Positions 1 to 64,000 of a stretch of DNA of 64,000 nucleotides are shown piece after piece. The stretch covers positions 4,930-68,929 of the IMG/VR virus record IMGVR_UViG_3300032011_003089; one strand, given 5' to 3'. Both the position numbers and the translations under genes were made by a program. The notes under the pieces are model-generated. The model was not told the origin of the DNA. It made no database searches and saw only the letters and a list, made by a program, of their open reading frames with translations. This DNA is from a virus. Position 1 is the first letter of the stretch. Every line of letters starts with the position of its first letter.

Positions 1-1
1 T

Positions 2-355
2 CCAGATGTAATTTTCCACACCAACTCAACATACCCCTCTCCTGTTTCAGAGCTTAACCTATCCTACCTTTACTGGCTTCAAGGCAAGTATCGAAATGCT
101 AAAATAGGCTATAGCGGGCATGAGTATGGGCTTGTACCCACATTTGCGGCTGTGGTCATGGGGGCCAAATACGTTGAAAGACATATCACTTTAGATAGAA
201 CCATGTGGGGCTCAGACCAAATGGCTTCAGTGGAACCAGCGGGGCTGATTAAAATGGTGAAAGGGATAAGAGATGTTGAGTCCAGTATAGGAGTAGGTGG
301 CCCAAGGCAGCTGCTAGAAAGCGAAAAAGCCAAAAGAGAAAGCTTAAGAAAATAA
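2..355 (+). CDS. neuB: N-acetylneuraminate (nonulosonic acid) synthase family, 5'-truncated by window edge
   Basis: Frame is open from position 2: ...FHTNSTYP...IGYSGHE...GAKYVERHITLDRTMWGSDQMASVEP, the C-terminal half of NeuB. No SAF domain follows. Confidence 0.9.
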   Translation, partial: PDVIFHTNSTYPSPVSELNLSYLYWLQGKYRNAKIGYSGHEYGLVPTFAAVVMGAKYVERHITLDRTMWGSDQMASVEPAGLIKMVKGIRDVESSIGVGGPRQLLESEKAKRESLRK

Positions 356-356
356 A

Positions 357-1196
357 ATGATACCTAAAAAAATACACCACATGCATCGCACGGGAGACTG
401 GAGCAAAGACGTTAAAGGGCACGTTACGGAGAGGTGTCTCAAGTCTTTTGAGGAGCTTAATCCCGATTATGAAATAGTTCTATGGACTAATGATATGCTG
501 TTCAAGTTCATGAAAGATGAGTGGCCAGAATATTACGACCAATGGATTAAAAATAATAAAGGCGGCATAGGCCACCTTAAGCCTTGGGATACAGCTAGAC
601 TTTGCGTGCTATATAAGTACGGCGGCTTTTATATGGACAATGATATTTCATGCATGAAACCCCTAGACGACCTGTTAGACAACAGCTTCGTAGGTAGAAG
701 GCCATTGTACAGATGGGATTTAAGAGGGCACTACTCTAGGAAAATATTTTGGAGCGATGAAGCAACAGCAGAAACATTTAATAATAAAGAATTAGATTTA
801 TATAACTTCGATAAAACCCCCCCGCATTCATGTAATGCGTTTTTCGCTTGTGCACCTAACGACCCAACCGTTAAACAGCTCATAGATGAAATTATCAAAA
901 GGTCATCGATGCCAGAGCAAGCCGTATGCACCGCTACAGGCTGCGTGTTGTGGGGGCAAGTCTTAGAAAGAAAAATTAAAGAAAACGACCTAGAAGGAGT
1001 AAGATTCTTTGAGCATTACGAATTTGCAGAGGGCGCTGAGAAATTAGGGTGGATAGAGCCAGAGAAATTTGAGCAGCTATACGCTCTGCATAAAGCGTGG
1101 GAATGGAAGAAGGTCGCGGCTAGATGGAAGTGCTTCCCGTCAGAAAGAACGAAAGAACAAGCGGAATCTTTAGACCCAGAAAAAGGAATTATATGA
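357..1196 (+). CDS. Glycosyltransferase family 32 (DXD, OCH1-like)
   Basis: MIPKKIH start, D-x-x-R...LYKYGGFYMDND DXD motif, NAFFAC. Confidence 0.85.
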   Translation: MIPKKIHHMHRTGDWSKDVKGHVTERCLKSFEELNPDYEIVLWTNDMLFKFMKDEWPEYYDQWIKNNKGGIGHLKPWDTARLCVLYKYGGFYMDNDISCMKPLDDLLDNSFVGRRPLYRWDLRGHYSRKIFWSDEATAETFNNKELDLYNFDKTPPHSCNAFFACAPNDPTVKQLIDEIIKRSSMPEQAVCTATGCVLWGQVLERKIKENDLEGVRFFEHYEFAEGAEKLGWIEPEKFEQLYALHKAWEWKKVAARWKCFPSERTKEQAESLDPEKGII

Positions 1197-1888
1197 TACA
1201 AGAAATTAGAACGCTTTACGATAAGTACAAAGAAGAGCTTAGAGAGGTTAGAAACACCCAAAAAGAAAGAGCTTTAACACTAAGCCCTCATTTCGACGAC
1301 ATTGAAGCTGAGCTTCTTTACATGTTCGTAAGGGAATACCAGCCAAAGCATATGATAGAGTTCTCCCCGATGGGAGGGTGGTCAACATCTTGGATTTTAG
1401 AAGCCTTAAATAGAAACGATAAAGGTAAATGTGTATCCTACGATTTAGTAGACAATAGCAAAGTAAACCTTTCAAAATTAGATTTAAACAAAGAGCGCTG
1501 GGAGTTGATACAAGGAGACGTTCAGCAACAATACTCTTCATTTGATTTTAACTCAATTGATTTTATATTTATTGACTCTGACCACTCGACAGAATTCGCA
1601 GAAAGGTATATCCAAGAGGTGCTGGTACCAGCTAAAGAAAGTTACGAGTCACAGAATAAAAAAGTCCCCGTATTCATTCATGATATATTTGGTAGGTTTG
1701 CCTCTTCAATCCAAGAGGGTGAAGTAGTAAAAAGATTTCTATCCGAAAACCAAATAGAACATATCACCCCCTCAATTTTTGGCCCGAACTCTGAAGACTT
1801 TGAAGAGATTAGGGGAGAGCTGGGTCTAAATCAAGACTTCGTTCACAACTCAACAGCCAACCCAGTGGTAGTATTTAAATTAGGATAA
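1193..1888 (+). CDS. Class I SAM-dependent methyltransferase (Methyltransf_24-like)
   Basis: IEFSPMGGWST, VSYD, IQGD, FIFIDSDH, FIHD. Start moved to ATG 1193, which gives an ATGA overlap with the upstream stop. Confidence 0.75.
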   Translation: MIQEIRTLYDKYKEELREVRNTQKERALTLSPHFDDIEAELLYMFVREYQPKHMIEFSPMGGWSTSWILEALNRNDKGKCVSYDLVDNSKVNLSKLDLNKERWELIQGDVQQQYSSFDFNSIDFIFIDSDHSTEFAERYIQEVLVPAKESYESQNKKVPVFIHDIFGRFASSIQEGEVVKRFLSENQIEHITPSIFGPNSEDFEEIRGELGLNQDFVHNSTANPVVVFKLG

Positions 1889-1891
1889 ATT

Positions 1892-3157
1892 ATGCCAGCA
1901 TCAGAAGGACTATTAACATCACTTAAAAACCAACACGGTATAAATACCTACTTTGAAACAGGGCTAGCCGAAGGCAACGGCGTAAGAAAAGCCCTTAACT
2001 GCGGGTTCGATAATATTTATAGCGTTGACATCTGCACAAGGTGGGTAGAAGAAGGTAAGGAAAACTTCAAAGACAACACGAACGTAAATCTTATTCAAGG
2101 CGACTCTCAAAACTTAGCGGAATACATCAAAGATATCGATGAAAAGATTTTAATTTTCTTAGACGCGCATAATGACCACAGCAATATGGATTATGAGCAG
2201 TCTGATGTAGATTGCCCGATTCTCCAAGAGTTAGAGGCTATTAAATCACACCCAATCAAAGACCATGTTATAATTATTGATGATGTTAGAGTTATAAGGA
2301 ACGACCACGACGACACGCTTAGAGCTATAGGCGGAGAATTTAGGGGTAGAGACTGCGTGAACTGGGGTAAAAACATGAATCTACCTGAAATAGAAAAGAA
2401 GATTCTAGAGGTGAACCCAGACTACCAAGTCCAATACTCTGGAGACCAAATAGTGATAACTTTAGAGCCAAAGAAAACAAAGTATTCAGACAAACTAGAA
2501 TCGTTCAATGAGTTTGGATTCTTTATTATAGAGGATTTTTTCAGTAACGAAGAAGTGTCTAGATACAGAGCCTTGTGTGATAACTATTTCGCTAATCACC
2601 CCAGCGTGGCCATTGATGGAGGAAAAGTAGTTCCAGGGTGGGCAGGTAATACTCCAGAAATGGAAGAGTTAAATAATCTCCATGAAGACGCGGCTATCCT
2701 AGAGGTAGCGAAAAGCGCTCTCGGGGAATCATTCGTATTCGCTGAGCACGCTGACCTACATCAAAACAAGGGGACTGGTTGGCATAGAGACGTTAAAGAC
2801 TTTGAAAGGGGCGGGGGTCATTGGCCGAATTGGACTAACGATTTTCGAGTTATCAAAATTGCGTTCCTTCTCCAAGACCACACGGATAATGACTACGGCA
2901 TGTGGATGGAAGTGGGCTCGCATAAAGAGGGCGTAAATGGGGAAAGAATCCCCATAAGAAGCGCAGCCACAGATTTGATAGTTTTTGACCAAAGGATTCA
3001 CCATAAAGGCTGGCAAAACGGGAGCGCGTACAAAAACCAATTCGGAAAGGACAGATATTTAATCACTTACGGTTATGGAGTAGATAACGAATTAACTAAA
3101 ACACATTCTGCTGGATGTAAGAAAAGACAAGACAGCCAAAGAGAGAAGATGAGATGA
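1892..3157 (+). CDS. Fusion: methyltransferase-like domain + phytanoyl-CoA dioxygenase (PhyH)-like 2OG/Fe(II) oxygenase
   Basis: N-term YFETG..GNG, IFLDAH, IIIDD. C-term FNEFGFFIIEDF, WHRD (HxD), IVFDQRIHHKG distal His. Confidence 0.7.
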   Translation: MPASEGLLTSLKNQHGINTYFETGLAEGNGVRKALNCGFDNIYSVDICTRWVEEGKENFKDNTNVNLIQGDSQNLAEYIKDIDEKILIFLDAHNDHSNMDYEQSDVDCPILQELEAIKSHPIKDHVIIIDDVRVIRNDHDDTLRAIGGEFRGRDCVNWGKNMNLPEIEKKILEVNPDYQVQYSGDQIVITLEPKKTKYSDKLESFNEFGFFIIEDFFSNEEVSRYRALCDNYFANHPSVAIDGGKVVPGWAGNTPEMEELNNLHEDAAILEVAKSALGESFVFAEHADLHQNKGTGWHRDVKDFERGGGHWPNWTNDFRVIKIAFLLQDHTDNDYGMWMEVGSHKEGVNGERIPIRSAATDLIVFDQRIHHKGWQNGSAYKNQFGKDRYLITYGYGVDNELTKTHSAGCKKRQDSQREKMR

Positions 3158-3786
3158 AAACCGTCTCTTTAATTTTAGCTAGAGGAGGAAGCAAAGGTAT
3201 ACCCGATAAAAATGTAACGCCCCTTAAGGGTAAACCTCTGTTGCAGTACGTTGTAGACGCGTCAAAAAAGTCCAACGCCGAAGAAACGTGGGTCAGCACC
3301 GACTGTAGGAATATAATGAATGCGGCGGACGACTTAGGGGCTTACGTCATTCGTAGGCCCGAGCACATTTCCCAAGACGACTCCAAAAGCGACGAGGCAT
3401 TAATTCACTTTGCTAACAACATTAGCTTTGATAGGTTAGTATTTATCCAGCCAACGTCCCCGCTGCTTGAAGCGGAGGATATAAACGCTGGATTAATAAA
3501 AATGGATAATTATGATTCAGTATTCTCCGTTTATAAAGAGCACTGGATTCCAGAGTGGGATTTAGATGGTACCCCACATGGGTGGGACTTGAATGACCGC
3601 CCAATGAGGCAGGACGTTCCTGAGACGTACGTTGAGAATGGGGCTTTTTATATTACAACTAAAGAAGCGCTGCTTAAAACTGGCTTGAGATATAGTGGTA
3701 GCATGGGCATGGTGGAAATGCCAAAGCAAAGAAGTTTTCAGGTGGACACCTACGATGATTTGACATTGATTGAAAAACTGCTATAA
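3154..3786 (+). CDS. neuA: Acylneuraminate cytidylyltransferase (CMP-nonulosonate synthetase)
   Basis: LARGGSKGIPDKN, VSTD, IQPTSPL, ENGAFY, VDTYDD. Confidence 0.92.
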   Translation: MKTVSLILARGGSKGIPDKNVTPLKGKPLLQYVVDASKKSNAEETWVSTDCRNIMNAADDLGAYVIRRPEHISQDDSKSDEALIHFANNISFDRLVFIQPTSPLLEAEDINAGLIKMDNYDSVFSVYKEHWIPEWDLDGTPHGWDLNDRPMRQDVPETYVENGAFYITTKEALLKTGLRYSGSMGMVEMPKQRSFQVDTYDDLTLIEKLL

Positions 3787-3787
3787 T
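3760..3787 (+). promoter_or_regulatory. sigma70-type promoter TTGACA-16-TATAAT with extended TG
   Basis: Perfect consensus hexamers; -10 ends 7 nt before GTG 3795. Confidence 0.7.
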
Positions 3788-3794
3788 TATATAG

Positions 3795-4553
3795 GTGAGA
3801 AGACCCCATACAGAACTTAAAAACGCACATAAAGACGAAGATATCTGGGTTATAGGCGCGGGTGCATCTTTGAATTATGTAGATAAGTCTTTCTTCGATA
3901 ACAAACTAGTAATCGGCGTAAACAGAGTATGTAAATTCTTTAAATGTGATTATGTAATAAGTAAAGACGCTAGAGGCTTTGCGGAAGTAAGTGAAAATTT
4001 AAATGGTGCAAAGCTCGTGCTCTCCGAATGGGAAAGCGGAAACCCAAAGCTGTGGAGAGGCTCCCCCATGAACAAGGGCGCAAAACTCAATACTGTTGAT
4101 TACGAACATTACTACTTTACTCACCCTAGAAAACCAAACGAGCAACCCATGCTTGACCAAGTGGGTACAGAAAACATAGTCGTGAGCTTTTCTTCCATCA
4201 CCAGCGCTATTCATTTAGCTGCTTATATGGGTGCCAAAAACATAATTTTATGTGGTCACGATTGTGGCATGATAAACGGTCACGTTACCATTAAAGGTTA
4301 CTATGATAAAGTTAAACCAGTACAAGGGGACCTAAGACGATACAACCACTGGCTCAAAACCTCCATAGAGAAACACACAATTAATTTAAAAGCTAAAATT
4401 AAAGAGGTTTACGGAGCGAACGTAGCCTCTTTAAATCCTTTCGTTAATTTTGGCCTAGAAGGAAACAAGTACGAAAAAGAAGGAGTACCAACGCAAAAGC
4501 TTCTAGCTAAAAGTGAGTCTAAAGGCATCGAGATAATTAAAAAATCTTCATGA
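3795..4553 (+). CDS. DUF115/MptE-like (Maf-type) protein, candidate nonulosonate transferase
   Basis: IWVIGAGASL, IGVN, AIHLAAYMGAKNIILCGHD; lies directly after neuA. Confidence 0.65.
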   Translation: MRRPHTELKNAHKDEDIWVIGAGASLNYVDKSFFDNKLVIGVNRVCKFFKCDYVISKDARGFAEVSENLNGAKLVLSEWESGNPKLWRGSPMNKGAKLNTVDYEHYYFTHPRKPNEQPMLDQVGTENIVVSFSSITSAIHLAAYMGAKNIILCGHDCGMINGHVTIKGYYDKVKPVQGDLRRYNHWLKTSIEKHTINLKAKIKEVYGANVASLNPFVNFGLEGNKYEKEGVPTQKLLAKSESKGIEIIKKSS

Positions 4554-5506
4554 ACTTACTAGTAACAGGAGGGTATGGTTTTATAGGGTCAGCATTTATC
4601 AGAGAAGCCCTCAAGAAAAACAGGGTCAACAAGTTAGTAAATCTTGACTGCCTCACTTACGCCGCTAATCACGACAGCCTAGCGGAAGTCGAAGGCGACA
4701 CTAGGTACATTTTTCGCAAGGGAGACATACGAAAGTACGAAAATGTTTACGATGCATTCTACGCTCACGACATAACTCACGTAGCCCACTTTGCGGCAGA
4801 AACCCACGTAGATAACTCCATAGAGGGACCCAGAGCCTTTGTGGAGACAAATATAATTGGCACGTTTAATCTTTTAGAGTGTGCCAAAAAGTTTAAGACA
4901 AAAAGGTTTCATCACATTTCAACGGACGAAGTATATGGACAGCTCGGTAAGACGGGAAAATTCTCACCTTCATCTCCGTACGACCCACAGAATCCATATT
5001 CGGCAACGAAAGCTTCGTCCGACTTTTTAGTTAGGTCATACGGTCATACTTTTAGTGTAAACTATACTATATCCAATTGTAGTAACAATTATGGACCATT
5101 TCAAAACGAAGAAAAATTCATACCTGTAGTTATCAAATCCTTGTTAAGCGGAGACAGGGTTCCCGTTTACGGTAAAGGAGATAACATTAGAGATTGGATA
5201 TATGTAAATGACCATGCTCAAGCCGTATGGAAAATTTTAACGCGCGGAAAACGTGGAGAAACATATCTCGTAGGAGCGAACAACGAGAAAACAAATCTGC
5301 AAATAATAAAAGATATTTGCGGAATCCTAAACCTCAACCCAAAAGAGTCAATCGAATTTGTCAAGGACAGAGCGGGACACGATTTCCGCTACGCCATCGA
5401 CGCTTCTAAAACTAAGAAGGAGTTAAAATGGGTCCCGAAGAAAAGTTTCGAGAATGGCTTAAAGGAGACTATAGAATGGTATACAAAGAAACTGAAAGAA
5501 GAATAA
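4550..5506 (+). CDS. rfbB: dTDP-glucose 4,6-dehydratase
   Basis: LVTGGYGFIGS, HFAAETHVDNSI, HISTDEVYG, PYSATKASSD, CSNNYGP, DRAGHDFRYA. Confidence 0.95.
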   Translation: MNLLVTGGYGFIGSAFIREALKKNRVNKLVNLDCLTYAANHDSLAEVEGDTRYIFRKGDIRKYENVYDAFYAHDITHVAHFAAETHVDNSIEGPRAFVETNIIGTFNLLECAKKFKTKRFHHISTDEVYGQLGKTGKFSPSSPYDPQNPYSATKASSDFLVRSYGHTFSVNYTISNCSNNYGPFQNEEKFIPVVIKSLLSGDRVPVYGKGDNIRDWIYVNDHAQAVWKILTRGKRGETYLVGANNEKTNLQIIKDICGILNLNPKESIEFVKDRAGHDFRYAIDASKTKKELKWVPKKSFENGLKETIEWYTKKLKEE

Positions 5507-6579
5507 TTGTTACGGGGGTCCTTGGTCAAGACGGCGCAAACATGGCTGAATACTTACTTAGAGACAAAAACTACAAAGTATACGGCATGATGCGGCGCTC
5601 CGCTAACGCCAACACCGTAAACATAAACTCTTTCAAAGGCGCTTCCAATTTTGAATTAATTTATGGCGACCTTTCTGACGAGATAAGTATAGATAGGTTA
5701 GTAGAAAGAATAAAACCCCATTACTTTATTAATTTTGCAGCCAATAGCTTTGTAGGTTGTTCTTGGGATATGCCTCTACAAGTCTTTGACACTAACGCTC
5801 TTGGTGTTCTAAGATGTTTGGAAGCTTTACGTAAATTTGCACCCGCTTGTAAGTTTTATAGTGCAGGAAGCAGCGAGGAGTTTGGAGATGTGGACTATTC
5901 CCCTCAAGACATGAAGCACCCAATTAAGCCGCGCAGCCCCTATGGAGCCTCTAAAGCAGCCGCTCGTCATTTAGTTAAAGTATACAGAGAGTCTTATGAT
6001 ATGTTTGCTATACATGGTACTCTATTTAACCATGAGGGGGTAAGAAGGGGGGAAGAGTTCGTAACGCGAAAGATTACTAAAGGCGTAGCTAGACTGTACT
6101 ACGAATTGTATCACGCCGATAACTGGAGACGCAGAAGCGTACACACTCTCCCAAAAGTTGCACCTATAGAATTAGGAAATCTCGACGCAAAAAGGGACTG
6201 GAGTGATAGTGAAGATTTTGTCAAAGGAATTTGGATGATGCTCAACCAACAGGAGCCAGCCGACTACTTACTAGCAAGCGGAGAAATGCATTCCATAAGA
6301 GAATTTGTAGAGCGAGCATTCTATCACGCTGGTATGAAGCTGGGCAAATGGGAGGGTGAAGGCATCGAAGAAAAGTATATGTGCCATAGCGGAGAGCACG
6401 CCTTCCCCTTGGTAAAAGTCAACCCTGAATTTTACAGACCCGCCGAAGTAGAAGAGCTTAGGGGCGACCCCTCGGAAACGTTTGAAAAAATCGGCTGGAA
6501 ACCTGAGAATTCATTTGACAATTTAGTAAGGAAGATGGTATACTGTGACTTAGAAGATGCCAAAAAACACCTTACATAA
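5476..6579 (+). CDS. gmd: GDP-mannose 4,6-dehydratase
   Basis: IVTGVLGQDG, SSEEFG, PRSPYGASK, FNHEG..RGEEFVTRKIT, LGNLDAKRDW. Start ATG 5476 follows AAGGAG. Confidence 0.95.
   Translation: MVYKETERRIIVTGVLGQDGANMAEYLLRDKNYKVYGMMRRSANANTVNINSFKGASNFELIYGDLSDEISIDRLVERIKPHYFINFAANSFVGCSWDMPLQVFDTNALGVLRCLEALRKFAPACKFYSAGSSEEFGDVDYSPQDMKHPIKPRSPYGASKAAARHLVKVYRESYDMFAIHGTLFNHEGVRRGEEFVTRKITKGVARLYYELYHADNWRRRSVHTLPKVAPIELGNLDAKRDWSDSEDFVKGIWMMLNQQEPADYLLASGEMHSIREFVERAFYHAGMKLGKWEGEGIEEKYMCHSGEHAFPLVKVNPEFYRPAEVEELRGDPSETFEKIGWKPENSFDNLVRKMVYCDLEDAKKHLT
6515..6544 (+). promoter_or_regulatory. sigma70-type promoter TTGACA-18-TATACT upstream of the recA operon
   Basis: Near-consensus hexamers with TG extension, inside the 3' end of gmd. 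Confidence 0.55.
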
Positions 6580-6916
6580 TAAGTGCAAATTATTAGTAAG
6601 CCACTTTTGTAGCCAAGCTAAATTCATAAGCTGGGGCAAAGAGATTAAGATAGCAAAAAAGCTTTTAGCTGAAAACTCTGACATTAAGTTTTGGCTGTCA
6701 CTTCAAACCCCAAATCCAGTATTCTCTTTATCTTGGTTCTTAACTAAAGATGGTAAAGACTTCTTGCAAGTTTCTAAATTAAAGCAGAACTTAGTATTGC
6801 CCAAGGCCTCAGAACGTGCTATCTTAAAGGATAAGATTGGTGAAGATAAAGAAGTCGAAAAGAAACCAAAAACAATATTTGAATTTTTAAATCATGGCAA
6901 AAAAGAAAATAGATGA
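6557..6916 (+). CDS. Hypothetical protein
   Basis: 119-aa ORF overlapping gmd and recA, preceded by a promoter. Confidence 0.65.
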   Translation: MPKNTLHNKCKLLVSHFCSQAKFISWGKEIKIAKKLLAENSDIKFWLSLQTPNPVFSLSWFLTKDGKDFLQVSKLKQNLVLPKASERAILKDKIGEDKEVEKKPKTIFEFLNHGKKENR

Positions 6917-7982
6917 TGCAACGCCTCAGGGTCAGATTCAAGCTTACTTGAATGACCACAAAAACGACCACTACAACTTCGAGGAAGAACATACTTACTC
7001 TGTATCCAGCGGCAGTCTACTGTTGGATATTGAAATGGGCGGGGGTATCCGCCCAGGCATTGTGAGAGCGACAGGCGTATCAGAAGGGGGTAAAACCTCT
7101 TGCGCTTTAGCGTTTGCTCGCAACTTCCAAAAAGGGGACAAACACATGGCTATCTATATCAAAGCGGAGGGGAGACTTTCGCCAGATATGATAGAGCGCT
7201 CGGGCGTATCTACGGACGAGGGCAAATGGTTTGTTTATAAGAGTAATGTTTATGAATCAGTAGTAGACTTTATGCGCCACATGGTTCAAAACAATCCAGA
7301 AGAATACAAATATATGTTTATAATTGATTCTATGGACGCTCTTATTCCTCGGGGAGATTTAGAGAAGGGGTCCGACGACGCCGTAAAGGTAGCTGGAGGC
7401 TCTTTGATTAGCTCGGCCTTCCTTAAGCGTATGGCTCTTGGGCTTGCTACTCGCGGCCACATCTGTTTCATGATTTCTCAGGTGCGGAGCAAAGTAAGCA
7501 TTAACCCATACGCTAAGGAGGACCCGAAGCTAACCAACGCTTCAGGCGGCAACGCGCTCCTCCACTATAGTGATTGGATTCTTGAATTTCAAGAAAGATT
7601 CAACAAGGACGCAATCAGCACTCAAGCCAACGCTAAAGGGGACATGCTAGGCCACTGGTGTAAAATCATTTTCAGAAAGACCCCTAACGAGAAAACTGGA
7701 ACACTCGTAAAGTACCCAATCAGATATGGAGCCAAGACTGGCGAAAGCGTTTGGGTAGAATACGAAGTGGTAGACATGCTTCTCATGTGGGGTATGGCAA
7801 CAGCCAAGGGCGCATGGGTCACAATCTCAGACGAACTAGCGGAAGAAGTAGAGAAAGAGCTTGGAGTTGAGTTTAAGAAGCAACATCAAGGCATGGATAA
7901 TCTACGCAAGTATTTTACAGAGAATCAAGATATAGGAAAATATCTGTTTAATAAATTTCGTAATACATTAAAAAAAGCGTAA
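6894..7982 (+). CDS. recA: RecA/UvsX-like recombinase
   Basis: SSGSLLLDIEMGGG, Walker A GVSEGGKTS, Walker B FIIDS, ISQVR, SGGNALLHYS, AKGAWV. Confidence 0.9.
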   Translation: MAKKKIDDATPQGQIQAYLNDHKNDHYNFEEEHTYSVSSGSLLLDIEMGGGIRPGIVRATGVSEGGKTSCALAFARNFQKGDKHMAIYIKAEGRLSPDMIERSGVSTDEGKWFVYKSNVYESVVDFMRHMVQNNPEEYKYMFIIDSMDALIPRGDLEKGSDDAVKVAGGSLISSAFLKRMALGLATRGHICFMISQVRSKVSINPYAKEDPKLTNASGGNALLHYSDWILEFQERFNKDAISTQANAKGDMLGHWCKIIFRKTPNEKTGTLVKYPIRYGAKTGESVWVEYEVVDMLLMWGMATAKGAWVTISDELAEEVEKELGVEFKKQHQGMDNLRKYFTENQDIGKYLFNKFRNTLKKA

Positions 7983-7990
7983 TATATTTA

Positions 7991-8406
7991 GGGGGCGTTT
8001 TGGATTCGATTTAGTGTCCTGATGCCGAGCCGCAAGCGGAGGATGATAGTAGGCCTCCTTAATAATCTATCTAAGCACTCAACTGCTAATAAAACTGTTG
8101 ACATGGAGCTTGCTCCTTCTTTGGCTGAGGCTGACGCGATTCTCGCTCAGTTTGGTTATGTGGAGGAAGAGCTCCAGATGGCGGCATAGTCCCGCCCCGT
8201 CCTACCTCGGATGCTCGTTAAGAGGATAGGGCGACGATAGCGAGCAAAAAAAACTAGGAAGGGTGAGGAGTCTAGTATAAATAAAGTGCCTCCAACCTTG
8301 TGCGTAGTTGTCAGTGACGAAGTACAAAAAATAACACTGACTAAGCTTGTAGTGGTTTGAGCCGATGGTTCTGAAGACGCGGGTTCGACCCCCGCCGCCT
8401 CCACCA
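7991..8406 (+). ncRNA. ssrA: tmRNA (SsrA), one-piece
   Basis: 5' GGGGGCG pairs with 3' CGCCTCC-ACCA including the G3.U Ala identity pair; GGATTCGA near the 5' end; T-arm GCGGG-TTCGACC-CCCGC; encoded CCA; internal tag ORF 8085-8189 ending AA-stop. Confidence 0.95.
8085..8189 (+). other. tmRNA tag reading frame (A)ANKTVDMELAPSLAEADAILAQFGYVEEELQMAA*
   Basis: Resume codon GCT after CAACT; 34 codons; C-terminal MAA typical of ClpXP degrons. Confidence 0.8.
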
Positions 8407-8413
8407 ATTTAAC

Positions 8414-8833
8414 ATGAAACTATTCGACATACATGGCAGACCACGAAGCAGAATGGTTTCTAAATACCTAGTCAACTGGGATAAGAAATCAAAATCTCAG
8501 CTACAGTTCAAAGTCAAGCAGTTCCTTAAGGGTTACTGGGAAAACCACATTGTTTACGAAGAGTTCCCCGTATACGGAACCCGCATGAAAGTAGACTTTG
8601 TTAATGCAACAAAGAAAATGGCGGTAGAAGTTCATGGCCCACAGCATGAAAGCTTCAACAAATTCTTTCACAATAATTCTAGAGCTGACTATCTAGCTTC
8701 GATTAAGCGTGACGCGCAAAAAGCTGAATGGTTAGAAAAGAACAACTTTATATTTATCGAAATTTATGATAAGGACGTAAAGGATTTAAGTCACGACTTC
8801 ATCAAGAAGATATATGGAATATCTTTAGTGTAA
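8414..8833 (+). CDS. PD-(D/E)XK endonuclease (Vsr/DUF559-like)
   Basis: EEFPV...VDF...MAVEVHGPQH...RDAQKAEW...FIEI. Confidence 0.75.
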   Translation: MKLFDIHGRPRSRMVSKYLVNWDKKSKSQLQFKVKQFLKGYWENHIVYEEFPVYGTRMKVDFVNATKKMAVEVHGPQHESFNKFFHNNSRADYLASIKRDAQKAEWLEKNNFIFIEIYDKDVKDLSHDFIKKIYGISLV

Positions 8834-8841
8834 ATAAAAAC

Positions 8842-9117
8842 ATGGCAAACAATAAAAAATACATGACGAAGCCGCTTCTCCGAGAGATAAACGAACACTC
8901 AGGTGGAGGTTTTGTTTTATTCTACTTCAATGAGGACGGTTTGCCTGAGGTTTCAAATAACTTCGAAACTAGCGCTGAAGCTCTAGCTCTTCAGTATTAC
9001 GTCCAAAACTGGTCTAAAGCATTAGAAAAGATAAATATCGAAACTATGACCAATGCAATAGTGGAAGACTCTGGCATGTACGAGGACGATGAAGAAAATG
9101 GTCCAGAAGAAATTTAA
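8842..9117 (+). CDS. Hypothetical protein with acidic C-terminus
   Basis: 91-aa ORF preceded by GTGTAAATA motif. Confidence 0.65.
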   Translation: MANNKKYMTKPLLREINEHSGGGFVLFYFNEDGLPEVSNNFETSAEALALQYYVQNWSKALEKINIETMTNAIVEDSGMYEDDEENGPEEI

Positions 9118-9120
9118 AGC

Positions 9121-9149
9121 TTGATTCAGCTCTAAGTAGGTGTTATTAT
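9121..9149 (+). promoter_or_regulatory. sigma70-type promoter TTGATT-17-TATTAT (extended TG) for dnaB
   Basis: Intergenic; -10 ends 7 nt before ATG 9157. Confidence 0.6.
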
Positions 9150-9156
9150 TTAACAC

Positions 9157-10650
9157 ATGAATGGTTTATATTCCCTACAAATAGAGCGACATGTGCTTGG
9201 GGGGTTAATCAGACATCAAGATGTTTTCGCAGAAATCGACGCTTTTGTAAGTGAAAAGGACTTTTTTAACGACGTCCATTACACTATCTTCAGCGTTATA
9301 AAAAACTGCGTATACAATCAAAAGAAAATCGACAAAGTTCTTTTAGCAAATCAAATTAAAGAACTTGGAGTATCTTTCAAAGATGATATTAATATCTATG
9401 ATTATATTGAGAACCTCTCATTCACGCAAATAACAAAACACGCAACACTCGACGCCTGTAAAGAATTAGTAAAATACAGAGTGCGACGAGAGATAGCCGC
9501 GACGGCGGAAAAAATTAAAGACGAAGTAAAACAGTGCGGAGAAAAAGGTATTGACGAAATCGTATCCGCTTGCGATTCTATCTATAACGATAAAATCGAA
9601 CAGTACGGCAACGAAGAAAAGCCTGAGAAACTTACCGACGGCTTAATGGAGCTTCTTGAAGAGACTGGCAACGACCCCCAAGATGAATTTGGGTTTGCTA
9701 GTCCTTACCCAGAGTTCAATAGAATGTACGGCGGCTTTAGAGCTGGGCACGTTTACGCTATTGCTTCTAGACCGGGTGAAGGTAAAAGTACATGGCTTAA
9801 CGACGTGTGCTTTAAGGTAGCTGAACAGTCAGGGATTAAAGCCCTGCTTTTAGATACGGAAATGTTAACGAAAGAAATTAAATTTAGATTATTATCTTCA
9901 CTAACTTCCGTACCAACTTGGTACTTAGAGACTGGCAACTGGAGAAAGAACCCAGACTATTATGACCAAGTAAGAAAGGCGGAAGATAGAATTAAACAAA
10001 ACAGAGACTTCTATCATTACCATGCGGGAAACAAAAACGTAGACCAAATTTGCTCAATGATTAGAAGGTGGTACTATAACGAAGTTGGTCGCGGGAATAA
10101 ATGCCTTATCGCTTATGACTATGTAAAGCTAACGGGTGAAAAAGTAGGCCAAAATTGGGCAGAGTACCAAGCTATTGGAGACAAAATCCAAAAACTTAAA
10201 GAGGTATCTGAGGAGGTAAACGCACCCCTGCTTACGGCAATGCAATTAAACAGGTCTGGTGAAAATAGAAATAGAAATTCATCCAATCTTGTAGACGATA
10301 GCTCTGCAATATCTTTATCTGATAGGCTACAATGGTTTGCTGCGTTCGTGGGCATCTTCAGGCGCAAGACTCTAGACGAAGTAGCTCTTGACGGAGAAGA
10401 CTTTGGAACTCACAAGCTTATCCCAGTTAAAACTAGGTTCCAAGGTAAAGACGCTATGGGCCATCAAGACTTCCTTCAGAGGGTGTTTCCAGACGGCTCC
10501 GAACGTTATCAGATGAACTATCTTAACTTTGATATTCACAACTTTAACATTGAAGAGAAAGGTTCGTTGAGACACATTTGCGAAAGAGCCAGAGAGACAT
10601 ACGAGCTAGAAGGAGGTAGCTCCGAAAATCCAACTGACGCAGTATTGTGA
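9157..10650 (+). CDS. dnaB: Replicative DNA helicase
   Basis: DnaB N-domain (ERHVLGGL, DFF..VH..IF), Walker A ASRPGEGKST, DTEM, YDYVKL, AMQLNRS, KTRF. Confidence 0.92.
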   Translation: MNGLYSLQIERHVLGGLIRHQDVFAEIDAFVSEKDFFNDVHYTIFSVIKNCVYNQKKIDKVLLANQIKELGVSFKDDINIYDYIENLSFTQITKHATLDACKELVKYRVRREIAATAEKIKDEVKQCGEKGIDEIVSACDSIYNDKIEQYGNEEKPEKLTDGLMELLEETGNDPQDEFGFASPYPEFNRMYGGFRAGHVYAIASRPGEGKSTWLNDVCFKVAEQSGIKALLLDTEMLTKEIKFRLLSSLTSVPTWYLETGNWRKNPDYYDQVRKAEDRIKQNRDFYHYHAGNKNVDQICSMIRRWYYNEVGRGNKCLIAYDYVKLTGEKVGQNWAEYQAIGDKIQKLKEVSEEVNAPLLTAMQLNRSGENRNRNSSNLVDDSSAISLSDRLQWFAAFVGIFRRKTLDEVALDGEDFGTHKLIPVKTRFQGKDAMGHQDFLQRVFPDGSERYQMNYLNFDIHNFNIEEKGSLRHICERARETYELEGGSSENPTDAVL

Positions 10651-11579
10651 CGGACATAAAAGAAATGCTTTACGAGCTTGGGTATTCTAACATATCTGAG
10701 TATCCGAAAGAGTACAGGACTCGCCCGATATATAGGGAGTCCGACAATAACACCGTGCTTAGAGTAGATAAAACCACGGGCAGATTCGTGGACTTTGCCG
10801 AAAACATTTCAGGTAGCTTCGAGGACTTGGTTAAACTCACATTGAAAATGACCTCTATAAACGACGCTCAGAAATGGGTATCCTCAAAAGGTCAATCCCA
10901 AGGCGAAGCCAAAGTAACAATTGTTAAGCCAGAAATTAAATCACCAAAAGTATTCAACAAGAGCTGCTTGAACAAACTGGTTAGCAATCACATTTACTGG
11001 CAAAACCGAGGCGTATCCGAAGAGACCATGAGTCAGTTCAAAGGAGGAATCATAGGGGAAGGTAAAATGAAAAACCGCTATGTCTTCCCCATCTTTGATG
11101 CAAAGAATAGACTAGTGGGCGTTTCAGGAAGATACACAAAAGAAATTAAATACGATAGCATTCCGAAGTGGAAACATATAGGAGATAAATACGCTTGGAA
11201 ATATCCACTATTTTTGAATCACGAAATCATTAGAAAACAAGGTAGCGTATTCTTGGTAGAAAGCATCGGGGACATGCTTGCTCTTTGGGAGGTTGGGGTC
11301 AAAAACTCCATAGTAACATTCGGTTTAGATATAAGCTCTGCTATTATGGGCACTCTGTTAAGGTTTGACTTAAGTAAGGTTTATATATCGTTTAACAATG
11401 ACTCCCAAAAAAACAGCAGAGGCAACATGGCCGCTGAAAAAGCTCAAAAGAAATTATTAAATCATTTTGACCCAAACCAAATAGAAGTCAAGCTTCCAAC
11501 TAAGAATGACTTCGGGGACATGACTAAAGAGGAAATCAAAACATGGCTAAAACAAAATACATCTCAGCGTCTAGGATGA
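10647..11579 (+). CDS. dnaG: DNA primase (TOPRIM), atypical
   Basis: YWQNRG, RYVFPIFD..LVGVSGR, PKW, LVESIGD, KNDFGDM; follows dnaB. N-terminal Zn ligands are missing. Confidence 0.8.
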   Translation: MTDIKEMLYELGYSNISEYPKEYRTRPIYRESDNNTVLRVDKTTGRFVDFAENISGSFEDLVKLTLKMTSINDAQKWVSSKGQSQGEAKVTIVKPEIKSPKVFNKSCLNKLVSNHIYWQNRGVSEETMSQFKGGIIGEGKMKNRYVFPIFDAKNRLVGVSGRYTKEIKYDSIPKWKHIGDKYAWKYPLFLNHEIIRKQGSVFLVESIGDMLALWEVGVKNSIVTFGLDISSAIMGTLLRFDLSKVYISFNNDSQKNSRGNMAAEKAQKKLLNHFDPNQIEVKLPTKNDFGDMTKEEIKTWLKQNTSQRLG

Positions 11580-12529
11580 AGACTTTGGAGACTTGCTCGT
11601 GGTTATACTACGGCAAGTACCACCTAAATCTCCCAGACAAAACTAATGACGGAGCTATCCGAGGCACTATCTGCCACCTAGTCTTCGAGCTGCTTCTTGA
11701 AGAGAAGCATCGCAAGCATTACGATAAGATTATGGACGGCAAGTGTACAGAAGCGTCTGAGGCCGTCACTCGTTTGGTTGTTAAGCATCTCAAAAAACAA
11801 GAAGCTTTCAACGAAGAAAACTTCGAGTTATGCATGGACATGATTGTTGTGGGTCTTAAGTTCGACTTTTTCTGTGAAGGTTCAGAGCTTGGAGAGTCAG
11901 AGCTTAGGTTCGAAGTTTATAATGAGGAGCCCGAATACAAAATCATGGGCTTCATCGACAAGCACGCTATATACGACGATGAAGAAAAGACTATTAAAAT
12001 CGTAGATTACAAGTCTAGCAAAGCTAAATTCAGAGGCGACGATTTAACATCGAACGTGCAGGGCATGATGTACTCCTTGGCTGCTCGCCATAAGTGGCCA
12101 GAAGCTAAACGTAGACTAGTTCAATTCTTATTTATAAGATTTCCTCGCCAGCCCCTTCAAGAGTTAGAGTTTTCAGATGCCGAACTTAACGGATTCGAAC
12201 AGCATCTTGCATCAGTATACCAAGTTATAAATAACTTTAATTATGAATACGCGAAAACAAATTTCGCCAAAGACAACCCAAAGAATAACTGGCTTTGCGG
12301 AAGAGGTAAATGGGTTTGCCCTCATAAAAACCCATATGATTACTATGTTGTACTTGACAAAAACGAAAGAGTAGTGCATACTAGTTATAACGATGATTTT
12401 GAGAACCTCAAAGAAGGACAGACAGTCGAGGAAAGGCACTACGAAGGTTGCCCTCGATTTTACTCAGCGGCAAACAAGAAAGAAGACCCGTTTGAGATAG
12501 ACTCAACAGAAGACCCATTTGATTTTTAA
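11543..12529 (+). CDS. PD-(D/E)XK exonuclease (RecB/Cas4-like)
   Basis: SASR..T..TC, RGTICH..FE, GFIDK, IVDYKS, Q..MY, C-terminal Cys residues. Confidence 0.85.
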   Translation: MAKTKYISASRMKTLETCSWLYYGKYHLNLPDKTNDGAIRGTICHLVFELLLEEKHRKHYDKIMDGKCTEASEAVTRLVVKHLKKQEAFNEENFELCMDMIVVGLKFDFFCEGSELGESELRFEVYNEEPEYKIMGFIDKHAIYDDEEKTIKIVDYKSSKAKFRGDDLTSNVQGMMYSLAARHKWPEAKRRLVQFLFIRFPRQPLQELEFSDAELNGFEQHLASVYQVINNFNYEYAKTNFAKDNPKNNWLCGRGKWVCPHKNPYDYYVVLDKNERVVHTSYNDDFENLKEGQTVEERHYEGCPRFYSAANKKEDPFEIDSTEDPFDF

Positions 12530-13278
12530 TGATACCCTTGTTCAAATCTCATTATTCGATTGGAAAGTCAATCCTCACTCTTAAAGAGAAAGGCTCCTCC
12601 ATCAAGAACGGCCCACAATCAGTCATTGATTTATGCGTTGCTAGTGATATCAAAGATATGTATTTAGTTGACGATTCAATGTCGGGCTTCTTGGAGGGAT
12701 ACTTAAATTCTAAGAGCGCAGGGTTAAATTTTAGATTCGGACTAAGAATCAGCGTATGCGATGACCTAGAAGAGAAGTCCGAAGGAGCTTTACACAAGAC
12801 CTCTAAAGTGGTTATTTTCGCAAACTCTCAAGAGGGCTACAAATCCTTAATTAAAATGTATACCTTGGCCGCGCAAAAAGGTTTTTACTACGAACCCCGC
12901 CTTGACTACAAAACCCTAGCTAGGCTTTGGGATAACGATAACCTTACATTAATGATTCCATTTTACGATTCATTTCTTTATAAGAACGCTATGTGCGCTG
13001 GGGTATGCGTGCCTGACTTCAAATTTACCAAGCCCGTTTTCTCAGTGGAAGAAAACGATGTCCCGTTCAACTTTCTCCTAGAAGAAGATATTAAAAAATA
13101 CACAGGAGGTAAGTATGAAACGGTAAAAACAAAAAGTATTTATTACAATAAGAAAGAAGACTTTAAGGCTTATTTAACTTTTCGCTGTATCAATAATAGA
13201 ACAACCTTAGACAAACCAAACCTAGACCACATGACTAGTGACGAGTTCTGCTTGGAGGCTTACAATGGTTCCGTTTAA
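12529..13278 (+). CDS. Stand-alone PHP domain of DNA polymerase III alpha (N-terminal part of split DnaE)
   Basis: FKSHYSIGKSIL, DDSMSGF, FRFGL, FANSQEGYKSLIK, GFYYEPRLD match DnaE PHP segments. Confidence 0.8.
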   Translation: MIPLFKSHYSIGKSILTLKEKGSSIKNGPQSVIDLCVASDIKDMYLVDDSMSGFLEGYLNSKSAGLNFRFGLRISVCDDLEEKSEGALHKTSKVVIFANSQEGYKSLIKMYTLAAQKGFYYEPRLDYKTLARLWDNDNLTLMIPFYDSFLYKNAMCAGVCVPDFKFTKPVFSVEENDVPFNFLLEEDIKKYTGGKYETVKTKSIYYNKKEDFKAYLTFRCINNRTTLDKPNLDHMTSDEFCLEAYNGSV

Positions 13279-13630
13279 TCCAAAAAAAGTAAATAAAGAT
13301 TGGGGGCACGAAACATGGTTAGCCAATAACGAGGGGGAAGATTACTGCGGTAAAATCCTCTTCATCAGAAAGGGCCGCTCAACCTCTATGCATTACCACA
13401 TAGACAAGCACGAAACGTTTTACGTGGTAGAAGGAACTCTTAGAGTAGACATGCTGAAGGATAAAGAGAATCCCGACGCGCACCCATTTACTATGACAGC
13501 TAAACAGGGCGAAAGCATGGAGATGGAAAGAGGGCAAGCTCACAAGCTTATGGCGACAGATAGAGACGTTACGCTGATTGAAATTAGCAAGTTCCACAGA
13601 GACGAAGACAGCCACAGACTTTACAAATAA
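13265..13630 (+). CDS. Cupin (mannose-6-phosphate isomerase-like)
   Basis: KxWGxE, YCGKIL, SMHYH..KHETFYV, AHKL, IEIS. Confidence 0.8.
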   Translation: MVPFNPKKVNKDWGHETWLANNEGEDYCGKILFIRKGRSTSMHYHIDKHETFYVVEGTLRVDMLKDKENPDAHPFTMTAKQGESMEMERGQAHKLMATDRDVTLIEISKFHRDEDSHRLYK

Positions 13631-13631
13631 T

Positions 13632-14270
13632 ATGGACGAGCACTTACTTAGATTCGATAAAGAGAAAGAATACGTTTTCATTGACTGTGAAACTTTAAAT
13701 CTTTGCTTGCATTACTGCCACAACTTACCTTGGCAGATTGCGATGATTAAAGCTAAGGGTGACAATAAGATAGAAGAGAAAGACTTCTTTATAAAATGGG
13801 ATACCGAATTAAAGATTAGTGATGATGCGGCAAGGATTACTAGGTTTGACCCGAAGGTAATCGAAAGAAAGGGTGTTGCCCCAGAGGAGATTTTTCCAAC
13901 TATGAAAGATTGGTTGGATAATGCAGACTATATCGTAGGTCACAATATCCTAGGCTTCGACATTTACTTAATTAAGGAATATTATAAAAAGATGGGCGAA
14001 AGTTGCAGCCACCTTTACAGCAAAATTATTGACACGCATTCAGTTGCGAAAGGGTACAAGCTCGGGCTACCTTATAAGAGTGGCGATTCGTTTTTGAAGT
14101 ATCAATACTCCGCAGCATACAAGAAAAAGAAGGGGGTCAAAACCAGCCTATTAGCATTGGGCAAGGAATTTAATATAGAGCACGATTACGGAAAGCTCCA
14201 TAACGCGTTAGTGGACTTAGAGCTTAATTTGAAAATCTGGAATAAGTTGAAATGGAATGTGGAGGTATAA
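13632..14270 (+). CDS. DEDDh 3'-5' exonuclease (DnaQ/epsilon-like)
   Basis: ExoI FIDCET, ExoII GHNILGFD, ExoIII LHNALVD. Stop overlaps the dnaE start (TAATG). Confidence 0.88.
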   Translation: MDEHLLRFDKEKEYVFIDCETLNLCLHYCHNLPWQIAMIKAKGDNKIEEKDFFIKWDTELKISDDAARITRFDPKVIERKGVAPEEIFPTMKDWLDNADYIVGHNILGFDIYLIKEYYKKMGESCSHLYSKIIDTHSVAKGYKLGLPYKSGDSFLKYQYSAAYKKKKGVKTSLLALGKEFNIEHDYGKLHNALVDLELNLKIWNKLKWNVEV

Positions 14271-16816
14271 TGTTTACAGATAAGTTTAATAATTATGATT
14301 TAGATATTCACGGAGTTCGGTTGCCGAAATTCGAAATTGATAAACGACACAAGCATGAAGCATTAGTTAGTGAGGACTGTAGTAACTACGACTTCCTAAG
14401 GCAGCTATCTTTGAACGGCTTCAAAGACCTAGGCATTAGAAAAGGCACAAAGCTCTATAACAAATACGTAGAAAGAGCCAGATACGAACTAGACACTCTC
14501 AAGGATTTAGGATTTATTGATTATACTTTATTAGTTTGGGATGTTATTAACTACTGTAAAGAAAACGATATCCCCACGGGGCTTGGCCGAGGCTCCGCTG
14601 CTGGCAGCTTGATTCTATTCCTTATTGGAGTAACTGGAATAGACCCAGTTAAGCATGACTTATACTTCGAGAGATTCGTATCTAAGATTCGAGCTAAGAA
14701 AAAAGTGGTTGATGGAGTCACCTATCTAGACGGCTCACTAATGTGCGATGTAGACTTGGACATCTGCTATTATCGGCGTGGAGATGTCATAAAGTATCTA
14801 GAAGAAAAGTTTACAGGCAGGACAGCTAAGATTATCACCTTAAACACTTTAAGTGGTAAGCTGCTAATGAAAGAGTGCGGCAAAATTGTAGCCGCAAAAA
14901 ACGAAACTGAAATGAACCAAGTTTCAGGATTCATTCCCAAGGTCTTTGGGCAAGTAGCAGACATTGAGGATGCGTATGAAGACGAGGAAAAATTTAAAGA
15001 ATGGTGTGACGAAAACAGAGAGGCGTATGAGGTAGCCTTAAAGTTACGTGGACTAATCAAGAACAAGGGTGTCCACCCGTCCGCCATCTCTCTTTCTTAT
15101 GAAGATATGCTGGATTCTTGCCCAGCAGAATTAACTTCAGCTAAAGACGCGGCGGTTGCCTCGTATGATATGAATTGGATTTCTATATTCAATGTAAAGC
15201 TAGACCTCTTGGGGTTACGCAGCGTATCAGTGGTAGACGATGTATGTAAACAGGTGGGCATTAAAGTAACTGACATAGACTTAGAAGATAAAGCCATTTA
15301 CAGAAGCCTTCAAGACTTCAAGACTCCTCATGGCTGCTTTCAAATTGAAGCAGACACGAATTATAAAGTTTGCCAAAAGGTTATGCCTAAGAGTCTTGAT
15401 GAATTGAGTGCCGTGTTGGCACTGGCACGTCCGGGCGCGATGGCGTTCGTAGACCAATACGCAAGCTATGCGAACAATGACGTTTACGAACCCATCCATC
15501 CTTTCTTTGACGACATCCTAAAGGAAACGGGTGGCGTAGCTCTGTACCAAGAGCAGTTAATGAAAATGGCAAACAAAATCGGCTTCACACTTGATGAAGC
15601 GGAATTGCTAAGACGAATCGTAGGAAAGAAGAAGAGGACGGAAGTAACCAAATGGAAGAAAAAGATTAAAGATAAAATCAAAGAGCAAGATTTAGACCCT
15701 GAAATAGGCGATATCCTCTGGCAGATTCTTGAGGACTCAGCCAACTATTCATTCAACAAGTCTCACAGCGTTAGTTATGCTGCGCTCGCGGCCTCAACAG
15801 TTTATCTTAAATTTAAACATCCCAAACAGTTCTTTTTATCCCTCTTAAAAATGACTCGGCATGAACCCGACCCCATCGCTGAAATCTCCAAGATTCATCA
15901 AGAGATGGATTTGTTCAATATTAAATTGCTACCACCCCATCTCACAAAATCTGAAATGGATTTCACCATCGAAGGGGACAATATTCGGTTTGGGCTACTC
16001 TCGATTAAGGGTATCTCCGAAAAGTCGATTGAGAAAATTAACAACTTTAAAGATATATACGCAAACAAATTTGAAATCTTCAAAGCAGCAGAAGAAGCCA
16101 AGCTGAATATCGGTGTGCTTTCCGCGTTGATTCAAGCTGGAGCCTTACAGGAGGGGGTCGAACAGGGAAGAAGTAAGGTGGTTTTGGAAGCGCAGCTCTG
16201 GAACCTGCTGACATCCAGAGAGAAAAAGTACGTTCTTAACTTGGGTGAAAAGATGAAGTTCGATTTGGTGGAAATCTTAAAGTTCCTCATAAGATTCAAA
16301 GACGAAAAAAACAAAGTAGTAATCAAAGAATCTAGGTATGAGACTATTAAGAAAAAGTACAAGCCATATTTAAACATATATATGCTTAATTCTAAAGCTG
16401 AAAATTTCGCTAATTGGTACTACGAGAAAATGCTTCTGGGTTATACTTACAATAAAACGCTTATAGATATCTTCTCTGAAAAGCGTAAAGACTTACAGGG
16501 CATAAGAGAAATCATGGAACTGCCAGAACGCGTCAATACGGCCTTTATAGGGCGCGTAGAGGACGTTTGGAAGGGGAAGTCCCGTGCGGGTAACAAGTAC
16601 CTTAAAATCGAAGTCTCGGACGAAACAGGCACCATACAGGCCCTCATATTCAACGATAATATAGATAAGTGCGAAAGCATGAATAGCGGCCTCCCAGAAA
16701 AGAAAAATATCGTAATAGTAAAGGGCCGCAAGACCGATGGTGATGCAGTATTCGCCAACATGATTGGCGTGCAAGACCAAAAAGTATACACAAAGTTATC
16801 AGAATTAAAATCTTGA
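14270..16816 (+). CDS. dnaE: DNA polymerase III alpha catalytic subunit lacking PHP domain
   Basis: GRGSAAGSL, LYFERF, DVDLD, GVHPSA, VKLDLLGL, YQEQLM, YSFNKSH, IRFGLLSIKG, C-terminal OB fold. GGAGGT SD before ATG 14270. Confidence 0.93.
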   Translation: MFTDKFNNYDLDIHGVRLPKFEIDKRHKHEALVSEDCSNYDFLRQLSLNGFKDLGIRKGTKLYNKYVERARYELDTLKDLGFIDYTLLVWDVINYCKENDIPTGLGRGSAAGSLILFLIGVTGIDPVKHDLYFERFVSKIRAKKKVVDGVTYLDGSLMCDVDLDICYYRRGDVIKYLEEKFTGRTAKIITLNTLSGKLLMKECGKIVAAKNETEMNQVSGFIPKVFGQVADIEDAYEDEEKFKEWCDENREAYEVALKLRGLIKNKGVHPSAISLSYEDMLDSCPAELTSAKDAAVASYDMNWISIFNVKLDLLGLRSVSVVDDVCKQVGIKVTDIDLEDKAIYRSLQDFKTPHGCFQIEADTNYKVCQKVMPKSLDELSAVLALARPGAMAFVDQYASYANNDVYEPIHPFFDDILKETGGVALYQEQLMKMANKIGFTLDEAELLRRIVGKKKRTEVTKWKKKIKDKIKEQDLDPEIGDILWQILEDSANYSFNKSHSVSYAALAASTVYLKFKHPKQFFLSLLKMTRHEPDPIAEISKIHQEMDLFNIKLLPPHLTKSEMDFTIEGDNIRFGLLSIKGISEKSIEKINNFKDIYANKFEIFKAAEEAKLNIGVLSALIQAGALQEGVEQGRSKVVLEAQLWNLLTSREKKYVLNLGEKMKFDLVEILKFLIRFKDEKNKVVIKESRYETIKKKYKPYLNIYMLNSKAENFANWYYEKMLLGYTYNKTLIDIFSEKRKDLQGIREIMELPERVNTAFIGRVEDVWKGKSRAGNKYLKIEVSDETGTIQALIFNDNIDKCESMNSGLPEKKNIVIVKGRKTDGDAVFANMIGVQDQKVYTKLSELKS

Positions 16817-16841
16817 CTTTAACCAAAGAAGGGAGTAATAT
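16813..16841 (+). promoter_or_regulatory. sigma70-type promoter TTGACT-17-TAATAT
   Basis: -10 ends 6 nt before ATG 16848. Confidence 0.6.
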
Positions 16842-16847
16842 TAGTAG

Positions 16848-17384
16848 ATGATTCAGTTTTATAAACCTAACGCGAAGATGACGGGTTCTGCCTGTCAGTT
16901 TTATTTAAATAATAAAGATGGCTCGTTCTTCTCAACGCTCATCAAACAAGCGTCTTGGGATGCGGGTAAAAAAACGGGCTCGTTTCAAGCGAATAAAAAA
17001 GACCCAACGAAAAATGTCATCATTAAGTTCAGCCCAAAAGAAATCGCTGGAATTCTAGACGCTATGGAGCGTAACGTGGAGTACAAAGGATACCACAGAA
17101 GCGCACAGCAAACGGTGCAGTTTACATTCGGCCCGTACATGTGGAACGACGAACAGAAGGGCTTCTCTTACTCCGTCTCAAAGCAGGGCAACGAAGACAC
17201 AACGCAAAAAGCATCTTTCTTAATTGGGTTTTATTTTGATGAAGCTAAACTTCTAAAGATGCATTTAGAGTCTCTACTCAACAAGCACTTTGATATTGAA
17301 GAAGCCAAGTATGCTGAAAAGCAAGCGCAACAAGTCAGGTCTCCCCAACAAACTCAAACCCAAGTAGACGATGAAGCTTGGTAG
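16848..17384 (+). CDS. Putative single-stranded DNA-binding protein
   Basis: Beta-rich aromatic core, Gln-rich linker and acidic-aromatic tail (VDDEAW) like SSB C-termini; next to dnaE. Family not recognised. Confidence 0.45.
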   Translation: MIQFYKPNAKMTGSACQFYLNNKDGSFFSTLIKQASWDAGKKTGSFQANKKDPTKNVIIKFSPKEIAGILDAMERNVEYKGYHRSAQQTVQFTFGPYMWNDEQKGFSYSVSKQGNEDTTQKASFLIGFYFDEAKLLKMHLESLLNKHFDIEEAKYAEKQAQQVRSPQQTQTQVDDEAW

Positions 17385-19322
17385 ATGAAGAGGAAGGTCT
17401 TATTTCAAAGCGATTATTCGCTAGCAAAGACTGGCTTTGGCAGAAACGCCAGAGCCATACTTTCTTATCTATACAAAACAGGTAAATACGAACTAGTCCA
17501 TTACTGTTGTGGTGCGCCTCACACAGCTCCCTTCCTAGAGAAAACCCCTTGGAAATCTATAGGTACGCTCCCCGACAACGACGCGGAAAGAGAGAATGTA
17601 GAAAGAGACCCAAACCTAGCGAAGACAGCGGCTTATGGAGAGTATTATCTAGACAAGGTAATCAAAGAAGAAAAGCCAGATGTTTATATAGCTGCCCAAG
17701 ATATTTGGGGCGTAGACTTCGCAGCAAAGAAGCCTTGGTTTGATAAGATTAACTCCGTACTTTGGACGACCCTAGACTCTTTGCCTATTTTACCCGTAGC
17801 GGTGGACGTTGCTAAGAAGGCGAAGAACTATTGGATTTGGAGTAACTTCGCCACAAAAGAAATGCACAAGATGGGTCATGAGCATGTTAAAACTGTTCAT
17901 GGGGCATTGGATACCAATGTCTTTAAAAGGCTGGGCAATAAAAAACGTAGAGAATTAAGAGAGTTCCACAATATAGAAAAAGATGATTTTATCATTGGGT
18001 TTGTATTTAGAAATCAATTGAGGAAAAGCGTACCGAACCTACTTGAAGGGTTCAAAATATTTAAAGAAAACAACCCCAAAGCCGCGAAAGCAAAACTGCT
18101 TCTGCATACCCACTTTAACGAGGGTTGGAATATACCTGACCTCATCACAGAGAAGGGCATAGACCCAAAGGATATTCTAGCAACCTACGTTTGCAAAGAT
18201 TGCCACAAATATAAAATAAACAACTTTGTTGGAGAAGCTTTAAACTGTGTTTTTTGTAAATCTAAAAATAGCGTTAACACGACCAATGTAATGGTTGGAG
18301 TAACAGAAGAAGAGCTTAATGAAATATACAACTTAATGAACGTCTATTGCCACCCGTTTACTTCCGGTGGGCAAGAGATTCCGATTCAAGAAGCTAAACT
18401 GGCTGGGCTTATAACCTTGGTTACTAGTTATAGCTGTGGAGCGGAAATGTGCGAAGAAGAAGCTGCCTCCCTTCCGTTGGATTGGGCTGAGTATAGAGAG
18501 CCTGGTACGCAATTCATCAAAGCTTCCACGAGCCCAGAATCAATAGCTGAACAATTAGCTGCTGTTTTTAATATGCCCCCAAAGCGAAGAGCCAAAATGG
18601 TAAAGAAAGGCAGAGAGTGGGTAAAGGAAAATTTTTCAGTTGAGGCGGTGGGAGGATTTATTGAAGAGTTTATCGACAACGCTCCAAAAGTAGACTTTGA
18701 TTTCTCCAAGGTAGGAGAGAAAGCGGAAAGAGACCCGCACGCATTCGTGCCCCAGCTACAAAACAATAAAGATTGGATTCTAGCTTTGTATAAAAACATA
18801 CTTAAAATGTATGACGTAGACCCCGATAATGAAGGGTTTTTGTATTGGATGGAGCAAATCAAGAAAGGAGCCTCAAGAGAAGAGGTTGAAAAATACTTTA
18901 GGCAAGTAGCCCTTAAAGAGAACAGCGAAAACGAATGGGATAACTTAATTAAAAATAACTTAGAAAAACTATTAGGAAAAGATGACGAAGGCAAAAGGAT
19001 AGTATATGTTATGCCAGAGAGTATCGGGGATATATTTTTATCAACCAGTCTGTTTAGGTCGATAAATGAAACGTATCCAGATTATAACTTATATGTATCC
19101 ACAAAGCCCCAATTTCATTCGGTGTTGAATGGTAACCCATACGTTCATAAGGTAATTCCATACCTTCCAGAAATGGAAAATATTTTATTCCTAGAGGGTA
19201 AAGGCAACCACAAAGGGTTCTTTGAAATTGCATTCATGCCCTTCGCGGCGACACAGAGACAGATGACTTATCCTCACAATGGTAAAGATAAAATAGCGTT
19301 TTCAGATTATAAATACGCTTAA
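17385..19322 (+). CDS. GT4-like glycosyltransferase with Zn-ribbon insert, DUF4214-like domain and GT9-like C-terminus
   Basis: TGFGR, RNQLRK, ELNEIYN...GGQEIPIQEA; CKDC/CVFC; LYKNIL..PDNEGFLYW; SIGDIFLST...NPYVHKVI. Confidence 0.75.
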   Translation: MKRKVLFQSDYSLAKTGFGRNARAILSYLYKTGKYELVHYCCGAPHTAPFLEKTPWKSIGTLPDNDAERENVERDPNLAKTAAYGEYYLDKVIKEEKPDVYIAAQDIWGVDFAAKKPWFDKINSVLWTTLDSLPILPVAVDVAKKAKNYWIWSNFATKEMHKMGHEHVKTVHGALDTNVFKRLGNKKRRELREFHNIEKDDFIIGFVFRNQLRKSVPNLLEGFKIFKENNPKAAKAKLLLHTHFNEGWNIPDLITEKGIDPKDILATYVCKDCHKYKINNFVGEALNCVFCKSKNSVNTTNVMVGVTEEELNEIYNLMNVYCHPFTSGGQEIPIQEAKLAGLITLVTSYSCGAEMCEEEAASLPLDWAEYREPGTQFIKASTSPESIAEQLAAVFNMPPKRRAKMVKKGREWVKENFSVEAVGGFIEEFIDNAPKVDFDFSKVGEKAERDPHAFVPQLQNNKDWILALYKNILKMYDVDPDNEGFLYWMEQIKKGASREEVEKYFRQVALKENSENEWDNLIKNNLEKLLGKDDEGKRIVYVMPESIGDIFLSTSLFRSINETYPDYNLYVSTKPQFHSVLNGNPYVHKVIPYLPEMENILFLEGKGNHKGFFEIAFMPFAATQRQMTYPHNGKDKIAFSDYKYA

Positions 19323-19331
19323 TTATAAATC

Positions 19332-20519
19332 ATGCACTTACTAGACACATACGCTTTGAACTGCGGTTTAAAAATTGATAAACCCTACATACACACTATG
19401 TTCTACCCGCTAGGGGAAGAGAAGTATATAACGATACAGCCTTTCAGTAATTACTCTGGGAAGCAGTACGACTACTGGAATGAAGTTATAAGTTATATAA
19501 CCCCAAAGCTTGAAGAGAACGGAATCAAGATAGTCCAAATCGGCAAAAAAGACGACTCTCCTATTGCTAGTTGTATATGGGCGCAAGGCACGACGACTAT
19601 TGCTCAAGCGTCCTTTTTAATTAGAAACTCCATACTGCATTTAGGAGTGGACAGCTTCGGGGTTCACGTAGCGTCCGCTTTCGATAAAAAAATTGTAGCT
19701 TTATACTCAACCAATTGGGCTGAAAACTGTAAACCTTACTGGTCAAAACCGGAGGATTGCGCTATAATCGAACCCGACAGAACCGAAAGAAAGCCTTCTT
19801 TTCAGTTTGAAGATGAGCCGCCAAAAACTATTAACGAAATTAAGCCAGAGTCCGTAGCTAACGCTGCCTTGGGGCTGTTAGGGTTAGAGTATAAAATAGA
19901 ACATGAGACGCTGCATATTGGCCAATCTTACGCAAATTTTAACGTTCATGTCGTGCCTGAAGGTTTAGCTTCCGACTTGGAACCAAGCCTACCCCATATA
20001 GTAGTTAGAATGGACTTGAACTTTAATGAGGATATCCTTTACGACATACTCAATAAAATGAAAATCGTTTCAATTTTTACAGATAAAGCACTCGACACAG
20101 AAATTATCGAAGAGCACAAGGCTAAAGTTAAAGAGATTGTATACGTACTAGATAAAGATAACGATATAGAATTTGTTAAGTACCTACATAATACAGGTTT
20201 AGAGTATATCCTTATTACAGACATGGATGGTCAAGAGCTCAGGGATTTAAAATTCAAATATTTAGATTACAACTTTATCTTCAAAAGAGACACAAACCCA
20301 AAAGAAAGACTGAGGATTTTGGAAAACAGCATAGGCACTCTAGTTTATAAGACTAATAGGAAAATTATAAAAAACAAAAAAGCTTACGCAAGTGTTTCCG
20401 CCCTGAAGAGAGATGAGCCTTTAAAAGACTTTTCAGACCAAGGATTTTCCCCCGTTATAGATGAGCCAGAGTTCTGGCAAGACTTAGAGTACGTTTACAT
20501 AGCTAAACAGCTTGACTAA
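19332..20519 (+). CDS. GT9 (heptosyltransferase)-like glycosyltransferase
   Basis: KQYDYWNEVI, KIVQIG, LHLGVDSFGVHVASAFDKKIVALY. Confidence 0.75.
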   Translation: MHLLDTYALNCGLKIDKPYIHTMFYPLGEEKYITIQPFSNYSGKQYDYWNEVISYITPKLEENGIKIVQIGKKDDSPIASCIWAQGTTTIAQASFLIRNSILHLGVDSFGVHVASAFDKKIVALYSTNWAENCKPYWSKPEDCAIIEPDRTERKPSFQFEDEPPKTINEIKPESVANAALGLLGLEYKIEHETLHIGQSYANFNVHVVPEGLASDLEPSLPHIVVRMDLNFNEDILYDILNKMKIVSIFTDKALDTEIIEEHKAKVKEIVYVLDKDNDIEFVKYLHNTGLEYILITDMDGQELRDLKFKYLDYNFIFKRDTNPKERLRILENSIGTLVYKTNRKIIKNKKAYASVSALKRDEPLKDFSDQGFSPVIDEPEFWQDLEYVYIAKQLD

Positions 20520-20540
20520 AGCTCAAGTTCGTGGTATATT
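20512..20540 (+). promoter_or_regulatory. sigma70-type promoter TTGACT-17-TATATT (extended TG)
   Basis: -10 ends 6 nt before ATG 20547. Confidence 0.6.
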
Positions 20541-20546
20541 TAATAT

Positions 20547-21296
20547 ATGCCAAAGAAAAAAACAGTGGGTTTTTCAGAAGTCGAAGTGTCTGTTACGTCA
20601 ATCGAGAGAGATGAGAATGGGCTTATATCGCAACCGAAAGTTGATTACGTTTTCGACGACAAGGGATTCGTTAATTGGAGAAAGATGGTTAAGGCGGAGC
20701 ACCTAGTCTCAAATAGACAGCGCACACAAGAAACAGACACTTCTCAACTAGAAGATAAAGACTTGCTAATCCTTCTAGGCGGCATCAAAGAGCTTGCTCA
20801 AATTAGGGGTTACGCTTCGGTAGAGTATGATGTAAAAACTCCTAGCGCAGACTATGTCGTTGCGACATGTAAGATTAAGTGGATACCAAACTTTGAAACA
20901 GAAGGTAGAGAGGTTGTATTTTCCGCCATCGCTGACGCTTCTCCGAGCAACACTCACAGTTTTGCCTCGGATTACTTAGCTGCCATAGCTGAAAATAGGT
21001 CTTTCGTTAGATGTGTTAGAAACTTTTTGAGAATCAATATCGTGGGTCAAGATGAGCTTGGCGCAGGAGGCGGCTCCAAACAGGCTCAGTCCAACGCCAA
21101 TCAAAATGTCAGCTTCGACCCTAAGGAGCACCTCTCAGCCCTTATGAAGCAGAGAGGAATTACTTTCGAGAAAATGAAAGCAAAATTGGTGCAAGAAGGC
21201 TACGATAAAGCGGACAAGTTTGAGACGGTTAAAGATATTCCTAATATTAAAATATTCGAACTTATAGACAGAATACAAACCGCTAAGAAGTCTTAG
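20547..21296 (+). CDS. Rad52/Sak-like single-strand annealing protein (putative)
   Basis: GIKELAQ, VVATCKI, ADAS, AIAENRSFVRCVRNFLRI...QDEL resembles the AETRAxxRA...EE signature. Confidence 0.55.
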   Translation: MPKKKTVGFSEVEVSVTSIERDENGLISQPKVDYVFDDKGFVNWRKMVKAEHLVSNRQRTQETDTSQLEDKDLLILLGGIKELAQIRGYASVEYDVKTPSADYVVATCKIKWIPNFETEGREVVFSAIADASPSNTHSFASDYLAAIAENRSFVRCVRNFLRINIVGQDELGAGGGSKQAQSNANQNVSFDPKEHLSALMKQRGITFEKMKAKLVQEGYDKADKFETVKDIPNIKIFELIDRIQTAKKS

Positions 21297-21609
21297 GCGT
21301 GTCAGCCTTGGTTCGATTTATGAACTCCAATAATTGATTTAATTTCTCAGGTCTGTCCATATGGAACTCAGTGATAGCTTCAAATTGTTTCTCCATAGGC
21401 CATTCCGTGAGTATTTTCACTTGGCGTTCTTCATTAACTTGATTGTTCTCAATTGGGGCTCTATCATTATCCCATTTATCTTGCAGTTCTTCTAGCGTTG
21501 GCTTTGGTATGGGGTTGTTCTCGTCCCAGCTTAGTGATTCATAATCATCATTAACTAAATTCCAAGAATAGTCTCTATAAAAAGTCTCAAGTATTTTTAA
21601 AATATTCAT
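21283..21609 (-). CDS. Putative tail-fibre assembly or accessory protein
   Basis: LSWDENNPIPKPTLEEL...R...WP..KQFEA pattern seen in phage fibre-associated small proteins; start uncertain (21609 or 21645). Confidence 0.5.
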   Translation of the reverse strand: MNILKILETFYRDYSWNLVNDDYESLSWDENNPIPKPTLEELQDKWDNDRAPIENNQVNEERQVKILTEWPMEKQFEAITEFHMDRPEKLNQLLEFINRTKADTPKTS

Positions 21610-21614
21610 AATTA

Positions 21615-22382
21615 TCAAGCATCTATTTCTGTTATAGACATCCAAGAGCTAGCGGCCCCGCCGTAAGGTAGGTTAGTGCTCGAATCTCTATTGACATAAA
21701 TAATAGGAAAGGTTCCCGCCGCTCTACCAACTCTCACTTTCCATATCTGAGCGCTCGTTGATTCGGCTTCAGCGACGTAGCCGATTTTCGCAATCTGTCC
21801 GAAGTTCAAACCCAATAGCGAATAATTCCATACCTTTTTTGGGGTTGTTTCAGAGTCTTTAAATAAAGCAACCACGGCAGAGCCCCAATAGTTAGATTGC
21901 AAGCTCAACTCGGCTTGGATTAAGAGTTTGTTGGTTGGACCAACGGGATTATAGCTTAAATTTAAAACTTCAAAGCCTTGCGCGTTAGTTGGCGACGCAC
22001 TTATCTCAGAGTTTATAGATAGCCTATCGTTCGTTTGCTTTGTGTCATCTCCAGATATATGTCTTATCAAAGTTTGAGTCGAAACATAATGCTCGAAGCA
22101 GCAAAAGTCATCGAAGCCCAAGGAGTTTTCAGCTCTTACGATATATTTACCTAGAGTTCCGTCGAGCACAGGTATAGTTCCTGTAAGTATGGGCGTACCT
22201 TGAGCGGTAGTTGACTTATTAAAGCCCACTTCTTTTTTCTGCTCAAAGGCGTCAATAAAATATACACGCTCCGTATCCTCTAAATTTTCCCCATAGATTA
22301 TAAAAGAGTTGCCCGTAAATCCAACAGTCGGCCCGAAGCTGGTGATTATAGGTTTCTTAATAAATGTGATTTGATTAGACAT
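21615..22382 (-). CDS. IPT/TIG-containing virion protein with fibre-like C-terminal domain
   Basis: PIITSFGP..G..G...IIYGENL; C-term NKLLIQA...SWMSITEI. Confidence 0.6.
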   Translation of the reverse strand: MSNQITFIKKPIITSFGPTVGFTGNSFIIYGENLEDTERVYFIDAFEQKKEVGFNKSTTAQGTPILTGTIPVLDGTLGKYIVRAENSLGFDDFCCFEHYVSTQTLIRHISGDDTKQTNDRLSINSEISASPTNAQGFEVLNLSYNPVGPTNKLLIQAELSLQSNYWGSAVVALFKDSETTPKKVWNYSLLGLNFGQIAKIGYVAEAESTSAQIWKVRVGRAAGTFPIIYVNRDSSTNLPYGGAASSWMSITEIDA

Positions 22383-22386
22383 AGCT

Positions 22387-24135
22387 TTAAGGTTTTAATA
22401 TTCTAAATTGTCCAACTTTTCCAGTGAAATTGAAATCTTCAATTTTGATAGATATATAGCTGGGGGATTCATAAGTGTTTGCGTTTCCAGAAGGGATAAC
22501 TCCAATTTTATAGGCTCCTATTGCCGACAAGGAGCTCCTCGGAATAACTCTAGACTCTGTGCTGTTGTAGAGCTCTACCCCCGTTAAGGGTAAGAAGTAT
22601 CTCCCTGAAACGTTTACCTGCCCAGAAATCGCGCTAGTAGGCTTGCTCACGCCTAGTACGCTAGGCGTTTTGCCGCTTATATTAACTGGCGTTGAATACA
22701 TTAATGTATCTAAATTTTTATAGGTATAAGAATTATTTAAATCCGAATCTAAATTCCCCATAACAGGGCGCTCAGGAGAATCAGCGGAAGCAAGCAGGAA
22801 GGCTCTACCTTCGCCAATCATCACCGAATTAGCTACAGCCGTTACCCTAGTGAAGCCGTGAACGTTTTGAGATAGTTCAGAGTTATCTACCGTAACATAA
22901 CCAAAGTAGTCTGGCCCTTCAACGGTAGACTCTGGATTTGACACGAAGAATTTACCTCGATAACCGTATCTTAAATTTTTTCCAGACACACCAACGGTCT
23001 TGACTATCTCAGAAGCGTTATAGGCTTTAATAGATACTGTTTCACCAACAACCCAATTGGCTGGCATATGAACAATGGTTGGTATCGGAAAAAAGTTTTG
23101 AGAACTCAAGTGTTTCCCTGTATACCCCCCGCCTATGCCGCTAGCCATAACCGCTGCGGTTTTAATATTTTTTGGAACGCTAACTGTTTTATGAAATTCA
23201 CCAGAGTTAACGAATGAGCCTTCTATATAACTGTCGTCGTATCCTTTAAATAGAATTTTACTTTGTTCTAAATTCGTTCCGCTCAATCTTATATTCTGCT
23301 GATAAGCTCCTTTATTACTATCAAAGCTATCTATATATGGAGATTTAAGATTCAACCTAACACCCAAGCTGAGCTCCTCTTTAACTGAAGACTGATATTC
23401 TCCCCCAACAAAGCTGCCTGTTACGTTTTGAATTGCGATAGAGCTATCCTTTTTTACGCCTTGGGGCACGTTAAAGTACAATCCGGTGGTATTTATCTGG
23501 GATAGGTTGTTTCCTTCAACCAGTACAGATTTATTATTAATACCTTGAAGGCTAACCCTGTTTATTAAATCTAAAGACTCACCGTCTATTAAGCCAGACG
23601 AGTTATAATAACTAGGAGAATTAATTAACGTGCCGTTTATCGGGGGGCGCACACCTGTTAATTTACTTACTGACGTAGCAGATTCAACTTTAGTATAAAT
23701 AGTAATTAAGCCCTCTTCTATTCCGTGAGGCACTTCAAAAACCAGCTTTCTTTTTGAAGGCCAATTGTGATTTGCTACTCGAGTTTCACCAACAAATACC
23801 CCCGTTACATCTTCAAAATAGTTACCTTTAACCGTTACTTCGTCTCCCCACTCCTGCGATGTCGGAGAAAATTCAGATATAACTGGAGCACCAACGTATC
23901 TGTAAGTTTGAGCTCCCGTATAGCAACCAACGGAGTTACATACTACAATTTTATTGTGGTCTGGCAAACAGCAAGGAACATGAAGTTTAACCTTGGATTC
24001 ATTTTCAAAAGAGTTTGGTACGATTTCAGCTTGGTTAGCCTCAGATATAGAATTCCAATAAAACTTAGTGTCCGCATTATGGTAAATATTTTCACCACTT
24101 ACAGTTAACTGTTCAAATTGTTTTATGACCTTCAT
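22387..24135 (-). CDS. IPT/TIG-repeat virion protein
   Basis: PVISEFSP...GDEVTVKGNYF..VTGVFVG; several xxSGxNL...F.VP units. Confidence 0.65.
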   Translation of the reverse strand: MKVIKQFEQLTVSGENIYHNADTKFYWNSISEANQAEIVPNSFENESKVKLHVPCCLPDHNKIVVCNSVGCYTGAQTYRYVGAPVISEFSPTSQEWGDEVTVKGNYFEDVTGVFVGETRVANHNWPSKRKLVFEVPHGIEEGLITIYTKVESATSVSKLTGVRPPINGTLINSPSYYNSSGLIDGESLDLINRVSLQGINNKSVLVEGNNLSQINTTGLYFNVPQGVKKDSSIAIQNVTGSFVGGEYQSSVKEELSLGVRLNLKSPYIDSFDSNKGAYQQNIRLSGTNLEQSKILFKGYDDSYIEGSFVNSGEFHKTVSVPKNIKTAAVMASGIGGGYTGKHLSSQNFFPIPTIVHMPANWVVGETVSIKAYNASEIVKTVGVSGKNLRYGYRGKFFVSNPESTVEGPDYFGYVTVDNSELSQNVHGFTRVTAVANSVMIGEGRAFLLASADSPERPVMGNLDSDLNNSYTYKNLDTLMYSTPVNISGKTPSVLGVSKPTSAISGQVNVSGRYFLPLTGVELYNSTESRVIPRSSLSAIGAYKIGVIPSGNANTYESPSYISIKIEDFNFTGKVGQFRILKP

Positions 24136-25400
24136 TATATTATTTCACTTACATCTAAATGGCCCGTGCCAATCATGAAGTTATTATTGTTAGTTTGATA
24201 TGCTCCACTTATATATTTAATTTTATACTCGCCCTCTTCGAAGTCGTCTTCCCAGCATGCCGTTCCGCTGTTTGAAATGGTTTTGTTGCAGTATTGTTGA
24301 ACTCCAGCTCTCACCTTCTCACACCCAGCAGTCAAGTTGGTTTCGTAGCCGCTACATGATGTGTTGAGAGTCACATTTAATTTCCTTACTACGTCATCGC
24401 CTTTCGCTGCGGTTCCTGTGCTTGACCACATTTGTCTATCTCTTTCTAGGGTTACATCAAAAGTCGTACTTGGACAATCAACATCAACCGTACCAACAGT
24501 TTTCTGCCCGCTAACGACTGGGTTGTAATTAACGTAATACCTACTTGAGAAAAATCCTGTCACGCTCGAAAACCAAGTTCCGTTTGCTCCAGAAAATGCA
24601 GTGGGAGTATTAAAGCTTATAGGCGCATTAGATGTATTGGTTTGACTAATTAATGCGTTTTCACCCAGTCTATCGTCGTAACATTTGCCGCTGTAATAAA
24701 ATTCATTAGCGTACGTGGTTCTTCTGGAGTTTGCCTCCGCCTCAGTTGCACCCGTGGCAAATATAGCGCACCCTTCGTACGGTCCAGCTTGAACACCCGT
24801 GGATATAGAATATGAACTTATATTATAATCAGAATATTCCCCAGAAAGAGATACATTAGTAGAGTGTATCAAGCCCGTCAAAATTCCAGTTAAATATGAT
24901 TCTAAAGTGCATTCTCCGCTGCAAGGGTAGTCTCCAGAAACACATTCATCACCAGAGATGTTATTCGTTGTAAAATAAGACGTTCCTCCCATAGCGGAAT
25001 GGTTTGGGCAGAAAGGGTAGATGTCGCTGTAAAAATTGCTGCTTTGCCACATCCTTGGCATGTTAACTTTCGTAGATGCTCCAGAATTTCCTGGAACCCC
25101 ACAGTGGTATACCCCATCTTGAGAGCCTAATACGTCAGCCGCGTTCCCTCCACCATGCGTACCGTCTTGATAGATGGATAAATAGAACGGATGATTAGCA
25201 TTCGAAGGGTCGGATTGGTCAAATTTATATATCTTCATCCCCGTGACCCCAAAACCACAATCGTTATGGTATTCTAAATAACGATTAAAGTCATTACTCC
25301 ACGAGGTATCGCCCGAGCCGCTTATAAAAAACTCATTCTGCGAAACGCCGTCGCCGTTGTCGGCAACTTTTATATAATATGTAACGTGTGGTTCTGGCAT
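24135..25400 (-). CDS. Cys-rich virion structural protein
   Basis: YKFDQSDPSNANHPFYLS...FCPNHSAMG cupredoxin-like module seen in marine phage structural proteins. Confidence 0.55.
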   Translation of the reverse strand: MPEPHVTYYIKVADNGDGVSQNEFFISGSGDTSWSNDFNRYLEYHNDCGFGVTGMKIYKFDQSDPSNANHPFYLSIYQDGTHGGGNAADVLGSQDGVYHCGVPGNSGASTKVNMPRMWQSSNFYSDIYPFCPNHSAMGGTSYFTTNNISGDECVSGDYPCSGECTLESYLTGILTGLIHSTNVSLSGEYSDYNISSYSISTGVQAGPYEGCAIFATGATEAEANSRRTTYANEFYYSGKCYDDRLGENALISQTNTSNAPISFNTPTAFSGANGTWFSSVTGFFSSRYYVNYNPVVSGQKTVGTVDVDCPSTTFDVTLERDRQMWSSTGTAAKGDDVVRKLNVTLNTSCSGYETNLTAGCEKVRAGVQQYCNKTISNSGTACWEDDFEEGEYKIKYISGAYQTNNNNFMIGTGHLDVSEII

Positions 25401-25401
25401 T

Positions 25402-27654
25402 TTAACAGTATCCGTATGTTATTCCAGTTAAGTTCAGGGTTGTGTTTATAGTAGTGGAGGAAAGTACATAATTTCCAGTTAAACATTGAGAATAGCTAAT
25501 GTCTTTTTGAGATTCAATTTGCAGTTTGGCTTGAGCCTCAGTGCCAGCCACACCGCTAATCTTATTATTAAATTGATAATTGCTAGAATTCGTGTGCGCG
25601 TAACTAGTGGTCAAATTATCTCCTCCCGGATATCCGTTAGGATACAAATCGTTCATTCCAGATAACTTTATGTTTTCCCAAGCGGGTAAAGTATAGTCTG
25701 AAAACGAAGCGGTTGGATAAGGGTAATTTATGCCGCTCTTGTATACGCTCGCCTCTCTGGCGCTAACGTAATCATGATTCCAATTGGTTATAATATAACC
25801 TGGATGCGAATTTAATTGTTGAATAACGCTTCCGGAGCTGGCGGCATTGCTATACCCTGTCCCGCTTAAGTATATAGTTGGGAAGCTGGAAGAGTTAAGT
25901 ATCTCAGTACTGTATAAGAATCCGCTTTGAGCGCATGATAGATATGGCCTTTCGTTTGCGTAAGCGTTGAAGTCGCTTATGCACAAATTTTTAATAGGAA
26001 CTATAGACGGATGATTTCCTGTCTGGCCAGTTATAAGACCCGTCATCATGCCGCTTCTGTAAAAAGAAGAAGCGTTCGATATGTAGGTGTTGCCAGAATT
26101 AGTTATGTTGCATAAACAGGGTTGTAAAGCATAAGAGAAGGCGTCGTAAGAGTCTCCGTACTCATCTGTAGTATATATACCACTGTTAAACATGTTGGCG
26201 GCTAACTTTGCGCTCTTAACGATGGTCTGACCCGTTGATTTTATGTAGTAATAATCCGTGCTATTAAATGAACTGTCATATTCATAGCCCAACTTAAACG
26301 TAGTGGAGCCGCTGGTTATCCCGCTATTCCTCATAGACAAGCAAATCTTGTCAGGTTTTTTAGCTGTAGTAAATGAATACTGAGAGTTATATTTAGCTAC
26401 CTCTAAAGCGCCTTGCGTGTCGTAAGTAGTAGGCTCGTTAATCAGAACCGAGCTAGAGATGGGAACGTTAGATTGGTTTATAACTGGGGAATCGATTATA
26501 GATATTATATCATTAGCGCTAGCGGAACCGTGCGTTCCTTGAATTGATAAATCATACAGCCCTTGATTCAGGCCACTGGCTGGAACATTAAGGGTTGTAT
26601 TGGTGTGGCTAAAGCTGGGGTCGGATAAGAGATTGACAGAAGTCCCCTTCTGGTCTGTTAAAGTCGCGCTAGAAAGCCCAGTTATATTAGAGCCTATAAC
26701 AGACATAGACTCAGTTGAGCCCTTTTTACGCACTAAAAACTGATTGGGTAAAATAGAAAGACTTAAACTCGCAGCGCTAGGAGCAGCGTTGGACAGGCTT
26801 TTATAGTTCTCTACAGACTCAGACGTTACTCCAGACGGGCCAAGGACTTTAACTTTATGATTAAAAACGCCAGCAGGAACAGAGCCAGACAAGCGCGTAT
26901 TACTGACTCTTTGGAAAGTTACCCCAGAGTCGTTAATAGAAACGTTAGAAACGTCATGTAGAGCGTAACCGTAAATATTCAGAGGGTCGCCCTGCTCACC
27001 TTCCGCTGGTGAAAAAGACGTAATTAAAGGAATAGGTACAAATTTATAATTAGTGGCCTCGGACCTAGGCGTTAAGCAGGTTACAGCCACAGACGCCTTC
27101 TGGTTTATAAAGTTGCCCGTGTCTTCTATCGCGCCTATAGCCAACCAATCTCCAGAAGCATCCTCAAACGCAGCGTAATTAGAAACCCTAGTTGAAGCGG
27201 AAGTATAACCACTGTTGGTATAAGAGCCGTCGTCTCCACACAAACCGCTTGCGTATGCGTTATACAATCTTCCAGAGGCTAAGGCTTGGGTAGAGCCAGT
27301 AGCGTTCAAGTTACAAATAGTGACAGCAGAAAGAGCGTTTGAGTAAGAGGCGGCTCCAGATGTACATGAGTTACTGAAGCCGCTAGCTACGACCTCTGCG
27401 TTAAGATTCGAAAATGCCCCAGTTTGCTTATACCCCGTAGCGTCTACATTATGAGTCCGTGTTTCGGGGGTCTTTTTAAAAGTGACATAATCCCAATTAG
27501 CATCCTCTGGAACCTTTGCTAAAATCGTGGTGTTATTTGATTGAGCTTTTGCGTTTTGAGAAAGCCCGCTACCAAAATAGACGCCAGTAATCGCGCCCGC
27601 TTGCGTTACGTTAAACGGTACTGTCTGCCCTATATTTCCACTGATTACTGACAT
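25402..27654 (-). CDS. Ser/Thr/Gly-rich IPT/TIG virion protein
   Basis: PLITSFSPAEGEQGDPLNIYGYAL; further Ig-like units. Confidence 0.6.
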   Translation of the reverse strand: MSVISGNIGQTVPFNVTQAGAITGVYFGSGLSQNAKAQSNNTTILAKVPEDANWDYVTFKKTPETRTHNVDATGYKQTGAFSNLNAEVVASGFSNSCTSGAASYSNALSAVTICNLNATGSTQALASGRLYNAYASGLCGDDGSYTNSGYTSASTRVSNYAAFEDASGDWLAIGAIEDTGNFINQKASVAVTCLTPRSEATNYKFVPIPLITSFSPAEGEQGDPLNIYGYALHDVSNVSINDSGVTFQRVSNTRLSGSVPAGVFNHKVKVLGPSGVTSESVENYKSLSNAAPSAASLSLSILPNQFLVRKKGSTESMSVIGSNITGLSSATLTDQKGTSVNLLSDPSFSHTNTTLNVPASGLNQGLYDLSIQGTHGSASANDIISIIDSPVINQSNVPISSSVLINEPTTYDTQGALEVAKYNSQYSFTTAKKPDKICLSMRNSGITSGSTTFKLGYEYDSSFNSTDYYYIKSTGQTIVKSAKLAANMFNSGIYTTDEYGDSYDAFSYALQPCLCNITNSGNTYISNASSFYRSGMMTGLITGQTGNHPSIVPIKNLCISDFNAYANERPYLSCAQSGFLYSTEILNSSSFPTIYLSGTGYSNAASSGSVIQQLNSHPGYIITNWNHDYVSAREASVYKSGINYPYPTASFSDYTLPAWENIKLSGMNDLYPNGYPGGDNLTTSYAHTNSSNYQFNNKISGVAGTEAQAKLQIESQKDISYSQCLTGNYVLSSTTINTTLNLTGITYGYC

Positions 27655-28658
27655 TACGGTACAAAGATTGAGTCGATTGATATGGCTGGCCTAATGATTT
27701 CTCCTCCAGCGGTTATTACTTTATAAGGCCCGCTCCTAGCGAACCTTGGAATTTTTACTTTAATTTCTGTATCTGATATGGATATAAATTCATTTACTCT
27801 AACGTTATTATTGAAATAAACTGCGGTTGTAGAGCCTAAGTTTGTTCCTGTAATAGTGAAGGTTTGTCCTACGCTTAAAGACTGACCGCTTGGCGCGTCG
27901 TTTGTTATGGTGGGCGCTCCCCCATAAGAGCTAGACTCAACACTTAAAGCGGCCCTTATTTTTTGACCATGACTTATGCTTACGTCTTTAGATGTTAATG
28001 TTCCAGCGACCTTATAGGTTTCTCCTCCTATATTAAAATCTATCGTCACAGATTTGCCAGTATACGCCAAAGCCTCTTGAAAGTTATACGTGTCTATATC
28101 GACGCTAGAGAGCCTTTTTCCAAACCGTATGTCTGACGGTATTAAATCACCATGTTTATAAACGGGCTCCACATTTTGAGACAAGTTATAATTTAAACTT
28201 TGAATCTTCGAGTCAGCATCTATACCTTGGAGGGCAAGCTGCATATCAGAAAATTGAAGGTACTTATTGTCTTGGTCAGGTAACGTAGCGGGAGAAAACG
28301 TACCTCCAAAATCCTCAAAGAAGTCTATGTCAGCGTTTATCCTTACTGGCCCAAAAGGGTCGGCGTTAAATGAGTATGAGGTCAGGTATCCTTTCTGTAG
28401 GGTCAGCCCAGCCACCTCAAATGGAATAGGAGCCTTAGCCTCCAAGAAGGGCTTTAAAGGGTCTGCTCCAGTTAGATAGTAGGATATACTAAGAGAGCTT
28501 TTAACCCCTGCTGAAGCGGGCCTATCAAATGCTCCAACCCTATCGGCCTGTTTGGTTTCAGAAAGCTCAGGGTTTACGCTAAAACTAGCAGAATCGACTA
28601 AAATAGCCTTTCCGTTAATTTTAAAATAGATGTTGTTATAATTGTAGTATAATGCCAT
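27654..28658 (-). CDS. Tail-tube paralog with C-terminal IPT/TIG domain
   Basis: Shares GY[LI]TSYS and QS.N...S....P..K.G with the major tail protein (54679-55953); C-term GQTFTITGTNL...V.IPRFARSGP. Confidence 0.55.
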   Translation of the reverse strand: MALYYNYNNIYFKINGKAILVDSASFSVNPELSETKQADRVGAFDRPASAGVKSSLSISYYLTGADPLKPFLEAKAPIPFEVAGLTLQKGYLTSYSFNADPFGPVRINADIDFFEDFGGTFSPATLPDQDNKYLQFSDMQLALQGIDADSKIQSLNYNLSQNVEPVYKHGDLIPSDIRFGKRLSSVDIDTYNFQEALAYTGKSVTIDFNIGGETYKVAGTLTSKDVSISHGQKIRAALSVESSSYGGAPTITNDAPSGQSLSVGQTFTITGTNLGSTTAVYFNNNVRVNEFISISDTEIKVKIPRFARSGPYKVITAGGEIIRPAISIDSIFVP

Positions 28659-28683
28659 CCTTAAACCTTGTTCCTTATTTTAC

Positions 28684-28740
28684 TATTTACACTGATAATC
28701 CGCAAGAATATTTTATTTTCTAGCTGTATACGTGTAAAAT
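28684..28740. promoter_or_regulatory. Back-to-back divergent GTGTAA motifs (putative late promoters)
   Basis: TATTTACAC at 28684-28692 (-) and GTGTAAAAT at 28732-28740 (+), each followed by AGGAA[AC]AAGG and a start codon. Confidence 0.6.
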
Positions 28741-28759
28741 AAAGTGAGGAAAAAGGAAT

Positions 28760-29308
28760 ATGGCATCTATATATGAAATAGACAATTTCGTAGCAGGTTC
28801 AAGCAGCTACGTAAAAAATGACATAGTACTCTGTGGGCCCTGTGGGAACGCAGAACAAGATAGTGGTCGTTATTTTTACTATACAGGACCAGATAGCACA
28901 TATGCCCCCACGCCTGGCAACTCAGCCCAAACAGTATGGGGCGGTTACACCACCTACAACAACGCCGTAATCCCCCATTTTTTCTGGGTGCCAGATTACG
29001 GGACAAGCGTCTCGTCAGAACCTAAAGTAGAAGTTATTCAATTTGGTGACGGATACGAACAAAGAGCCCCACAAAACATCAGCGCAGACTTGTTAAAAGT
29101 AGACGTGACTTTTGACAATAGAGACGAAAAAGAGGTTACAGCTATGGCCCACTTCCTACATACCAGAGGAGCTAAAGACGCATTCGCTTTCACCCCGCCC
29201 TCCCCTTATGGTTCAATGAAAAAATTTGTATGTAGAAGTTGGGATATCAACATGAATTTTCATAATAACTTCAGCTTGAAAGCCTCGTTCGAAGAAGTAG
29301 TTAGCTAA
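28760..29308 (+). CDS. Minor tail protein, lambda gpM-like (distal tail)
   Basis: PKVEVIQFGDGYEQR...FL...GAKDAFAFTPP...FVCRSW...ASFEEV. Confidence 0.85.
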   Translation: MASIYEIDNFVAGSSSYVKNDIVLCGPCGNAEQDSGRYFYYTGPDSTYAPTPGNSAQTVWGGYTTYNNAVIPHFFWVPDYGTSVSSEPKVEVIQFGDGYEQRAPQNISADLLKVDVTFDNRDEKEVTAMAHFLHTRGAKDAFAFTPPSPYGSMKKFVCRSWDINMNFHNNFSLKASFEEVVS

Positions 29309-29309
29309 T

Positions 29310-30488
29310 ATGAATCCAAACACATCAAAGGTATCAACTAAGAAGGTCGCAGAGAGCGCAATGTCTCTGGAGCCTTCGGCTATCGTAACGCTTTTTGAAA
29401 TTGATGTCAGCGACTTAATCGCTAGAGGGGAAAGACATGTATACTCTGACATCGGTGAGCCAATTAGAAGCCAGCTCAGGTTCCACAATAACTTAAAACT
29501 AATACAAAACAGCATAATTTGGAATGGCAGCGATTATTTCCCAGCTCCGATTAAGGCCGACGGGTTTGAAACCTCAGCTAAGGGCTCTCCTCCAACGCCT
29601 AAGCTCACGCTAACCATCAACCCTAAGGGGTTAGATGAAGAAACCCAACATAGAATCAAGTACATTAAATACGCTATCAGAGATTTAGATAGCTTAGTAG
29701 GAGCTAAAGTAACCCGCACAAGGACCTTCGCAAAGTATATTGACGGTTTAAACTTCTACGATAATTATGGAGTAGTCACAGGCCCAGTAGAGGGTCAGCA
29801 AAAGCTCAAATCAAATATCCTTCAGCCCCCAGAAGGTTTCGACCCAGACCCAAATGCTTACTTCCCTCAAGACGTTTACTTTATAGATAGAAAGTCTGGA
29901 GAAAACAAAAACACAGTTGAATTTGAATTGGCTAGCCCGTTCGACTTACAAGGCTTAAAGTTGCCAGCAAGAGTCGTCACAGAACACAACTGCGTTTGGA
30001 CTTACAGAGGGGAAGGGTGTTGCTACGAATACAATACAGTAAAGCAAACAGGGGTTACAGATATACACTATAACGAAGATGGAAATTGCAAAGTCACAGC
30101 AGACGGAACCGCACCTCCCTTGGCTACGTTCAAAAATGAAAAGATAAGCAAAATTATAGGGACCTCTTTGAAACACACTTCATCGTCTGGGTATGTGCCG
30201 GGTGAGTTATGGGACCAAAGCAAAACCTATAGCGTGGGGCAATACGTTAGAGTCAACCTAAAGGGCGTAAATTACTATTATGTTTCCAGAGGTCAGGTCA
30301 ATGGCGTGAACAACCTAGGCAAGCCACCGCCCCATGAGACTTTTTGGGTTGCAGACGAATGCTCTAAAGAACTCAAGGGCTGCGCATTGCGATGGAGAGA
30401 AAATCCAGAGCTTACAGCCCAACAAGCAACTACTGAGCCCCTGCCCATAGGCGCGTTCCCAACTTCTAGAAGAGGGGGTACTTCGTGA
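29310..30488 (+). CDS. Minor tail protein L, lambda gpL-like
   Basis: VTLFEID, LRFHN, PIKADGFE, GAKVTRTRTFAKYID, FELASPFD, CVWTYRGEGC, DECSKELKGC..R, GAFP. Confidence 0.9.
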   Translation: MNPNTSKVSTKKVAESAMSLEPSAIVTLFEIDVSDLIARGERHVYSDIGEPIRSQLRFHNNLKLIQNSIIWNGSDYFPAPIKADGFETSAKGSPPTPKLTLTINPKGLDEETQHRIKYIKYAIRDLDSLVGAKVTRTRTFAKYIDGLNFYDNYGVVTGPVEGQQKLKSNILQPPEGFDPDPNAYFPQDVYFIDRKSGENKNTVEFELASPFDLQGLKLPARVVTEHNCVWTYRGEGCCYEYNTVKQTGVTDIHYNEDGNCKVTADGTAPPLATFKNEKISKIIGTSLKHTSSSGYVPGELWDQSKTYSVGQYVRVNLKGVNYYYVSRGQVNGVNNLGKPPPHETFWVADECSKELKGCALRWRENPELTAQQATTEPLPIGAFPTSRRGGTS

Positions 30489-31192
30489 CCCTATCTCAAG
30501 ACATAAAATCTTTTATTAAGCTTCACGCAAAAAACGAAGCCCCAGAAGAATGCTGCGGATTTATACTAAACGACTCCACGGCCCGTAAAGCTAATAACTC
30601 ATCCCAAAATAAAAGTCAAAGATTTAGCATCTCAGCCGAAGACTATTTGCAAGCCGCACGTTCAGGTAGGATAACCGCTATATATCACTCTCACCCTTCG
30701 ACTGACGCAACTTTTTCTGAATACGATAAATTTAATAGCATCAATCATAATCTTATATATGTGTTATACTCTTTAAAAGACAACTCTTTTAGCCAGTTTG
30801 ACCCGTCTCTTTCCTCGTTCAATGAATACGTCGGAAGAAACTTCGACATAGGAAAGACGGATTGTTTTGGCTTAATGAGAGACTTTTACAAAGCCGAGCT
30901 AAATATAAATTTGAATAATTATAAAAGAGACCGAGATTGGAAAACGTATCTAAGCGAGCTCTTTGATAAATACTTTAAGGTGGAGGGTTTCGAGGAGGTT
31001 TCGCAATTACAGAAATACGACTGCATACTTTTTAAAAGCAGAAAAAATGGCCCTTCGTCTCATATAGCCATATATTTAGGTCATGGTTTGATGCTTCACC
31101 AGCCGCAAAAGAGCTTCTCTAGAATAGAGGAATACTCAGAAAGACACAAAAAATTAACCAACAAAATCATAAGGCACAATGAACTTAACTAA
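30485..31192 (+). CDS. Tail assembly protein K (JAB/MPN + NlpC/P60)
   Basis: PEECCG, YHSHP...FSEYD; DCFGLMRDFY, HIAIYLG..MLHQ. Confidence 0.9.
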   Translation: MTLSQDIKSFIKLHAKNEAPEECCGFILNDSTARKANNSSQNKSQRFSISAEDYLQAARSGRITAIYHSHPSTDATFSEYDKFNSINHNLIYVLYSLKDNSFSQFDPSLSSFNEYVGRNFDIGKTDCFGLMRDFYKAELNINLNNYKRDRDWKTYLSELFDKYFKVEGFEEVSQLQKYDCILFKSRKNGPSSHIAIYLGHGLMLHQPQKSFSRIEEYSERHKKLTNKIIRHNELN

Positions 31193-31847
31193 AGTAACAT
31201 TTCATGGCAATCTAGCCGACAAGCTTGACCAAAGTCAATGGGAGCTTGAGGTGGAAAGCATTGCAGAAGCTATGCATGCCGTAGACATCATGTCTGACAG
31301 GAAATTATCTTTTGCTATAATTGAAAACGAAAAGCAAAATGTTAAATACAAAGTTTTAGTTGATGGTAAAAACTGTTTATCTAAACCCGTTAACTCCCCC
31401 GAAGAGGCGCTAACGTCAGAGCTTTGCATTAAAAACAAAATGGAAACTGTTGACATAGTTCCCGTTCTAGAAGGCGCGGGAGGCGGAGGAGACGGCGACA
31501 GCAAAGATATTATGATGGTGGTGGGTGGCGCACTTATGCTAGGCGCGGGATTTGCCATGAAGAGTCCAATGCTGACGCAGTTAGGCTTGTTTGCCGTACT
31601 AAGCGGAATGGCTAATCTACTTGCCGAACCCCCAGAGTTTGAAGACTTTAGAGAAATACAACAAGTAAACAAAAAAGAATCTTATTTATTCAATGGCCCA
31701 ATAAACACCTACAATCCGGGTGGCCCAGTACCTCTTGGTTATGGTAGAATGCTAGTGGGCTCTTTAGCAATAGGGTTCTCCCAATTTAGCGAAGACAAGA
31801 AAATTTATGTTCGACACTCGGACGGCACGGAGACTTGGTATCCTTAA
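31179..31847 (+). CDS. Tail assembly protein I (ubiquitin-like N-terminus)
   Basis: VTFHGNLA, IVPVLEGAGGG, SYLFNGPINT...GGPVPLGYG. Confidence 0.88.
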   Translation: MNLTKVTFHGNLADKLDQSQWELEVESIAEAMHAVDIMSDRKLSFAIIENEKQNVKYKVLVDGKNCLSKPVNSPEEALTSELCIKNKMETVDIVPVLEGAGGGGDGDSKDIMMVVGGALMLGAGFAMKSPMLTQLGLFAVLSGMANLLAEPPEFEDFREIQQVNKKESYLFNGPINTYNPGGPVPLGYGRMLVGSLAIGFSQFSEDKKIYVRHSDGTETWYP

Positions 31848-31859
31848 GGAATTTTAAAT

Positions 31860-34800
31860 ATGGCCGCAAAAAAGACAGAAGCAATCAAAGGTGTTTATTT
31901 AGGTGATGTTGAAAACGAGCGTTACATCTCTAAAACTAAGGCTGAAGTTGTAGATTTAATTTCCGAAGATGGAATCGAAGGCTTGGTTCATCAAGAGTAC
32001 GAGTTCTCAGGAACGGAAGGCTCTGTAGGCTACAGTAGTTATACAACAAAAGATTTAAACGCAGACCCAGAGAAAGGCAAGCTCTGCTCTATATACTGGA
32101 ATGAAGTTCCCGTGCTAGATAAAGACAACGGAAACTTTAACTACACAGATATAAATGTAACCACAAACCAAAGCACCTTTAACGCCTCCGGCTTCGTAAA
32201 CAAAAGAGTCAAATCAATTGGCGAGCCAATCAAGGGGTCGGAAGAAAACACAACTTCTCACTATAGGTATTATAAAGTATATAACAAATACTGCTCCAAA
32301 ATAGCCATAGCTTTAAAAGTCGGAGCTCTTGGAAAAGTAGATAGATACAAGGGCACACGCAAAGAGCCAAATGAAAACTATGGAGAGTTACTGGACTCTT
32401 CTGTTACAGTATCATTTTTTACTAGACCCCTTTATTCCTCTAAGTCTACCGATTTTACGTTAGGTGAGAGAGTAACGGTTCAAGGTAATTTTACAAGCCC
32501 ATACGTAAAAGACGTTGAGCTTTCCTTGGACCTAACCAAAGCAAGAAATCAAGCCGACGATGAGACACTGGGGTACGGGGACTTTCTGGGCTGGGAAGTT
32601 CAAGTAATTAGGGACACTGAAGAACCCAAGACGCCCGACGTTAAAAATGCCACCCTGTTAGATTCTATCACGGAGGAAATCGAGTACCCTTTAACCGCCC
32701 CAAATAGCTATATAATCAAAAGCGATTTTTCAGCAGAGTTCTTTAGCCAAGTACCAGACAGGGCGTACGACGCAAGACTACTTAAAGTAAGAATTCCAAG
32801 CAACTACGACCCCATAAAGAAGAGTTATGACGGGCCTTGGAACGGGACATGGAAGACGACTAAAGAGTGGACAGATAACCCCGCTTGGTGTTTTCATGAC
32901 CTAATAACGAATAAAAGGTATGGTTTAGGTAAATATATAACTGAAGCTTCATTTGATAAATGGACGCTTTATAAAATAGCTCAATATTGTGATACGTTGG
33001 TGTCAGATGGAGCTGGGGGCCTAGAGCCCAGATTTACCTGCAACATTTTAATACAGAGCCGCGAAGATGCGTTTCAAGTTCTGAATGATATGGCCAGTGT
33101 TTTCAGAGCCATAGTTTACTATAGCTCGGGAACAGTATATGCAGTTCAAGACGCGCTAAAAGACTCTGTATTTCAATTTACAAACGCAAACGTAGAAAAT
33201 GGCGACTTTAACTACACAACCACAAGCGCCAAGGTTAGACATACTGTAGCGATAGTTAGATACAACGACAAAGAAAATTTTTACAAGCCCGCAGTAGAGT
33301 ATGTAGACGACGTAGAAGGAATCAGAAGGCACGGAATTAAAGAGAAAGAAATCTCAGCGTTCGGCTGCACCAGTAGAGGTCAAGCAATCAGACTCGGCAG
33401 GTGGATATTAGCCACAGAAAGATTAGAGACAGAAACCGTGACCTTCACTGCTGGAACAGAGGGAGCGCTGGTCAGACCGGGAGACGTATTCACAGTTTCA
33501 GATTCTAATAGATTATTGAAAAGGCGCGGCGGCAGAGTTGAGCAGTTCACGCGCGTCAACAACAGTCAATTTACCATTCTTTTAGACAGCAAGCTAGAAG
33601 CTCTTGCCACCGGAAGAGATTATCAGCTCACTATATCTGCTCCATCTTTCTTTTTTGACCCATCTCAAACGAATATAGACAACACCTCTCAAGAGCAATA
33701 CGTAAGAAATCATCACGTTCAAAAGTTTACCATAACTAATGCCTCTATAGATTATGATAGCGGAACTACAGGCAAGTCTTTAGTTACCGTAAATTGCACA
33801 AACTGTGTTAACACGGATGGAACAGAACTTAATTTAGGCTCAGTAATAGACAAAATGTCTTGGAGTATTTTGGGTAGCGGAGTTGACGACGACGCCTCTA
33901 TTACTCAAGAAAAAGTAAACCAAGACATCAGATACAGGGCAATCAACATATCTGAAAAAGAGCTTAACAAATTTGAAATAGCAGCCGTAGAATATAGAGA
34001 AGAAAAGTATCAAGAAATCGACAGCGCCCTGACCTACGAAAATCAAATTACATTCGACATTCCCTTGGGGCCGAGCAGACTTGAGATAACCAATCCCCAA
34101 GAACGGATTACAGAACACACTAGGGCAATCAATTACCTCGTGCACGCGAACACCAACACCGATGGTTTATCTTACTACGCGGTATTCGTCAAAAAAGGAA
34201 GCGACTTCACAGGAAGCGCTGTCCCAAGCGAAGAGTTCTTGGTAGACAAGATTTATTCTAGGTCTCTTTTGCTTGGTAAATACGTACCAGCTTCAGAGGA
34301 TGATTATTACTTTAGAGTATATTCAGTAAACTCCTTAAATCAATATTCCACAACGGGCGGTGAGTCCAATGGTTTCGCTGCTGTGAACGCAAACCCAGGT
34401 TCAGTAGACCCAATTAAAGACGTTACAATCACTTCTCTCAGGCTTTCGGATGATACGGGAGCCAACGCTTCTGGAACAAGTGACCCAGTAGCGGGGCAAA
34501 ATATCAGTGGCAGCTCAGAAAGGGTAGACTTTTTCAACGGTTCAGATTTGCAGATAGTTTGGAAAACTTCTATACCTAGCCTTCAAGGCATTAATATTTC
34601 ATTTGACTTTGATTTTAGAATTAGAATTTACAAAGGTTATCCACAAGGAGGCACGCTACTTAAAACAGTTCAAGCGTATAGACCCATAGACTGGGATTTA
34701 TCTTTCACAACCTTTGAGCTTCCGCTAGAAGATATAGTGGATATGACCAAGGTCGAAAATAATGGCAGCATAGACTTATACGATGCATACAGAGACTTAA

Positions 34801-36197
34801 CTTTTGAGGTGGACGCGGTCAGCTCCACAACGGATTCTAATGGAAATATTACATACTCCTATTCTTCCACTGGAAACACCAATGGATACGATAGACTGTA
34901 TGTTTCTAATCCGCCGCCCAGTAGAGCTTCGGGAATTCAAGGGTTCATCGATATTAATGGCAACATTAAAGTTTTCAATGTTAGTAGGCCAACAGATGCC
35001 CAAGCGGTATATATTATAGCCGCCAAGAAGGACTTTGGTTGGAGCGACTTTATAACGAAAAGAAACGATGCGTCCTACGCGTTCCATCCCATTAAGATTT
35101 CTCCTATTACCAGCGATGACCCAGTGTTCGAAATGGACCCCGCGTTCAAAACGGACGACATGGAAGAGGCTTATGTAGCGATAGCTTACTGTGATGATTT
35201 TGATGCAGACGTTTTAACGTACGCTACGGATAACGCGATAACCTCTTACGTTGAGGCTAACAAACTGGAAGCAAGAATGTCCGACCCCAAGAAGTTTTCT
35301 AAAGTAACCCCAGAGGTTATGGACCTAATCGGAGAGGGTTGGAAAGCGTGGATTAAAATTGACCTAGAAGGAAACTGGTATGGAAGAAACGTTGATTGCG
35401 TAGAAGACAGAACGCATGAGGCTGAAAACCAAACCTTCAAAGGGTACTTACCTTTCTACTGTGGAAGAAGGGTCCCATTAATACAATATGAATCTATAAA
35501 CAGTGCAGTTAATCCATTGATTTATTTAAATAGAAATGTAGGCACCGCTCTTTACCAAGACTTTTTTAGCGCAAGCTGTTTGTATTATTTACCAACGCCC
35601 CTAGCTCATAGCGGGGCTGGATATGATTACCCAAATACATACACGAACGAAACCAAATTAATAGGAGGTTACTTTGAGGATTCTCCCAGCAATCCAGAAT
35701 TTTATGAAAACTCCACACCAAACCACCCATACAACGGAGAAAGGTTTGCGAAGAGCTTTAAAAGATTCAGGATACATTTTAAAGACGGTAAAGGATTTCA
35801 AATAGAAAATGCCGCTGGAGGTTATTGGGTAGTGGGAATGAACGTGAATCATAAGCCTTATTTTGACCAAGAGATACTAGATGGAATAGGAAGGTTGCCG
35901 AATTTTGATTCGACTACGTTCGCTTATGAATCTCAAGTTGACGCAGGAGCACTGCAAGCCTTGGAGGCGGTTACGCCAAACGGAGAGGACGCTTACATTG
36001 GGGGAAGTGATGCTTTCTATAATTATCACCCCGCTGGCTTCGTGCAGGGGTGGGGAGGGTTAGCAAAGACTAATGATTATTTTGACATACATATAGGACA
36101 CATGATAGATGGCTCATACTTAAAAGAAGCTATATTTTTTGTGATGGCGTCCACTCAAGACCGCAAAGACTTAACACATAACTCGCCCTGCACATGA
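31860..36197 (+). CDS. Tip attachment / central tail fibre protein J
   Basis: DLISEDGIEGL, VRIPSNYDP, WTDNPAWCFHDL, EPRFTCN, FGCTSRGQAIRLGRW, RPGD; C-terminal region after about aa 850 unrecognised. Confidence 0.92.
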   Translation: MAAKKTEAIKGVYLGDVENERYISKTKAEVVDLISEDGIEGLVHQEYEFSGTEGSVGYSSYTTKDLNADPEKGKLCSIYWNEVPVLDKDNGNFNYTDINVTTNQSTFNASGFVNKRVKSIGEPIKGSEENTTSHYRYYKVYNKYCSKIAIALKVGALGKVDRYKGTRKEPNENYGELLDSSVTVSFFTRPLYSSKSTDFTLGERVTVQGNFTSPYVKDVELSLDLTKARNQADDETLGYGDFLGWEVQVIRDTEEPKTPDVKNATLLDSITEEIEYPLTAPNSYIIKSDFSAEFFSQVPDRAYDARLLKVRIPSNYDPIKKSYDGPWNGTWKTTKEWTDNPAWCFHDLITNKRYGLGKYITEASFDKWTLYKIAQYCDTLVSDGAGGLEPRFTCNILIQSREDAFQVLNDMASVFRAIVYYSSGTVYAVQDALKDSVFQFTNANVENGDFNYTTTSAKVRHTVAIVRYNDKENFYKPAVEYVDDVEGIRRHGIKEKEISAFGCTSRGQAIRLGRWILATERLETETVTFTAGTEGALVRPGDVFTVSDSNRLLKRRGGRVEQFTRVNNSQFTILLDSKLEALATGRDYQLTISAPSFFFDPSQTNIDNTSQEQYVRNHHVQKFTITNASIDYDSGTTGKSLVTVNCTNCVNTDGTELNLGSVIDKMSWSILGSGVDDDASITQEKVNQDIRYRAINISEKELNKFEIAAVEYREEKYQEIDSALTYENQITFDIPLGPSRLEITNPQERITEHTRAINYLVHANTNTDGLSYYAVFVKKGSDFTGSAVPSEEFLVDKIYSRSLLLGKYVPASEDDYYFRVYSVNSLNQYSTTGGESNGFAAVNANPGSVDPIKDVTITSLRLSDDTGANASGTSDPVAGQNISGSSERVDFFNGSDLQIVWKTSIPSLQGINISFDFDFRIRIYKGYPQGGTLLKTVQAYRPIDWDLSFTTFELPLEDIVDMTKVENNGSIDLYDAYRDLTFEVDAVSSTTDSNGNITYSYSSTGNTNGYDRLYVSNPPPSRASGIQGFIDINGNIKVFNVSRPTDAQAVYIIAAKKDFGWSDFITKRNDASYAFHPIKISPITSDDPVFEMDPAFKTDDMEEAYVAIAYCDDFDADVLTYATDNAITSYVEANKLEARMSDPKKFSKVTPEVMDLIGEGWKAWIKIDLEGNWYGRNVDCVEDRTHEAENQTFKGYLPFYCGRRVPLIQYESINSAVNPLIYLNRNVGTALYQDFFSASCLYYLPTPLAHSGAGYDYPNTYTNETKLIGGYFEDSPSNPEFYENSTPNHPYNGERFAKSFKRFRIHFKDGKGFQIENAAGGYWVVGMNVNHKPYFDQEILDGIGRLPNFDSTTFAYESQVDAGALQALEAVTPNGEDAYIGGSDAFYNYHPAGFVQGWGGLAKTNDYFDIHIGHMIDGSYLKEAIFFVMASTQDRKDLTHNSPCT

Positions 36198-36943
36198 ACA
36201 ATAACTTAATCATATTTTACAAAGACCAATCTAAAGATGTTTTTTCATTCGCTTTAGATACCGACGAGCAATCAGCCTTATCTAAATTCGAGAAGATGAG
36301 GCCCAACGTCAATAAAGAAGATATAGTTAAATACTTTTACATCACCGAAGATAAAACGCCAGCGGACACATACGGTAAATACTGTGAGCTCACGGAAAAT
36401 AAAAAGATGAAATTAAATTTCCGTAATTTACTCATCGATAAAAGGGTTGAAGAGATACGCAAAAAGAGAGACTCTATCTTGACAGGACTAGATGTTCCAT
36501 TCATGAAGTCTCTAGAGGAAGATAACGACCAAGTTAAAAAGCACATCGTTAAAATGAAAAACTTCTTGAGAGATTTACCAGATAATTTTAAATTCCATTT
36601 AATGGAAACTGAAGAGGATATAATTAAGTATAATCCCTTTGGTAATATTTTTGAAGTCATTGTGATAGATGGCGGCAAAGGATACACCAAGCCGCCAAAG
36701 GTAACCATTGACTCGCCAAGCAACGGCTTTCAAGCTGAAGCCATGGCCTTCATAAAAGACGGTAAAGTGTCAAGGATAGAGGTTACTGAGACTGGATGCG
36801 GTTACAACTTCGTTCCTAGCGTAACCATAAAAGATAAAAAAACAAAAAATAAATGTATAGCTATGTGCGGCGTACCGCAAAACTGCTTCTTAACCGAGGA
36901 GCAGCTTTTGAATAACACCAAGTCTCATTACTTGGTGTCGTAG
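36194..36943 (+). CDS. Tail-associated protein (fibre-chaperone-like segment + GGxGY..P.VTI repeats)
   Basis: IRKKRDSIL..LD...FLRDLP; VIDGGKGYTKPPKVTI and ETGCGYNFVPSVTI. Confidence 0.55.
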   Translation: MNNNLIIFYKDQSKDVFSFALDTDEQSALSKFEKMRPNVNKEDIVKYFYITEDKTPADTYGKYCELTENKKMKLNFRNLLIDKRVEEIRKKRDSILTGLDVPFMKSLEEDNDQVKKHIVKMKNFLRDLPDNFKFHLMETEEDIIKYNPFGNIFEVIVIDGGKGYTKPPKVTIDSPSNGFQAEAMAFIKDGKVSRIEVTETGCGYNFVPSVTIKDKKTKNKCIAMCGVPQNCFLTEEQLLNNTKSHYLVS

Positions 36944-39900
36944 AGCATTCCTCCCGGACGTTTCTGCTGGATAATTACATCCATTACTGAGGTCTTAATT
37001 CTTGCCGCCAACTCCTTGCTCTCCTGCTCTGTGAGGTCTCCAGCGCCCGAGGCGTCTGTGGTGTCAGCTGTGACATTTCCGTTGGAGTCAACGTTGACCG
37101 CTATATTAATGTTATTTGTGGTGGTGGTAGAACCCCCGATTCCAGAGCCGTCATTTGAGCTTGCCCCTTTGCTTCCTGGCATAGCCGTAATCGTGTGAGG
37201 TTTGCGTACAAGGCCTCCTGCGGCAAATTTGGCAAGTTTACCCGTATTGAGCCTATCGAAGAACTCTGTGCCATATTCATCAACTGTATCCTTGTTGAGA
37301 ACGTATTCTCCGCCCATCAACAGGGCTGGCACATTATCACTGTTCATGCCGCCCATAGCGAATTTTCTCGGAGCGTTGATTAAGCCTCCTTTAGCTTTTT
37401 GGGTTGGTGAAATAAATGCGCCCTTGCCACCCGTGAGAGCTCCTGACACGAGCATCGAAGCCGCCCCAAACAGGAAGCCGTATCTACGCCCTTGTTTCTC
37501 GCGTTGATGCTTCTCCATCGCTTCGTCTTGAGTTTTAAGGAACTCTAACTTCTCCTTCTGGTAATTGAAGAAGGTGTCCATTTTCTCAAATTTGTATTTG
37601 TTTTGAGGATTGTTCTCGTTGGTCATGGCGTAGGCTGACAATTTGGAGTCCTGTATCAACTTGCCCATCTCAGGACGCTGAAGGTTATCCATTACATATT
37701 TGTTTTTGAGATGCACCTTGTAAGAACCCTCACCAATTTCAACGGAGGATTCGTCGAACAAATCTCTATCTAAATTCTTGCCGACTTCTGGATATTTTTC
37801 AGCTATGGTTTTGATTGCTTCAATTCTTTGCGGGGTTAATGAGTTGTTAAGGTTTACTCTGTAGCCTCTGTGCGTTTCGAGCTCCTTCTCGCCGGTCTTT
37901 CTACCCAACCAATCTTCCTTATCTTTTTCGCCAAATTGTTTGTAGTTAAACGATTGTATACCCGCTGTTCTTAAGTCTCTAGCTTTAGTAAGCTCTTGCC
38001 TTCTGATGTTTGCGAGTCTAGCGATAGCGCCACCCTTCTCGGCTGTGACCACGTTAGAGCTATTGAGGGCGTCGAAGAACTGTTGTCCGTAAGCGTTTAC
38101 GGCGGACTTTCTGATAACGTACTCGCCCTTGGTTAAGTAAGCTGGTACGTCGTCTTTCGTTCCAGAGCCTCCGTTAACTACGCCTCCCGATGCGTAACCC
38201 TTAACTTCGCCGCCCTTTTTCATTTTGCCGCCGCGTCCAAGAACCGCATCAAAAATCGAATTGACACCCATTTGAAGTGCGTTGTCCAGCATCTTATCAG
38301 CCATGTTTTTGAACATATCACCAAAAGCTTCCTTGAGAGTCTTGGTTCCCTTGATGGCTTCTCCGAATGCGGAGGCTGTACCCGTGCGGAAGTCCTGAGC
38401 GAATTCCGCGCCCATTCTATTGATGTCTTTGAAGTAGTCTTGCTGGCTGTAGCTAAAGCCCGCGCGAACTGTTTCTGCGAGGTTTTTAAATCCGTATTCG
38501 CCAGCTTCAATCGCCGCTTCATTTGCTTTTTCTAGGGCCTGTCTGTACTGGGCCGTGGGGATTACGCCAGCTTCGTAAAGTTTGATTGTGTTTTGAAGCT
38601 CATTGCTATAGCCTTTAGAAGCAAGTTCCAAGGTTTTCGTCCTTGCTGAAATGTGCGTTTCAAGTTCTGCGTCAGTTCTTATTCCTGGGGATTCAATAAA
38701 TTGACTCGTTTGCTTTTGCGCTGCGGACGCAAAGGCGCTTGCTTTATATTCGTTGGCAGAAAATTGATTAACGTTCTCAAGTTTTGTGGTCGAATCTGCA
38801 ACTTCAGCTTTATTATATTCTATTATTCTTTGCCTTGTCGTTTTGCCATCCTTATCAGCGTCATCGAGTTTCCTTGTACCATCAAGTATACCCGCGACCA
38901 GCCCATTATACTGGGCCGTAACTTTTTCGAATTTGACGCCGCCTTCTTCAAACATCCTAGTCATGTTGTCAAAATTCTGTCCCACCAATTCAAAGTTTAC
39001 CTGTCGGGTGAGTTTTCTAACTTCCCCTTCCTTTTCTGTTCCCCATTTCTCTATAATATCTTGCAAATGCCCTCTTAGTTGTTCAGATATTTCTGTATCT
39101 GCGATTATCTTTTGCATATCGTTGCCGTGTTTTATCATGGCGTCATCAAAATCTTTTTGTAAACCACCGTAGTCTCCCTTTGAGGTGAGGCTTTTTATCT
39201 CGCTCGTCCCGTAGTCTGCCATCTTAGCGCTAATGTCATCCTCAAAATCATCAATAGTTTGGCGAGCTTTATTCTTAGCGCTTGTCCTTAGCACAAATGA
39301 TTGAGCTATTTGCTCCGCGACTTGAGAAGCCTTTGCAACCACGTCTTCTGAGAAGCCCATGCCTACAGAGGCTTTGGCTAAATCAGTTTGAGCGGTGGCT
39401 CGTGCATTTTTAGCTACCAAGGTTTGGTAGTCAGCAAATAATCTTAATTGAGCCTCTAGCTGCGTGCTTTCATCAGCGATTCCTGCATATATGGAAGTCA
39501 TGCCTTTAGCTGAGTCCTTAAGCTTATTTAAAAATTTTTCATTCTCCTCCGCCTTCGCCATGTATTCTGTTTGTATCTTAGCGGCCGCTCTTACTCCTGC
39601 TATTTCTTTATCTTTTTCCTTTGCTTTATTGAGTAAAAGCTTGTACTCTTCTTCAGCTTTTTTTCTTTGCGCTTCGTAGTGTTTCGCCTTCTTCTCTGCG
39701 TCAAAATTAGCCCCCTTTCCGAACTCTCCCCGCTTCTCGGCTTCTTCCGTTTTTCTATGAGCTATATCCTTGACTCCGGATTCCAATTCGTCTTTGGTTA
39801 CATTCCAATCAAAATCCGTATCGAAACGTAACAAGGTCTGCATAAGAGCTTGCTTTTTCTCTATAATCAGTGCTATATCCTTTTCTGCTTCGGCTGATAC

Positions 39901-42900
39901 TTCATCCATAGTCTTGCCTTGTTTGGCCATGGCGCTATATCTTTCATAGGCTTTCGTAAAGCTTACCTGTGATTCGAAAAAGTCCTTCCTGAGGGATTCG
40001 CTAGCTTTCAGTCCTTTTTCCATCTCTTTGACGGTTGCATTGACATCATCAACCGCCTCTTGGACTGTGCTTTTATTTTTATTGTTTATAGATTGGGTGG
40101 TTTCTCCTTTGGGTTTTGGGGCGGCAAGATTATTCTTCTTCAGTCTTTCTCGAGCCGCTAACACGCTCTGTTTTATAGTACCTAAGAAGGACCCTGGTTC
40201 GTTTAGTGCGGATTGGGTTAAATTTCTGCTCTCGGGGTGTCTATTTTGTAAGCCAGCGGAAGCGTCTTTCACCTTTTGTTGAGCGGTCTTTATTTTCTCT
40301 TCTAAAGCTGGGTAATATCCCGGTTTCATTTCACCTCTATCCATGTAAGGCTTAGAGTTAGCTTCGATGTGCCCCTTGTTTTGGTCTATTATCTTTTGTT
40401 GTTGGGCTCTTTCTTTTTTTAGATTCTCAAGATGTTTCTTTTCAGCAGCTTCCGTTCTGGTGTCTCTTTCGTGGCTGTAAGAAGGTAAGGCGTTAAAGGT
40501 TGAGTCTGCCGCCATTTCTTTGCGAGCCATCAGCGCGGCTATTTTTTCTAAATGTAAATTCGTTTCATAGTTCTGCCTGTGGGCTATAACGTCTTCTTCT
40601 GTAACTGCTGCCGCGTTTGGACCTTCAAACCCTAGCCTCTTCATTTCTGTGTCGTGCTCTGCCTGTTCTTTTACTGACCTACCCCAATCAAAACTTCCCG
40701 CCTGAGGGGTTAATGGTTTTATTTTTTCTTCAGCGGCAGCTATGGCTGCTTTGCGCTCGTCAAGTTCTGCTTTGTTTTTTAACAGAATATCCAAGTCAAG
40801 CTTGGCCGAGTCTACATCAAATTGTTGAAAACCTTTAGATGTAAGAGAGCTTCCCTCGGCTTGTGACCTTTGGCCTGGTATGTAGCTCGAAGCCGAATCT
40901 ACCAATTTCTGAGCTGCTTTAGCTATAACACCCTTGGCTTTATCCATGCCAGAGTGCTCTAATCCGTATTTACCTTTATCAACAACTGCTTTTATAGATT
41001 CTAGCGCGAAAGATAACTTGGTCGAAGCCGGTATAACACTACCCGTAAACCAAGCTTGATTAAATTTACCGTAAGCAGTGCCTAATAAGCCGGTCATTTT
41101 GTCCATTGCGCCAGAAAGGTCCCCAGAAGAAGACGCCACCTGCTCGAGGTTCATTCCTTCAACCGCGCTTGTATCTATTGGTTTTACTGGGGATTTTGGG
41201 GCTTTGTAATCAAAGCCTTCGCTCTTTAGTTTGGTTTCTGGGACCAAATTTTTTCTTAAAAGTTTAATTGCCTCAACTAATTCTGGGGTAGCCTGTTGTT
41301 GCCTTTGAAAATGCTCCAATAACTCATCGAACACTAAGGCGCCTTCACCAGCGCCCCCTTCTTTCCCCGCCAAATCCGAGGCCATCGTATAAAGCATTCT
41401 CTTCACTTCGTTTTCATCCAAGCCGTCTGTCACCATGCCGTATCTTTGGCCTCCAGCTTTATCCAACACCCTAACTATAGACTCTAAACCAGTTAAGTTT
41501 GTTTTATCCATTTTGGCTATTTCCGAAGCCAACATATCCACGCCCCTTCTACTGTCTTGAACTGTCTTTTTTTGCTCAATTAGTACATCATCTAAATTAA
41601 CTGGGATGCCTCTTTTGTCATCGAAAGTAAATTCACTCTCTGAGGTGGTAGCAGACAGGCGGTTCCTAGCTTCAAGTAAAGCATTCCCTTCTTTTATTAG
41701 GGCGTTTTGTAAGTCTAATCTTGCGGCTTCTTTTGCTCGGTTCCCTCCAGCATTCCTTTCCGTTTCTATATCTAGTATTTGCCTGAATAAAGAGTTATGG
41801 TGCGCGCCCATGTTTGATACAGAAGCTTCTCTAGTGCTCATCCTCAGGGCCTCGGCGGCGCCCCCATCTTTGCCGAAGCCCGGAATGATGCCAAAAGCAG
41901 CGCGTTCCGAGTAGTCCGCTGTCCATCCCGGTCCTTGAGCCCTTACCTGTTTTGCTTGGGCTGTAAGTTGTTGCGCTAACTTTAGCTGCTCCTGAGTCAT
42001 TCCCTCGGTTGTTCCAAGCCGCGCAAACGCAAGCATTTTGTCAAAAGTTTCCCCTTGAGCGTTATTGTCCTTAGCCATTTCTTTGGCGATGTTAGCTAAG
42101 TATTGCATTTGGGTATCGTTGCCGGTTTCGGCTGCTCTTAGATACGACATAGCGCCCAATATCCCGCCTAAATCCATTTCTTCTTTATCCACTGCCCCTT
42201 GGCCAGACCTTATGTTGGGCGAGCCCGTAGCTATGCCGCCTATAAGAAATTCTGGGGTGTCAGTGGTCCATGCTTCATCATACCCTCTAGCAGATAGCTT
42301 CTTCCTAGCCTCTTTACCCGTCCAAGTTCCTTTGAAGCCCCGTCTCTCTTCAGTTAAGTCTGCATCAGAAGCGGCGCTCGCAGCATTCATTGCCTCTCTA
42401 GCCCTTCGCGCTTCGCCAGAGGCAGCTCTATAGTTGGCCATAGCGCCTTTCCCCGCCTGAACTACTTCAACTTCTTTTTGTTTTTGTCTTTGGTCGGTAA
42501 ACGCATTTGTGATAGCTTCTTGGTATCTTTGAAGTTGGCCACTCAAATGCTCATCCATCAAGCCTATGTCGGTAGATACCTGCCCTATGCTGCTATCAAC
42601 CTTTAGAAAACCAGCAGCGTCAACGTTAGCTACCCCATTAATTACTTTGCCAAGGTTAACTTGGCCCTTAGGTATTTCACTTACGCCATTAGCTTTCAGA
42701 GCGGCGTCAAAAGCCTTAACGTTTTGGCCATACAAGTCTTGAGATTGATTACCTACCAAGACGTTTAATACTTTAGAGTTCTTATTCATCTCTGCAATAT
42801 CTTCAGACATGGATTCGAGCTTAAGCTCAGAGGTGATTTGTTTCGCAGCTATATCATAAGGGTCTGGCATACCACCTTCTTTAGAGAATGCTTTACGAGC

Positions 42901-45900
42901 CTCTGCGGCGTCACCCGTTCTAATCGCCATTTGCCTTTGAGCCATAAACATTTGGGCTTGAATATCTTGAGCCCTAGAGACCATTGCGCCTTCAGCAAGC
43001 CCCATAGCAGCCGAGTTATCCGACATGTCGAACATGGGCATGGACTGCCTAATAATCTTTAACAATTCAAAGTCTGCTCTGCCTTGGTCTACCTGAGCGC
43101 CAGAATAGGACGCTTTCAATTGGCTCCCAAGAGCAGTAGCGAGGTCATCAAAACCCTTAGAAAACATAGTTTGACCGCCCTTTTCAAAACCTCCAGCTCC
43201 TCCCATCATTTTCAATTCTTGGGTTTGTCTTATCATGCGCTTTTGGTTGTCGGCTTGAATAGCGCTCATTGTAAGCTCCTGAGCTTGCTGTTGAATCATT
43301 ATTGAAAGTTTATCGGCAAGACTTTCTTCTTCTCTTTCTAGCTGTTTTAAAATGTTATCGGTCAGAGCTTGCGCTTCTAATTGGTTATACCCAGCGTCTA
43401 GTGAGGCTTGTTTTATTTCTCCGTTAATCTTTTTTAAATCTGCCAATTTATCCTTGGAGTTAGTTAGTATTTTAATACTCTTTTGGACAACCGGAAGTAG
43501 AGTCTCTTGAGAGTTGGCGACTCTTGTGAACGCTCCTATTTGTGCTTTGCCTTGAGCGTTCTGGTCTTTTCTAGCTAGTAACTCATTTGTTTTCTTTGAG
43601 GCTTCAGTAAATTTTCTTAAAGGAATCTCTAGAGAAGCAAACGCCGCCTTTGAAGTTTCGGCTTGCATTTGCTTTAAGAATTTGGCGTTGATACCTGTAG
43701 CTCTAGTTTGCGCTTGGGTCGCGGCTTTACTTCCTTCTGTTTGGTACGCTGCCGCTCTTTCGGAAGAGCCCTTCGTAATTTCTTGAGCTCTAGCGATATT
43801 AAACGCTTGCGCGTTCCTCGTCATTTCGTCAAATGTTTTGGCTTTATTTTTTATGATATCTACAGTAGAGCCAAGGGTGGCGGAAAAAGAGGCTAGCTCT
43901 TGATTTAAGGTTTGGAGGTGTGCGCTATACTGCTCTTCAAATTTTCTTCTATCTTCTAGTATTAGTTGGGCTTTCTTAGCTCCTTCTGCTCCCTTTTCTA
44001 ATTCTTTAAAGTAATCTTTTATTCTCTTCGTGTACGCGCCCACGTCAGCAGTACCCAGAGTATTGACAAAATCAGAAAAATCATTACCAAGATAACTTGT
44101 ATCTATGTCAGAAAAACTACCTATACTGTTTACGTCTAATTTACCAGATTCTATAGCCTTAAGAACCTCATCTTGATTCACTCCTCCGCTTCTGATTTGA
44201 GATTTAGCGACGTTCTCTATTCTCTTTCGGTCCGACAAGCTATCGGCGTCATTGAATATTTTCTTATCGCCCCATTCTCCTGCAAATTTTTCTTGCAAAT
44301 CAAAACCCTTGGTTGCCGCTTCCAAATCGGACTTGTCTCTTTGAAGGTTTGTTGTAATCTCTGCAAATACTTCTTTAATTTTTTCTGCGTCACCCGAGGC
44401 CGCTATAAATTGAGACCTAAATTTATCAGGGATGTCAGTAATAGATTCAGCCATTTTTCTTTGAAGGGAGGCTAGGTCTTCTGGATTTGCTTCAACTGGC
44501 TTTTTGAACATTTGGTTCATCTTGTTAACGGATTCAAGGTATTTTTGCCCAGATTGCTGCACCTTGTTAAGAGCTTCCCCGACTTGCTCCAGTTCTTTTC
44601 TAACTTGAGCGCCTCTTTCTTGAATTTCAGCTTTTACGAGGCCGTCGGCTAAAGATTTAATTCCCATTGTAGCGCCAGCTATACCGCCGATTGCTGCGCC
44701 CCAAGGGCCAGCCATTGCGCCCATTTGCGCTCCGGTGGCGGCATAAGAAGCTGCCATTCCAGCGCCTTCGACTGCCGCTTTACCTTTCAAATCATCTTGG
44801 TTCATGAACTGAGAAGCCTGACTAGCAAGCATAGGCGCGGTAGCGATTATATTTGAAGCGCCACCGCCCTCGATAAAGCGCATAGCTCTGCCGCCTTTGC
44901 CGAACATTTTGCCAGCTTTCTTTTTCTCTGCTGCGGCTTTATCTCTAGCTTCTCTTTCGGGTTTTGTGGCTTCTTCGATTGCTTCAAGTTTTTCTTTAAG
45001 TTTTGCTTCAGATTCTTTGACGCTCTTCTTGTTAACTCCTGCCGCCTCTTGGGCATTTTCATTACTCTTTTGAGCTTTCCTGACGGTCTCCTCTTGCGCA
45101 TCCATAAGCTCTCTAGCTTTTTGTTCTCTTTCATTAGCTAGCCTCTCTTCTTCTTCTAGGCTTTCAATTTTCTTATCCCAAAGCTGTTTAGCTCTTTCTA
45201 TTGCTTTTGATATACCCTCTTCGCCTGTTTTGCCTTTGCCTTCGGCGCTTTGCAGCCACATCTCAGCACCACCAGCTTCTCCTTCATATCCAGCTTCTCT
45301 GGCCACCTGAGCCAAGCCTTGTTGTTTAAAGGCTTCTGGGCCATCTTGTATTGCGTACTGCGTTCTTGCCTCCGACGCACGAGCTTCATTACGGCTGCTG
45401 TCCCACAACCCAAAAAGGATTTCTCCTTTGTTCTCCTGTTGTGATAGATTTTTTTGTTGGTCTAATGCGTTTTCATTGTAAGACATTGAAGCTTCTTGTT
45501 TCTGTTTATGCTGCGCTTCCGCCTCAGTTTTCCCTAACTTTTTTTCTTTTTCTTCTAAGGCTTGCTGTGTTTTATCTAAAGCTGCATCAAATCCTTTTAA
45601 GCCCTCGCTTCCTAATTGTTTGAAATTATTTCCAAGGTCTTTGATTCCACTAGCTAAAAATCCCATTGAAGCCATCATCATGGCGCTATCCATTGCACCA
45701 CCAGCAAAGTTGGGGACATGGCCTTGGCTTGCGCCTTGGGTTTGAACTTCACCTATGCTTTTACCGCCCTTCAAATGCATGTTAATAGCATTAGTAAGTG
45801 AGCCCTCTGTCGTATTGTAAACGCCTATGCCGCCGCTCTTTCCTAACCTTCTATCATATCCAACTCTAGGCTGTCCTTGACCAGCTGCTTTTTCGCGGCC

Positions 45901-48900
45901 AACAGCTTCTTTGAGAGCGTCTCGAGAAAAATTAGGGACAAGGCCTTCGGCGTATGTTCCAAGGGCTTGTAGCATAGCTTTGTGCGAAGCGCCCTGCATC
46001 TTATCAAACTCTTGCATTTTCTTTTGGTTTGCAACCATCGAAAAAGCCTTCGAACCAATAGACTGAATAACCATATCCTCCAACTCTGTGGTATACTGTT
46101 TAATCATGTCTTGGTCTTTAGCGAGCAAGCTGAATTCTCCTTGGGTTGGTATTTTCCCCATGCCCACATGCTGATAACCCGACCCTGCGTCCCTTCCTCT
46201 TAGCGGGTTAAAATCAACAGACTCTAATTCGTGGAGCTCTGGGTTGCTGCTGGCCACTAACTCGTGGCTCATGTTCGTGCCGTGTACGTCAGAGTTTACG
46301 ACGTTGCCATGTATAGCTTTGTTTGCTAAACCTTTTTTCTTGACGAAATCTTTGGTTGAAGTAATTAGGATTCTGTTGTAGTCTGGATGGTCTGTTTTAA
46401 AGAGCTGCTCTAACGTGCCATAGTACTCTTCTCCTACAGATGATTTCGGGAAAACCGCTCCCCATCTTCCATACTGACTAGCTAAGCCACTCGCTGATTG
46501 ATGTATCTCAGCTTTAATTTCTTCTTTAGTAACATTTCTTTCTTCGCGCAGCATCTCGGGAGAATCCTCAAAACGAGTATTTCGTCCTCCCTCTCTCGCT
46601 TCTTTACTTAGAGGGGCATTTAATTTACCGCCGTGCCGCATCATCTTGCCGTACTCGGCTGCTGATACGCCATTTTTAATGGCCCATTTTCTTTTAGCGA
46701 CGTTTTGTTTAGCGTCTTCTTCATTCCACACCGCGTTAAAGGTAGGTCTACTATCGCCTTTTATGCCGTGCTTTTCTTTTAACCTATTTCTTTGGCCCGC
46801 ATCTTGGGCATTAAAAGAGACCGCCCCTGGAGGGGGGACTTTTATGCGTCCGGTTCCGTATTGAGATATATACTCGGGAACGCCCATAGCTCTTAATGCT
46901 TGGTTTTGGCTGGCAGCTACTCGCTCTGGATTGATTTCTGACTCGAGCTCTCTTCCTCCATATTTGTCTTTTGTTGCTTTTTGGTCATCCTTGAAGCGGA
47001 ACATCTCCGCCGAGTTAAGACCCTTCGTTGCCACTCCTCGACCTTTCATCAAGCGCCCTTGTTCTTCATCGTATAGTCTCTTTTTCCTATTTGCTTGCCA
47101 TTCTTGAAATTCTGGAGAGCTGGCGTCGACCCCTAAATGCCGCTGCATTGCCGAGATATCCATACTGGCGAAGTTTGGAACAAAGCCGCCAGACTTCATG
47201 CCCATCGGCCCAAACGACTTAATCCAGTCTTTTTTCACGGCTGGGTTTGCGTTAAGCACGCCCATGGCTTGTTGGAATCTGTCGGGCGTAGTCACACTAG
47301 ACAAGCCATGAGTCTTAATGTTATGACCAAGTATGTCAACTAAATACTTACTAAAGCTAGAAGCAATATCAACAACTTTGCTTGGGTCACGCTTACTACG
47401 CTCATGAAGAGCGAGTTTTAATTGTAAATTCTTTTGGGTTTTTAATTTCTTTGCGATTGATTCTCCCACTTGGAAGTCCGAGCCTTTTTTCGCTCCCGGC
47501 TTAGCCTCGCCTAATGCGCCAGCCATTTCGTTTTCGAACTTAATACCAGCCATTGCGCCGCTTGTTCCTTCTGGGTCCCAATCAGCACCAGCGACACCAC
47601 CGACTAAATCATAAGCTAAACCATCGAATAAATGGGGCACCTCATTAAGCATGGTCCGCCAATGAGCTCCGCTCTTCTTAATTTTTCTAGCGGTAAGTCC
47701 AGAGGCAATCATTCTTCCAGAACGACCATTCATATCAGTACCGACTACAAGAGTTTCATCTTCTGGGCCGCGAATCATTCTCATGCCAGCGGTCATTTTC
47801 TTGACTTGAGCCTCAGACATATCTTTGCCCATAGCGCCCTTTCTGCCAATCATCGTTGTGCCGTAATCTTTTTCGTGCAAGCCCTTGTACGCGAGGTTAG
47901 GAACAAAGCCTTGCGAAGCTAGGTTTAAATTCAGCCCCAACTTACCCCAAGCCTTACCACCATAACCACTCAGCCTAGCTTTGAAGGCTTTTCTTTTTTC
48001 TTGGAACATGCCTCTAGCTTCAGAAATCTCGCTTAGTTCACCCTTCTTTTTATTCGCCCCGTGCTTAGCTTTAAATTTACTAAAGTCTTCCTCTAGAAGA
48101 CCCAAGCCTTTATTAGCTTTATCTTTTCTATCTTGAATATAAGACGCGCGTTTTTGTAAAACTGGAATATTGTTTTTGATTACTCTGAATATTTCTGGCG
48201 GAAGATTACTTTTTAAAGTAGTTAAATCTCCATCAACAATCGCTTTTCTGATTTTAGTCCCACTAACGCCATCAAGCCTACCCTTAACAGGAACAACTCC
48301 TTTATAGGTTTTAGAGAATCTATCAGTCAAGTCTTCTTTGCCGCCCGAAACTCTATCTGCACCCAAGGCAATCTTGGTGTCTTTCTTTCTCATCCTGTAG
48401 GCTTTGCCATCGTGCTCAAAATGCTCTTGGACTCCAGCGTTGCTAGGTATAGCCATGAGGTTTGGATTAGAAAGTTCAATTAGCTTTGCTTTTTCTCTTG
48501 GTGATAAGCCTACATCGTACTCTCTGTTCGCGCCTTTACTAACAAAGGCTACATCAGCGCCAGCTTGCGTTGCCATGTCTGCGTGTCCCTTCGTAAAGGG
48601 CGCGAACGCACCTATTGTAGCCGTAGCTCCTTTTAACTCATTAAGCTTCTCAAACCCCTCCGCCTCCTTCAGTGACATATCGGCCTGTCTTTCAAATACT
48701 CCTAGTTTTGAAGCATACTTTTCAGCAAGCAAAGCCTCAGTAACTACACCAGAAGATGAACCAAATTTTTGTTTAGGACTTCTACCGAAGTTTGTATCAG
48801 ATGTGCCAGCTCTAGCTTGGTCAGAACGCTTCTCACGCATGCCTTTAACTACATCTTTGGCCCCTTTTAAAAAAGTTATTTTACCAGACTTCGTAAACTC

Positions 48901-51900
48901 TGGGCTGTCAACAACGGTTTGCGCAGCTCTCACTACAACTAACTGGTCCGATGGGTCAAGGTCAACAGGGTCAGTTACAAAGTTTCTTCCACCAGCGCGC
49001 TTTATAGCTTCGGTTGTTTTGCCAATACCAGCCGTACCAACGATAGTCTCTGAAATCTGCCCTCTTTGCGCGGCTTGGTTCACTATTGATTCGAACACTT
49101 GCCTAACCTCTTTACTACTGAGAGGCATACCCATGGACTGAGCTAGTTGGTCTTTATCTAGAATTTTGGTTGCAAAATTAGGAACGAATCCGCCGAAAGA
49201 TTTAAGGCCAGATTTTTTCTGTTTAGCTTTGAAGTCGGCGGCGATAGCCTTTTCCATTTCTTGCTCTTTAACTGCCTTTCCACTTAAAACTTCTATGAGA
49301 CGAGCCACCACGCTTTCGTCTTCACCTTTGTAGGCTTGCATTTGTTTTACAAGCTGTTTACTTCCTGTTTGTGTTCCTTCGATGTATTTTCTCGCCAAGC
49401 TAAGTTTGACGCCTGAATCATCAGTAGTTCTTTTGGCGTCGATTCTTTCGTAATTACCAGATAGCCCAATGAATTTAGCGAGGCCCCCCATAGTTACGGT
49501 ATTGGATGGAGTAAAGTCCCACCTTCTTCCGTCCTCTTGAACGGGGTCTGCCATTTTATTAATGAAATGGAATACGGCAGCTTCCATAGCTCTACCCTCT
49601 TTAACCTCTTGGGTTTGTTTGGTTTTGCCTATTTTTTTATGCGTCATGTAGTCGCGGAACACCTTATCAAATTCTTTATTCTTAAATGATAATCTTGCCC
49701 CAGACGCTTTAAGGTCATCTCTATTGGGGTTATCTACTGGTATCGTAGAAGACTGAATAGAAAACTGTATAACGTCATTAGGGCTAAATACTTTATCTAA
49801 ACCCTTAGGGGTTTTCAATCCATAACCGTGCTCTCCTTTTCTTGAATCAAAAAAGTCATCCAAGCTAATATTCGCTGACATGAGGCCTTTCTTACCGAAA
49901 GCCCCAAACGCAGCACTTTTGAGCGCATCCACTCTTAATTGAGTAGAACCAAATAAATCAATACCCTTAAAATCAGTAGGCAAGTCAATAGGTTTGAAAT
50001 CTTTAGAGCTTCCTTTATCAAATCTAAAACCTAATTTTGAGTCGCCTTGATAAATAGGCGCGCCCTGCTTCTTTAAGAAGTCTCTAAACCCAGCGTATTT
50101 TGAATCATCTGGAGCCCCAACCCACCCACTTTTCTCGCCGGTGCGGAAAACGTTTCTTATAGATTGAGTTGGTCCGCCTTGCAATCTTACGCCAGCCAAT
50201 TTAGCTTCTTTTCTTTCTTCTTCAAATTGCTGTAAGGCTTGTGGCGGATAATATTCTTTAGCTATCTCTTCCGCAGTCTGCATCTTGTACATCTTTTCGA
50301 GTATGTCAGACTCGTTCCATTTTGGGCCAGCCTTAACTTTCTGAATCCACTCTTTTGTTGTTAGCTCAGCAAAGTTAGGAATAAACCCTTGTGCGGCGTA
50401 AGGGTTAAATCCGTGCTGTTCTGCAAATTTCTGCTTGTAAGCTTTACCTGCATCACTGCCGCTCGGAGGCATGATTGCTGGCTGGGACATACCACCAAAG
50501 GTCTTTACTGTTTCGGCGGAGTTGTAGGTTACCCTACCAACGCCTTGCACATTCATTTCTTTTACGGTGCCCGGTTTATAACCGCCTTGTAAAGCCCCTA
50601 TTGTTTCGGTAGTGGCTCTTTCTTTCTTTTTGTTGAAGTTAGGAACCAAACCTCCAGCAAACATATTTGTTGGTCTCCAAGCGCCTTCGGTTTGGCCTCC
50701 ACCTTGCATAGCTAAATTTAAAGCACCAAGGTCTACGCTCGTCAAGTTCCTAGCCATGGCCGCTGATAGGTCAGCGGACTGAGCTAAAGCGAAATTTCTA
50801 GCCCTAATACTTTCTAGAATTTTATCCGATACCCTAACCAAGTTTTCTTCACTGCTTCTTGCGGCGTCGATTAAATCTGGGTTTTTAAGTAGAATGTTTT
50901 GAATAAGCATTTGCATTTCGGCTTGCTTCTTCGCGCCCTCGTTCATTCCAGCGAAACTTCTAACTGCGTCTATGCCAAACTTACTGAAGCTAAACAAAAG
51001 CTTACCAACAAGAGCGCCTAAGATAAGCATGCCCGGTCCCTTTAAGATGTTGCCTATGCCCTCCAGAATGCCCTTGCCCATCTTCATGCCAATTGAGCCC
51101 GCGTCAGACTGGTCATCCATACCCTCGAGCATTTCGTTAATCTCTTCCAAGCTGTTTCTAAGCGCTGGGCCTATCGTGATGTTGCCGATGCTTGCGCCAA
51201 CTTTTAAAAGATTCTGCATACTCTCATTAACTAGGGTGTTAAGAGTTTTGTTTAACTCCGCGTTCCTAGCTATAGCTTGGTCAGTAGAGTTTACAGAAGT
51301 TCCTAAGGCTCTATCGTAAATTGAAAATTGCTTGCCTAAATCACCAATAGCGGCTTTCAATACGTTTACTTGGAAAACACCACCAACCATTTCAGCGGAA
51401 ACGGCCTGTTGAGATGGAGTCAGGCTATCGTAAGCGTTGGCAAAGTTCTGTAGCGTTTGAATGGCTGGTAAGGTCGCTCCTTGGGCGTCTCTAACTACAA
51501 CCCCAAAAGCTTCTAAATCAGATATAACTTTTGGCCTCTGTAGTCTGGTAAAAATAGTCTTTAATGAGTTACCAATCACAGAACCGCCACGAGCCGTTAC
51601 TTGCTGTGCGGTTGTAACCATCGCAATCAATTGGTCCAAACTAACCCCAGCGTCCTGAGCGGAACTACCAACACGACTCACGGCTTTAGCTAGGTCAGCA
51701 GAGCTCACGGCAAATGCGGCATCAACATTAGCAAGTTTATTGACTAACGCTGTAGAGGTGATAACGGTTTGGTTGAAGCTGTTTATAGTGGCGGTTACGG
51801 CCTCAACAGAAGATTGAACGTCCAACCCAGATAGGCGAGTTAGAATCATAGCGTCAGAAGTTCGCTTGAGCGTCTCTTCTACCGCTAAACCTTGACGAGC

Positions 51901-52338
51901 AAATTCTAAAGCCGAATCAGAAACAGCTTCAAATGTTTGCCCTGTATTTTTTGCTATTGAAAATAGCTCGTTCCCGAAAGTTTTAAGGCCTTGCGTGCTG
52001 GCCATTAAGATAACATTAATCTCCGCCAGCTTATGCTCAAGCTGAACAGCAGAACGAACCATGCCTTCAATAGAGCGGGTTACGTTATATATGATGCCAG
52101 CCGACGCCCCGAACGCGATAACACGAGCGTTAGAAGCTTCTAAGGATTTTTCGAATTCGCCAACAGCACCAGTAATTTTACCTAATGGTTGGGTATAAGA
52201 TTTAGAGAGTAGCCCACCCTTAGATGATAATTGCTCGACCTTTCTAAGCGCACCTGTGATATCCTTCTCCGCCTTTCGCAAAGAAGCTCTATCCGCAACC
52301 GTTTTTACTGTTACTTCCGCTGTGGGTATTATAGCCAT
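36928..52338 (-). CDS. Giant tape measure protein (5136 aa) with internal motif-delimited enzyme-like domains
   Basis: N-terminal TP901-type TMP domain (EFARQG, GNSLKTIFTRL), long Ala/Glu/Lys helical regions, C-terminal FAxGG..DxVPA.L..GE.V domains and RPGGML end; located between tail tube and tail tip genes. Confidence 0.93.
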   Translation of the reverse strand: MAIIPTAEVTVKTVADRASLRKAEKDITGALRKVEQLSSKGGLLSKSYTQPLGKITGAVGEFEKSLEASNARVIAFGASAGIIYNVTRSIEGMVRSAVQLEHKLAEINVILMASTQGLKTFGNELFSIAKNTGQTFEAVSDSALEFARQGLAVEETLKRTSDAMILTRLSGLDVQSSVEAVTATINSFNQTVITSTALVNKLANVDAAFAVSSADLAKAVSRVGSSAQDAGVSLDQLIAMVTTAQQVTARGGSVIGNSLKTIFTRLQRPKVISDLEAFGVVVRDAQGATLPAIQTLQNFANAYDSLTPSQQAVSAEMVGGVFQVNVLKAAIGDLGKQFSIYDRALGTSVNSTDQAIARNAELNKTLNTLVNESMQNLLKVGASIGNITIGPALRNSLEEINEMLEGMDDQSDAGSIGMKMGKGILEGIGNILKGPGMLILGALVGKLLFSFSKFGIDAVRSFAGMNEGAKKQAEMQMLIQNILLKNPDLIDAARSSEENLVRVSDKILESIRARNFALAQSADLSAAMARNLTSVDLGALNLAMQGGGQTEGAWRPTNMFAGGLVPNFNKKKERATTETIGALQGGYKPGTVKEMNVQGVGRVTYNSAETVKTFGGMSQPAIMPPSGSDAGKAYKQKFAEQHGFNPYAAQGFIPNFAELTTKEWIQKVKAGPKWNESDILEKMYKMQTAEEIAKEYYPPQALQQFEEERKEAKLAGVRLQGGPTQSIRNVFRTGEKSGWVGAPDDSKYAGFRDFLKKQGAPIYQGDSKLGFRFDKGSSKDFKPIDLPTDFKGIDLFGSTQLRVDALKSAAFGAFGKKGLMSANISLDDFFDSRKGEHGYGLKTPKGLDKVFSPNDVIQFSIQSSTIPVDNPNRDDLKASGARLSFKNKEFDKVFRDYMTHKKIGKTKQTQEVKEGRAMEAAVFHFINKMADPVQEDGRRWDFTPSNTVTMGGLAKFIGLSGNYERIDAKRTTDDSGVKLSLARKYIEGTQTGSKQLVKQMQAYKGEDESVVARLIEVLSGKAVKEQEMEKAIAADFKAKQKKSGLKSFGGFVPNFATKILDKDQLAQSMGMPLSSKEVRQVFESIVNQAAQRGQISETIVGTAGIGKTTEAIKRAGGRNFVTDPVDLDPSDQLVVVRAAQTVVDSPEFTKSGKITFLKGAKDVVKGMREKRSDQARAGTSDTNFGRSPKQKFGSSSGVVTEALLAEKYASKLGVFERQADMSLKEAEGFEKLNELKGATATIGAFAPFTKGHADMATQAGADVAFVSKGANREYDVGLSPREKAKLIELSNPNLMAIPSNAGVQEHFEHDGKAYRMRKKDTKIALGADRVSGGKEDLTDRFSKTYKGVVPVKGRLDGVSGTKIRKAIVDGDLTTLKSNLPPEIFRVIKNNIPVLQKRASYIQDRKDKANKGLGLLEEDFSKFKAKHGANKKKGELSEISEARGMFQEKRKAFKARLSGYGGKAWGKLGLNLNLASQGFVPNLAYKGLHEKDYGTTMIGRKGAMGKDMSEAQVKKMTAGMRMIRGPEDETLVVGTDMNGRSGRMIASGLTARKIKKSGAHWRTMLNEVPHLFDGLAYDLVGGVAGADWDPEGTSGAMAGIKFENEMAGALGEAKPGAKKGSDFQVGESIAKKLKTQKNLQLKLALHERSKRDPSKVVDIASSFSKYLVDILGHNIKTHGLSSVTTPDRFQQAMGVLNANPAVKKDWIKSFGPMGMKSGGFVPNFASMDISAMQRHLGVDASSPEFQEWQANRKKRLYDEEQGRLMKGRGVATKGLNSAEMFRFKDDQKATKDKYGGRELESEINPERVAASQNQALRAMGVPEYISQYGTGRIKVPPPGAVSFNAQDAGQRNRLKEKHGIKGDSRPTFNAVWNEEDAKQNVAKRKWAIKNGVSAAEYGKMMRHGGKLNAPLSKEAREGGRNTRFEDSPEMLREERNVTKEEIKAEIHQSASGLASQYGRWGAVFPKSSVGEEYYGTLEQLFKTDHPDYNRILITSTKDFVKKKGLANKAIHGNVVNSDVHGTNMSHELVASSNPELHELESVDFNPLRGRDAGSGYQHVGMGKIPTQGEFSLLAKDQDMIKQYTTELEDMVIQSIGSKAFSMVANQKKMQEFDKMQGASHKAMLQALGTYAEGLVPNFSRDALKEAVGREKAAGQGQPRVGYDRRLGKSGGIGVYNTTEGSLTNAINMHLKGGKSIGEVQTQGASQGHVPNFAGGAMDSAMMMASMGFLASGIKDLGNNFKQLGSEGLKGFDAALDKTQQALEEKEKKLGKTEAEAQHKQKQEASMSYNENALDQQKNLSQQENKGEILFGLWDSSRNEARASEARTQYAIQDGPEAFKQQGLAQVAREAGYEGEAGGAEMWLQSAEGKGKTGEEGISKAIERAKQLWDKKIESLEEEERLANEREQKARELMDAQEETVRKAQKSNENAQEAAGVNKKSVKESEAKLKEKLEAIEEATKPEREARDKAAAEKKKAGKMFGKGGRAMRFIEGGGASNIIATAPMLASQASQFMNQDDLKGKAAVEGAGMAASYAATGAQMGAMAGPWGAAIGGIAGATMGIKSLADGLVKAEIQERGAQVRKELEQVGEALNKVQQSGQKYLESVNKMNQMFKKPVEANPEDLASLQRKMAESITDIPDKFRSQFIAASGDAEKIKEVFAEITTNLQRDKSDLEAATKGFDLQEKFAGEWGDKKIFNDADSLSDRKRIENVAKSQIRSGGVNQDEVLKAIESGKLDVNSIGSFSDIDTSYLGNDFSDFVNTLGTADVGAYTKRIKDYFKELEKGAEGAKKAQLILEDRRKFEEQYSAHLQTLNQELASFSATLGSTVDIIKNKAKTFDEMTRNAQAFNIARAQEITKGSSERAAAYQTEGSKAATQAQTRATGINAKFLKQMQAETSKAAFASLEIPLRKFTEASKKTNELLARKDQNAQGKAQIGAFTRVANSQETLLPVVQKSIKILTNSKDKLADLKKINGEIKQASLDAGYNQLEAQALTDNILKQLEREEESLADKLSIMIQQQAQELTMSAIQADNQKRMIRQTQELKMMGGAGGFEKGGQTMFSKGFDDLATALGSQLKASYSGAQVDQGRADFELLKIIRQSMPMFDMSDNSAAMGLAEGAMVSRAQDIQAQMFMAQRQMAIRTGDAAEARKAFSKEGGMPDPYDIAAKQITSELKLESMSEDIAEMNKNSKVLNVLVGNQSQDLYGQNVKAFDAALKANGVSEIPKGQVNLGKVINGVANVDAAGFLKVDSSIGQVSTDIGLMDEHLSGQLQRYQEAITNAFTDQRQKQKEVEVVQAGKGAMANYRAASGEARRAREAMNAASAASDADLTEERRGFKGTWTGKEARKKLSARGYDEAWTTDTPEFLIGGIATGSPNIRSGQGAVDKEEMDLGGILGAMSYLRAAETGNDTQMQYLANIAKEMAKDNNAQGETFDKMLAFARLGTTEGMTQEQLKLAQQLTAQAKQVRAQGPGWTADYSERAAFGIIPGFGKDGGAAEALRMSTREASVSNMGAHHNSLFRQILDIETERNAGGNRAKEAARLDLQNALIKEGNALLEARNRLSATTSESEFTFDDKRGIPVNLDDVLIEQKKTVQDSRRGVDMLASEIAKMDKTNLTGLESIVRVLDKAGGQRYGMVTDGLDENEVKRMLYTMASDLAGKEGGAGEGALVFDELLEHFQRQQQATPELVEAIKLLRKNLVPETKLKSEGFDYKAPKSPVKPIDTSAVEGMNLEQVASSSGDLSGAMDKMTGLLGTAYGKFNQAWFTGSVIPASTKLSFALESIKAVVDKGKYGLEHSGMDKAKGVIAKAAQKLVDSASSYIPGQRSQAEGSSLTSKGFQQFDVDSAKLDLDILLKNKAELDERKAAIAAAEEKIKPLTPQAGSFDWGRSVKEQAEHDTEMKRLGFEGPNAAAVTEEDVIAHRQNYETNLHLEKIAALMARKEMAADSTFNALPSYSHERDTRTEAAEKKHLENLKKERAQQQKIIDQNKGHIEANSKPYMDRGEMKPGYYPALEEKIKTAQQKVKDASAGLQNRHPESRNLTQSALNEPGSFLGTIKQSVLAARERLKKNNLAAPKPKGETTQSINNKNKSTVQEAVDDVNATVKEMEKGLKASESLRKDFFESQVSFTKAYERYSAMAKQGKTMDEVSAEAEKDIALIIEKKQALMQTLLRFDTDFDWNVTKDELESGVKDIAHRKTEEAEKRGEFGKGANFDAEKKAKHYEAQRKKAEEEYKLLLNKAKEKDKEIAGVRAAAKIQTEYMAKAEENEKFLNKLKDSAKGMTSIYAGIADESTQLEAQLRLFADYQTLVAKNARATAQTDLAKASVGMGFSEDVVAKASQVAEQIAQSFVLRTSAKNKARQTIDDFEDDISAKMADYGTSEIKSLTSKGDYGGLQKDFDDAMIKHGNDMQKIIADTEISEQLRGHLQDIIEKWGTEKEGEVRKLTRQVNFELVGQNFDNMTRMFEEGGVKFEKVTAQYNGLVAGILDGTRKLDDADKDGKTTRQRIIEYNKAEVADSTTKLENVNQFSANEYKASAFASAAQKQTSQFIESPGIRTDAELETHISARTKTLELASKGYSNELQNTIKLYEAGVIPTAQYRQALEKANEAAIEAGEYGFKNLAETVRAGFSYSQQDYFKDINRMGAEFAQDFRTGTASAFGEAIKGTKTLKEAFGDMFKNMADKMLDNALQMGVNSIFDAVLGRGGKMKKGGEVKGYASGGVVNGGSGTKDDVPAYLTKGEYVIRKSAVNAYGQQFFDALNSSNVVTAEKGGAIARLANIRRQELTKARDLRTAGIQSFNYKQFGEKDKEDWLGRKTGEKELETHRGYRVNLNNSLTPQRIEAIKTIAEKYPEVGKNLDRDLFDESSVEIGEGSYKVHLKNKYVMDNLQRPEMGKLIQDSKLSAYAMTNENNPQNKYKFEKMDTFFNYQKEKLEFLKTQDEAMEKHQREKQGRRYGFLFGAASMLVSGALTGGKGAFISPTQKAKGGLINAPRKFAMGGMNSDNVPALLMGGEYVLNKDTVDEYGTEFFDRLNTGKLAKFAAGGLVRKPHTITAMPGSKGASSNDGSGIGGSTTTTNNINIAVNVDSNGNVTADTTDASGAGDLTEQESKELAARIKTSVMDVIIQQKRPGGMLYDTK
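45706..50652 (-). repeat. Seven dispersed G-[FLH]-[VI]-P-N-[FL] peptide motifs in the TMP
   Basis: 50635-50652 GLVPNF; 50371-50388 GFIPNF; 49174-49191 GFVPNF; 47893-47910 GFVPNL; 47170-47187 GFVPNF; 45928-45945 GLVPNF; 45706-45723 GHVPNF. Confidence 0.9.
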
Positions 52339-52356
52339 ATACCTTGTTCCTAAAGT

Positions 52357-52365
52357 AAATTACAC
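52357..52365 (-). promoter_or_regulatory. GTGTAA motif (putative late promoter) upstream of TMP
   Basis: GTGTAATTT followed by AGGAACAAGG and ATG 52338. Confidence 0.55.
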
Positions 52366-52374
52366 AGTTTTTAA

Positions 52375-53388
52375 TTATACTCCATGCAATTTTATCATGT
52401 CTTCCATACTTAATGTCCCACCTTTTTTGCGTATTTCTTCGTTTAAATCGACTGTACCTGCATCTAATGGGTCTTTAGTCATGCCTAGGGCTTCCATATC
52501 TTCCTTGGTTGCGCCAACCACCGTTGAGGCCACGCCCGTAGCTTCCTTGCCGCCGCCATTTTCTTCCTGTTTTTTCTCTATTTCGTATAGCTGCAATAGT
52601 TTATCTGGGTCTTGCATGACATCTTGTGAAGGGGGGTGTTTCATCTCGGAAAGCATGTGTTTATAATACCTTCCGTAAGCAAACAAATCGGCTTGATGAT
52701 ACGTTAGATTAACCACTGGCTTGCCAAAGAATATCATTGGGTTGTCTTTGCAAAGATGAAAATTATTAAGAAAGAAACTACTCAAAGCCAGCCGCTTCAT
52801 ATTTTTGTCTGAAAATTGCCCCGAAACTAAATTATATACAGTAACCAGCTTCGAAAGCTCTATATCATTCAACTCATCAAACTCTTCCTCATTGAACAAG
52901 TTGTTTTCACACTTTCTATCAGAGTATAAAGTCAAGAAGATATAGTAATCATTAATTCTTTTGTCTGCGTATATCTCGGAGGTTAAACCTATTAGGTGCG
53001 TTTTCTCAGTGATTATTTTATCCAGCTCTTCTTCGGCTTCTTCTATTTGTATTTGCAAGGCGTCTTTTTCGGACTTGAGAAGCATTTTACTCTTAGTCTC
53101 ATTCATTCTGGATATGAATTCTATAAACTCTTTCTGTTTTCTTTCTTTCTCTTTTGTCCAAGTTCCTTCATCCAAAAGAATTTGCAGCTTCTCTTCGTTG
53201 GATGGCAAGCCTTTTTGAGTAGCCTCTAAGAAGTGTTCTTCTCGTCTTTCATCTAGAACTTCTGTGTCCCATATGGTGAGATGCTTGATAAAAATTTTTC
53301 CGTAAGTTTCATCTTCAAAGTCAGACCTACCCCTTAATATGTCGGCGTAAATCTGCCTAAGCTTCTCTTTTGGGACTAAATTACTCAT
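52375..53388 (-). CDS. Putative tail assembly chaperone
   Basis: Immediately upstream of TMP; acidic and helical; positional inference only. Confidence 0.5.
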   Translation of the reverse strand: MSNLVPKEKLRQIYADILRGRSDFEDETYGKIFIKHLTIWDTEVLDERREEHFLEATQKGLPSNEEKLQILLDEGTWTKEKERKQKEFIEFISRMNETKSKMLLKSEKDALQIQIEEAEEELDKIITEKTHLIGLTSEIYADKRINDYYIFLTLYSDRKCENNLFNEEEFDELNDIELSKLVTVYNLVSGQFSDKNMKRLALSSFFLNNFHLCKDNPMIFFGKPVVNLTYHQADLFAYGRYYKHMLSEMKHPPSQDVMQDPDKLLQLYEIEKKQEENGGGKEATGVASTVVGATKEDMEALGMTKDPLDAGTVDLNEEIRKKGGTLSMEDMIKLHGV

Positions 53389-53396
53389 GTCAATAT

Positions 53397-53423
53397 AAAA
53401 AAAGCCCCGTTTAAAGGGGGCTT
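53397..53423 (-). terminator. Intrinsic terminator
   Basis: Minus strand AAGCCCC-CTTTAAAC-GGGGCTT followed by a T run. Confidence 0.75.
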
Positions 53424-53447
53424 AGGCCATAGTTTAAGGGTTAAATT

Positions 53448-54347
53448 TTATTCCCCCTCCGAGCCTTTATTGGATTCAACAGTGGTTTCTGTGACTTTTT
53501 CAGATTTTTGTTTATTTGATTTTTTCTTTGACTCTTCTTTCTTTGGTTCTTCTTTCTTTGGTTCTTCTTTGGGTTCTTCTTTAGCTGGCGCAGACTCTTT
53601 AAATAACTCCTCACCAGAGTCTTTCAAAAGCTGTTCGAACTCTTCTTGACTTGTGACTCTTCCCACGTACCAGAAGCTAACATAGTAAACCAGTTTACGC
53701 AGAAGCTCATCATGGTATTCATCTTCAGATTCTTCAAGAGCATCATAGGAGCTGAGTCTATCATCAAAACTTTGCCCAGCGAATACAGCCTCTTCTGTGT
53801 CGTCCTCGTTAATTACGTGAGAAAGCTGAAGCGTCCACCAAAGGATAGTTTTGTTTCTAGCTCTATTTTCTGCCGTTTGCTCGAATAGAGAGGACTGTGC
53901 CATTTCAAAATCTGTCAACTGCTGTCTCAAGTCCGCCGAGGTTTCTAGGGCGTCATTTAGCTTAGACTCTTCATCTGTATTTCGTTTTTTAGCTGGCGTG
54001 GCAGACATGCGTTCGATGTCTATTTGCTGCTCGTAAAGCTTAATATAAAGGTCTGAATATCTATCTTTATCATCTTCGCTTAACACGCCCCCATCGTTAG
54101 AGAATCTTTTAGCGAGCAGCGCTCTAGTAAGAAGCCCAGCCTTGATTCCTTCGGATAATTTAACTCCGTAAAACAGCTCGGCCTCATCAAATAGAGAGCG
54201 AGTAGGCTTCTTCAAAAATACCTTTTGTTTAGTGGGCCTAACAACTTCTTTTTCCGTAGTCACAGTTTCGCCCTTGTCATTTTTAGACTCTTCTTTTACG
54301 GTTTCCTTAATGTCCCTATCCAGCGTAAATGTAAATAGTTTTTTCAT
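53448..54347 (-). CDS. Putative tail assembly chaperone with low-complexity EEPKK tail
   Basis: Between tail tube and TMP; KVFLKKPT; C-terminal KEEPK repeats. Confidence 0.5.
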   Translation of the reverse strand: MKKLFTFTLDRDIKETVKEESKNDKGETVTTEKEVVRPTKQKVFLKKPTRSLFDEAELFYGVKLSEGIKAGLLTRALLAKRFSNDGGVLSEDDKDRYSDLYIKLYEQQIDIERMSATPAKKRNTDEESKLNDALETSADLRQQLTDFEMAQSSLFEQTAENRARNKTILWWTLQLSHVINEDDTEEAVFAGQSFDDRLSSYDALEESEDEYHDELLRKLVYYVSFWYVGRVTSQEEFEQLLKDSGEELFKESAPAKEEPKEEPKKEEPKKEESKKKSNKQKSEKVTETTVESNKGSEGE

Positions 54348-54349
54348 AA

Positions 54350-54571
54350 TTACTTTAATTCTATATCTAAGCTATCCAATATCTCCTCGATTTCTCTAAT
54401 CGTATCATTACCATAATCTAATATTCTTTTTCTATTACGTTGATATGCTTCCTGAGAATTGTATTGAGAGTTACTTGAATCTTCCAAAATAAAGAGAAAG
54501 TTTTTGTATAGATTTGTCACTTTGCGACGAACCTGAAACTTTAAGAAGTCTTTAGCCTTTTCTCCTTCCAT
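54350..54571 (-). CDS. Hypothetical protein
   Basis: 73-aa ORF with GTGTAA motif and AAGGAAAAAGG upstream. Confidence 0.65.
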   Translation of the reverse strand: MEGEKAKDFLKFQVRRKVTNLYKNFLFILEDSSNSQYNSQEAYQRNRKRILDYGNDTIREIEEILDSLDIELK

Positions 54572-54598
54572 ACCTAGAGATACCTTTTTCCTTACTTT

Positions 54599-54607
54599 AT
54601 TTTACAC
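54599..54607 (-). promoter_or_regulatory. GTGTAA motif (putative late promoter)
   Basis: GTGTAAAATAAAGT, identical over 14 nt to the copy at 28732. Confidence 0.6.
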
Positions 54608-54625
54608 TAAAAAAGCACTTTTCAC

Positions 54626-54653
54626 AAAAAAAAGGCTCCCAAAAATGGGAGCC
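54626..54653 (-). terminator. Intrinsic terminator after major tail protein
   Basis: GGCTCCCA-TTTT-TGGGAGCC followed by T8 on minus strand. Confidence 0.85.
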
Positions 54654-54678
54654 CCTGAATCTTTGAATATACCTACTC

Positions 54679-55953
54679 TTAGGAGGAGATACCTTCCATA
54701 AAGAAGCCAGAGTCGGTGTCGTTTGGTCCACCAATCTGAGAACTGAAGTTCAAGGTAACACTCTTGTTGTCACCAATTCCGCTTGAGAACTCTTGGCTAT
54801 CAAGCTTGGCACCAATCAAGTGGTAACTAGCAACTACAGTGGTTGTTCCCGGAGCATTCAAGTCCACGTTCAAGTGGAAGAATCCGTCGTCGGAAACAAG
54901 CTGGTCCAAACCACCGACGTTCATGTCAGCAACCATGGCTTCCATTGACATGCTAACCGTTACTGGGAAGTCAATTTCACGAGAGAACGCAAACTTGCTG
55001 CCCAATTTCTCCAGAGGAGTACGGCTAATATCGAAGCTCACGTTGTAGCTTTGAAGCTTAGCTGCTTTGGCGCTGTCGCCAGATGCTTGAGACAAGTTGG
55101 GGCCAGCGGCGTGCTCGCCGTCTTCCAAGCTGTCCGAACTACTATTGCTAGCTGCTGTAGGAGCAGTATCACCCCAAGTGGTATACGTACCAGCAAGGCT
55201 GGCCTTGTGTTGGAACGAAAAGGTAATATCGCCCGGTCTTAGAACAGACAACTGCTTGTTCGTGCCAGCGGCCAAAGCGTGTTTGCCGTTTCCATCACCA
55301 CCAGAAGGAAGCTGGAAGAAGTTTGTGGAGTTGGCTGCACCAGTAGACTGGGTAACAGCGGGAATCAAACCTGAAGAGGCGCTGTAAACCTTCATGTTTA
55401 GAGCTTCTACGTTTACGGAAACAGTCGGGAAGTTACCCACTGAACCCTCAGTGGAGTAAGAAGTGATGTAGCCGTTACCGAGACCGATAACGCTAGAACC
55501 AGCGGTACGGTCTTGGTCGCGCTCGTCTAAACCTTCACCAACGGTTTTAATGTAGTAGCACTTTTCATCGCCAGACTTATCAAGAATATTCTTAATAGCT
55601 GATACAAGGCTACCTGTAGCAGTTCCAACAGAATTAACCTCAAAGCCCATAGTGTTCTCGTTCGCCATGTTACCAACCAAATATTGGAAGTCCAAGGAAA
55701 CGGTGGGGGAACTCAAGATGATTCTGTCGATAGCAGCTAGGTTACCGAATTGGTTAACGTCCTGTCTCTCAATCGAGAAACTGTAGTTTGCATTTTGAAC
55801 ACGTTGTATGTGCGTTGGTCTTTCGCCCGCAGTGATTGTGGCGCTACCAGCGAGGCTATCAGCCCCTTGGTTCACCTGACAACCCTGAGCGGCAGTTCCG
55901 GTACGACTCACATACAGTGCTTCACTTTGATAAATTACTCTATTTCTGGCCAT
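54679..55953 (-). CDS. Major tail tube protein (internally duplicated)
   Basis: Position upstream of chaperones and TMP; own promoter motif and terminator; Gly/Ser/Ala-rich beta composition; two similar halves. Confidence 0.75.
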   Translation of the reverse strand: MARNRVIYQSEALYVSRTGTAAQGCQVNQGADSLAGSATITAGERPTHIQRVQNANYSFSIERQDVNQFGNLAAIDRIILSSPTVSLDFQYLVGNMANENTMGFEVNSVGTATGSLVSAIKNILDKSGDEKCYYIKTVGEGLDERDQDRTAGSSVIGLGNGYITSYSTEGSVGNFPTVSVNVEALNMKVYSASSGLIPAVTQSTGAANSTNFFQLPSGGDGNGKHALAAGTNKQLSVLRPGDITFSFQHKASLAGTYTTWGDTAPTAASNSSSDSLEDGEHAAGPNLSQASGDSAKAAKLQSYNVSFDISRTPLEKLGSKFAFSREIDFPVTVSMSMEAMVADMNVGGLDQLVSDDGFFHLNVDLNAPGTTTVVASYHLIGAKLDSQEFSSGIGDNKSVTLNFSSQIGGPNDTDSGFFMEGISS

Positions 55954-56011
55954 TGTTATAATCCTTTATTTACTTTAAATTACATATTATTATTAGTTTT
56001 GGGAACTGGAT

Positions 56012-56881
56012 TCAGCTTCTAGGCCATCTCAGTTCATTAAGCTCAAAATCAATAAACATACTAAAAACATCGGGGTTTGCGTTAGCTTTCTGAGCGAACG
56101 ATAATCCACCTATTTTACTAATATACACCTTATCTAAGAAGATACTCTTATTATTTTGGAGCGATGTCGAAGATAGGCTCTTATAATGATAGGGGTTTGC
56201 CACGTTGGTATAATCGCCCAAGCTGTTAAAGGGCATGTCGGTTTCATCTACGAGAGGAATCAAAGACTTGGCTTTATCCCTGAATATCGAGGCAACCGCG
56301 TCCATTTTGAACTGAGAATCCGATAAAACTATGGCTCTTACATCAATACTGGTCAAATCCCCGCCACCCATCGTCATAGGCTCATTTTGCCCACCGTTAT
56401 TCTTTAAGAAGACGGCTGGGTAAGTTTTGGTGCCGTGAGCTATGGCTTGCGCAGTGGCGTCAGTTTTATTCCTCAGCTTGTACTGAGTCTCAAAAAGTAG
56501 TTTTTCCTCTAAATCGTTGGTAATATGAACATTGAAATCTTTAACAGCATAATGCCCCCTTAGGCTGGTGCTAACATTAGCCACGGGATTAGAGAAATAA
56601 ACGTGTCCTTTATCGTAATTTACAGCCGCAAAATTCTGCTGACCCCTGCTTATACTAGTGTTGTTTAGAATAAGAGTGTTCAGTACGGTAGCTCCTGTGA
56701 CAGATGTATCTGACACCAGCTGCTTGAACGGAGCTCCGTAAGCATTATAGCCTTGGTACATATCGTCTGCTTCGTAAAAAAACGAAGAGAAATTAGTAAA
56801 AGCCTCGCCTTTGGTCAGCAGGATATGGTCAAACCAAAGGTAGAAGCTAGACATTACTGTGTTGTCAAATTGTGCTTTCAT
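56012..56881 (-). CDS. Putative tail terminator / completion protein
   Basis: YPAVFL motif; directly upstream of tail tube. Confidence 0.5.
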   Translation of the reverse strand: MKAQFDNTVMSSFYLWFDHILLTKGEAFTNFSSFFYEADDMYQGYNAYGAPFKQLVSDTSVTGATVLNTLILNNTSISRGQQNFAAVNYDKGHVYFSNPVANVSTSLRGHYAVKDFNVHITNDLEEKLLFETQYKLRNKTDATAQAIAHGTKTYPAVFLKNNGGQNEPMTMGGGDLTSIDVRAIVLSDSQFKMDAVASIFRDKAKSLIPLVDETDMPFNSLGDYTNVANPYHYKSLSSTSLQNNKSIFLDKVYISKIGGLSFAQKANANPDVFSMFIDFELNELRWPRS

Positions 56882-57477
56882 CCTAATTTACTATAAAATT
56901 TATCTAAAATGTCACTCATGTATTTCACGGGTTTATACGCTAAAGACCTAACCTTATTACTAACCTGAGCAGCTTTACCAGAGCGAGAGTCTGTTATTCC
57001 ATCGTTGGAATACATATAAAAACCAAAACCGCTAATGCCTCTTTCAACTTCTCTAGTCCAACTTTTTCCAGACCAAGGCGAGGGTGTTAGTGATTCTATA
57101 TCCTCTTTCTTAGGTGTGTCTATGCTGAAAGTCATATCAACATGCCGCTGTTTCCTATCCACCCTTTTCGGTTGCCTAAACACTCTGGCAGTTCTTAGTA
57201 AATACTTTTTAATCTGCGACGTAGGATTACTGCCCGCCGAAAAGCCTATAAAAGTAAAAAGGTTTCCATAACCACCCAAAGTCCCAGATAAATTGCTAGA
57301 CTCTGTACCACCCTCAATCTCTCTAGTTACTGGGTGAGACTCAAAGTCGTTAATTAACTCTCGTCTAGCTTCATTAATCCTAGCTTGCACGGTAGAAAAA
57401 GCCTCTCTTTGCATTTGCTTCGAAGCCATTTGTTTAGCTACGTCTCGCTCAAATTGTCTGGTGTTAAATTTAGGCAT
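56878..57477 (-). CDS. Putative neck / tail completion protein (HK97 gp10-like position)
   Basis: W..EVERG...YKPVKYM; synteny. Confidence 0.45.
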   Translation of the reverse strand: MPKFNTRQFERDVAKQMASKQMQREAFSTVQARINEARRELINDFESHPVTREIEGGTESSNLSGTLGGYGNLFTFIGFSAGSNPTSQIKKYLLRTARVFRQPKRVDRKQRHVDMTFSIDTPKKEDIESLTPSPWSGKSWTREVERGISGFGFYMYSNDGITDSRSGKAAQVSNKVRSLAYKPVKYMSDILDKFYSKLG

Positions 57478-57911
57478 TATGTTGTGGCTTGTAAATAGAA
57501 GACGTAGTATTTCGTGCCTAAAAAGTCCTGAACTTTATCGTCGGTAACTTTATTGAACGATTTTCCGTCCACCTCTATTCTCTCTGTTTTACCTGTTTTA
57601 ATATAGCTTGCTGCGTCTGCTTCTACTTTTATTCTAACAGTTCCTATTTCGTATGTACCGACCTGAGTTGACACCTCCGTTTGCTGCGGGGAGTATGAAA
57701 TTGTAGCGTCAAATTCTTTTTTCTGCGGCACGTAACTTACATTAGACTCTTCCGAGTCTTCGCCGTAGCCAGCCATAGGCTTATTAGCCACGCTAGCAAC
57801 GACCTTAACAGGCTCTTTGTGTACGGTTATCTTCCTTTTGAACGTGTCGAAGATATCCTTAAAGACCAAGGCCAATTCTGCTTTTTCTACGTTTGATATT
57901 AAGCTCGGCAT
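57477..57911 (-). CDS. Putative head-closure protein
   Basis: Small beta-rich ORF (ERIEVDGKSF); synteny. Confidence 0.45.
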   Translation of the reverse strand: MPSLISNVEKAELALVFKDIFDTFKRKITVHKEPVKVVASVANKPMAGYGEDSEESNVSYVPQKKEFDATISYSPQQTEVSTQVGTYEIGTVRIKVEADAASYIKTGKTERIEVDGKSFNKVTDDKVQDFLGTKYYVFYLQATT

Positions 57912-57913
57912 TT

Positions 57914-58399
57914 TTACTTATTAGTTCTTAATTCGCTAGTCGTTGGGCTGTCAACTGGGGTGGCTGTATCATCCCCTGCGACCTGAATCGGTGAAGCTTT
58001 ACCTAATTTATAACTAGCAATTTCTCTGTTAAGCTCCAGTTGCTCTTGATTTTTAATTGAGGTATATACCTTGCTGGTCTCGTTTCTATTGGCCTTTTTA
58101 ACGTAAGAGCCATCTGAGCCCACCTCAACGATAGTATCCAAAGCCACGGCACCAAGGGTGGCTCTAATCTTTAGGCTATAATAATGTATGCTATAAAGCC
58201 TCTTTAATATTGATTTCTCTTGAATTCCTGGGTCTGGGCTAATCTCCAAGGTTGTCGTGTCAATCGCGTATTCCGTGTGAAGCAGGTTATTCAACGAGCC
58301 CACATTTACCCTAATCCAAAAAGCAATCTGCGGAATAGACACATCTTTCGGTTGGTCTAATTCGCGGAAAATTTCATCAGCTATGTCTACAATCTTCAT
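57914..58399 (-). CDS. Putative head-tail adaptor
   Basis: Helical ORF heading the head-tail/tail cluster, with GTGTAA motif at 58408-58416. Confidence 0.45.
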   Translation of the reverse strand: MKIVDIADEIFRELDQPKDVSIPQIAFWIRVNVGSLNNLLHTEYAIDTTTLEISPDPGIQEKSILKRLYSIHYYSLKIRATLGAVALDTIVEVGSDGSYVKKANRNETSKVYTSIKNQEQLELNREIASYKLGKASPIQVAGDDTATPVDSPTTSELRTNK

Positions 58400-58421
58400 A
58401 CCTATTTAATTTACACCTATT

Positions 58422-58964
58422 TCAATATTTTCTTTTATGCTTTTTATGGTCCGTAATCAGCATACTTACCCATTTTTCTAGGTTTTCTTGGTCTATACTA
58501 AAGCCTTTATCCATGTATCTCAATAATCTTTTGGCCTTATTTACATAGAATTTATTGGGATGATTGCCAATATAATGTATTTCTTTCTCTTGTAGGTCCT
58601 TAAAGTAATTTGGGTGATGGACGAATTTCTCATTTTTATCCACCGCGATAGAACAAACAGTATAGTCAAAGTTGTCTATAGTCTCCTGCGCGGTTTCTCC
58701 TATAGAGCAGAGGTCGTAGGAGTTTCCCTTGTATTTCATGCAGAATCCAGACGGATATTCATAGGTCACTTTGCCGCCCAAATTGATTAGCTTGTTCTTA
58801 CCTTTGACGGTTAGCTTTTCGGAGGGGAAGAATATATCTATATCCCTAATCTTTCTACCCAAGAAGAAATCCGTTATGGCTCCTCCAGCTATCCAACAAT
58901 CAGAGTTGAATTCTGAAAGGATATCAAATTTAATCTTTTTAAGGTTTGTTTCTGTAAGGTTCAT
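58422..58964 (-). CDS. Nucleotidyltransferase (CCA/poly(A) polymerase head-like)
   Basis: WIAGGAITD...RDIDIFF, FDYTVC, R..RY..KGF. Confidence 0.8.
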   Translation of the reverse strand: MNLTETNLKKIKFDILSEFNSDCWIAGGAITDFFLGRKIRDIDIFFPSEKLTVKGKNKLINLGGKVTYEYPSGFCMKYKGNSYDLCSIGETAQETIDNFDYTVCSIAVDKNEKFVHHPNYFKDLQEKEIHYIGNHPNKFYVNKAKRLLRYMDKGFSIDQENLEKWVSMLITDHKKHKRKY

Positions 58965-59710
58965 TTTTTATTTATTTGGTGTCTGTATTTCTTAGAGATA
59001 AAATGTAGTGTGTCGTACAATTCTTCTTGCAGAATTTCTCTTCCTAAAAAATTCTGTAGCCTTGGAGTTTTTTGGTTCACCTGTGCTTGTCTGTACCGAG
59101 GAAGGGAAGAGGTGCTAAATATCGTATTGGCAGTAAACAGCTTTGTAGCATCTGCTATACTTCTTAAATCTTTGGCGCACAGCTCGTTTACGTGACCCTT
59201 TCGGCTAACGGTAGGAAAAGAAACTTGAATAAAATCATTTGTTAAAACTTTTAGTAATGCTAAAGGGCACACTCGGTTACGGGTAGATACGTAAAAAGTA
59301 CCATTAGGCTTTAAAACTCTGTAAGCTTCTTTCCAAAAATTAAGTATTCCATCCCAATTAAGCATCCCGCCGTCATGCATTAACCAAAAATGCTCTATGG
59401 CTTCGTGACAACCAACCAAATCGAAAGAATCATTATCGTAAGGTAATTTTCCAATTCTTATATCTAAATTCCCACGCGTGATGTAATTATATTCTACATC
59501 GCAAAGGGAAAGGGTATACTCTTTAAAAGAATAATTTTTTCTATCACTTCCTCCTATGTCTAGTATTTTTTGACCTTTATGAGTTAACTCGCTAGTTTTT
59601 ACTACGGTGCTATAAATTCTTTTTTTTCCATTTTTGACATAATGATATTTTTTCCCATCTTCGATAAGTTTCCTTGCTAATTTAATTTTTTTTAAATTAT
59701 CTAAGTTCAT
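58961..59710 (-). CDS. Class I SAM-dependent methyltransferase
   Basis: ILDIGG, LPYDNDSFDLV..EAIEH, EAYRVLKPNGTFYVST. Confidence 0.85.
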   Translation of the reverse strand: MNLDNLKKIKLARKLIEDGKKYHYVKNGKKRIYSTVVKTSELTHKGQKILDIGGSDRKNYSFKEYTLSLCDVEYNYITRGNLDIRIGKLPYDNDSFDLVGCHEAIEHFWLMHDGGMLNWDGILNFWKEAYRVLKPNGTFYVSTRNRVCPLALLKVLTNDFIQVSFPTVSRKGHVNELCAKDLRSIADATKLFTANTIFSTSSLPRYRQAQVNQKTPRLQNFLGREILQEELYDTLHFISKKYRHQINKK

Positions 59711-61401
59711 AAGTATTTTAAATACCTTTTATACTCTGGATGGCTTTCTACCATAGAGTGTGTTTCTTTGGAGATTTCGCCTCGGTCTAAATAGGCTTTA
59801 TACCCCTCGCTTTTTGAGATGTTCCGTTTTCTCAGGGGGGCATATAGGTGTTGAAAGTTGTCTAACAAAAACGAGCCAAAATTTTTGTCGTTAAATTCTG
59901 CTACGTGCTGTATGTCGTCTATATAGTCTGGCAGCACCCATAAATACTGCGCCCCCTTACCGCTTATCATACCGCGAACAAAATCATCCAAGCTAACATT
60001 ATATGGATTGTCTTGTCCAGATATATACTTTAACTCCTCCGTCAAAGGCTCTCTCAAGGCCTGAGCGCTTTTGTCTTCGGAGTCCCATCTATCCCACTGG
60101 CTCTGCGCCCAAAAGTATAACGAACACATTATGTCTTTAGGGTTTCTTATAAACATAAACGTTAACCAGCCGTTGTCATTAAATTTTTTAACAGATTCCT
60201 TAGTCCAGTTTATGTGGTGATTATGTGTTAGCGCTTCTTCTACGTTGGCGTCAGCTATTTCCAGCAGCTCTTCTTCAGTCCAATCTCTAGTCAGAGCTCT
60301 TTTATTTTTGTAGTTAAAATCCCACCAAGAGTTAAAATGTTTCATGCGCGGGAAAACCTGCTCTCTTATGTAGTGCTGTATGTAGACTCCAGCGGCTTTA
60401 CCGAAATGTATGAATGCAAGTTTTCTATTGCAGTCGGGGTTGTAGTGTTTTCTTAAGTGGCTATTTATAATTGGTTTGTTTTTTGTTTGAGATAAGGCGT
60501 AATCCTTTGTTGTTTTATTTAGCCTTATTAGCTCCAACCCTCTTCCCGCACTGCCTAATTCAGAGATATGAGTATGAACAGACTTAGCTTCAATTGGTAA
60601 AGCCTCGCCTCTCCAAAATCCTACATTGTGCCGCTTGTTGAATGTTTGTATATTATAATAATCGGATATCCTGTTCATACATTCCTGCTCGAAAAAAGTA
60701 GAGTCAGTCAAATACAAGTGCCTCCAAAACCTTGGAAATCCTTTATTCGCGCAAAATAAATATCCCGCATTATAAAATCCGAATTCAAATCCTTTATGCT
60801 GTTTTTCCTTTGGGTAAAAGTGCGGCGATAAAACGATTTCCGCCGTGAAGTATTCTTGCAAATTATCCAAAACTATAATATCAGTGTCTAGAAAAAAAGT
60901 GTTATCGTGGAGTTTTAAGGCGAAGTCCATAGCCTCCATCTTCTTCACGATGGAAGGCGCATGATGGATATCGTTAGCCACGCAAGAGTGACCTTCGAAA
61001 ACTTTTTCTTGTATAGCGTCTAGATGCTCTTTTTCCGCGCTTGTTTTAAATTTAACATTATCGCATAATTGCATCTTATTTAAATGAATTCTAGTTTCTT
61101 TATCGCAAATGATATAAACAGGCTCATCGTGAAAAAGTCTCAAAGTCCTTAGTAAAACTTCAGCCTCATCTTTGAGGTTTGCTGTGGCGACGAAGCAAAA
61201 GCTTTCTATTTTGTGGTATTTTTTAGGCTCATGCTTCGGGGGCGAATTTTCTAACCAAAACTTTTTCGGAGTAGAGTCAAGCTTTAATTGGTCTGAAACC
61301 GCATCGTTAAACACGGAAAGGTTTTTGGGTTCAAATAAGCCTTCCCCTAGACTACGCAAACCAATTTCTTGGTTGTTGTATTTTAGCCTCGGCTGCTCCA
61401 T
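59707..61401 (-). CDS. Glycosyltransferase (GT-A, DXD) fused to sulfotransferase-like domain
   Basis: FFLDTD, LSPHF, GFYNAG, FEQ, HNVGFWR; FIHFGKAAG (5'-PSB-like) and FIRNPKDIMCSLY (3'-PB-like). Confidence 0.75.
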   Translation of the reverse strand: MEQPRLKYNNQEIGLRSLGEGLFEPKNLSVFNDAVSDQLKLDSTPKKFWLENSPPKHEPKKYHKIESFCFVATANLKDEAEVLLRTLRLFHDEPVYIICDKETRIHLNKMQLCDNVKFKTSAEKEHLDAIQEKVFEGHSCVANDIHHAPSIVKKMEAMDFALKLHDNTFFLDTDIIVLDNLQEYFTAEIVLSPHFYPKEKQHKGFEFGFYNAGYLFCANKGFPRFWRHLYLTDSTFFEQECMNRISDYYNIQTFNKRHNVGFWRGEALPIEAKSVHTHISELGSAGRGLELIRLNKTTKDYALSQTKNKPIINSHLRKHYNPDCNRKLAFIHFGKAAGVYIQHYIREQVFPRMKHFNSWWDFNYKNKRALTRDWTEEELLEIADANVEEALTHNHHINWTKESVKKFNDNGWLTFMFIRNPKDIMCSLYFWAQSQWDRWDSEDKSAQALREPLTEELKYISGQDNPYNVSLDDFVRGMISGKGAQYLWVLPDYIDDIQHVAEFNDKNFGSFLLDNFQHLYAPLRKRNISKSEGYKAYLDRGEISKETHSMVESHPEYKRYLKYL

Positions 61402-61628
61402 AAGGGGTGATTATTGAGAATCTGACTAATCTCTTCCTTGTTAAACTCTTCGAGCCCTACTGCGTCTTGAGTTATATTGAATATAAATTCTGGTTGCTCT
61501 CCCTCATATTTTAATAGAAAGTATTCGCCATCCAAAGAGCGCCTGACAGATTTGCGATTATCCTGCTGAACAAGACTAAAGTCAACATAATCTATATATT
61601 TGTATGGTACTATTACGAATTTCTTCAT
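61383..61628 (-). CDS. Hypothetical protein (small, fibre-associated)
   Basis: VDFSLV...SVRRSLDG..FLLKYEGEQP; follows LamG gene. Confidence 0.6.
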   Translation of the reverse strand: MKKFVIVPYKYIDYVDFSLVQQDNRKSVRRSLDGEYFLLKYEGEQPEFIFNITQDAVGLEEFNKEEISQILNNHPLWSSRG

Positions 61629-62431
61629 GCTGTGTATGTTGCTCCGTAAGTTCTACTGTTGTTTATAGAGTGGCTTGCCAGAAAGTTTTGTCTTAATTGA
61701 GAGTTTTTTAAAGCTAAATCGTAAACATGTACATGACCAAGTTTAATTGTGCCACCGGAATAAGTTGAGGTGCCAGCATCTCTTCCTATCAGAAGCTCTG
61801 TGCCTGAAGAGCCATAAAGACCCGAATTGGCAATGGTTGCAGAGCCGACAAAAGACCCGTACACAAAGAAGCTCCAATCATTACTGCCATCATAAACAAG
61901 CGATATGTAATACCAAGTATTATCAGCAAAAGTATAATCAAATTCTACGGGAGTTTCGGCACCTACGGTTAACTTAGCTTTATTAGCGGTTCCTCCAGAT
62001 TGACTAACAATCAGCTTCGCTACGGTCCCGGTGGTGACGTGCAAACAAAAGGCTACATGCTCAATTCCGTTTTTGTTTTTAAACCATTGAGCCACAGTAA
62101 ATGCGTTAGATGTATCCATGCTAAAAGGAGTTCCTTCATATGTGTCGTCAGCTCTCGGCCCAAGCCAGTCATCTTCGTCAAAATCCATAACTGCTGGAGG
62201 ACCGCTTTCGGCGTCCACACCATCAGTAGCAGCATTGAGTTTGTTATTTCTTCCAAGATGATTACCACCGCTAACTTGGTTGTCCCATTTATGGACGTTA
62301 GAAACGCCTACGCCCGGTCTCCATTCTCCAATTAAATTACTACTTCCGTTTCCATTGGCATCTGTAACAATAGCATCAGACTGTTGACCTAATGTTTTGA
62401 CTAGACCAGTTTTGTGGGCATGAATAGACAT
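61625..62431 (-). CDS. LamG/concanavalin-like virion protein
   Basis: FTVAQWF, NTWYYISLVYDG, LLIGR, HVYDLAL. Confidence 0.75.
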   Translation of the reverse strand: MSIHAHKTGLVKTLGQQSDAIVTDANGNGSSNLIGEWRPGVGVSNVHKWDNQVSGGNHLGRNNKLNAATDGVDAESGPPAVMDFDEDDWLGPRADDTYEGTPFSMDTSNAFTVAQWFKNKNGIEHVAFCLHVTTGTVAKLIVSQSGGTANKAKLTVGAETPVEFDYTFADNTWYYISLVYDGSNDWSFFVYGSFVGSATIANSGLYGSSGTELLIGRDAGTSTYSGGTIKLGHVHVYDLALKNSQLRQNFLASHSINNSRTYGATYTA

Positions 62432-62433
62432 GA

Positions 62434-63999
62434 TTAATCTTCAACTGCATAGCTACAAACAACATCGGACTCATTCGTGCCGAAGCATGTCATACTTAAG
62501 ATTGCGATTTTATTTGCGGCGATGCTCGCGGGTTCCTCTCCAACAAATTTCCAATCGTCATGAAAAGACAAGTCCCTTTTGGTGGCGGCTCCATCACAAA
62601 CTATTCTAACAACCATTGACCTGCCAGCCTCTTTGTTTCCTACTGGGGTACTAAAGTCTGCATCACCATTAAGAGTTACTGTTTGTAGGGGTTCGTGTTC
62701 GAAATCTAAATCAACATTACCGCCAGCGCTATGAGTCTTTACTGCTGTTTTTATAGACTTGGCTATGTAAAGGCCATTTGTATCATCAAAAGTTAAGCTT
62801 GCTTCGGCGTCTAACTCGGTAGTTGTAGAAGCAACGGTTACAAGCTCGTTTGCCGTGGCGTTATTAAGGGCGGTTACCGCACAAATGCCGCCCCCCGTAA
62901 CACTTGTTACAACTGTTTGGCTGTACCTCGATTCGCCGGGCAGCCCAGTTGTCGAAGGCGTAAATGTAGTACCGCTAGGATACCTGCATAATTTGGATAT
63001 GCGGAACTCATCAATATAACCGCCCCAAAAGCTTCCGTGTCCGCTTTGACCACGAGCACCGATAAGAACAGGGTAGGCGTGGTCTGTCAACGCGCCTGAA
63101 TCTGTTTGAGCCGCGCCAGATAAGGACACGCCATCTAAGTAGATGTAGAAGTTGTTGCCATGTCTCGTCAACGCAACATGATGCCACGTATTGTTAGTAA
63201 TAGTTGCCAGATTATAGTTATCAATTACATTCGTTTGATTTCCGCCAGTACCACAAGTGGCTACTAATTTAAGACCTGAATCATCTAGAACCGCTACCCA
63301 AAACGGACTGAAACCATTACCAGCTCCAGAGCCTCTATCAAAAATAGTAGAATATTGCGGTGCTGTCGCTTGGTCATAATAGAACCAACACTCAATTGTA
63401 AAATCATCTGAGCCGAAATCCCAATCTGGAGAATCAGCCATAGTAACGTAGTCGCTGTCGCCGTCCAGAAGAAGACTTGTTGACCCAAATTTCTTCTGCG
63501 CTGTGGAAAGCTGCGCAGTACCCACCATAGTGGGGGTGTGACGGCTTTCGCTATCGTCCTCCGTTGTCGTTTGCGCGTTTGAGCCTTCGAAATGCAACAG
63601 AGCCATAACATCGAAGTAGTTGTCGTCAGATGATACCGTTGTATAAATATCTTCCGTGGCGACGGTAATCGCTCCGCCATCGGCCCCCGTGGGTCCTGCG
63701 GCTCCCGTGGCTCCAGCGGCTCCAGTAGCTCCAGCGGCTCCAGCAGAACCGTTACTACCTGCTGCGCCAGCGGCTCCCGTGGGTCCTGCGGCTCCAGTAG
63801 CTCCAGCGGCTCCAGCAGAACCGTTACTACCTGCTGCGCCAGCGGCTCCCGTGGGTCCTGCGGCTCCTGCGGCTCCTGCGGCTCCCGTAGCACCTGCGGC
63901 TCCAGCAGCGCCATCGCTGCCGTTACTGCCCGCTGCGCCAGCGGCTCCCGTGGGTCCTGCGGCTCCTGCGGCTCCTGTAGCGCCAGCGGCACCAGCAGC
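62434..63999 (-). CDS. Collagen-repeat + LamG tail fibre, 5'-truncated by window edge
   Basis: Frame of ORF 62434-63606 stays open upstream through Gly-X-Y repeats (GAA/GPT/GAT/GSN) to the edge; LamG: DFTIECWFY, NTWHHVALTR, GYIDEFRIS. Confidence 0.85.
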   Translation of the reverse strand, partial: AAGAAGATGAAGAAGPTGAAGAAGSNGSDGAAGAAGATGAAGAAGAAGPTGAAGAAGSNGSAGAAGATGAAGPTGAAGAAGSNGSAGAAGATGAAGATGAAGPTGADGGAITVATEDIYTTVSSDDNYFDVMALLHFEGSNAQTTTEDDSESRHTPTMVGTAQLSTAQKKFGSTSLLLDGDSDYVTMADSPDWDFGSDDFTIECWFYYDQATAPQYSTIFDRGSGAGNGFSPFWVAVLDDSGLKLVATCGTGGNQTNVIDNYNLATITNNTWHHVALTRHGNNFYIYLDGVSLSGAAQTDSGALTDHAYPVLIGARGQSGHGSFWGGYIDEFRISKLCRYPSGTTFTPSTTGLPGESRYSQTVVTSVTGGGICAVTALNNATANELVTVASTTTELDAEASLTFDDTNGLYIAKSIKTAVKTHSAGGNVDLDFEHEPLQTVTLNGDADFSTPVGNKEAGRSMVVRIVCDGAATKRDLSFHDDWKFVGEEPASIAANKIAILSMTCFGTNESDVVCSYAVED

Positions 64000-64000
64000 G
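63673..64000 (-). repeat. Collagen-coding 9-bp periodic repeat including a 72-bp tandem duplication
   Basis: GC-rich period-9 sequence; the unit starting at 63721 recurs at 63793. Confidence 0.85.

Follow-up and report, generated by a model that had tools for sequence, protein, structure and literature searches.

A modular array of cassettes separated by a conserved peptide in the tape measure protein of uncultured aquatic phages

Introduction

What is the role of a short peptide that recurs seven times in the tape measure protein (TMP) of a phage, and what is carried between its copies? The question is raised by a viral DNA from IMG/VR (record IMGVR_UViG_3300032011_003089, positions 4,930 to 68,929), of which the whole stretch of 64,000 nucleotides is here termed the window. 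The original prediction proposed that the peptide is a protease site or cassette junction and that the TMP carries exchangeable effectors delivered at infection. The proposal was evaluated by comparing the array with those of related phages, by structure modeling and by comparison with published systems.

Results

The TMP gene and the layout of the array

The gene located at 36928-52338 on the minus strand encodes a siphophage TMP of the TP901/PF10145 type. The N-terminal part matches PF10145 (PhageMin_Tail) at residues 129-317 with an E value of 1.2e-26, 18 TMP PHROGs match the protein, and the C-terminal end matches the TMP family phrog_339. The array of six cassettes and seven motifs comprises residues 563-2211, an N-proximal stretch of the TMP. 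The features are as follows, all on the minus strand.

36928..52338, minus strand: whole TMP gene, open for 5,136 codons plus stop
50653..52338, minus strand: N-terminal TMP part, aa 1-562; PF10145 at aa 129-317, hydrophobic segment at aa 431-456, pI 6.2
50635..50652, minus strand: motif 1, GLVPNF, aa 563-568 (pattern match)
50389..50634, minus strand: cassette 1, the S1 module, 82 aa; pI 9.6, invariant QPAI(M/I)PP, no known family
50371..50388, minus strand: motif 2, GFIPNF, aa 651-656 (pattern match)
49192..50370, minus strand: cassette 2, 393 aa; singleton family in the data set, pI 9.4
49174..49191, minus strand: motif 3, GFVPNF, aa 1050-1055 (pattern match)
47911..49173, minus strand: cassette 3, 421 aa; cytidylyltransferase-like nucleotidyltransferase, pI 9.8
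47893..47910, minus strand: motif 4, GFVPNL, aa 1477-1482 (pattern match)
47188..47892, minus strand: cassette 4, 235 aa; family 7, found in 12 TMPs, pI 9.7
47170..47187, minus strand: motif 5, GFVPNF, aa 1718-1723 (pattern match)
45946..47169, minus strand: cassette 5, 408 aa; family 21, found in 5 TMPs, pI 9.0
45928..45945, minus strand: motif 6, GLVPNF, aa 2132-2137 (pattern match)
45724..45927, minus strand: cassette 6, the S6 module, 68 aa; pI 9.9
45706..45723, minus strand: motif 7, GHVPNF, aa 2206-2211 (pattern match)
36931..45705, minus strand: C-terminal TMP part, aa 2212-5136; rich in A, E, K and Q, pI 6.1

The pattern G-[FLH]-[VI]-P-N-[FL] was recovered at all seven predicted positions (aa 563, 651, 1050, 1477, 1718, 2132 and 2206) together with the flanks that had been quoted, and the limits that had been given for the array correspond to its outermost motifs, motif 1 starting at base 50652 and motif 7 ending at base 45706. 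The distances of 88, 399, 427, 241, 414 and 74 residues, originally reported as segment lengths, are correct as start-to-start distances, whereas the segments themselves are 82, 393, 421, 235, 408 and 68 residues long. No match to G[FLH][VI]PN[FL] was obtained in 2,000 shuffles of the window's TMP.

Form and distribution of the motif

Family-wide, the motif is a linear motif of 10 residues, [AK]-[SA]-x-G-[FL]-[IV]-P-N-[FY]-[AS], and a sequence logo of 490 distinct instances revealed conservation confined to positions -3 to +6. The asparagine is present in 95% of these instances and in all seven copies of the window, with serine, glycine and threonine as rare variants, and is followed by phenylalanine, tyrosine or leucine. 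All 564 copies of the strict motif in 105 family TMPs are located within arrays; neither the 203,565 residues of these TMPs outside the arrays nor the remaining 1,214 ORFs of these loci, 312,301 residues in all, contained a copy. In four of 109 long family representatives, S1 is present but the motif occurs only in degenerate G-h-[IV]-P forms. A single degenerate motif-like sequence, FGIIPGFG, is present near residue 3483 in the C-terminal part of the window's TMP.

The seven copies in the window vary at third codon positions, which bears out the codon differences reported at the outset. Among 79 related loci, the synonymous-codon entropy within the motif compared with the rest of the genes was 1.64 versus 1.71 bits for glycine, 1.29 versus 1.46 for proline and 0.68 versus 0.67 for asparagine. 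Since these values are close to the gene background, the motif is conserved mainly at the protein level. A mild codon preference was detected within the motif relative to elsewhere, with CCT for proline at 0.65 versus 0.32 and GTT for valine at 0.70 versus 0.48.

Modularity among relatives

The 443 cluster representatives of the array family all derive from uncultured aquatic phages, and the family is represented by 249 contigs in IMG/VR; neither the S1 nor the S6 module was found in any cultured phage. The array is thus shown to be a modular platform common to hundreds of uncultured aquatic phage lineages, the N-terminal domains of the family TMPs being only about 40% identical. The 475 cassettes of the family fell into 69 families, including 31 singletons. 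S1 is always the first module and S6 the last in nearly every complete array, and the other cassettes occur at different ranks among the relatives. These results show that gain, loss and reordering of cassettes take place at the motif, between the conserved S1 and S6, consistent with the expectation that the content between motifs would vary among homologs that retain the motifs and flanks.

Alignment of the window's TMP with its relatives by BLAST yielded 190 internal segment ends, 137 of which lie within 10 residues of a motif; the chance expectation was 14.8, with a maximum of 31 over 2,000 randomisations. Homology therefore breaks at the motifs, and the designation of the motif as a cassette junction is borne out.

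Structure models

The AlphaFold model for the array of a minimal relative, based on an alignment of 44 rows, had a mean pLDDT of 67.8 and revealed three folded domains between the motifs. The segments with pLDDT below 50 were residues 1-26, 102-109, 367-376 and 441-462, and the motifs at 21-26, 103-108, 370-375 and 445-450 each lie within one of them, so that the predicted domain boundaries coincide with the motifs in four of four cases. The model for the window's own array had a mean pLDDT of 45.6, too poor for the boundary comparison. Two computational findings had been named beforehand as contrary to the proposal, namely domain boundaries away from the motifs and invariant content between them, and neither was obtained.

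Content of the cassettes

The six cassettes of the window belong to six different similarity families, in agreement with the description of the intervening segments as largely unrelated. They are uniformly basic, with pI values of 9.0-9.9 compared with 6.2 and 6.1 for the N-terminal and C-terminal flanks of the TMP, and 91.5% of 459 cassettes had a pI above 8.5. Enzyme motifs had been ascribed to several segments, a claim borne out in part, cassette 3 alone having a family-level match. Cassette 3 contains a P-loop-like sequence GTAGIGKT, identified by eye, followed by a cytidylyltransferase-like nucleotidyltransferase domain with matches to PF16581 (3.4e-8), phrog_3041 (1.1e-5) and cytidyltransferase PHROGs. 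Cassettes 2, 4 and 5 had no match in Pfam, PHROGs, NCBIfam or PDB sequences. The ESM Atlas yielded no usable match for cassettes 2 and 5; among proteins of similar length, cassette 4 had only two short, probably fragmentary matches, and cassette 5 had none among proteins of 224-714 residues. Comparison of the window's TMP with Pfam, PHROGs and NCBIfam revealed no peptidase family, a result to be read with the provision that cassettes without a known fold could hide one.

Besides cassette 3 of the window, only 3 of the 20 cassette-family representatives scanned reached a Pfam enzyme family, and the remaining 17 had no credible Pfam match. SNase and GNAT domain cassettes are present in relatives. 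An ADP-ribosyltransferase read by eye in two relatives was not confirmed by Pfam.

Neighboring genes

The TMP gene lies in the tail module, between the genes for two acidic proteins and the tail-tip genes, and this gene order is kept in related loci. Homologs of lambda M, L, K, I and J are located at 28760-36197 on the opposite strand, convergent with the TMP gene. The following neighbors bear on the handling or processing of the array.

52375..53388, minus strand: acidic 337-aa protein, pI 4.99, directly upstream of the TMP gene; no known family
53448..54347, minus strand: acidic 299-aa protein, pI 4.89; no known family
30485..31192, plus strand: lambda-gpK-like minor tail protein with Prok-JAB and NlpC/P60 peptidase-type domains

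In 68 of 80 related places, made up of 79 loci and the window, the TMP gene is preceded by a member of the gene family of the 337-residue protein; that of the 299-residue protein is upstream of the TMP in 66 related places. The former is a candidate chaperone for the basic array and the latter a candidate tail assembly chaperone. No protease gene was found beside the TMP gene, where the conserved upstream genes gave no family match, and the gpK-like gene is the only recognizable peptidase-like gene found in the tail region. The gpK-like protein is a candidate processing enzyme; against this, gpK-like peptidases are common to lambda-like tails without arrays. No immunity genes were seen with the cassette array.

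Discussion

The best reading of these results takes the motif as a signal for processing, or as a junction signal, in a cargo-carrying TMP, and the sequences suggest that the host probably receives an interchangeable set of proteins from the tail. In its full form, to which a probability of about 0.5 is given, this reading describes an array of independently folding basic cassettes that would be expelled into the host, with the motif as a proteolytic signal recognized in trans. Seven disordered 10-residue junctions of identical type would separate the six strongly basic cassettes, and the motif would be recognized as a processing signal comparable to the S-F-V-P-R/A site (the slash marking the cut) in the TMP of phage T5. 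The cassettes would be carried within the tail lumen or along with it, would be expelled ahead of the DNA and may act in the host as early enzymes or binders, possible examples being the nucleotidyltransferase of cassette 3 and, in relatives, the SNase and GNAT domains. The cargo function is suggested because the cassettes are basic and some belong to enzyme families; the finding that most cassettes have no recognizable function argues against it. Folded cassettes of 25-45 kDa would not fit the tail-tube lumen as trimers, which also counts against this reading. Further points against it are that no protease gene was found beside the TMP gene and that four family representatives have S1 with degenerate motifs only.

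Processing is suggested because F-V-P is common to the motif and the published site at which the T5 TMP is cleaved. According to Linares et al. 2023 (PMC10038345), cleavage of the T5 TMP pb2 takes place during tail morphogenesis after R1127, which separates a hydrophobic stretch from the enzymatic domain; the piece cut off remains in the tail until it is expelled into the periplasm. The context of R1127, GNANSFVPR/AEGG, contains the only [FLIVMY][VI]P[NR] in pb2. The likeness is confined to three residues, with the arginine of T5 in place of N-F. Furthermore, pb2 (pb2* and pb2C) has one site and one C-terminal muralytic domain, whereas the array has seven sites and six N-proximal cassettes without a muralytic signature. 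Homology to pb2 around the site was not detectable, and T5 was not among the best 25 of 157 tblastn records retrieved with the N-terminal 562 residues.

Delivery is suggested because the TMP of Thermus phage P23-45, gp96, is fused at its N-terminal side to a virion RNA polymerase with activity in the host, as described by Chaban et al. 2024 (PMC10770324). Like the window's TMP, gp96 is giant (5,002 residues), and from that description its N-terminal part is an enzyme working in the host after infection, a precedent that N-proximal TMP cargo can be delivered and active. In contrast to the array, gp96 carries a single fixed enzyme, and it contains neither a copy of the motif nor even the loose form [FLIVMYH][VI]P[NR].

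The same precedent enters into the alternative in which the motif is never cut and serves for docking or handling. The array would then remain one polypeptide with the TMP, and a partner bound to each junction would hold the basic cassettes unfolded or in order so that they can be loaded into the tail and pass along it. The main text of PMC10770324 describes the TMP-fused polymerase without mention of TMP proteolysis, containing no instance of 'proteoly' and one unrelated instance of 'cleav'. The partner might be the two upstream acidic proteins, the electronegative lumen of the tail tube or a host factor; the recurrence of acidic proteins upstream of uniformly basic cassettes is in accord with such binding, as is the disorder of the motif in the monomer model, expected for a short linear binding motif. 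However, chaperones must also handle the long C-terminal part of the TMP, and the motif is absent from all TMP residues outside the arrays. The near-invariant asparagine followed by phenylalanine, tyrosine or leucine, and the likeness to the T5 site, are a better fit to a scissile site. Docking without cleavage is accordingly a possible but rather doubtful explanation.

A bolder form of the processing reading is unlikely. It holds that the peptide is a portable, self-sufficient cut signal related to that of T5 by ancestry and belonging to a tail-associated processing system not yet described, that it is cut between asparagine and the following phenylalanine, tyrosine or leucine, and that the injected basic enzymes form a customisable, short-lived set. 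The bacterial N-end rule (ClpS/ClpAP) marks such N-terminal residues for rapid degradation, and a cassette released by a cut after asparagine would start with one of them and so have a built-in short lifetime. Were this form true, any domain placed between two copies of the motif would become tail cargo.

The motif could also be a recombination joint, an in-frame linker kept for crossover between cassettes and otherwise a mere flexible spacer. The homology breakpoints on the motif, the shuffling of cassettes between relatives and the mild codon preference are the findings that such a joint would explain. Against it, synonymous sites are nearly as variable as elsewhere and differ among the seven copies of the window, leaving little DNA identity for recombination, and a mere spacer would not keep 7-10 residues near-invariant over 490 instances in proteins with such divergent N-terminal domains. 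A recombination joint is therefore decidedly unlikely.

Least probable of all is self-cleavage, in which the motif asparagine would cut its own peptide bond via succinimide without need of a protease, perhaps triggered by tail assembly or ejection, as in the asparagine peptide lyases (coat proteins of nodaviruses and tetraviruses, type III secretion switch proteins such as YscU, and intein C-termini): the asparagine is the best-conserved polar residue of the motif, with phenylalanine, tyrosine or leucine next to it, and the surroundings of the TMP gene revealed no dedicated protease gene, but known lyases need a folded catalytic environment, whereas in the monomer model the motifs lie in linkers of pLDDT below 50 between unrelated domains, and the T5 site has arginine at the corresponding position.

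Other known systems resemble the array in part. Polymorphic toxins such as CdiA have a pre-toxin junction motif (VENN) that borders exchanged variable domains. The array resembles them in having a short conserved peptide at the exchange border, but the CdiA type has one junction before one C-terminal toxin and a cognate immunity gene, whereas in the array many junctions follow one another within a virion protein. The polyvalent proteins found in phages and conjugative elements contain 2 to 15 unrelated effector-type domains per long polypeptide; Iyer, Burroughs, Anand, de Souza and Aravind 2017 (PMC5512222) propose that they pass into the host alongside the DNA and are split by proteolysis, which is ascribed to embedded zincin-like peptidase domains. 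The window's TMP strings six unrelated cassettes in one polypeptide, of which cassette 3 alone has a family match, and no zincin-like peptidase domain was found in it by Pfam; the available text of that article mentions no tape measure proteins and describes no punctuating linear motif. The Sle1-type effectors of actinobacterial contractile injection systems combine a TMP-derived scaffold in a tail-like tube with an exchangeable domain (Nagakubo et al. 2026, PMC13277306). From the available text of that article, which reports no repeated junction motif, they differ from the array in having one C-terminal functional domain per protein and in belonging to a bacterial injection system rather than a virion.

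No description of the motif was found in the published literature searched. The claim that no such system had been described thus holds for the motif in that literature but not for cargo-bearing and processed TMPs, which are already known. Should the motif act as a signal for processing or loading, it would constitute a general rule that turns arbitrary proteins into pre-genome cargo of long-tailed phages, and the catalogue of about 70 cassette families, mostly without assigned function, would be one of candidate early take-over or counter-defence proteins. A peptide conferring cleavage or tail loading could serve as a tool. The array also bears on the origin of giant TMPs of 5,000 residues and more, and on whether their full length measures the tail.

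Tape measure gene and its surroundings

The 68.9-kb IMG/VR virus record that is the source of the window has a completeness of 44% (CheckV). A single open frame of 5,136 codons was found on the minus strand at 36928-52338. Residues 1-562 of the product matched PhageMin_Tail (PF10145, E 1.2e-26) and 18 tape-measure PHROGs, and the final 170 residues matched phrog_339, a tape measure protein (TMP) family. Tail-tip genes recognized by family matches lie on the opposite strand, convergent with this frame:

28760-36197, plus strand: lambda-like tail-tip genes encoding minor tail protein M (PF05939), L (PF05100), a K-like protein (Prok-JAB and NlpC/P60 domains), an I-like protein and a J-like protein of 1,445 aa

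Since the TMP domain and PHROG matches are accompanied by lambda-like tail-tip genes, the results indicate that the open frame encodes the TMP of a long-tailed phage.

The tail-tip run (28760-36943, plus strand), with homologs of M, L, K, I and J, converges on the minus-strand TMP gene, the last codons of which overlap the 3' end of a 249-aa ORF (36194-36943). The convergent layout is repeated in related loci; in 55 of them the J-like family lies downstream, on the minus strand. Upstream of the tail genes, an otherwise structural minus-strand run contains genes for a nucleotidyltransferase (58422-58964, minus strand; phrog_1614, 2.3e-13) and a methyltransferase (58961-59710, minus strand; PF08241, 5.2e-7).

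The C-terminal 300 aa of the TMP (36931-37900, minus strand) include, near the C-terminus, two copies of a G-G...D-(D/N)-V-P-A-(Y/L)-L-x-x-G-E-Y-V segment, and this G-G...G-E-Y-V segment is conserved across the family alignment. By eye, the start of the piece released from the phage T5 TMP (AEGGMMYPGV...GEHGTEVV) resembles it. Tandem NPYSYFN(K/R)GGSV repeats, about 6-8 copies, are located just ahead of the conserved C-terminal end in four related TMPs (P0013, P0015, P0016 and P0019); none is present in the window TMP.

The array motif

Seven copies of G[FLH][VI]PN[FL] were located at aa 563, 651, 1050, 1477, 1718, 2132 and 2206, in agreement with the positions and flanks quoted in the original prediction, and the array limits of 45706-50652 (minus strand) coincide with the outermost bases of copies 1 and 7. 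The motif did not appear in 2,000 shuffles of the window TMP. The alignment of 490 distinct instances from the family revealed a conserved span from -3 to +6 (A/K, S/A, x, G, F/L, I/V, P, N in 95%, F/Y/L, A/S) and no conservation past it. The codons vary among the seven copies, as had also been claimed. Since synonymous codons are about as diverse in the motif as elsewhere in the genes, CCT and GTT being slightly preferred, the codon comparison indicates that selection on the motif acts on the peptide.

All 564 strict motifs in 105 TMPs and their loci fall within arrays; none was found in the 203,565 TMP residues outside arrays or in the remaining ORFs of these loci (312,301 residues). A single degenerate motif-like peptide, FGIIPGFG, with Gly at the position of the motif's Asn, is present far from the array in the C-terminal part of the window TMP (aa 3483-3490, about 41890-41913, minus strand).

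Relatives and distribution

A word-index search with residues 540-2240 retrieved 26 proteins of 3,010-5,603 aa, including one (P0002) identical to the window's protein. Each of the 25 non-identical relatives contains 5-11 motif copies, always behind the N-terminal TMP part. These 25 all had a TMP domain or were fragments of such proteins, with coverage of the query stretch ranging from 70% to 5%.

A profile of the conserved first module of the array (S1) gave 249 confirmed stretches in IMG/VR, from which 80 loci were retained. Searched against 1.84 billion proteins, the profile matched 443 cluster representatives, with E <= 1e-10 for 377. S1 almost always occupies approximately residues 545-660 in proteins of 1,900-5,200 aa. 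At least one strict motif is present in 144 of the 148 representatives examined, and at least three in 93 of the 109 that are at least 1,800 aa long. In four of these 109 the strict motif is absent, and the junctions next to S1 are of degenerate G-h-[IV]-P form. The TMPs P0033, P0039, P0156 and P0170, of approximately 2,100-2,300 aa, keep S1 with no cassettes, and the junctions beside S1 in this subgroup are degenerate only (e.g. GLIPQV, GLIPHF and GIVPSR); the cassette-less subgroup may represent an ancestral or decayed state. When one genome of each prokaryote species was scanned, only 10 loci were found, all in metagenome-assembled genomes, and these bins are the sole pointer to candidate hosts. 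The family's contigs derive from aquatic samples. Neither S1, nor the conserved last module (S6), nor the array DNA matched any record in the cultured-phage collection.

Modularity of the array

The six window cassettes, of 82, 393, 421, 235, 408 and 68 aa, the first being S1 and the last S6, belong to six different similarity families. A pooled set of 105 TMPs (26 proteins and 79 loci; L068, with no S1 by pattern, was left out) was cut at a slightly widened motif pattern, yielding 475 cassettes that grouped into 69 families, 31 of them singletons. The commonest architecture is a minimal array in which a single cassette of some 260 aa separates S1 from S6, in TMPs of 1,900-2,600 aa; the middle cassette is of family 3 in 30 TMPs and of family 4 in 20. 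Almost every longer array is unique, and one family may appear at varying ranks, the SNase cassette for example being second, fourth or eighth. When the window TMP was compared with the others by BLAST, 137 of 190 internal segment ends were at most 10 residues from a motif, against 14.8 expected by chance and a maximum of 31 in 2,000 randomisations. These coincidences are mostly at the S1 and S6 borders (motif 2, 91; motif 6, 30; motif 7, 20), with only 23 at motifs 3-5. The comparisons of sequence show that the array is modular and that exchange takes place at the motif.

One related locus (L062:8351-11386) has a minimal array whose TMP frame ends about 30 residues past the final motif, giving an ORF of 1,012 aa. 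The early stop could come from misassembly or a frameshift, or the gene could be split; a real stop would make the array and the N-terminal part a separate protein.

Predicted structure

A minimal array of 470 aa (L003) was modelled with AlphaFold from a 44-row alignment; the model, with mean pLDDT 67.8, has three folded units, 27-101 (S1), 110-366 and 377-440 (S6). Segments with pLDDT under 50 include 1-26, 102-109, 367-376 and 441-462, and the four motifs (21-26, 103-108, 370-375 and 445-450) lie inside them. Since the motifs occupy low-pLDDT segments between folded units, the model indicates that the motif is a disordered peptide linking independent domains. A model of aa 1040-2230 of the window TMP (11-row alignment) had a mean pLDDT of 45.6, and 795 of 1,191 residues scored below 50; the five motifs there all lie in low-confidence stretches, a result that is uninformative given the overall low confidence.

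Foldseek with the minimal-array model gave no PDB or BFVD match at E <= 0.001, and VIA-align reached a Z of at most 4.1, across 52 residues; these blanks say little because the query comprised three domains in 470 residues. A separate earlier proposal that S1 and S6 are related to each other was not upheld, the profile comparison returning a probability of 0.5%. Both modules were modelled as helix, hairpin(s), helix.

Cassette contents

Cassette 3 is the only window cassette with family support, matching cytidylyltransferase-like nucleotidyltransferases (PF16581, 3.4e-8; two PHROGs); the nucleotidyltransferase region is preceded by GTAGIGKT, P-loop-like as read by eye. Cassettes 2, 4 and 5 had no match in any library, and NCBIfam returned none for S1, S6 and cassettes 2-5. 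The S1 profile found nothing below E 0.57 among PDB sequences. In the ESM Atlas, the leads for cassette 2 were all weak (best 0.80, below the tool's trust level), and there was no usable match for cassette 5. The word-index search found no free-standing relatives of cassette 5 and none convincing for cassette 4, two short matches to the latter resembling TMP fragments. Among 20 cassette-family representatives from the relatives, the only credible Pfam matches were to SNase (2.5e-6) and GNAT (5.1e-5).

ADP-ribosyltransferase-like cassettes read by eye in P0017 and P0018 were dropped after Pfam gave no confirmation. Visual inspection also suggested PD-(D/E)XK-like residue patterns in cassettes 2 and 4, as well as in the 260-aa cassette that is frequent in minimal arrays; no tool confirmed them.

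The window cassettes are all basic (pI 9.0-9.9), the preceding and following parts of the TMP having pI values of 6.2 and 6.1. Across the family, 91.5% of 459 cassettes have a pI above 8.5 (median 9.67). Two acidic proteins are encoded in the interval that separates the presumed tail tube gene from the TMP gene:

52375-53388, minus strand: acidic protein, pI 4.99, directly upstream of the TMP, kept in 68 related places
53448-54347, minus strand: acidic protein, pI 4.89, upstream of the TMP, kept in 66 related places

Neither matched Pfam, PHROG or NCBIfam. The pair may serve as tail assembly chaperones, with one perhaps dedicated to the basic array.

Proposed role of the motif

The TMP of phage T5 is the closest experimental precedent for a cut, cargo-bearing TMP. 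According to PMC10038345, cleavage takes place after R1127, at a point with a hydrophobic stretch on one side and an enzymatic domain on the other; the tail retains the cut piece, which is then expelled into the host. The R1127 context, ...GNANSFVPR/AEGG (slash, cut), is the sole [FLIVMY][VI]P[NR] in that protein. In Thermus phage P23-45, as described in PMC10770324, a giant TMP carries in its N-terminal part a fused enzyme that is active in the host; unlike the window TMP, this TMP contains no copy of the array motif. Since these precedents include both a cut and an enzyme-fused TMP, the best reading of the motif, to which we assign a probability of about 0.5, is that it would be a processing signal in a cargo-carrying TMP, the part of the mechanism that we infer beyond a modular array with exchange at a disordered junction conserved as a peptide. 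The gpK-like protein (30485-31192, plus strand) carries two peptidase-type domains, and such proteins are common in lambda-like tails.

The same conserved, disordered peptide might instead be a docking signal that is left uncut, a tentative alternative that we rate as rather doubtful. A bare recombination joint, considered beside both the exchange at the motif and the selection on its peptide, is improbable, and self-cleavage at the nearly invariant Asn slightly more so.

In the literature searched, no paper brings tape measure proteins together with the motif core, and the available text of the polyvalent-protein paper (PMC5512222) does not mention tape measure proteins. TMPs that carry cargo, are processed or are enzyme-fused are already known, and the window adds a six-cassette member to the motif-punctuated TMP architecture.
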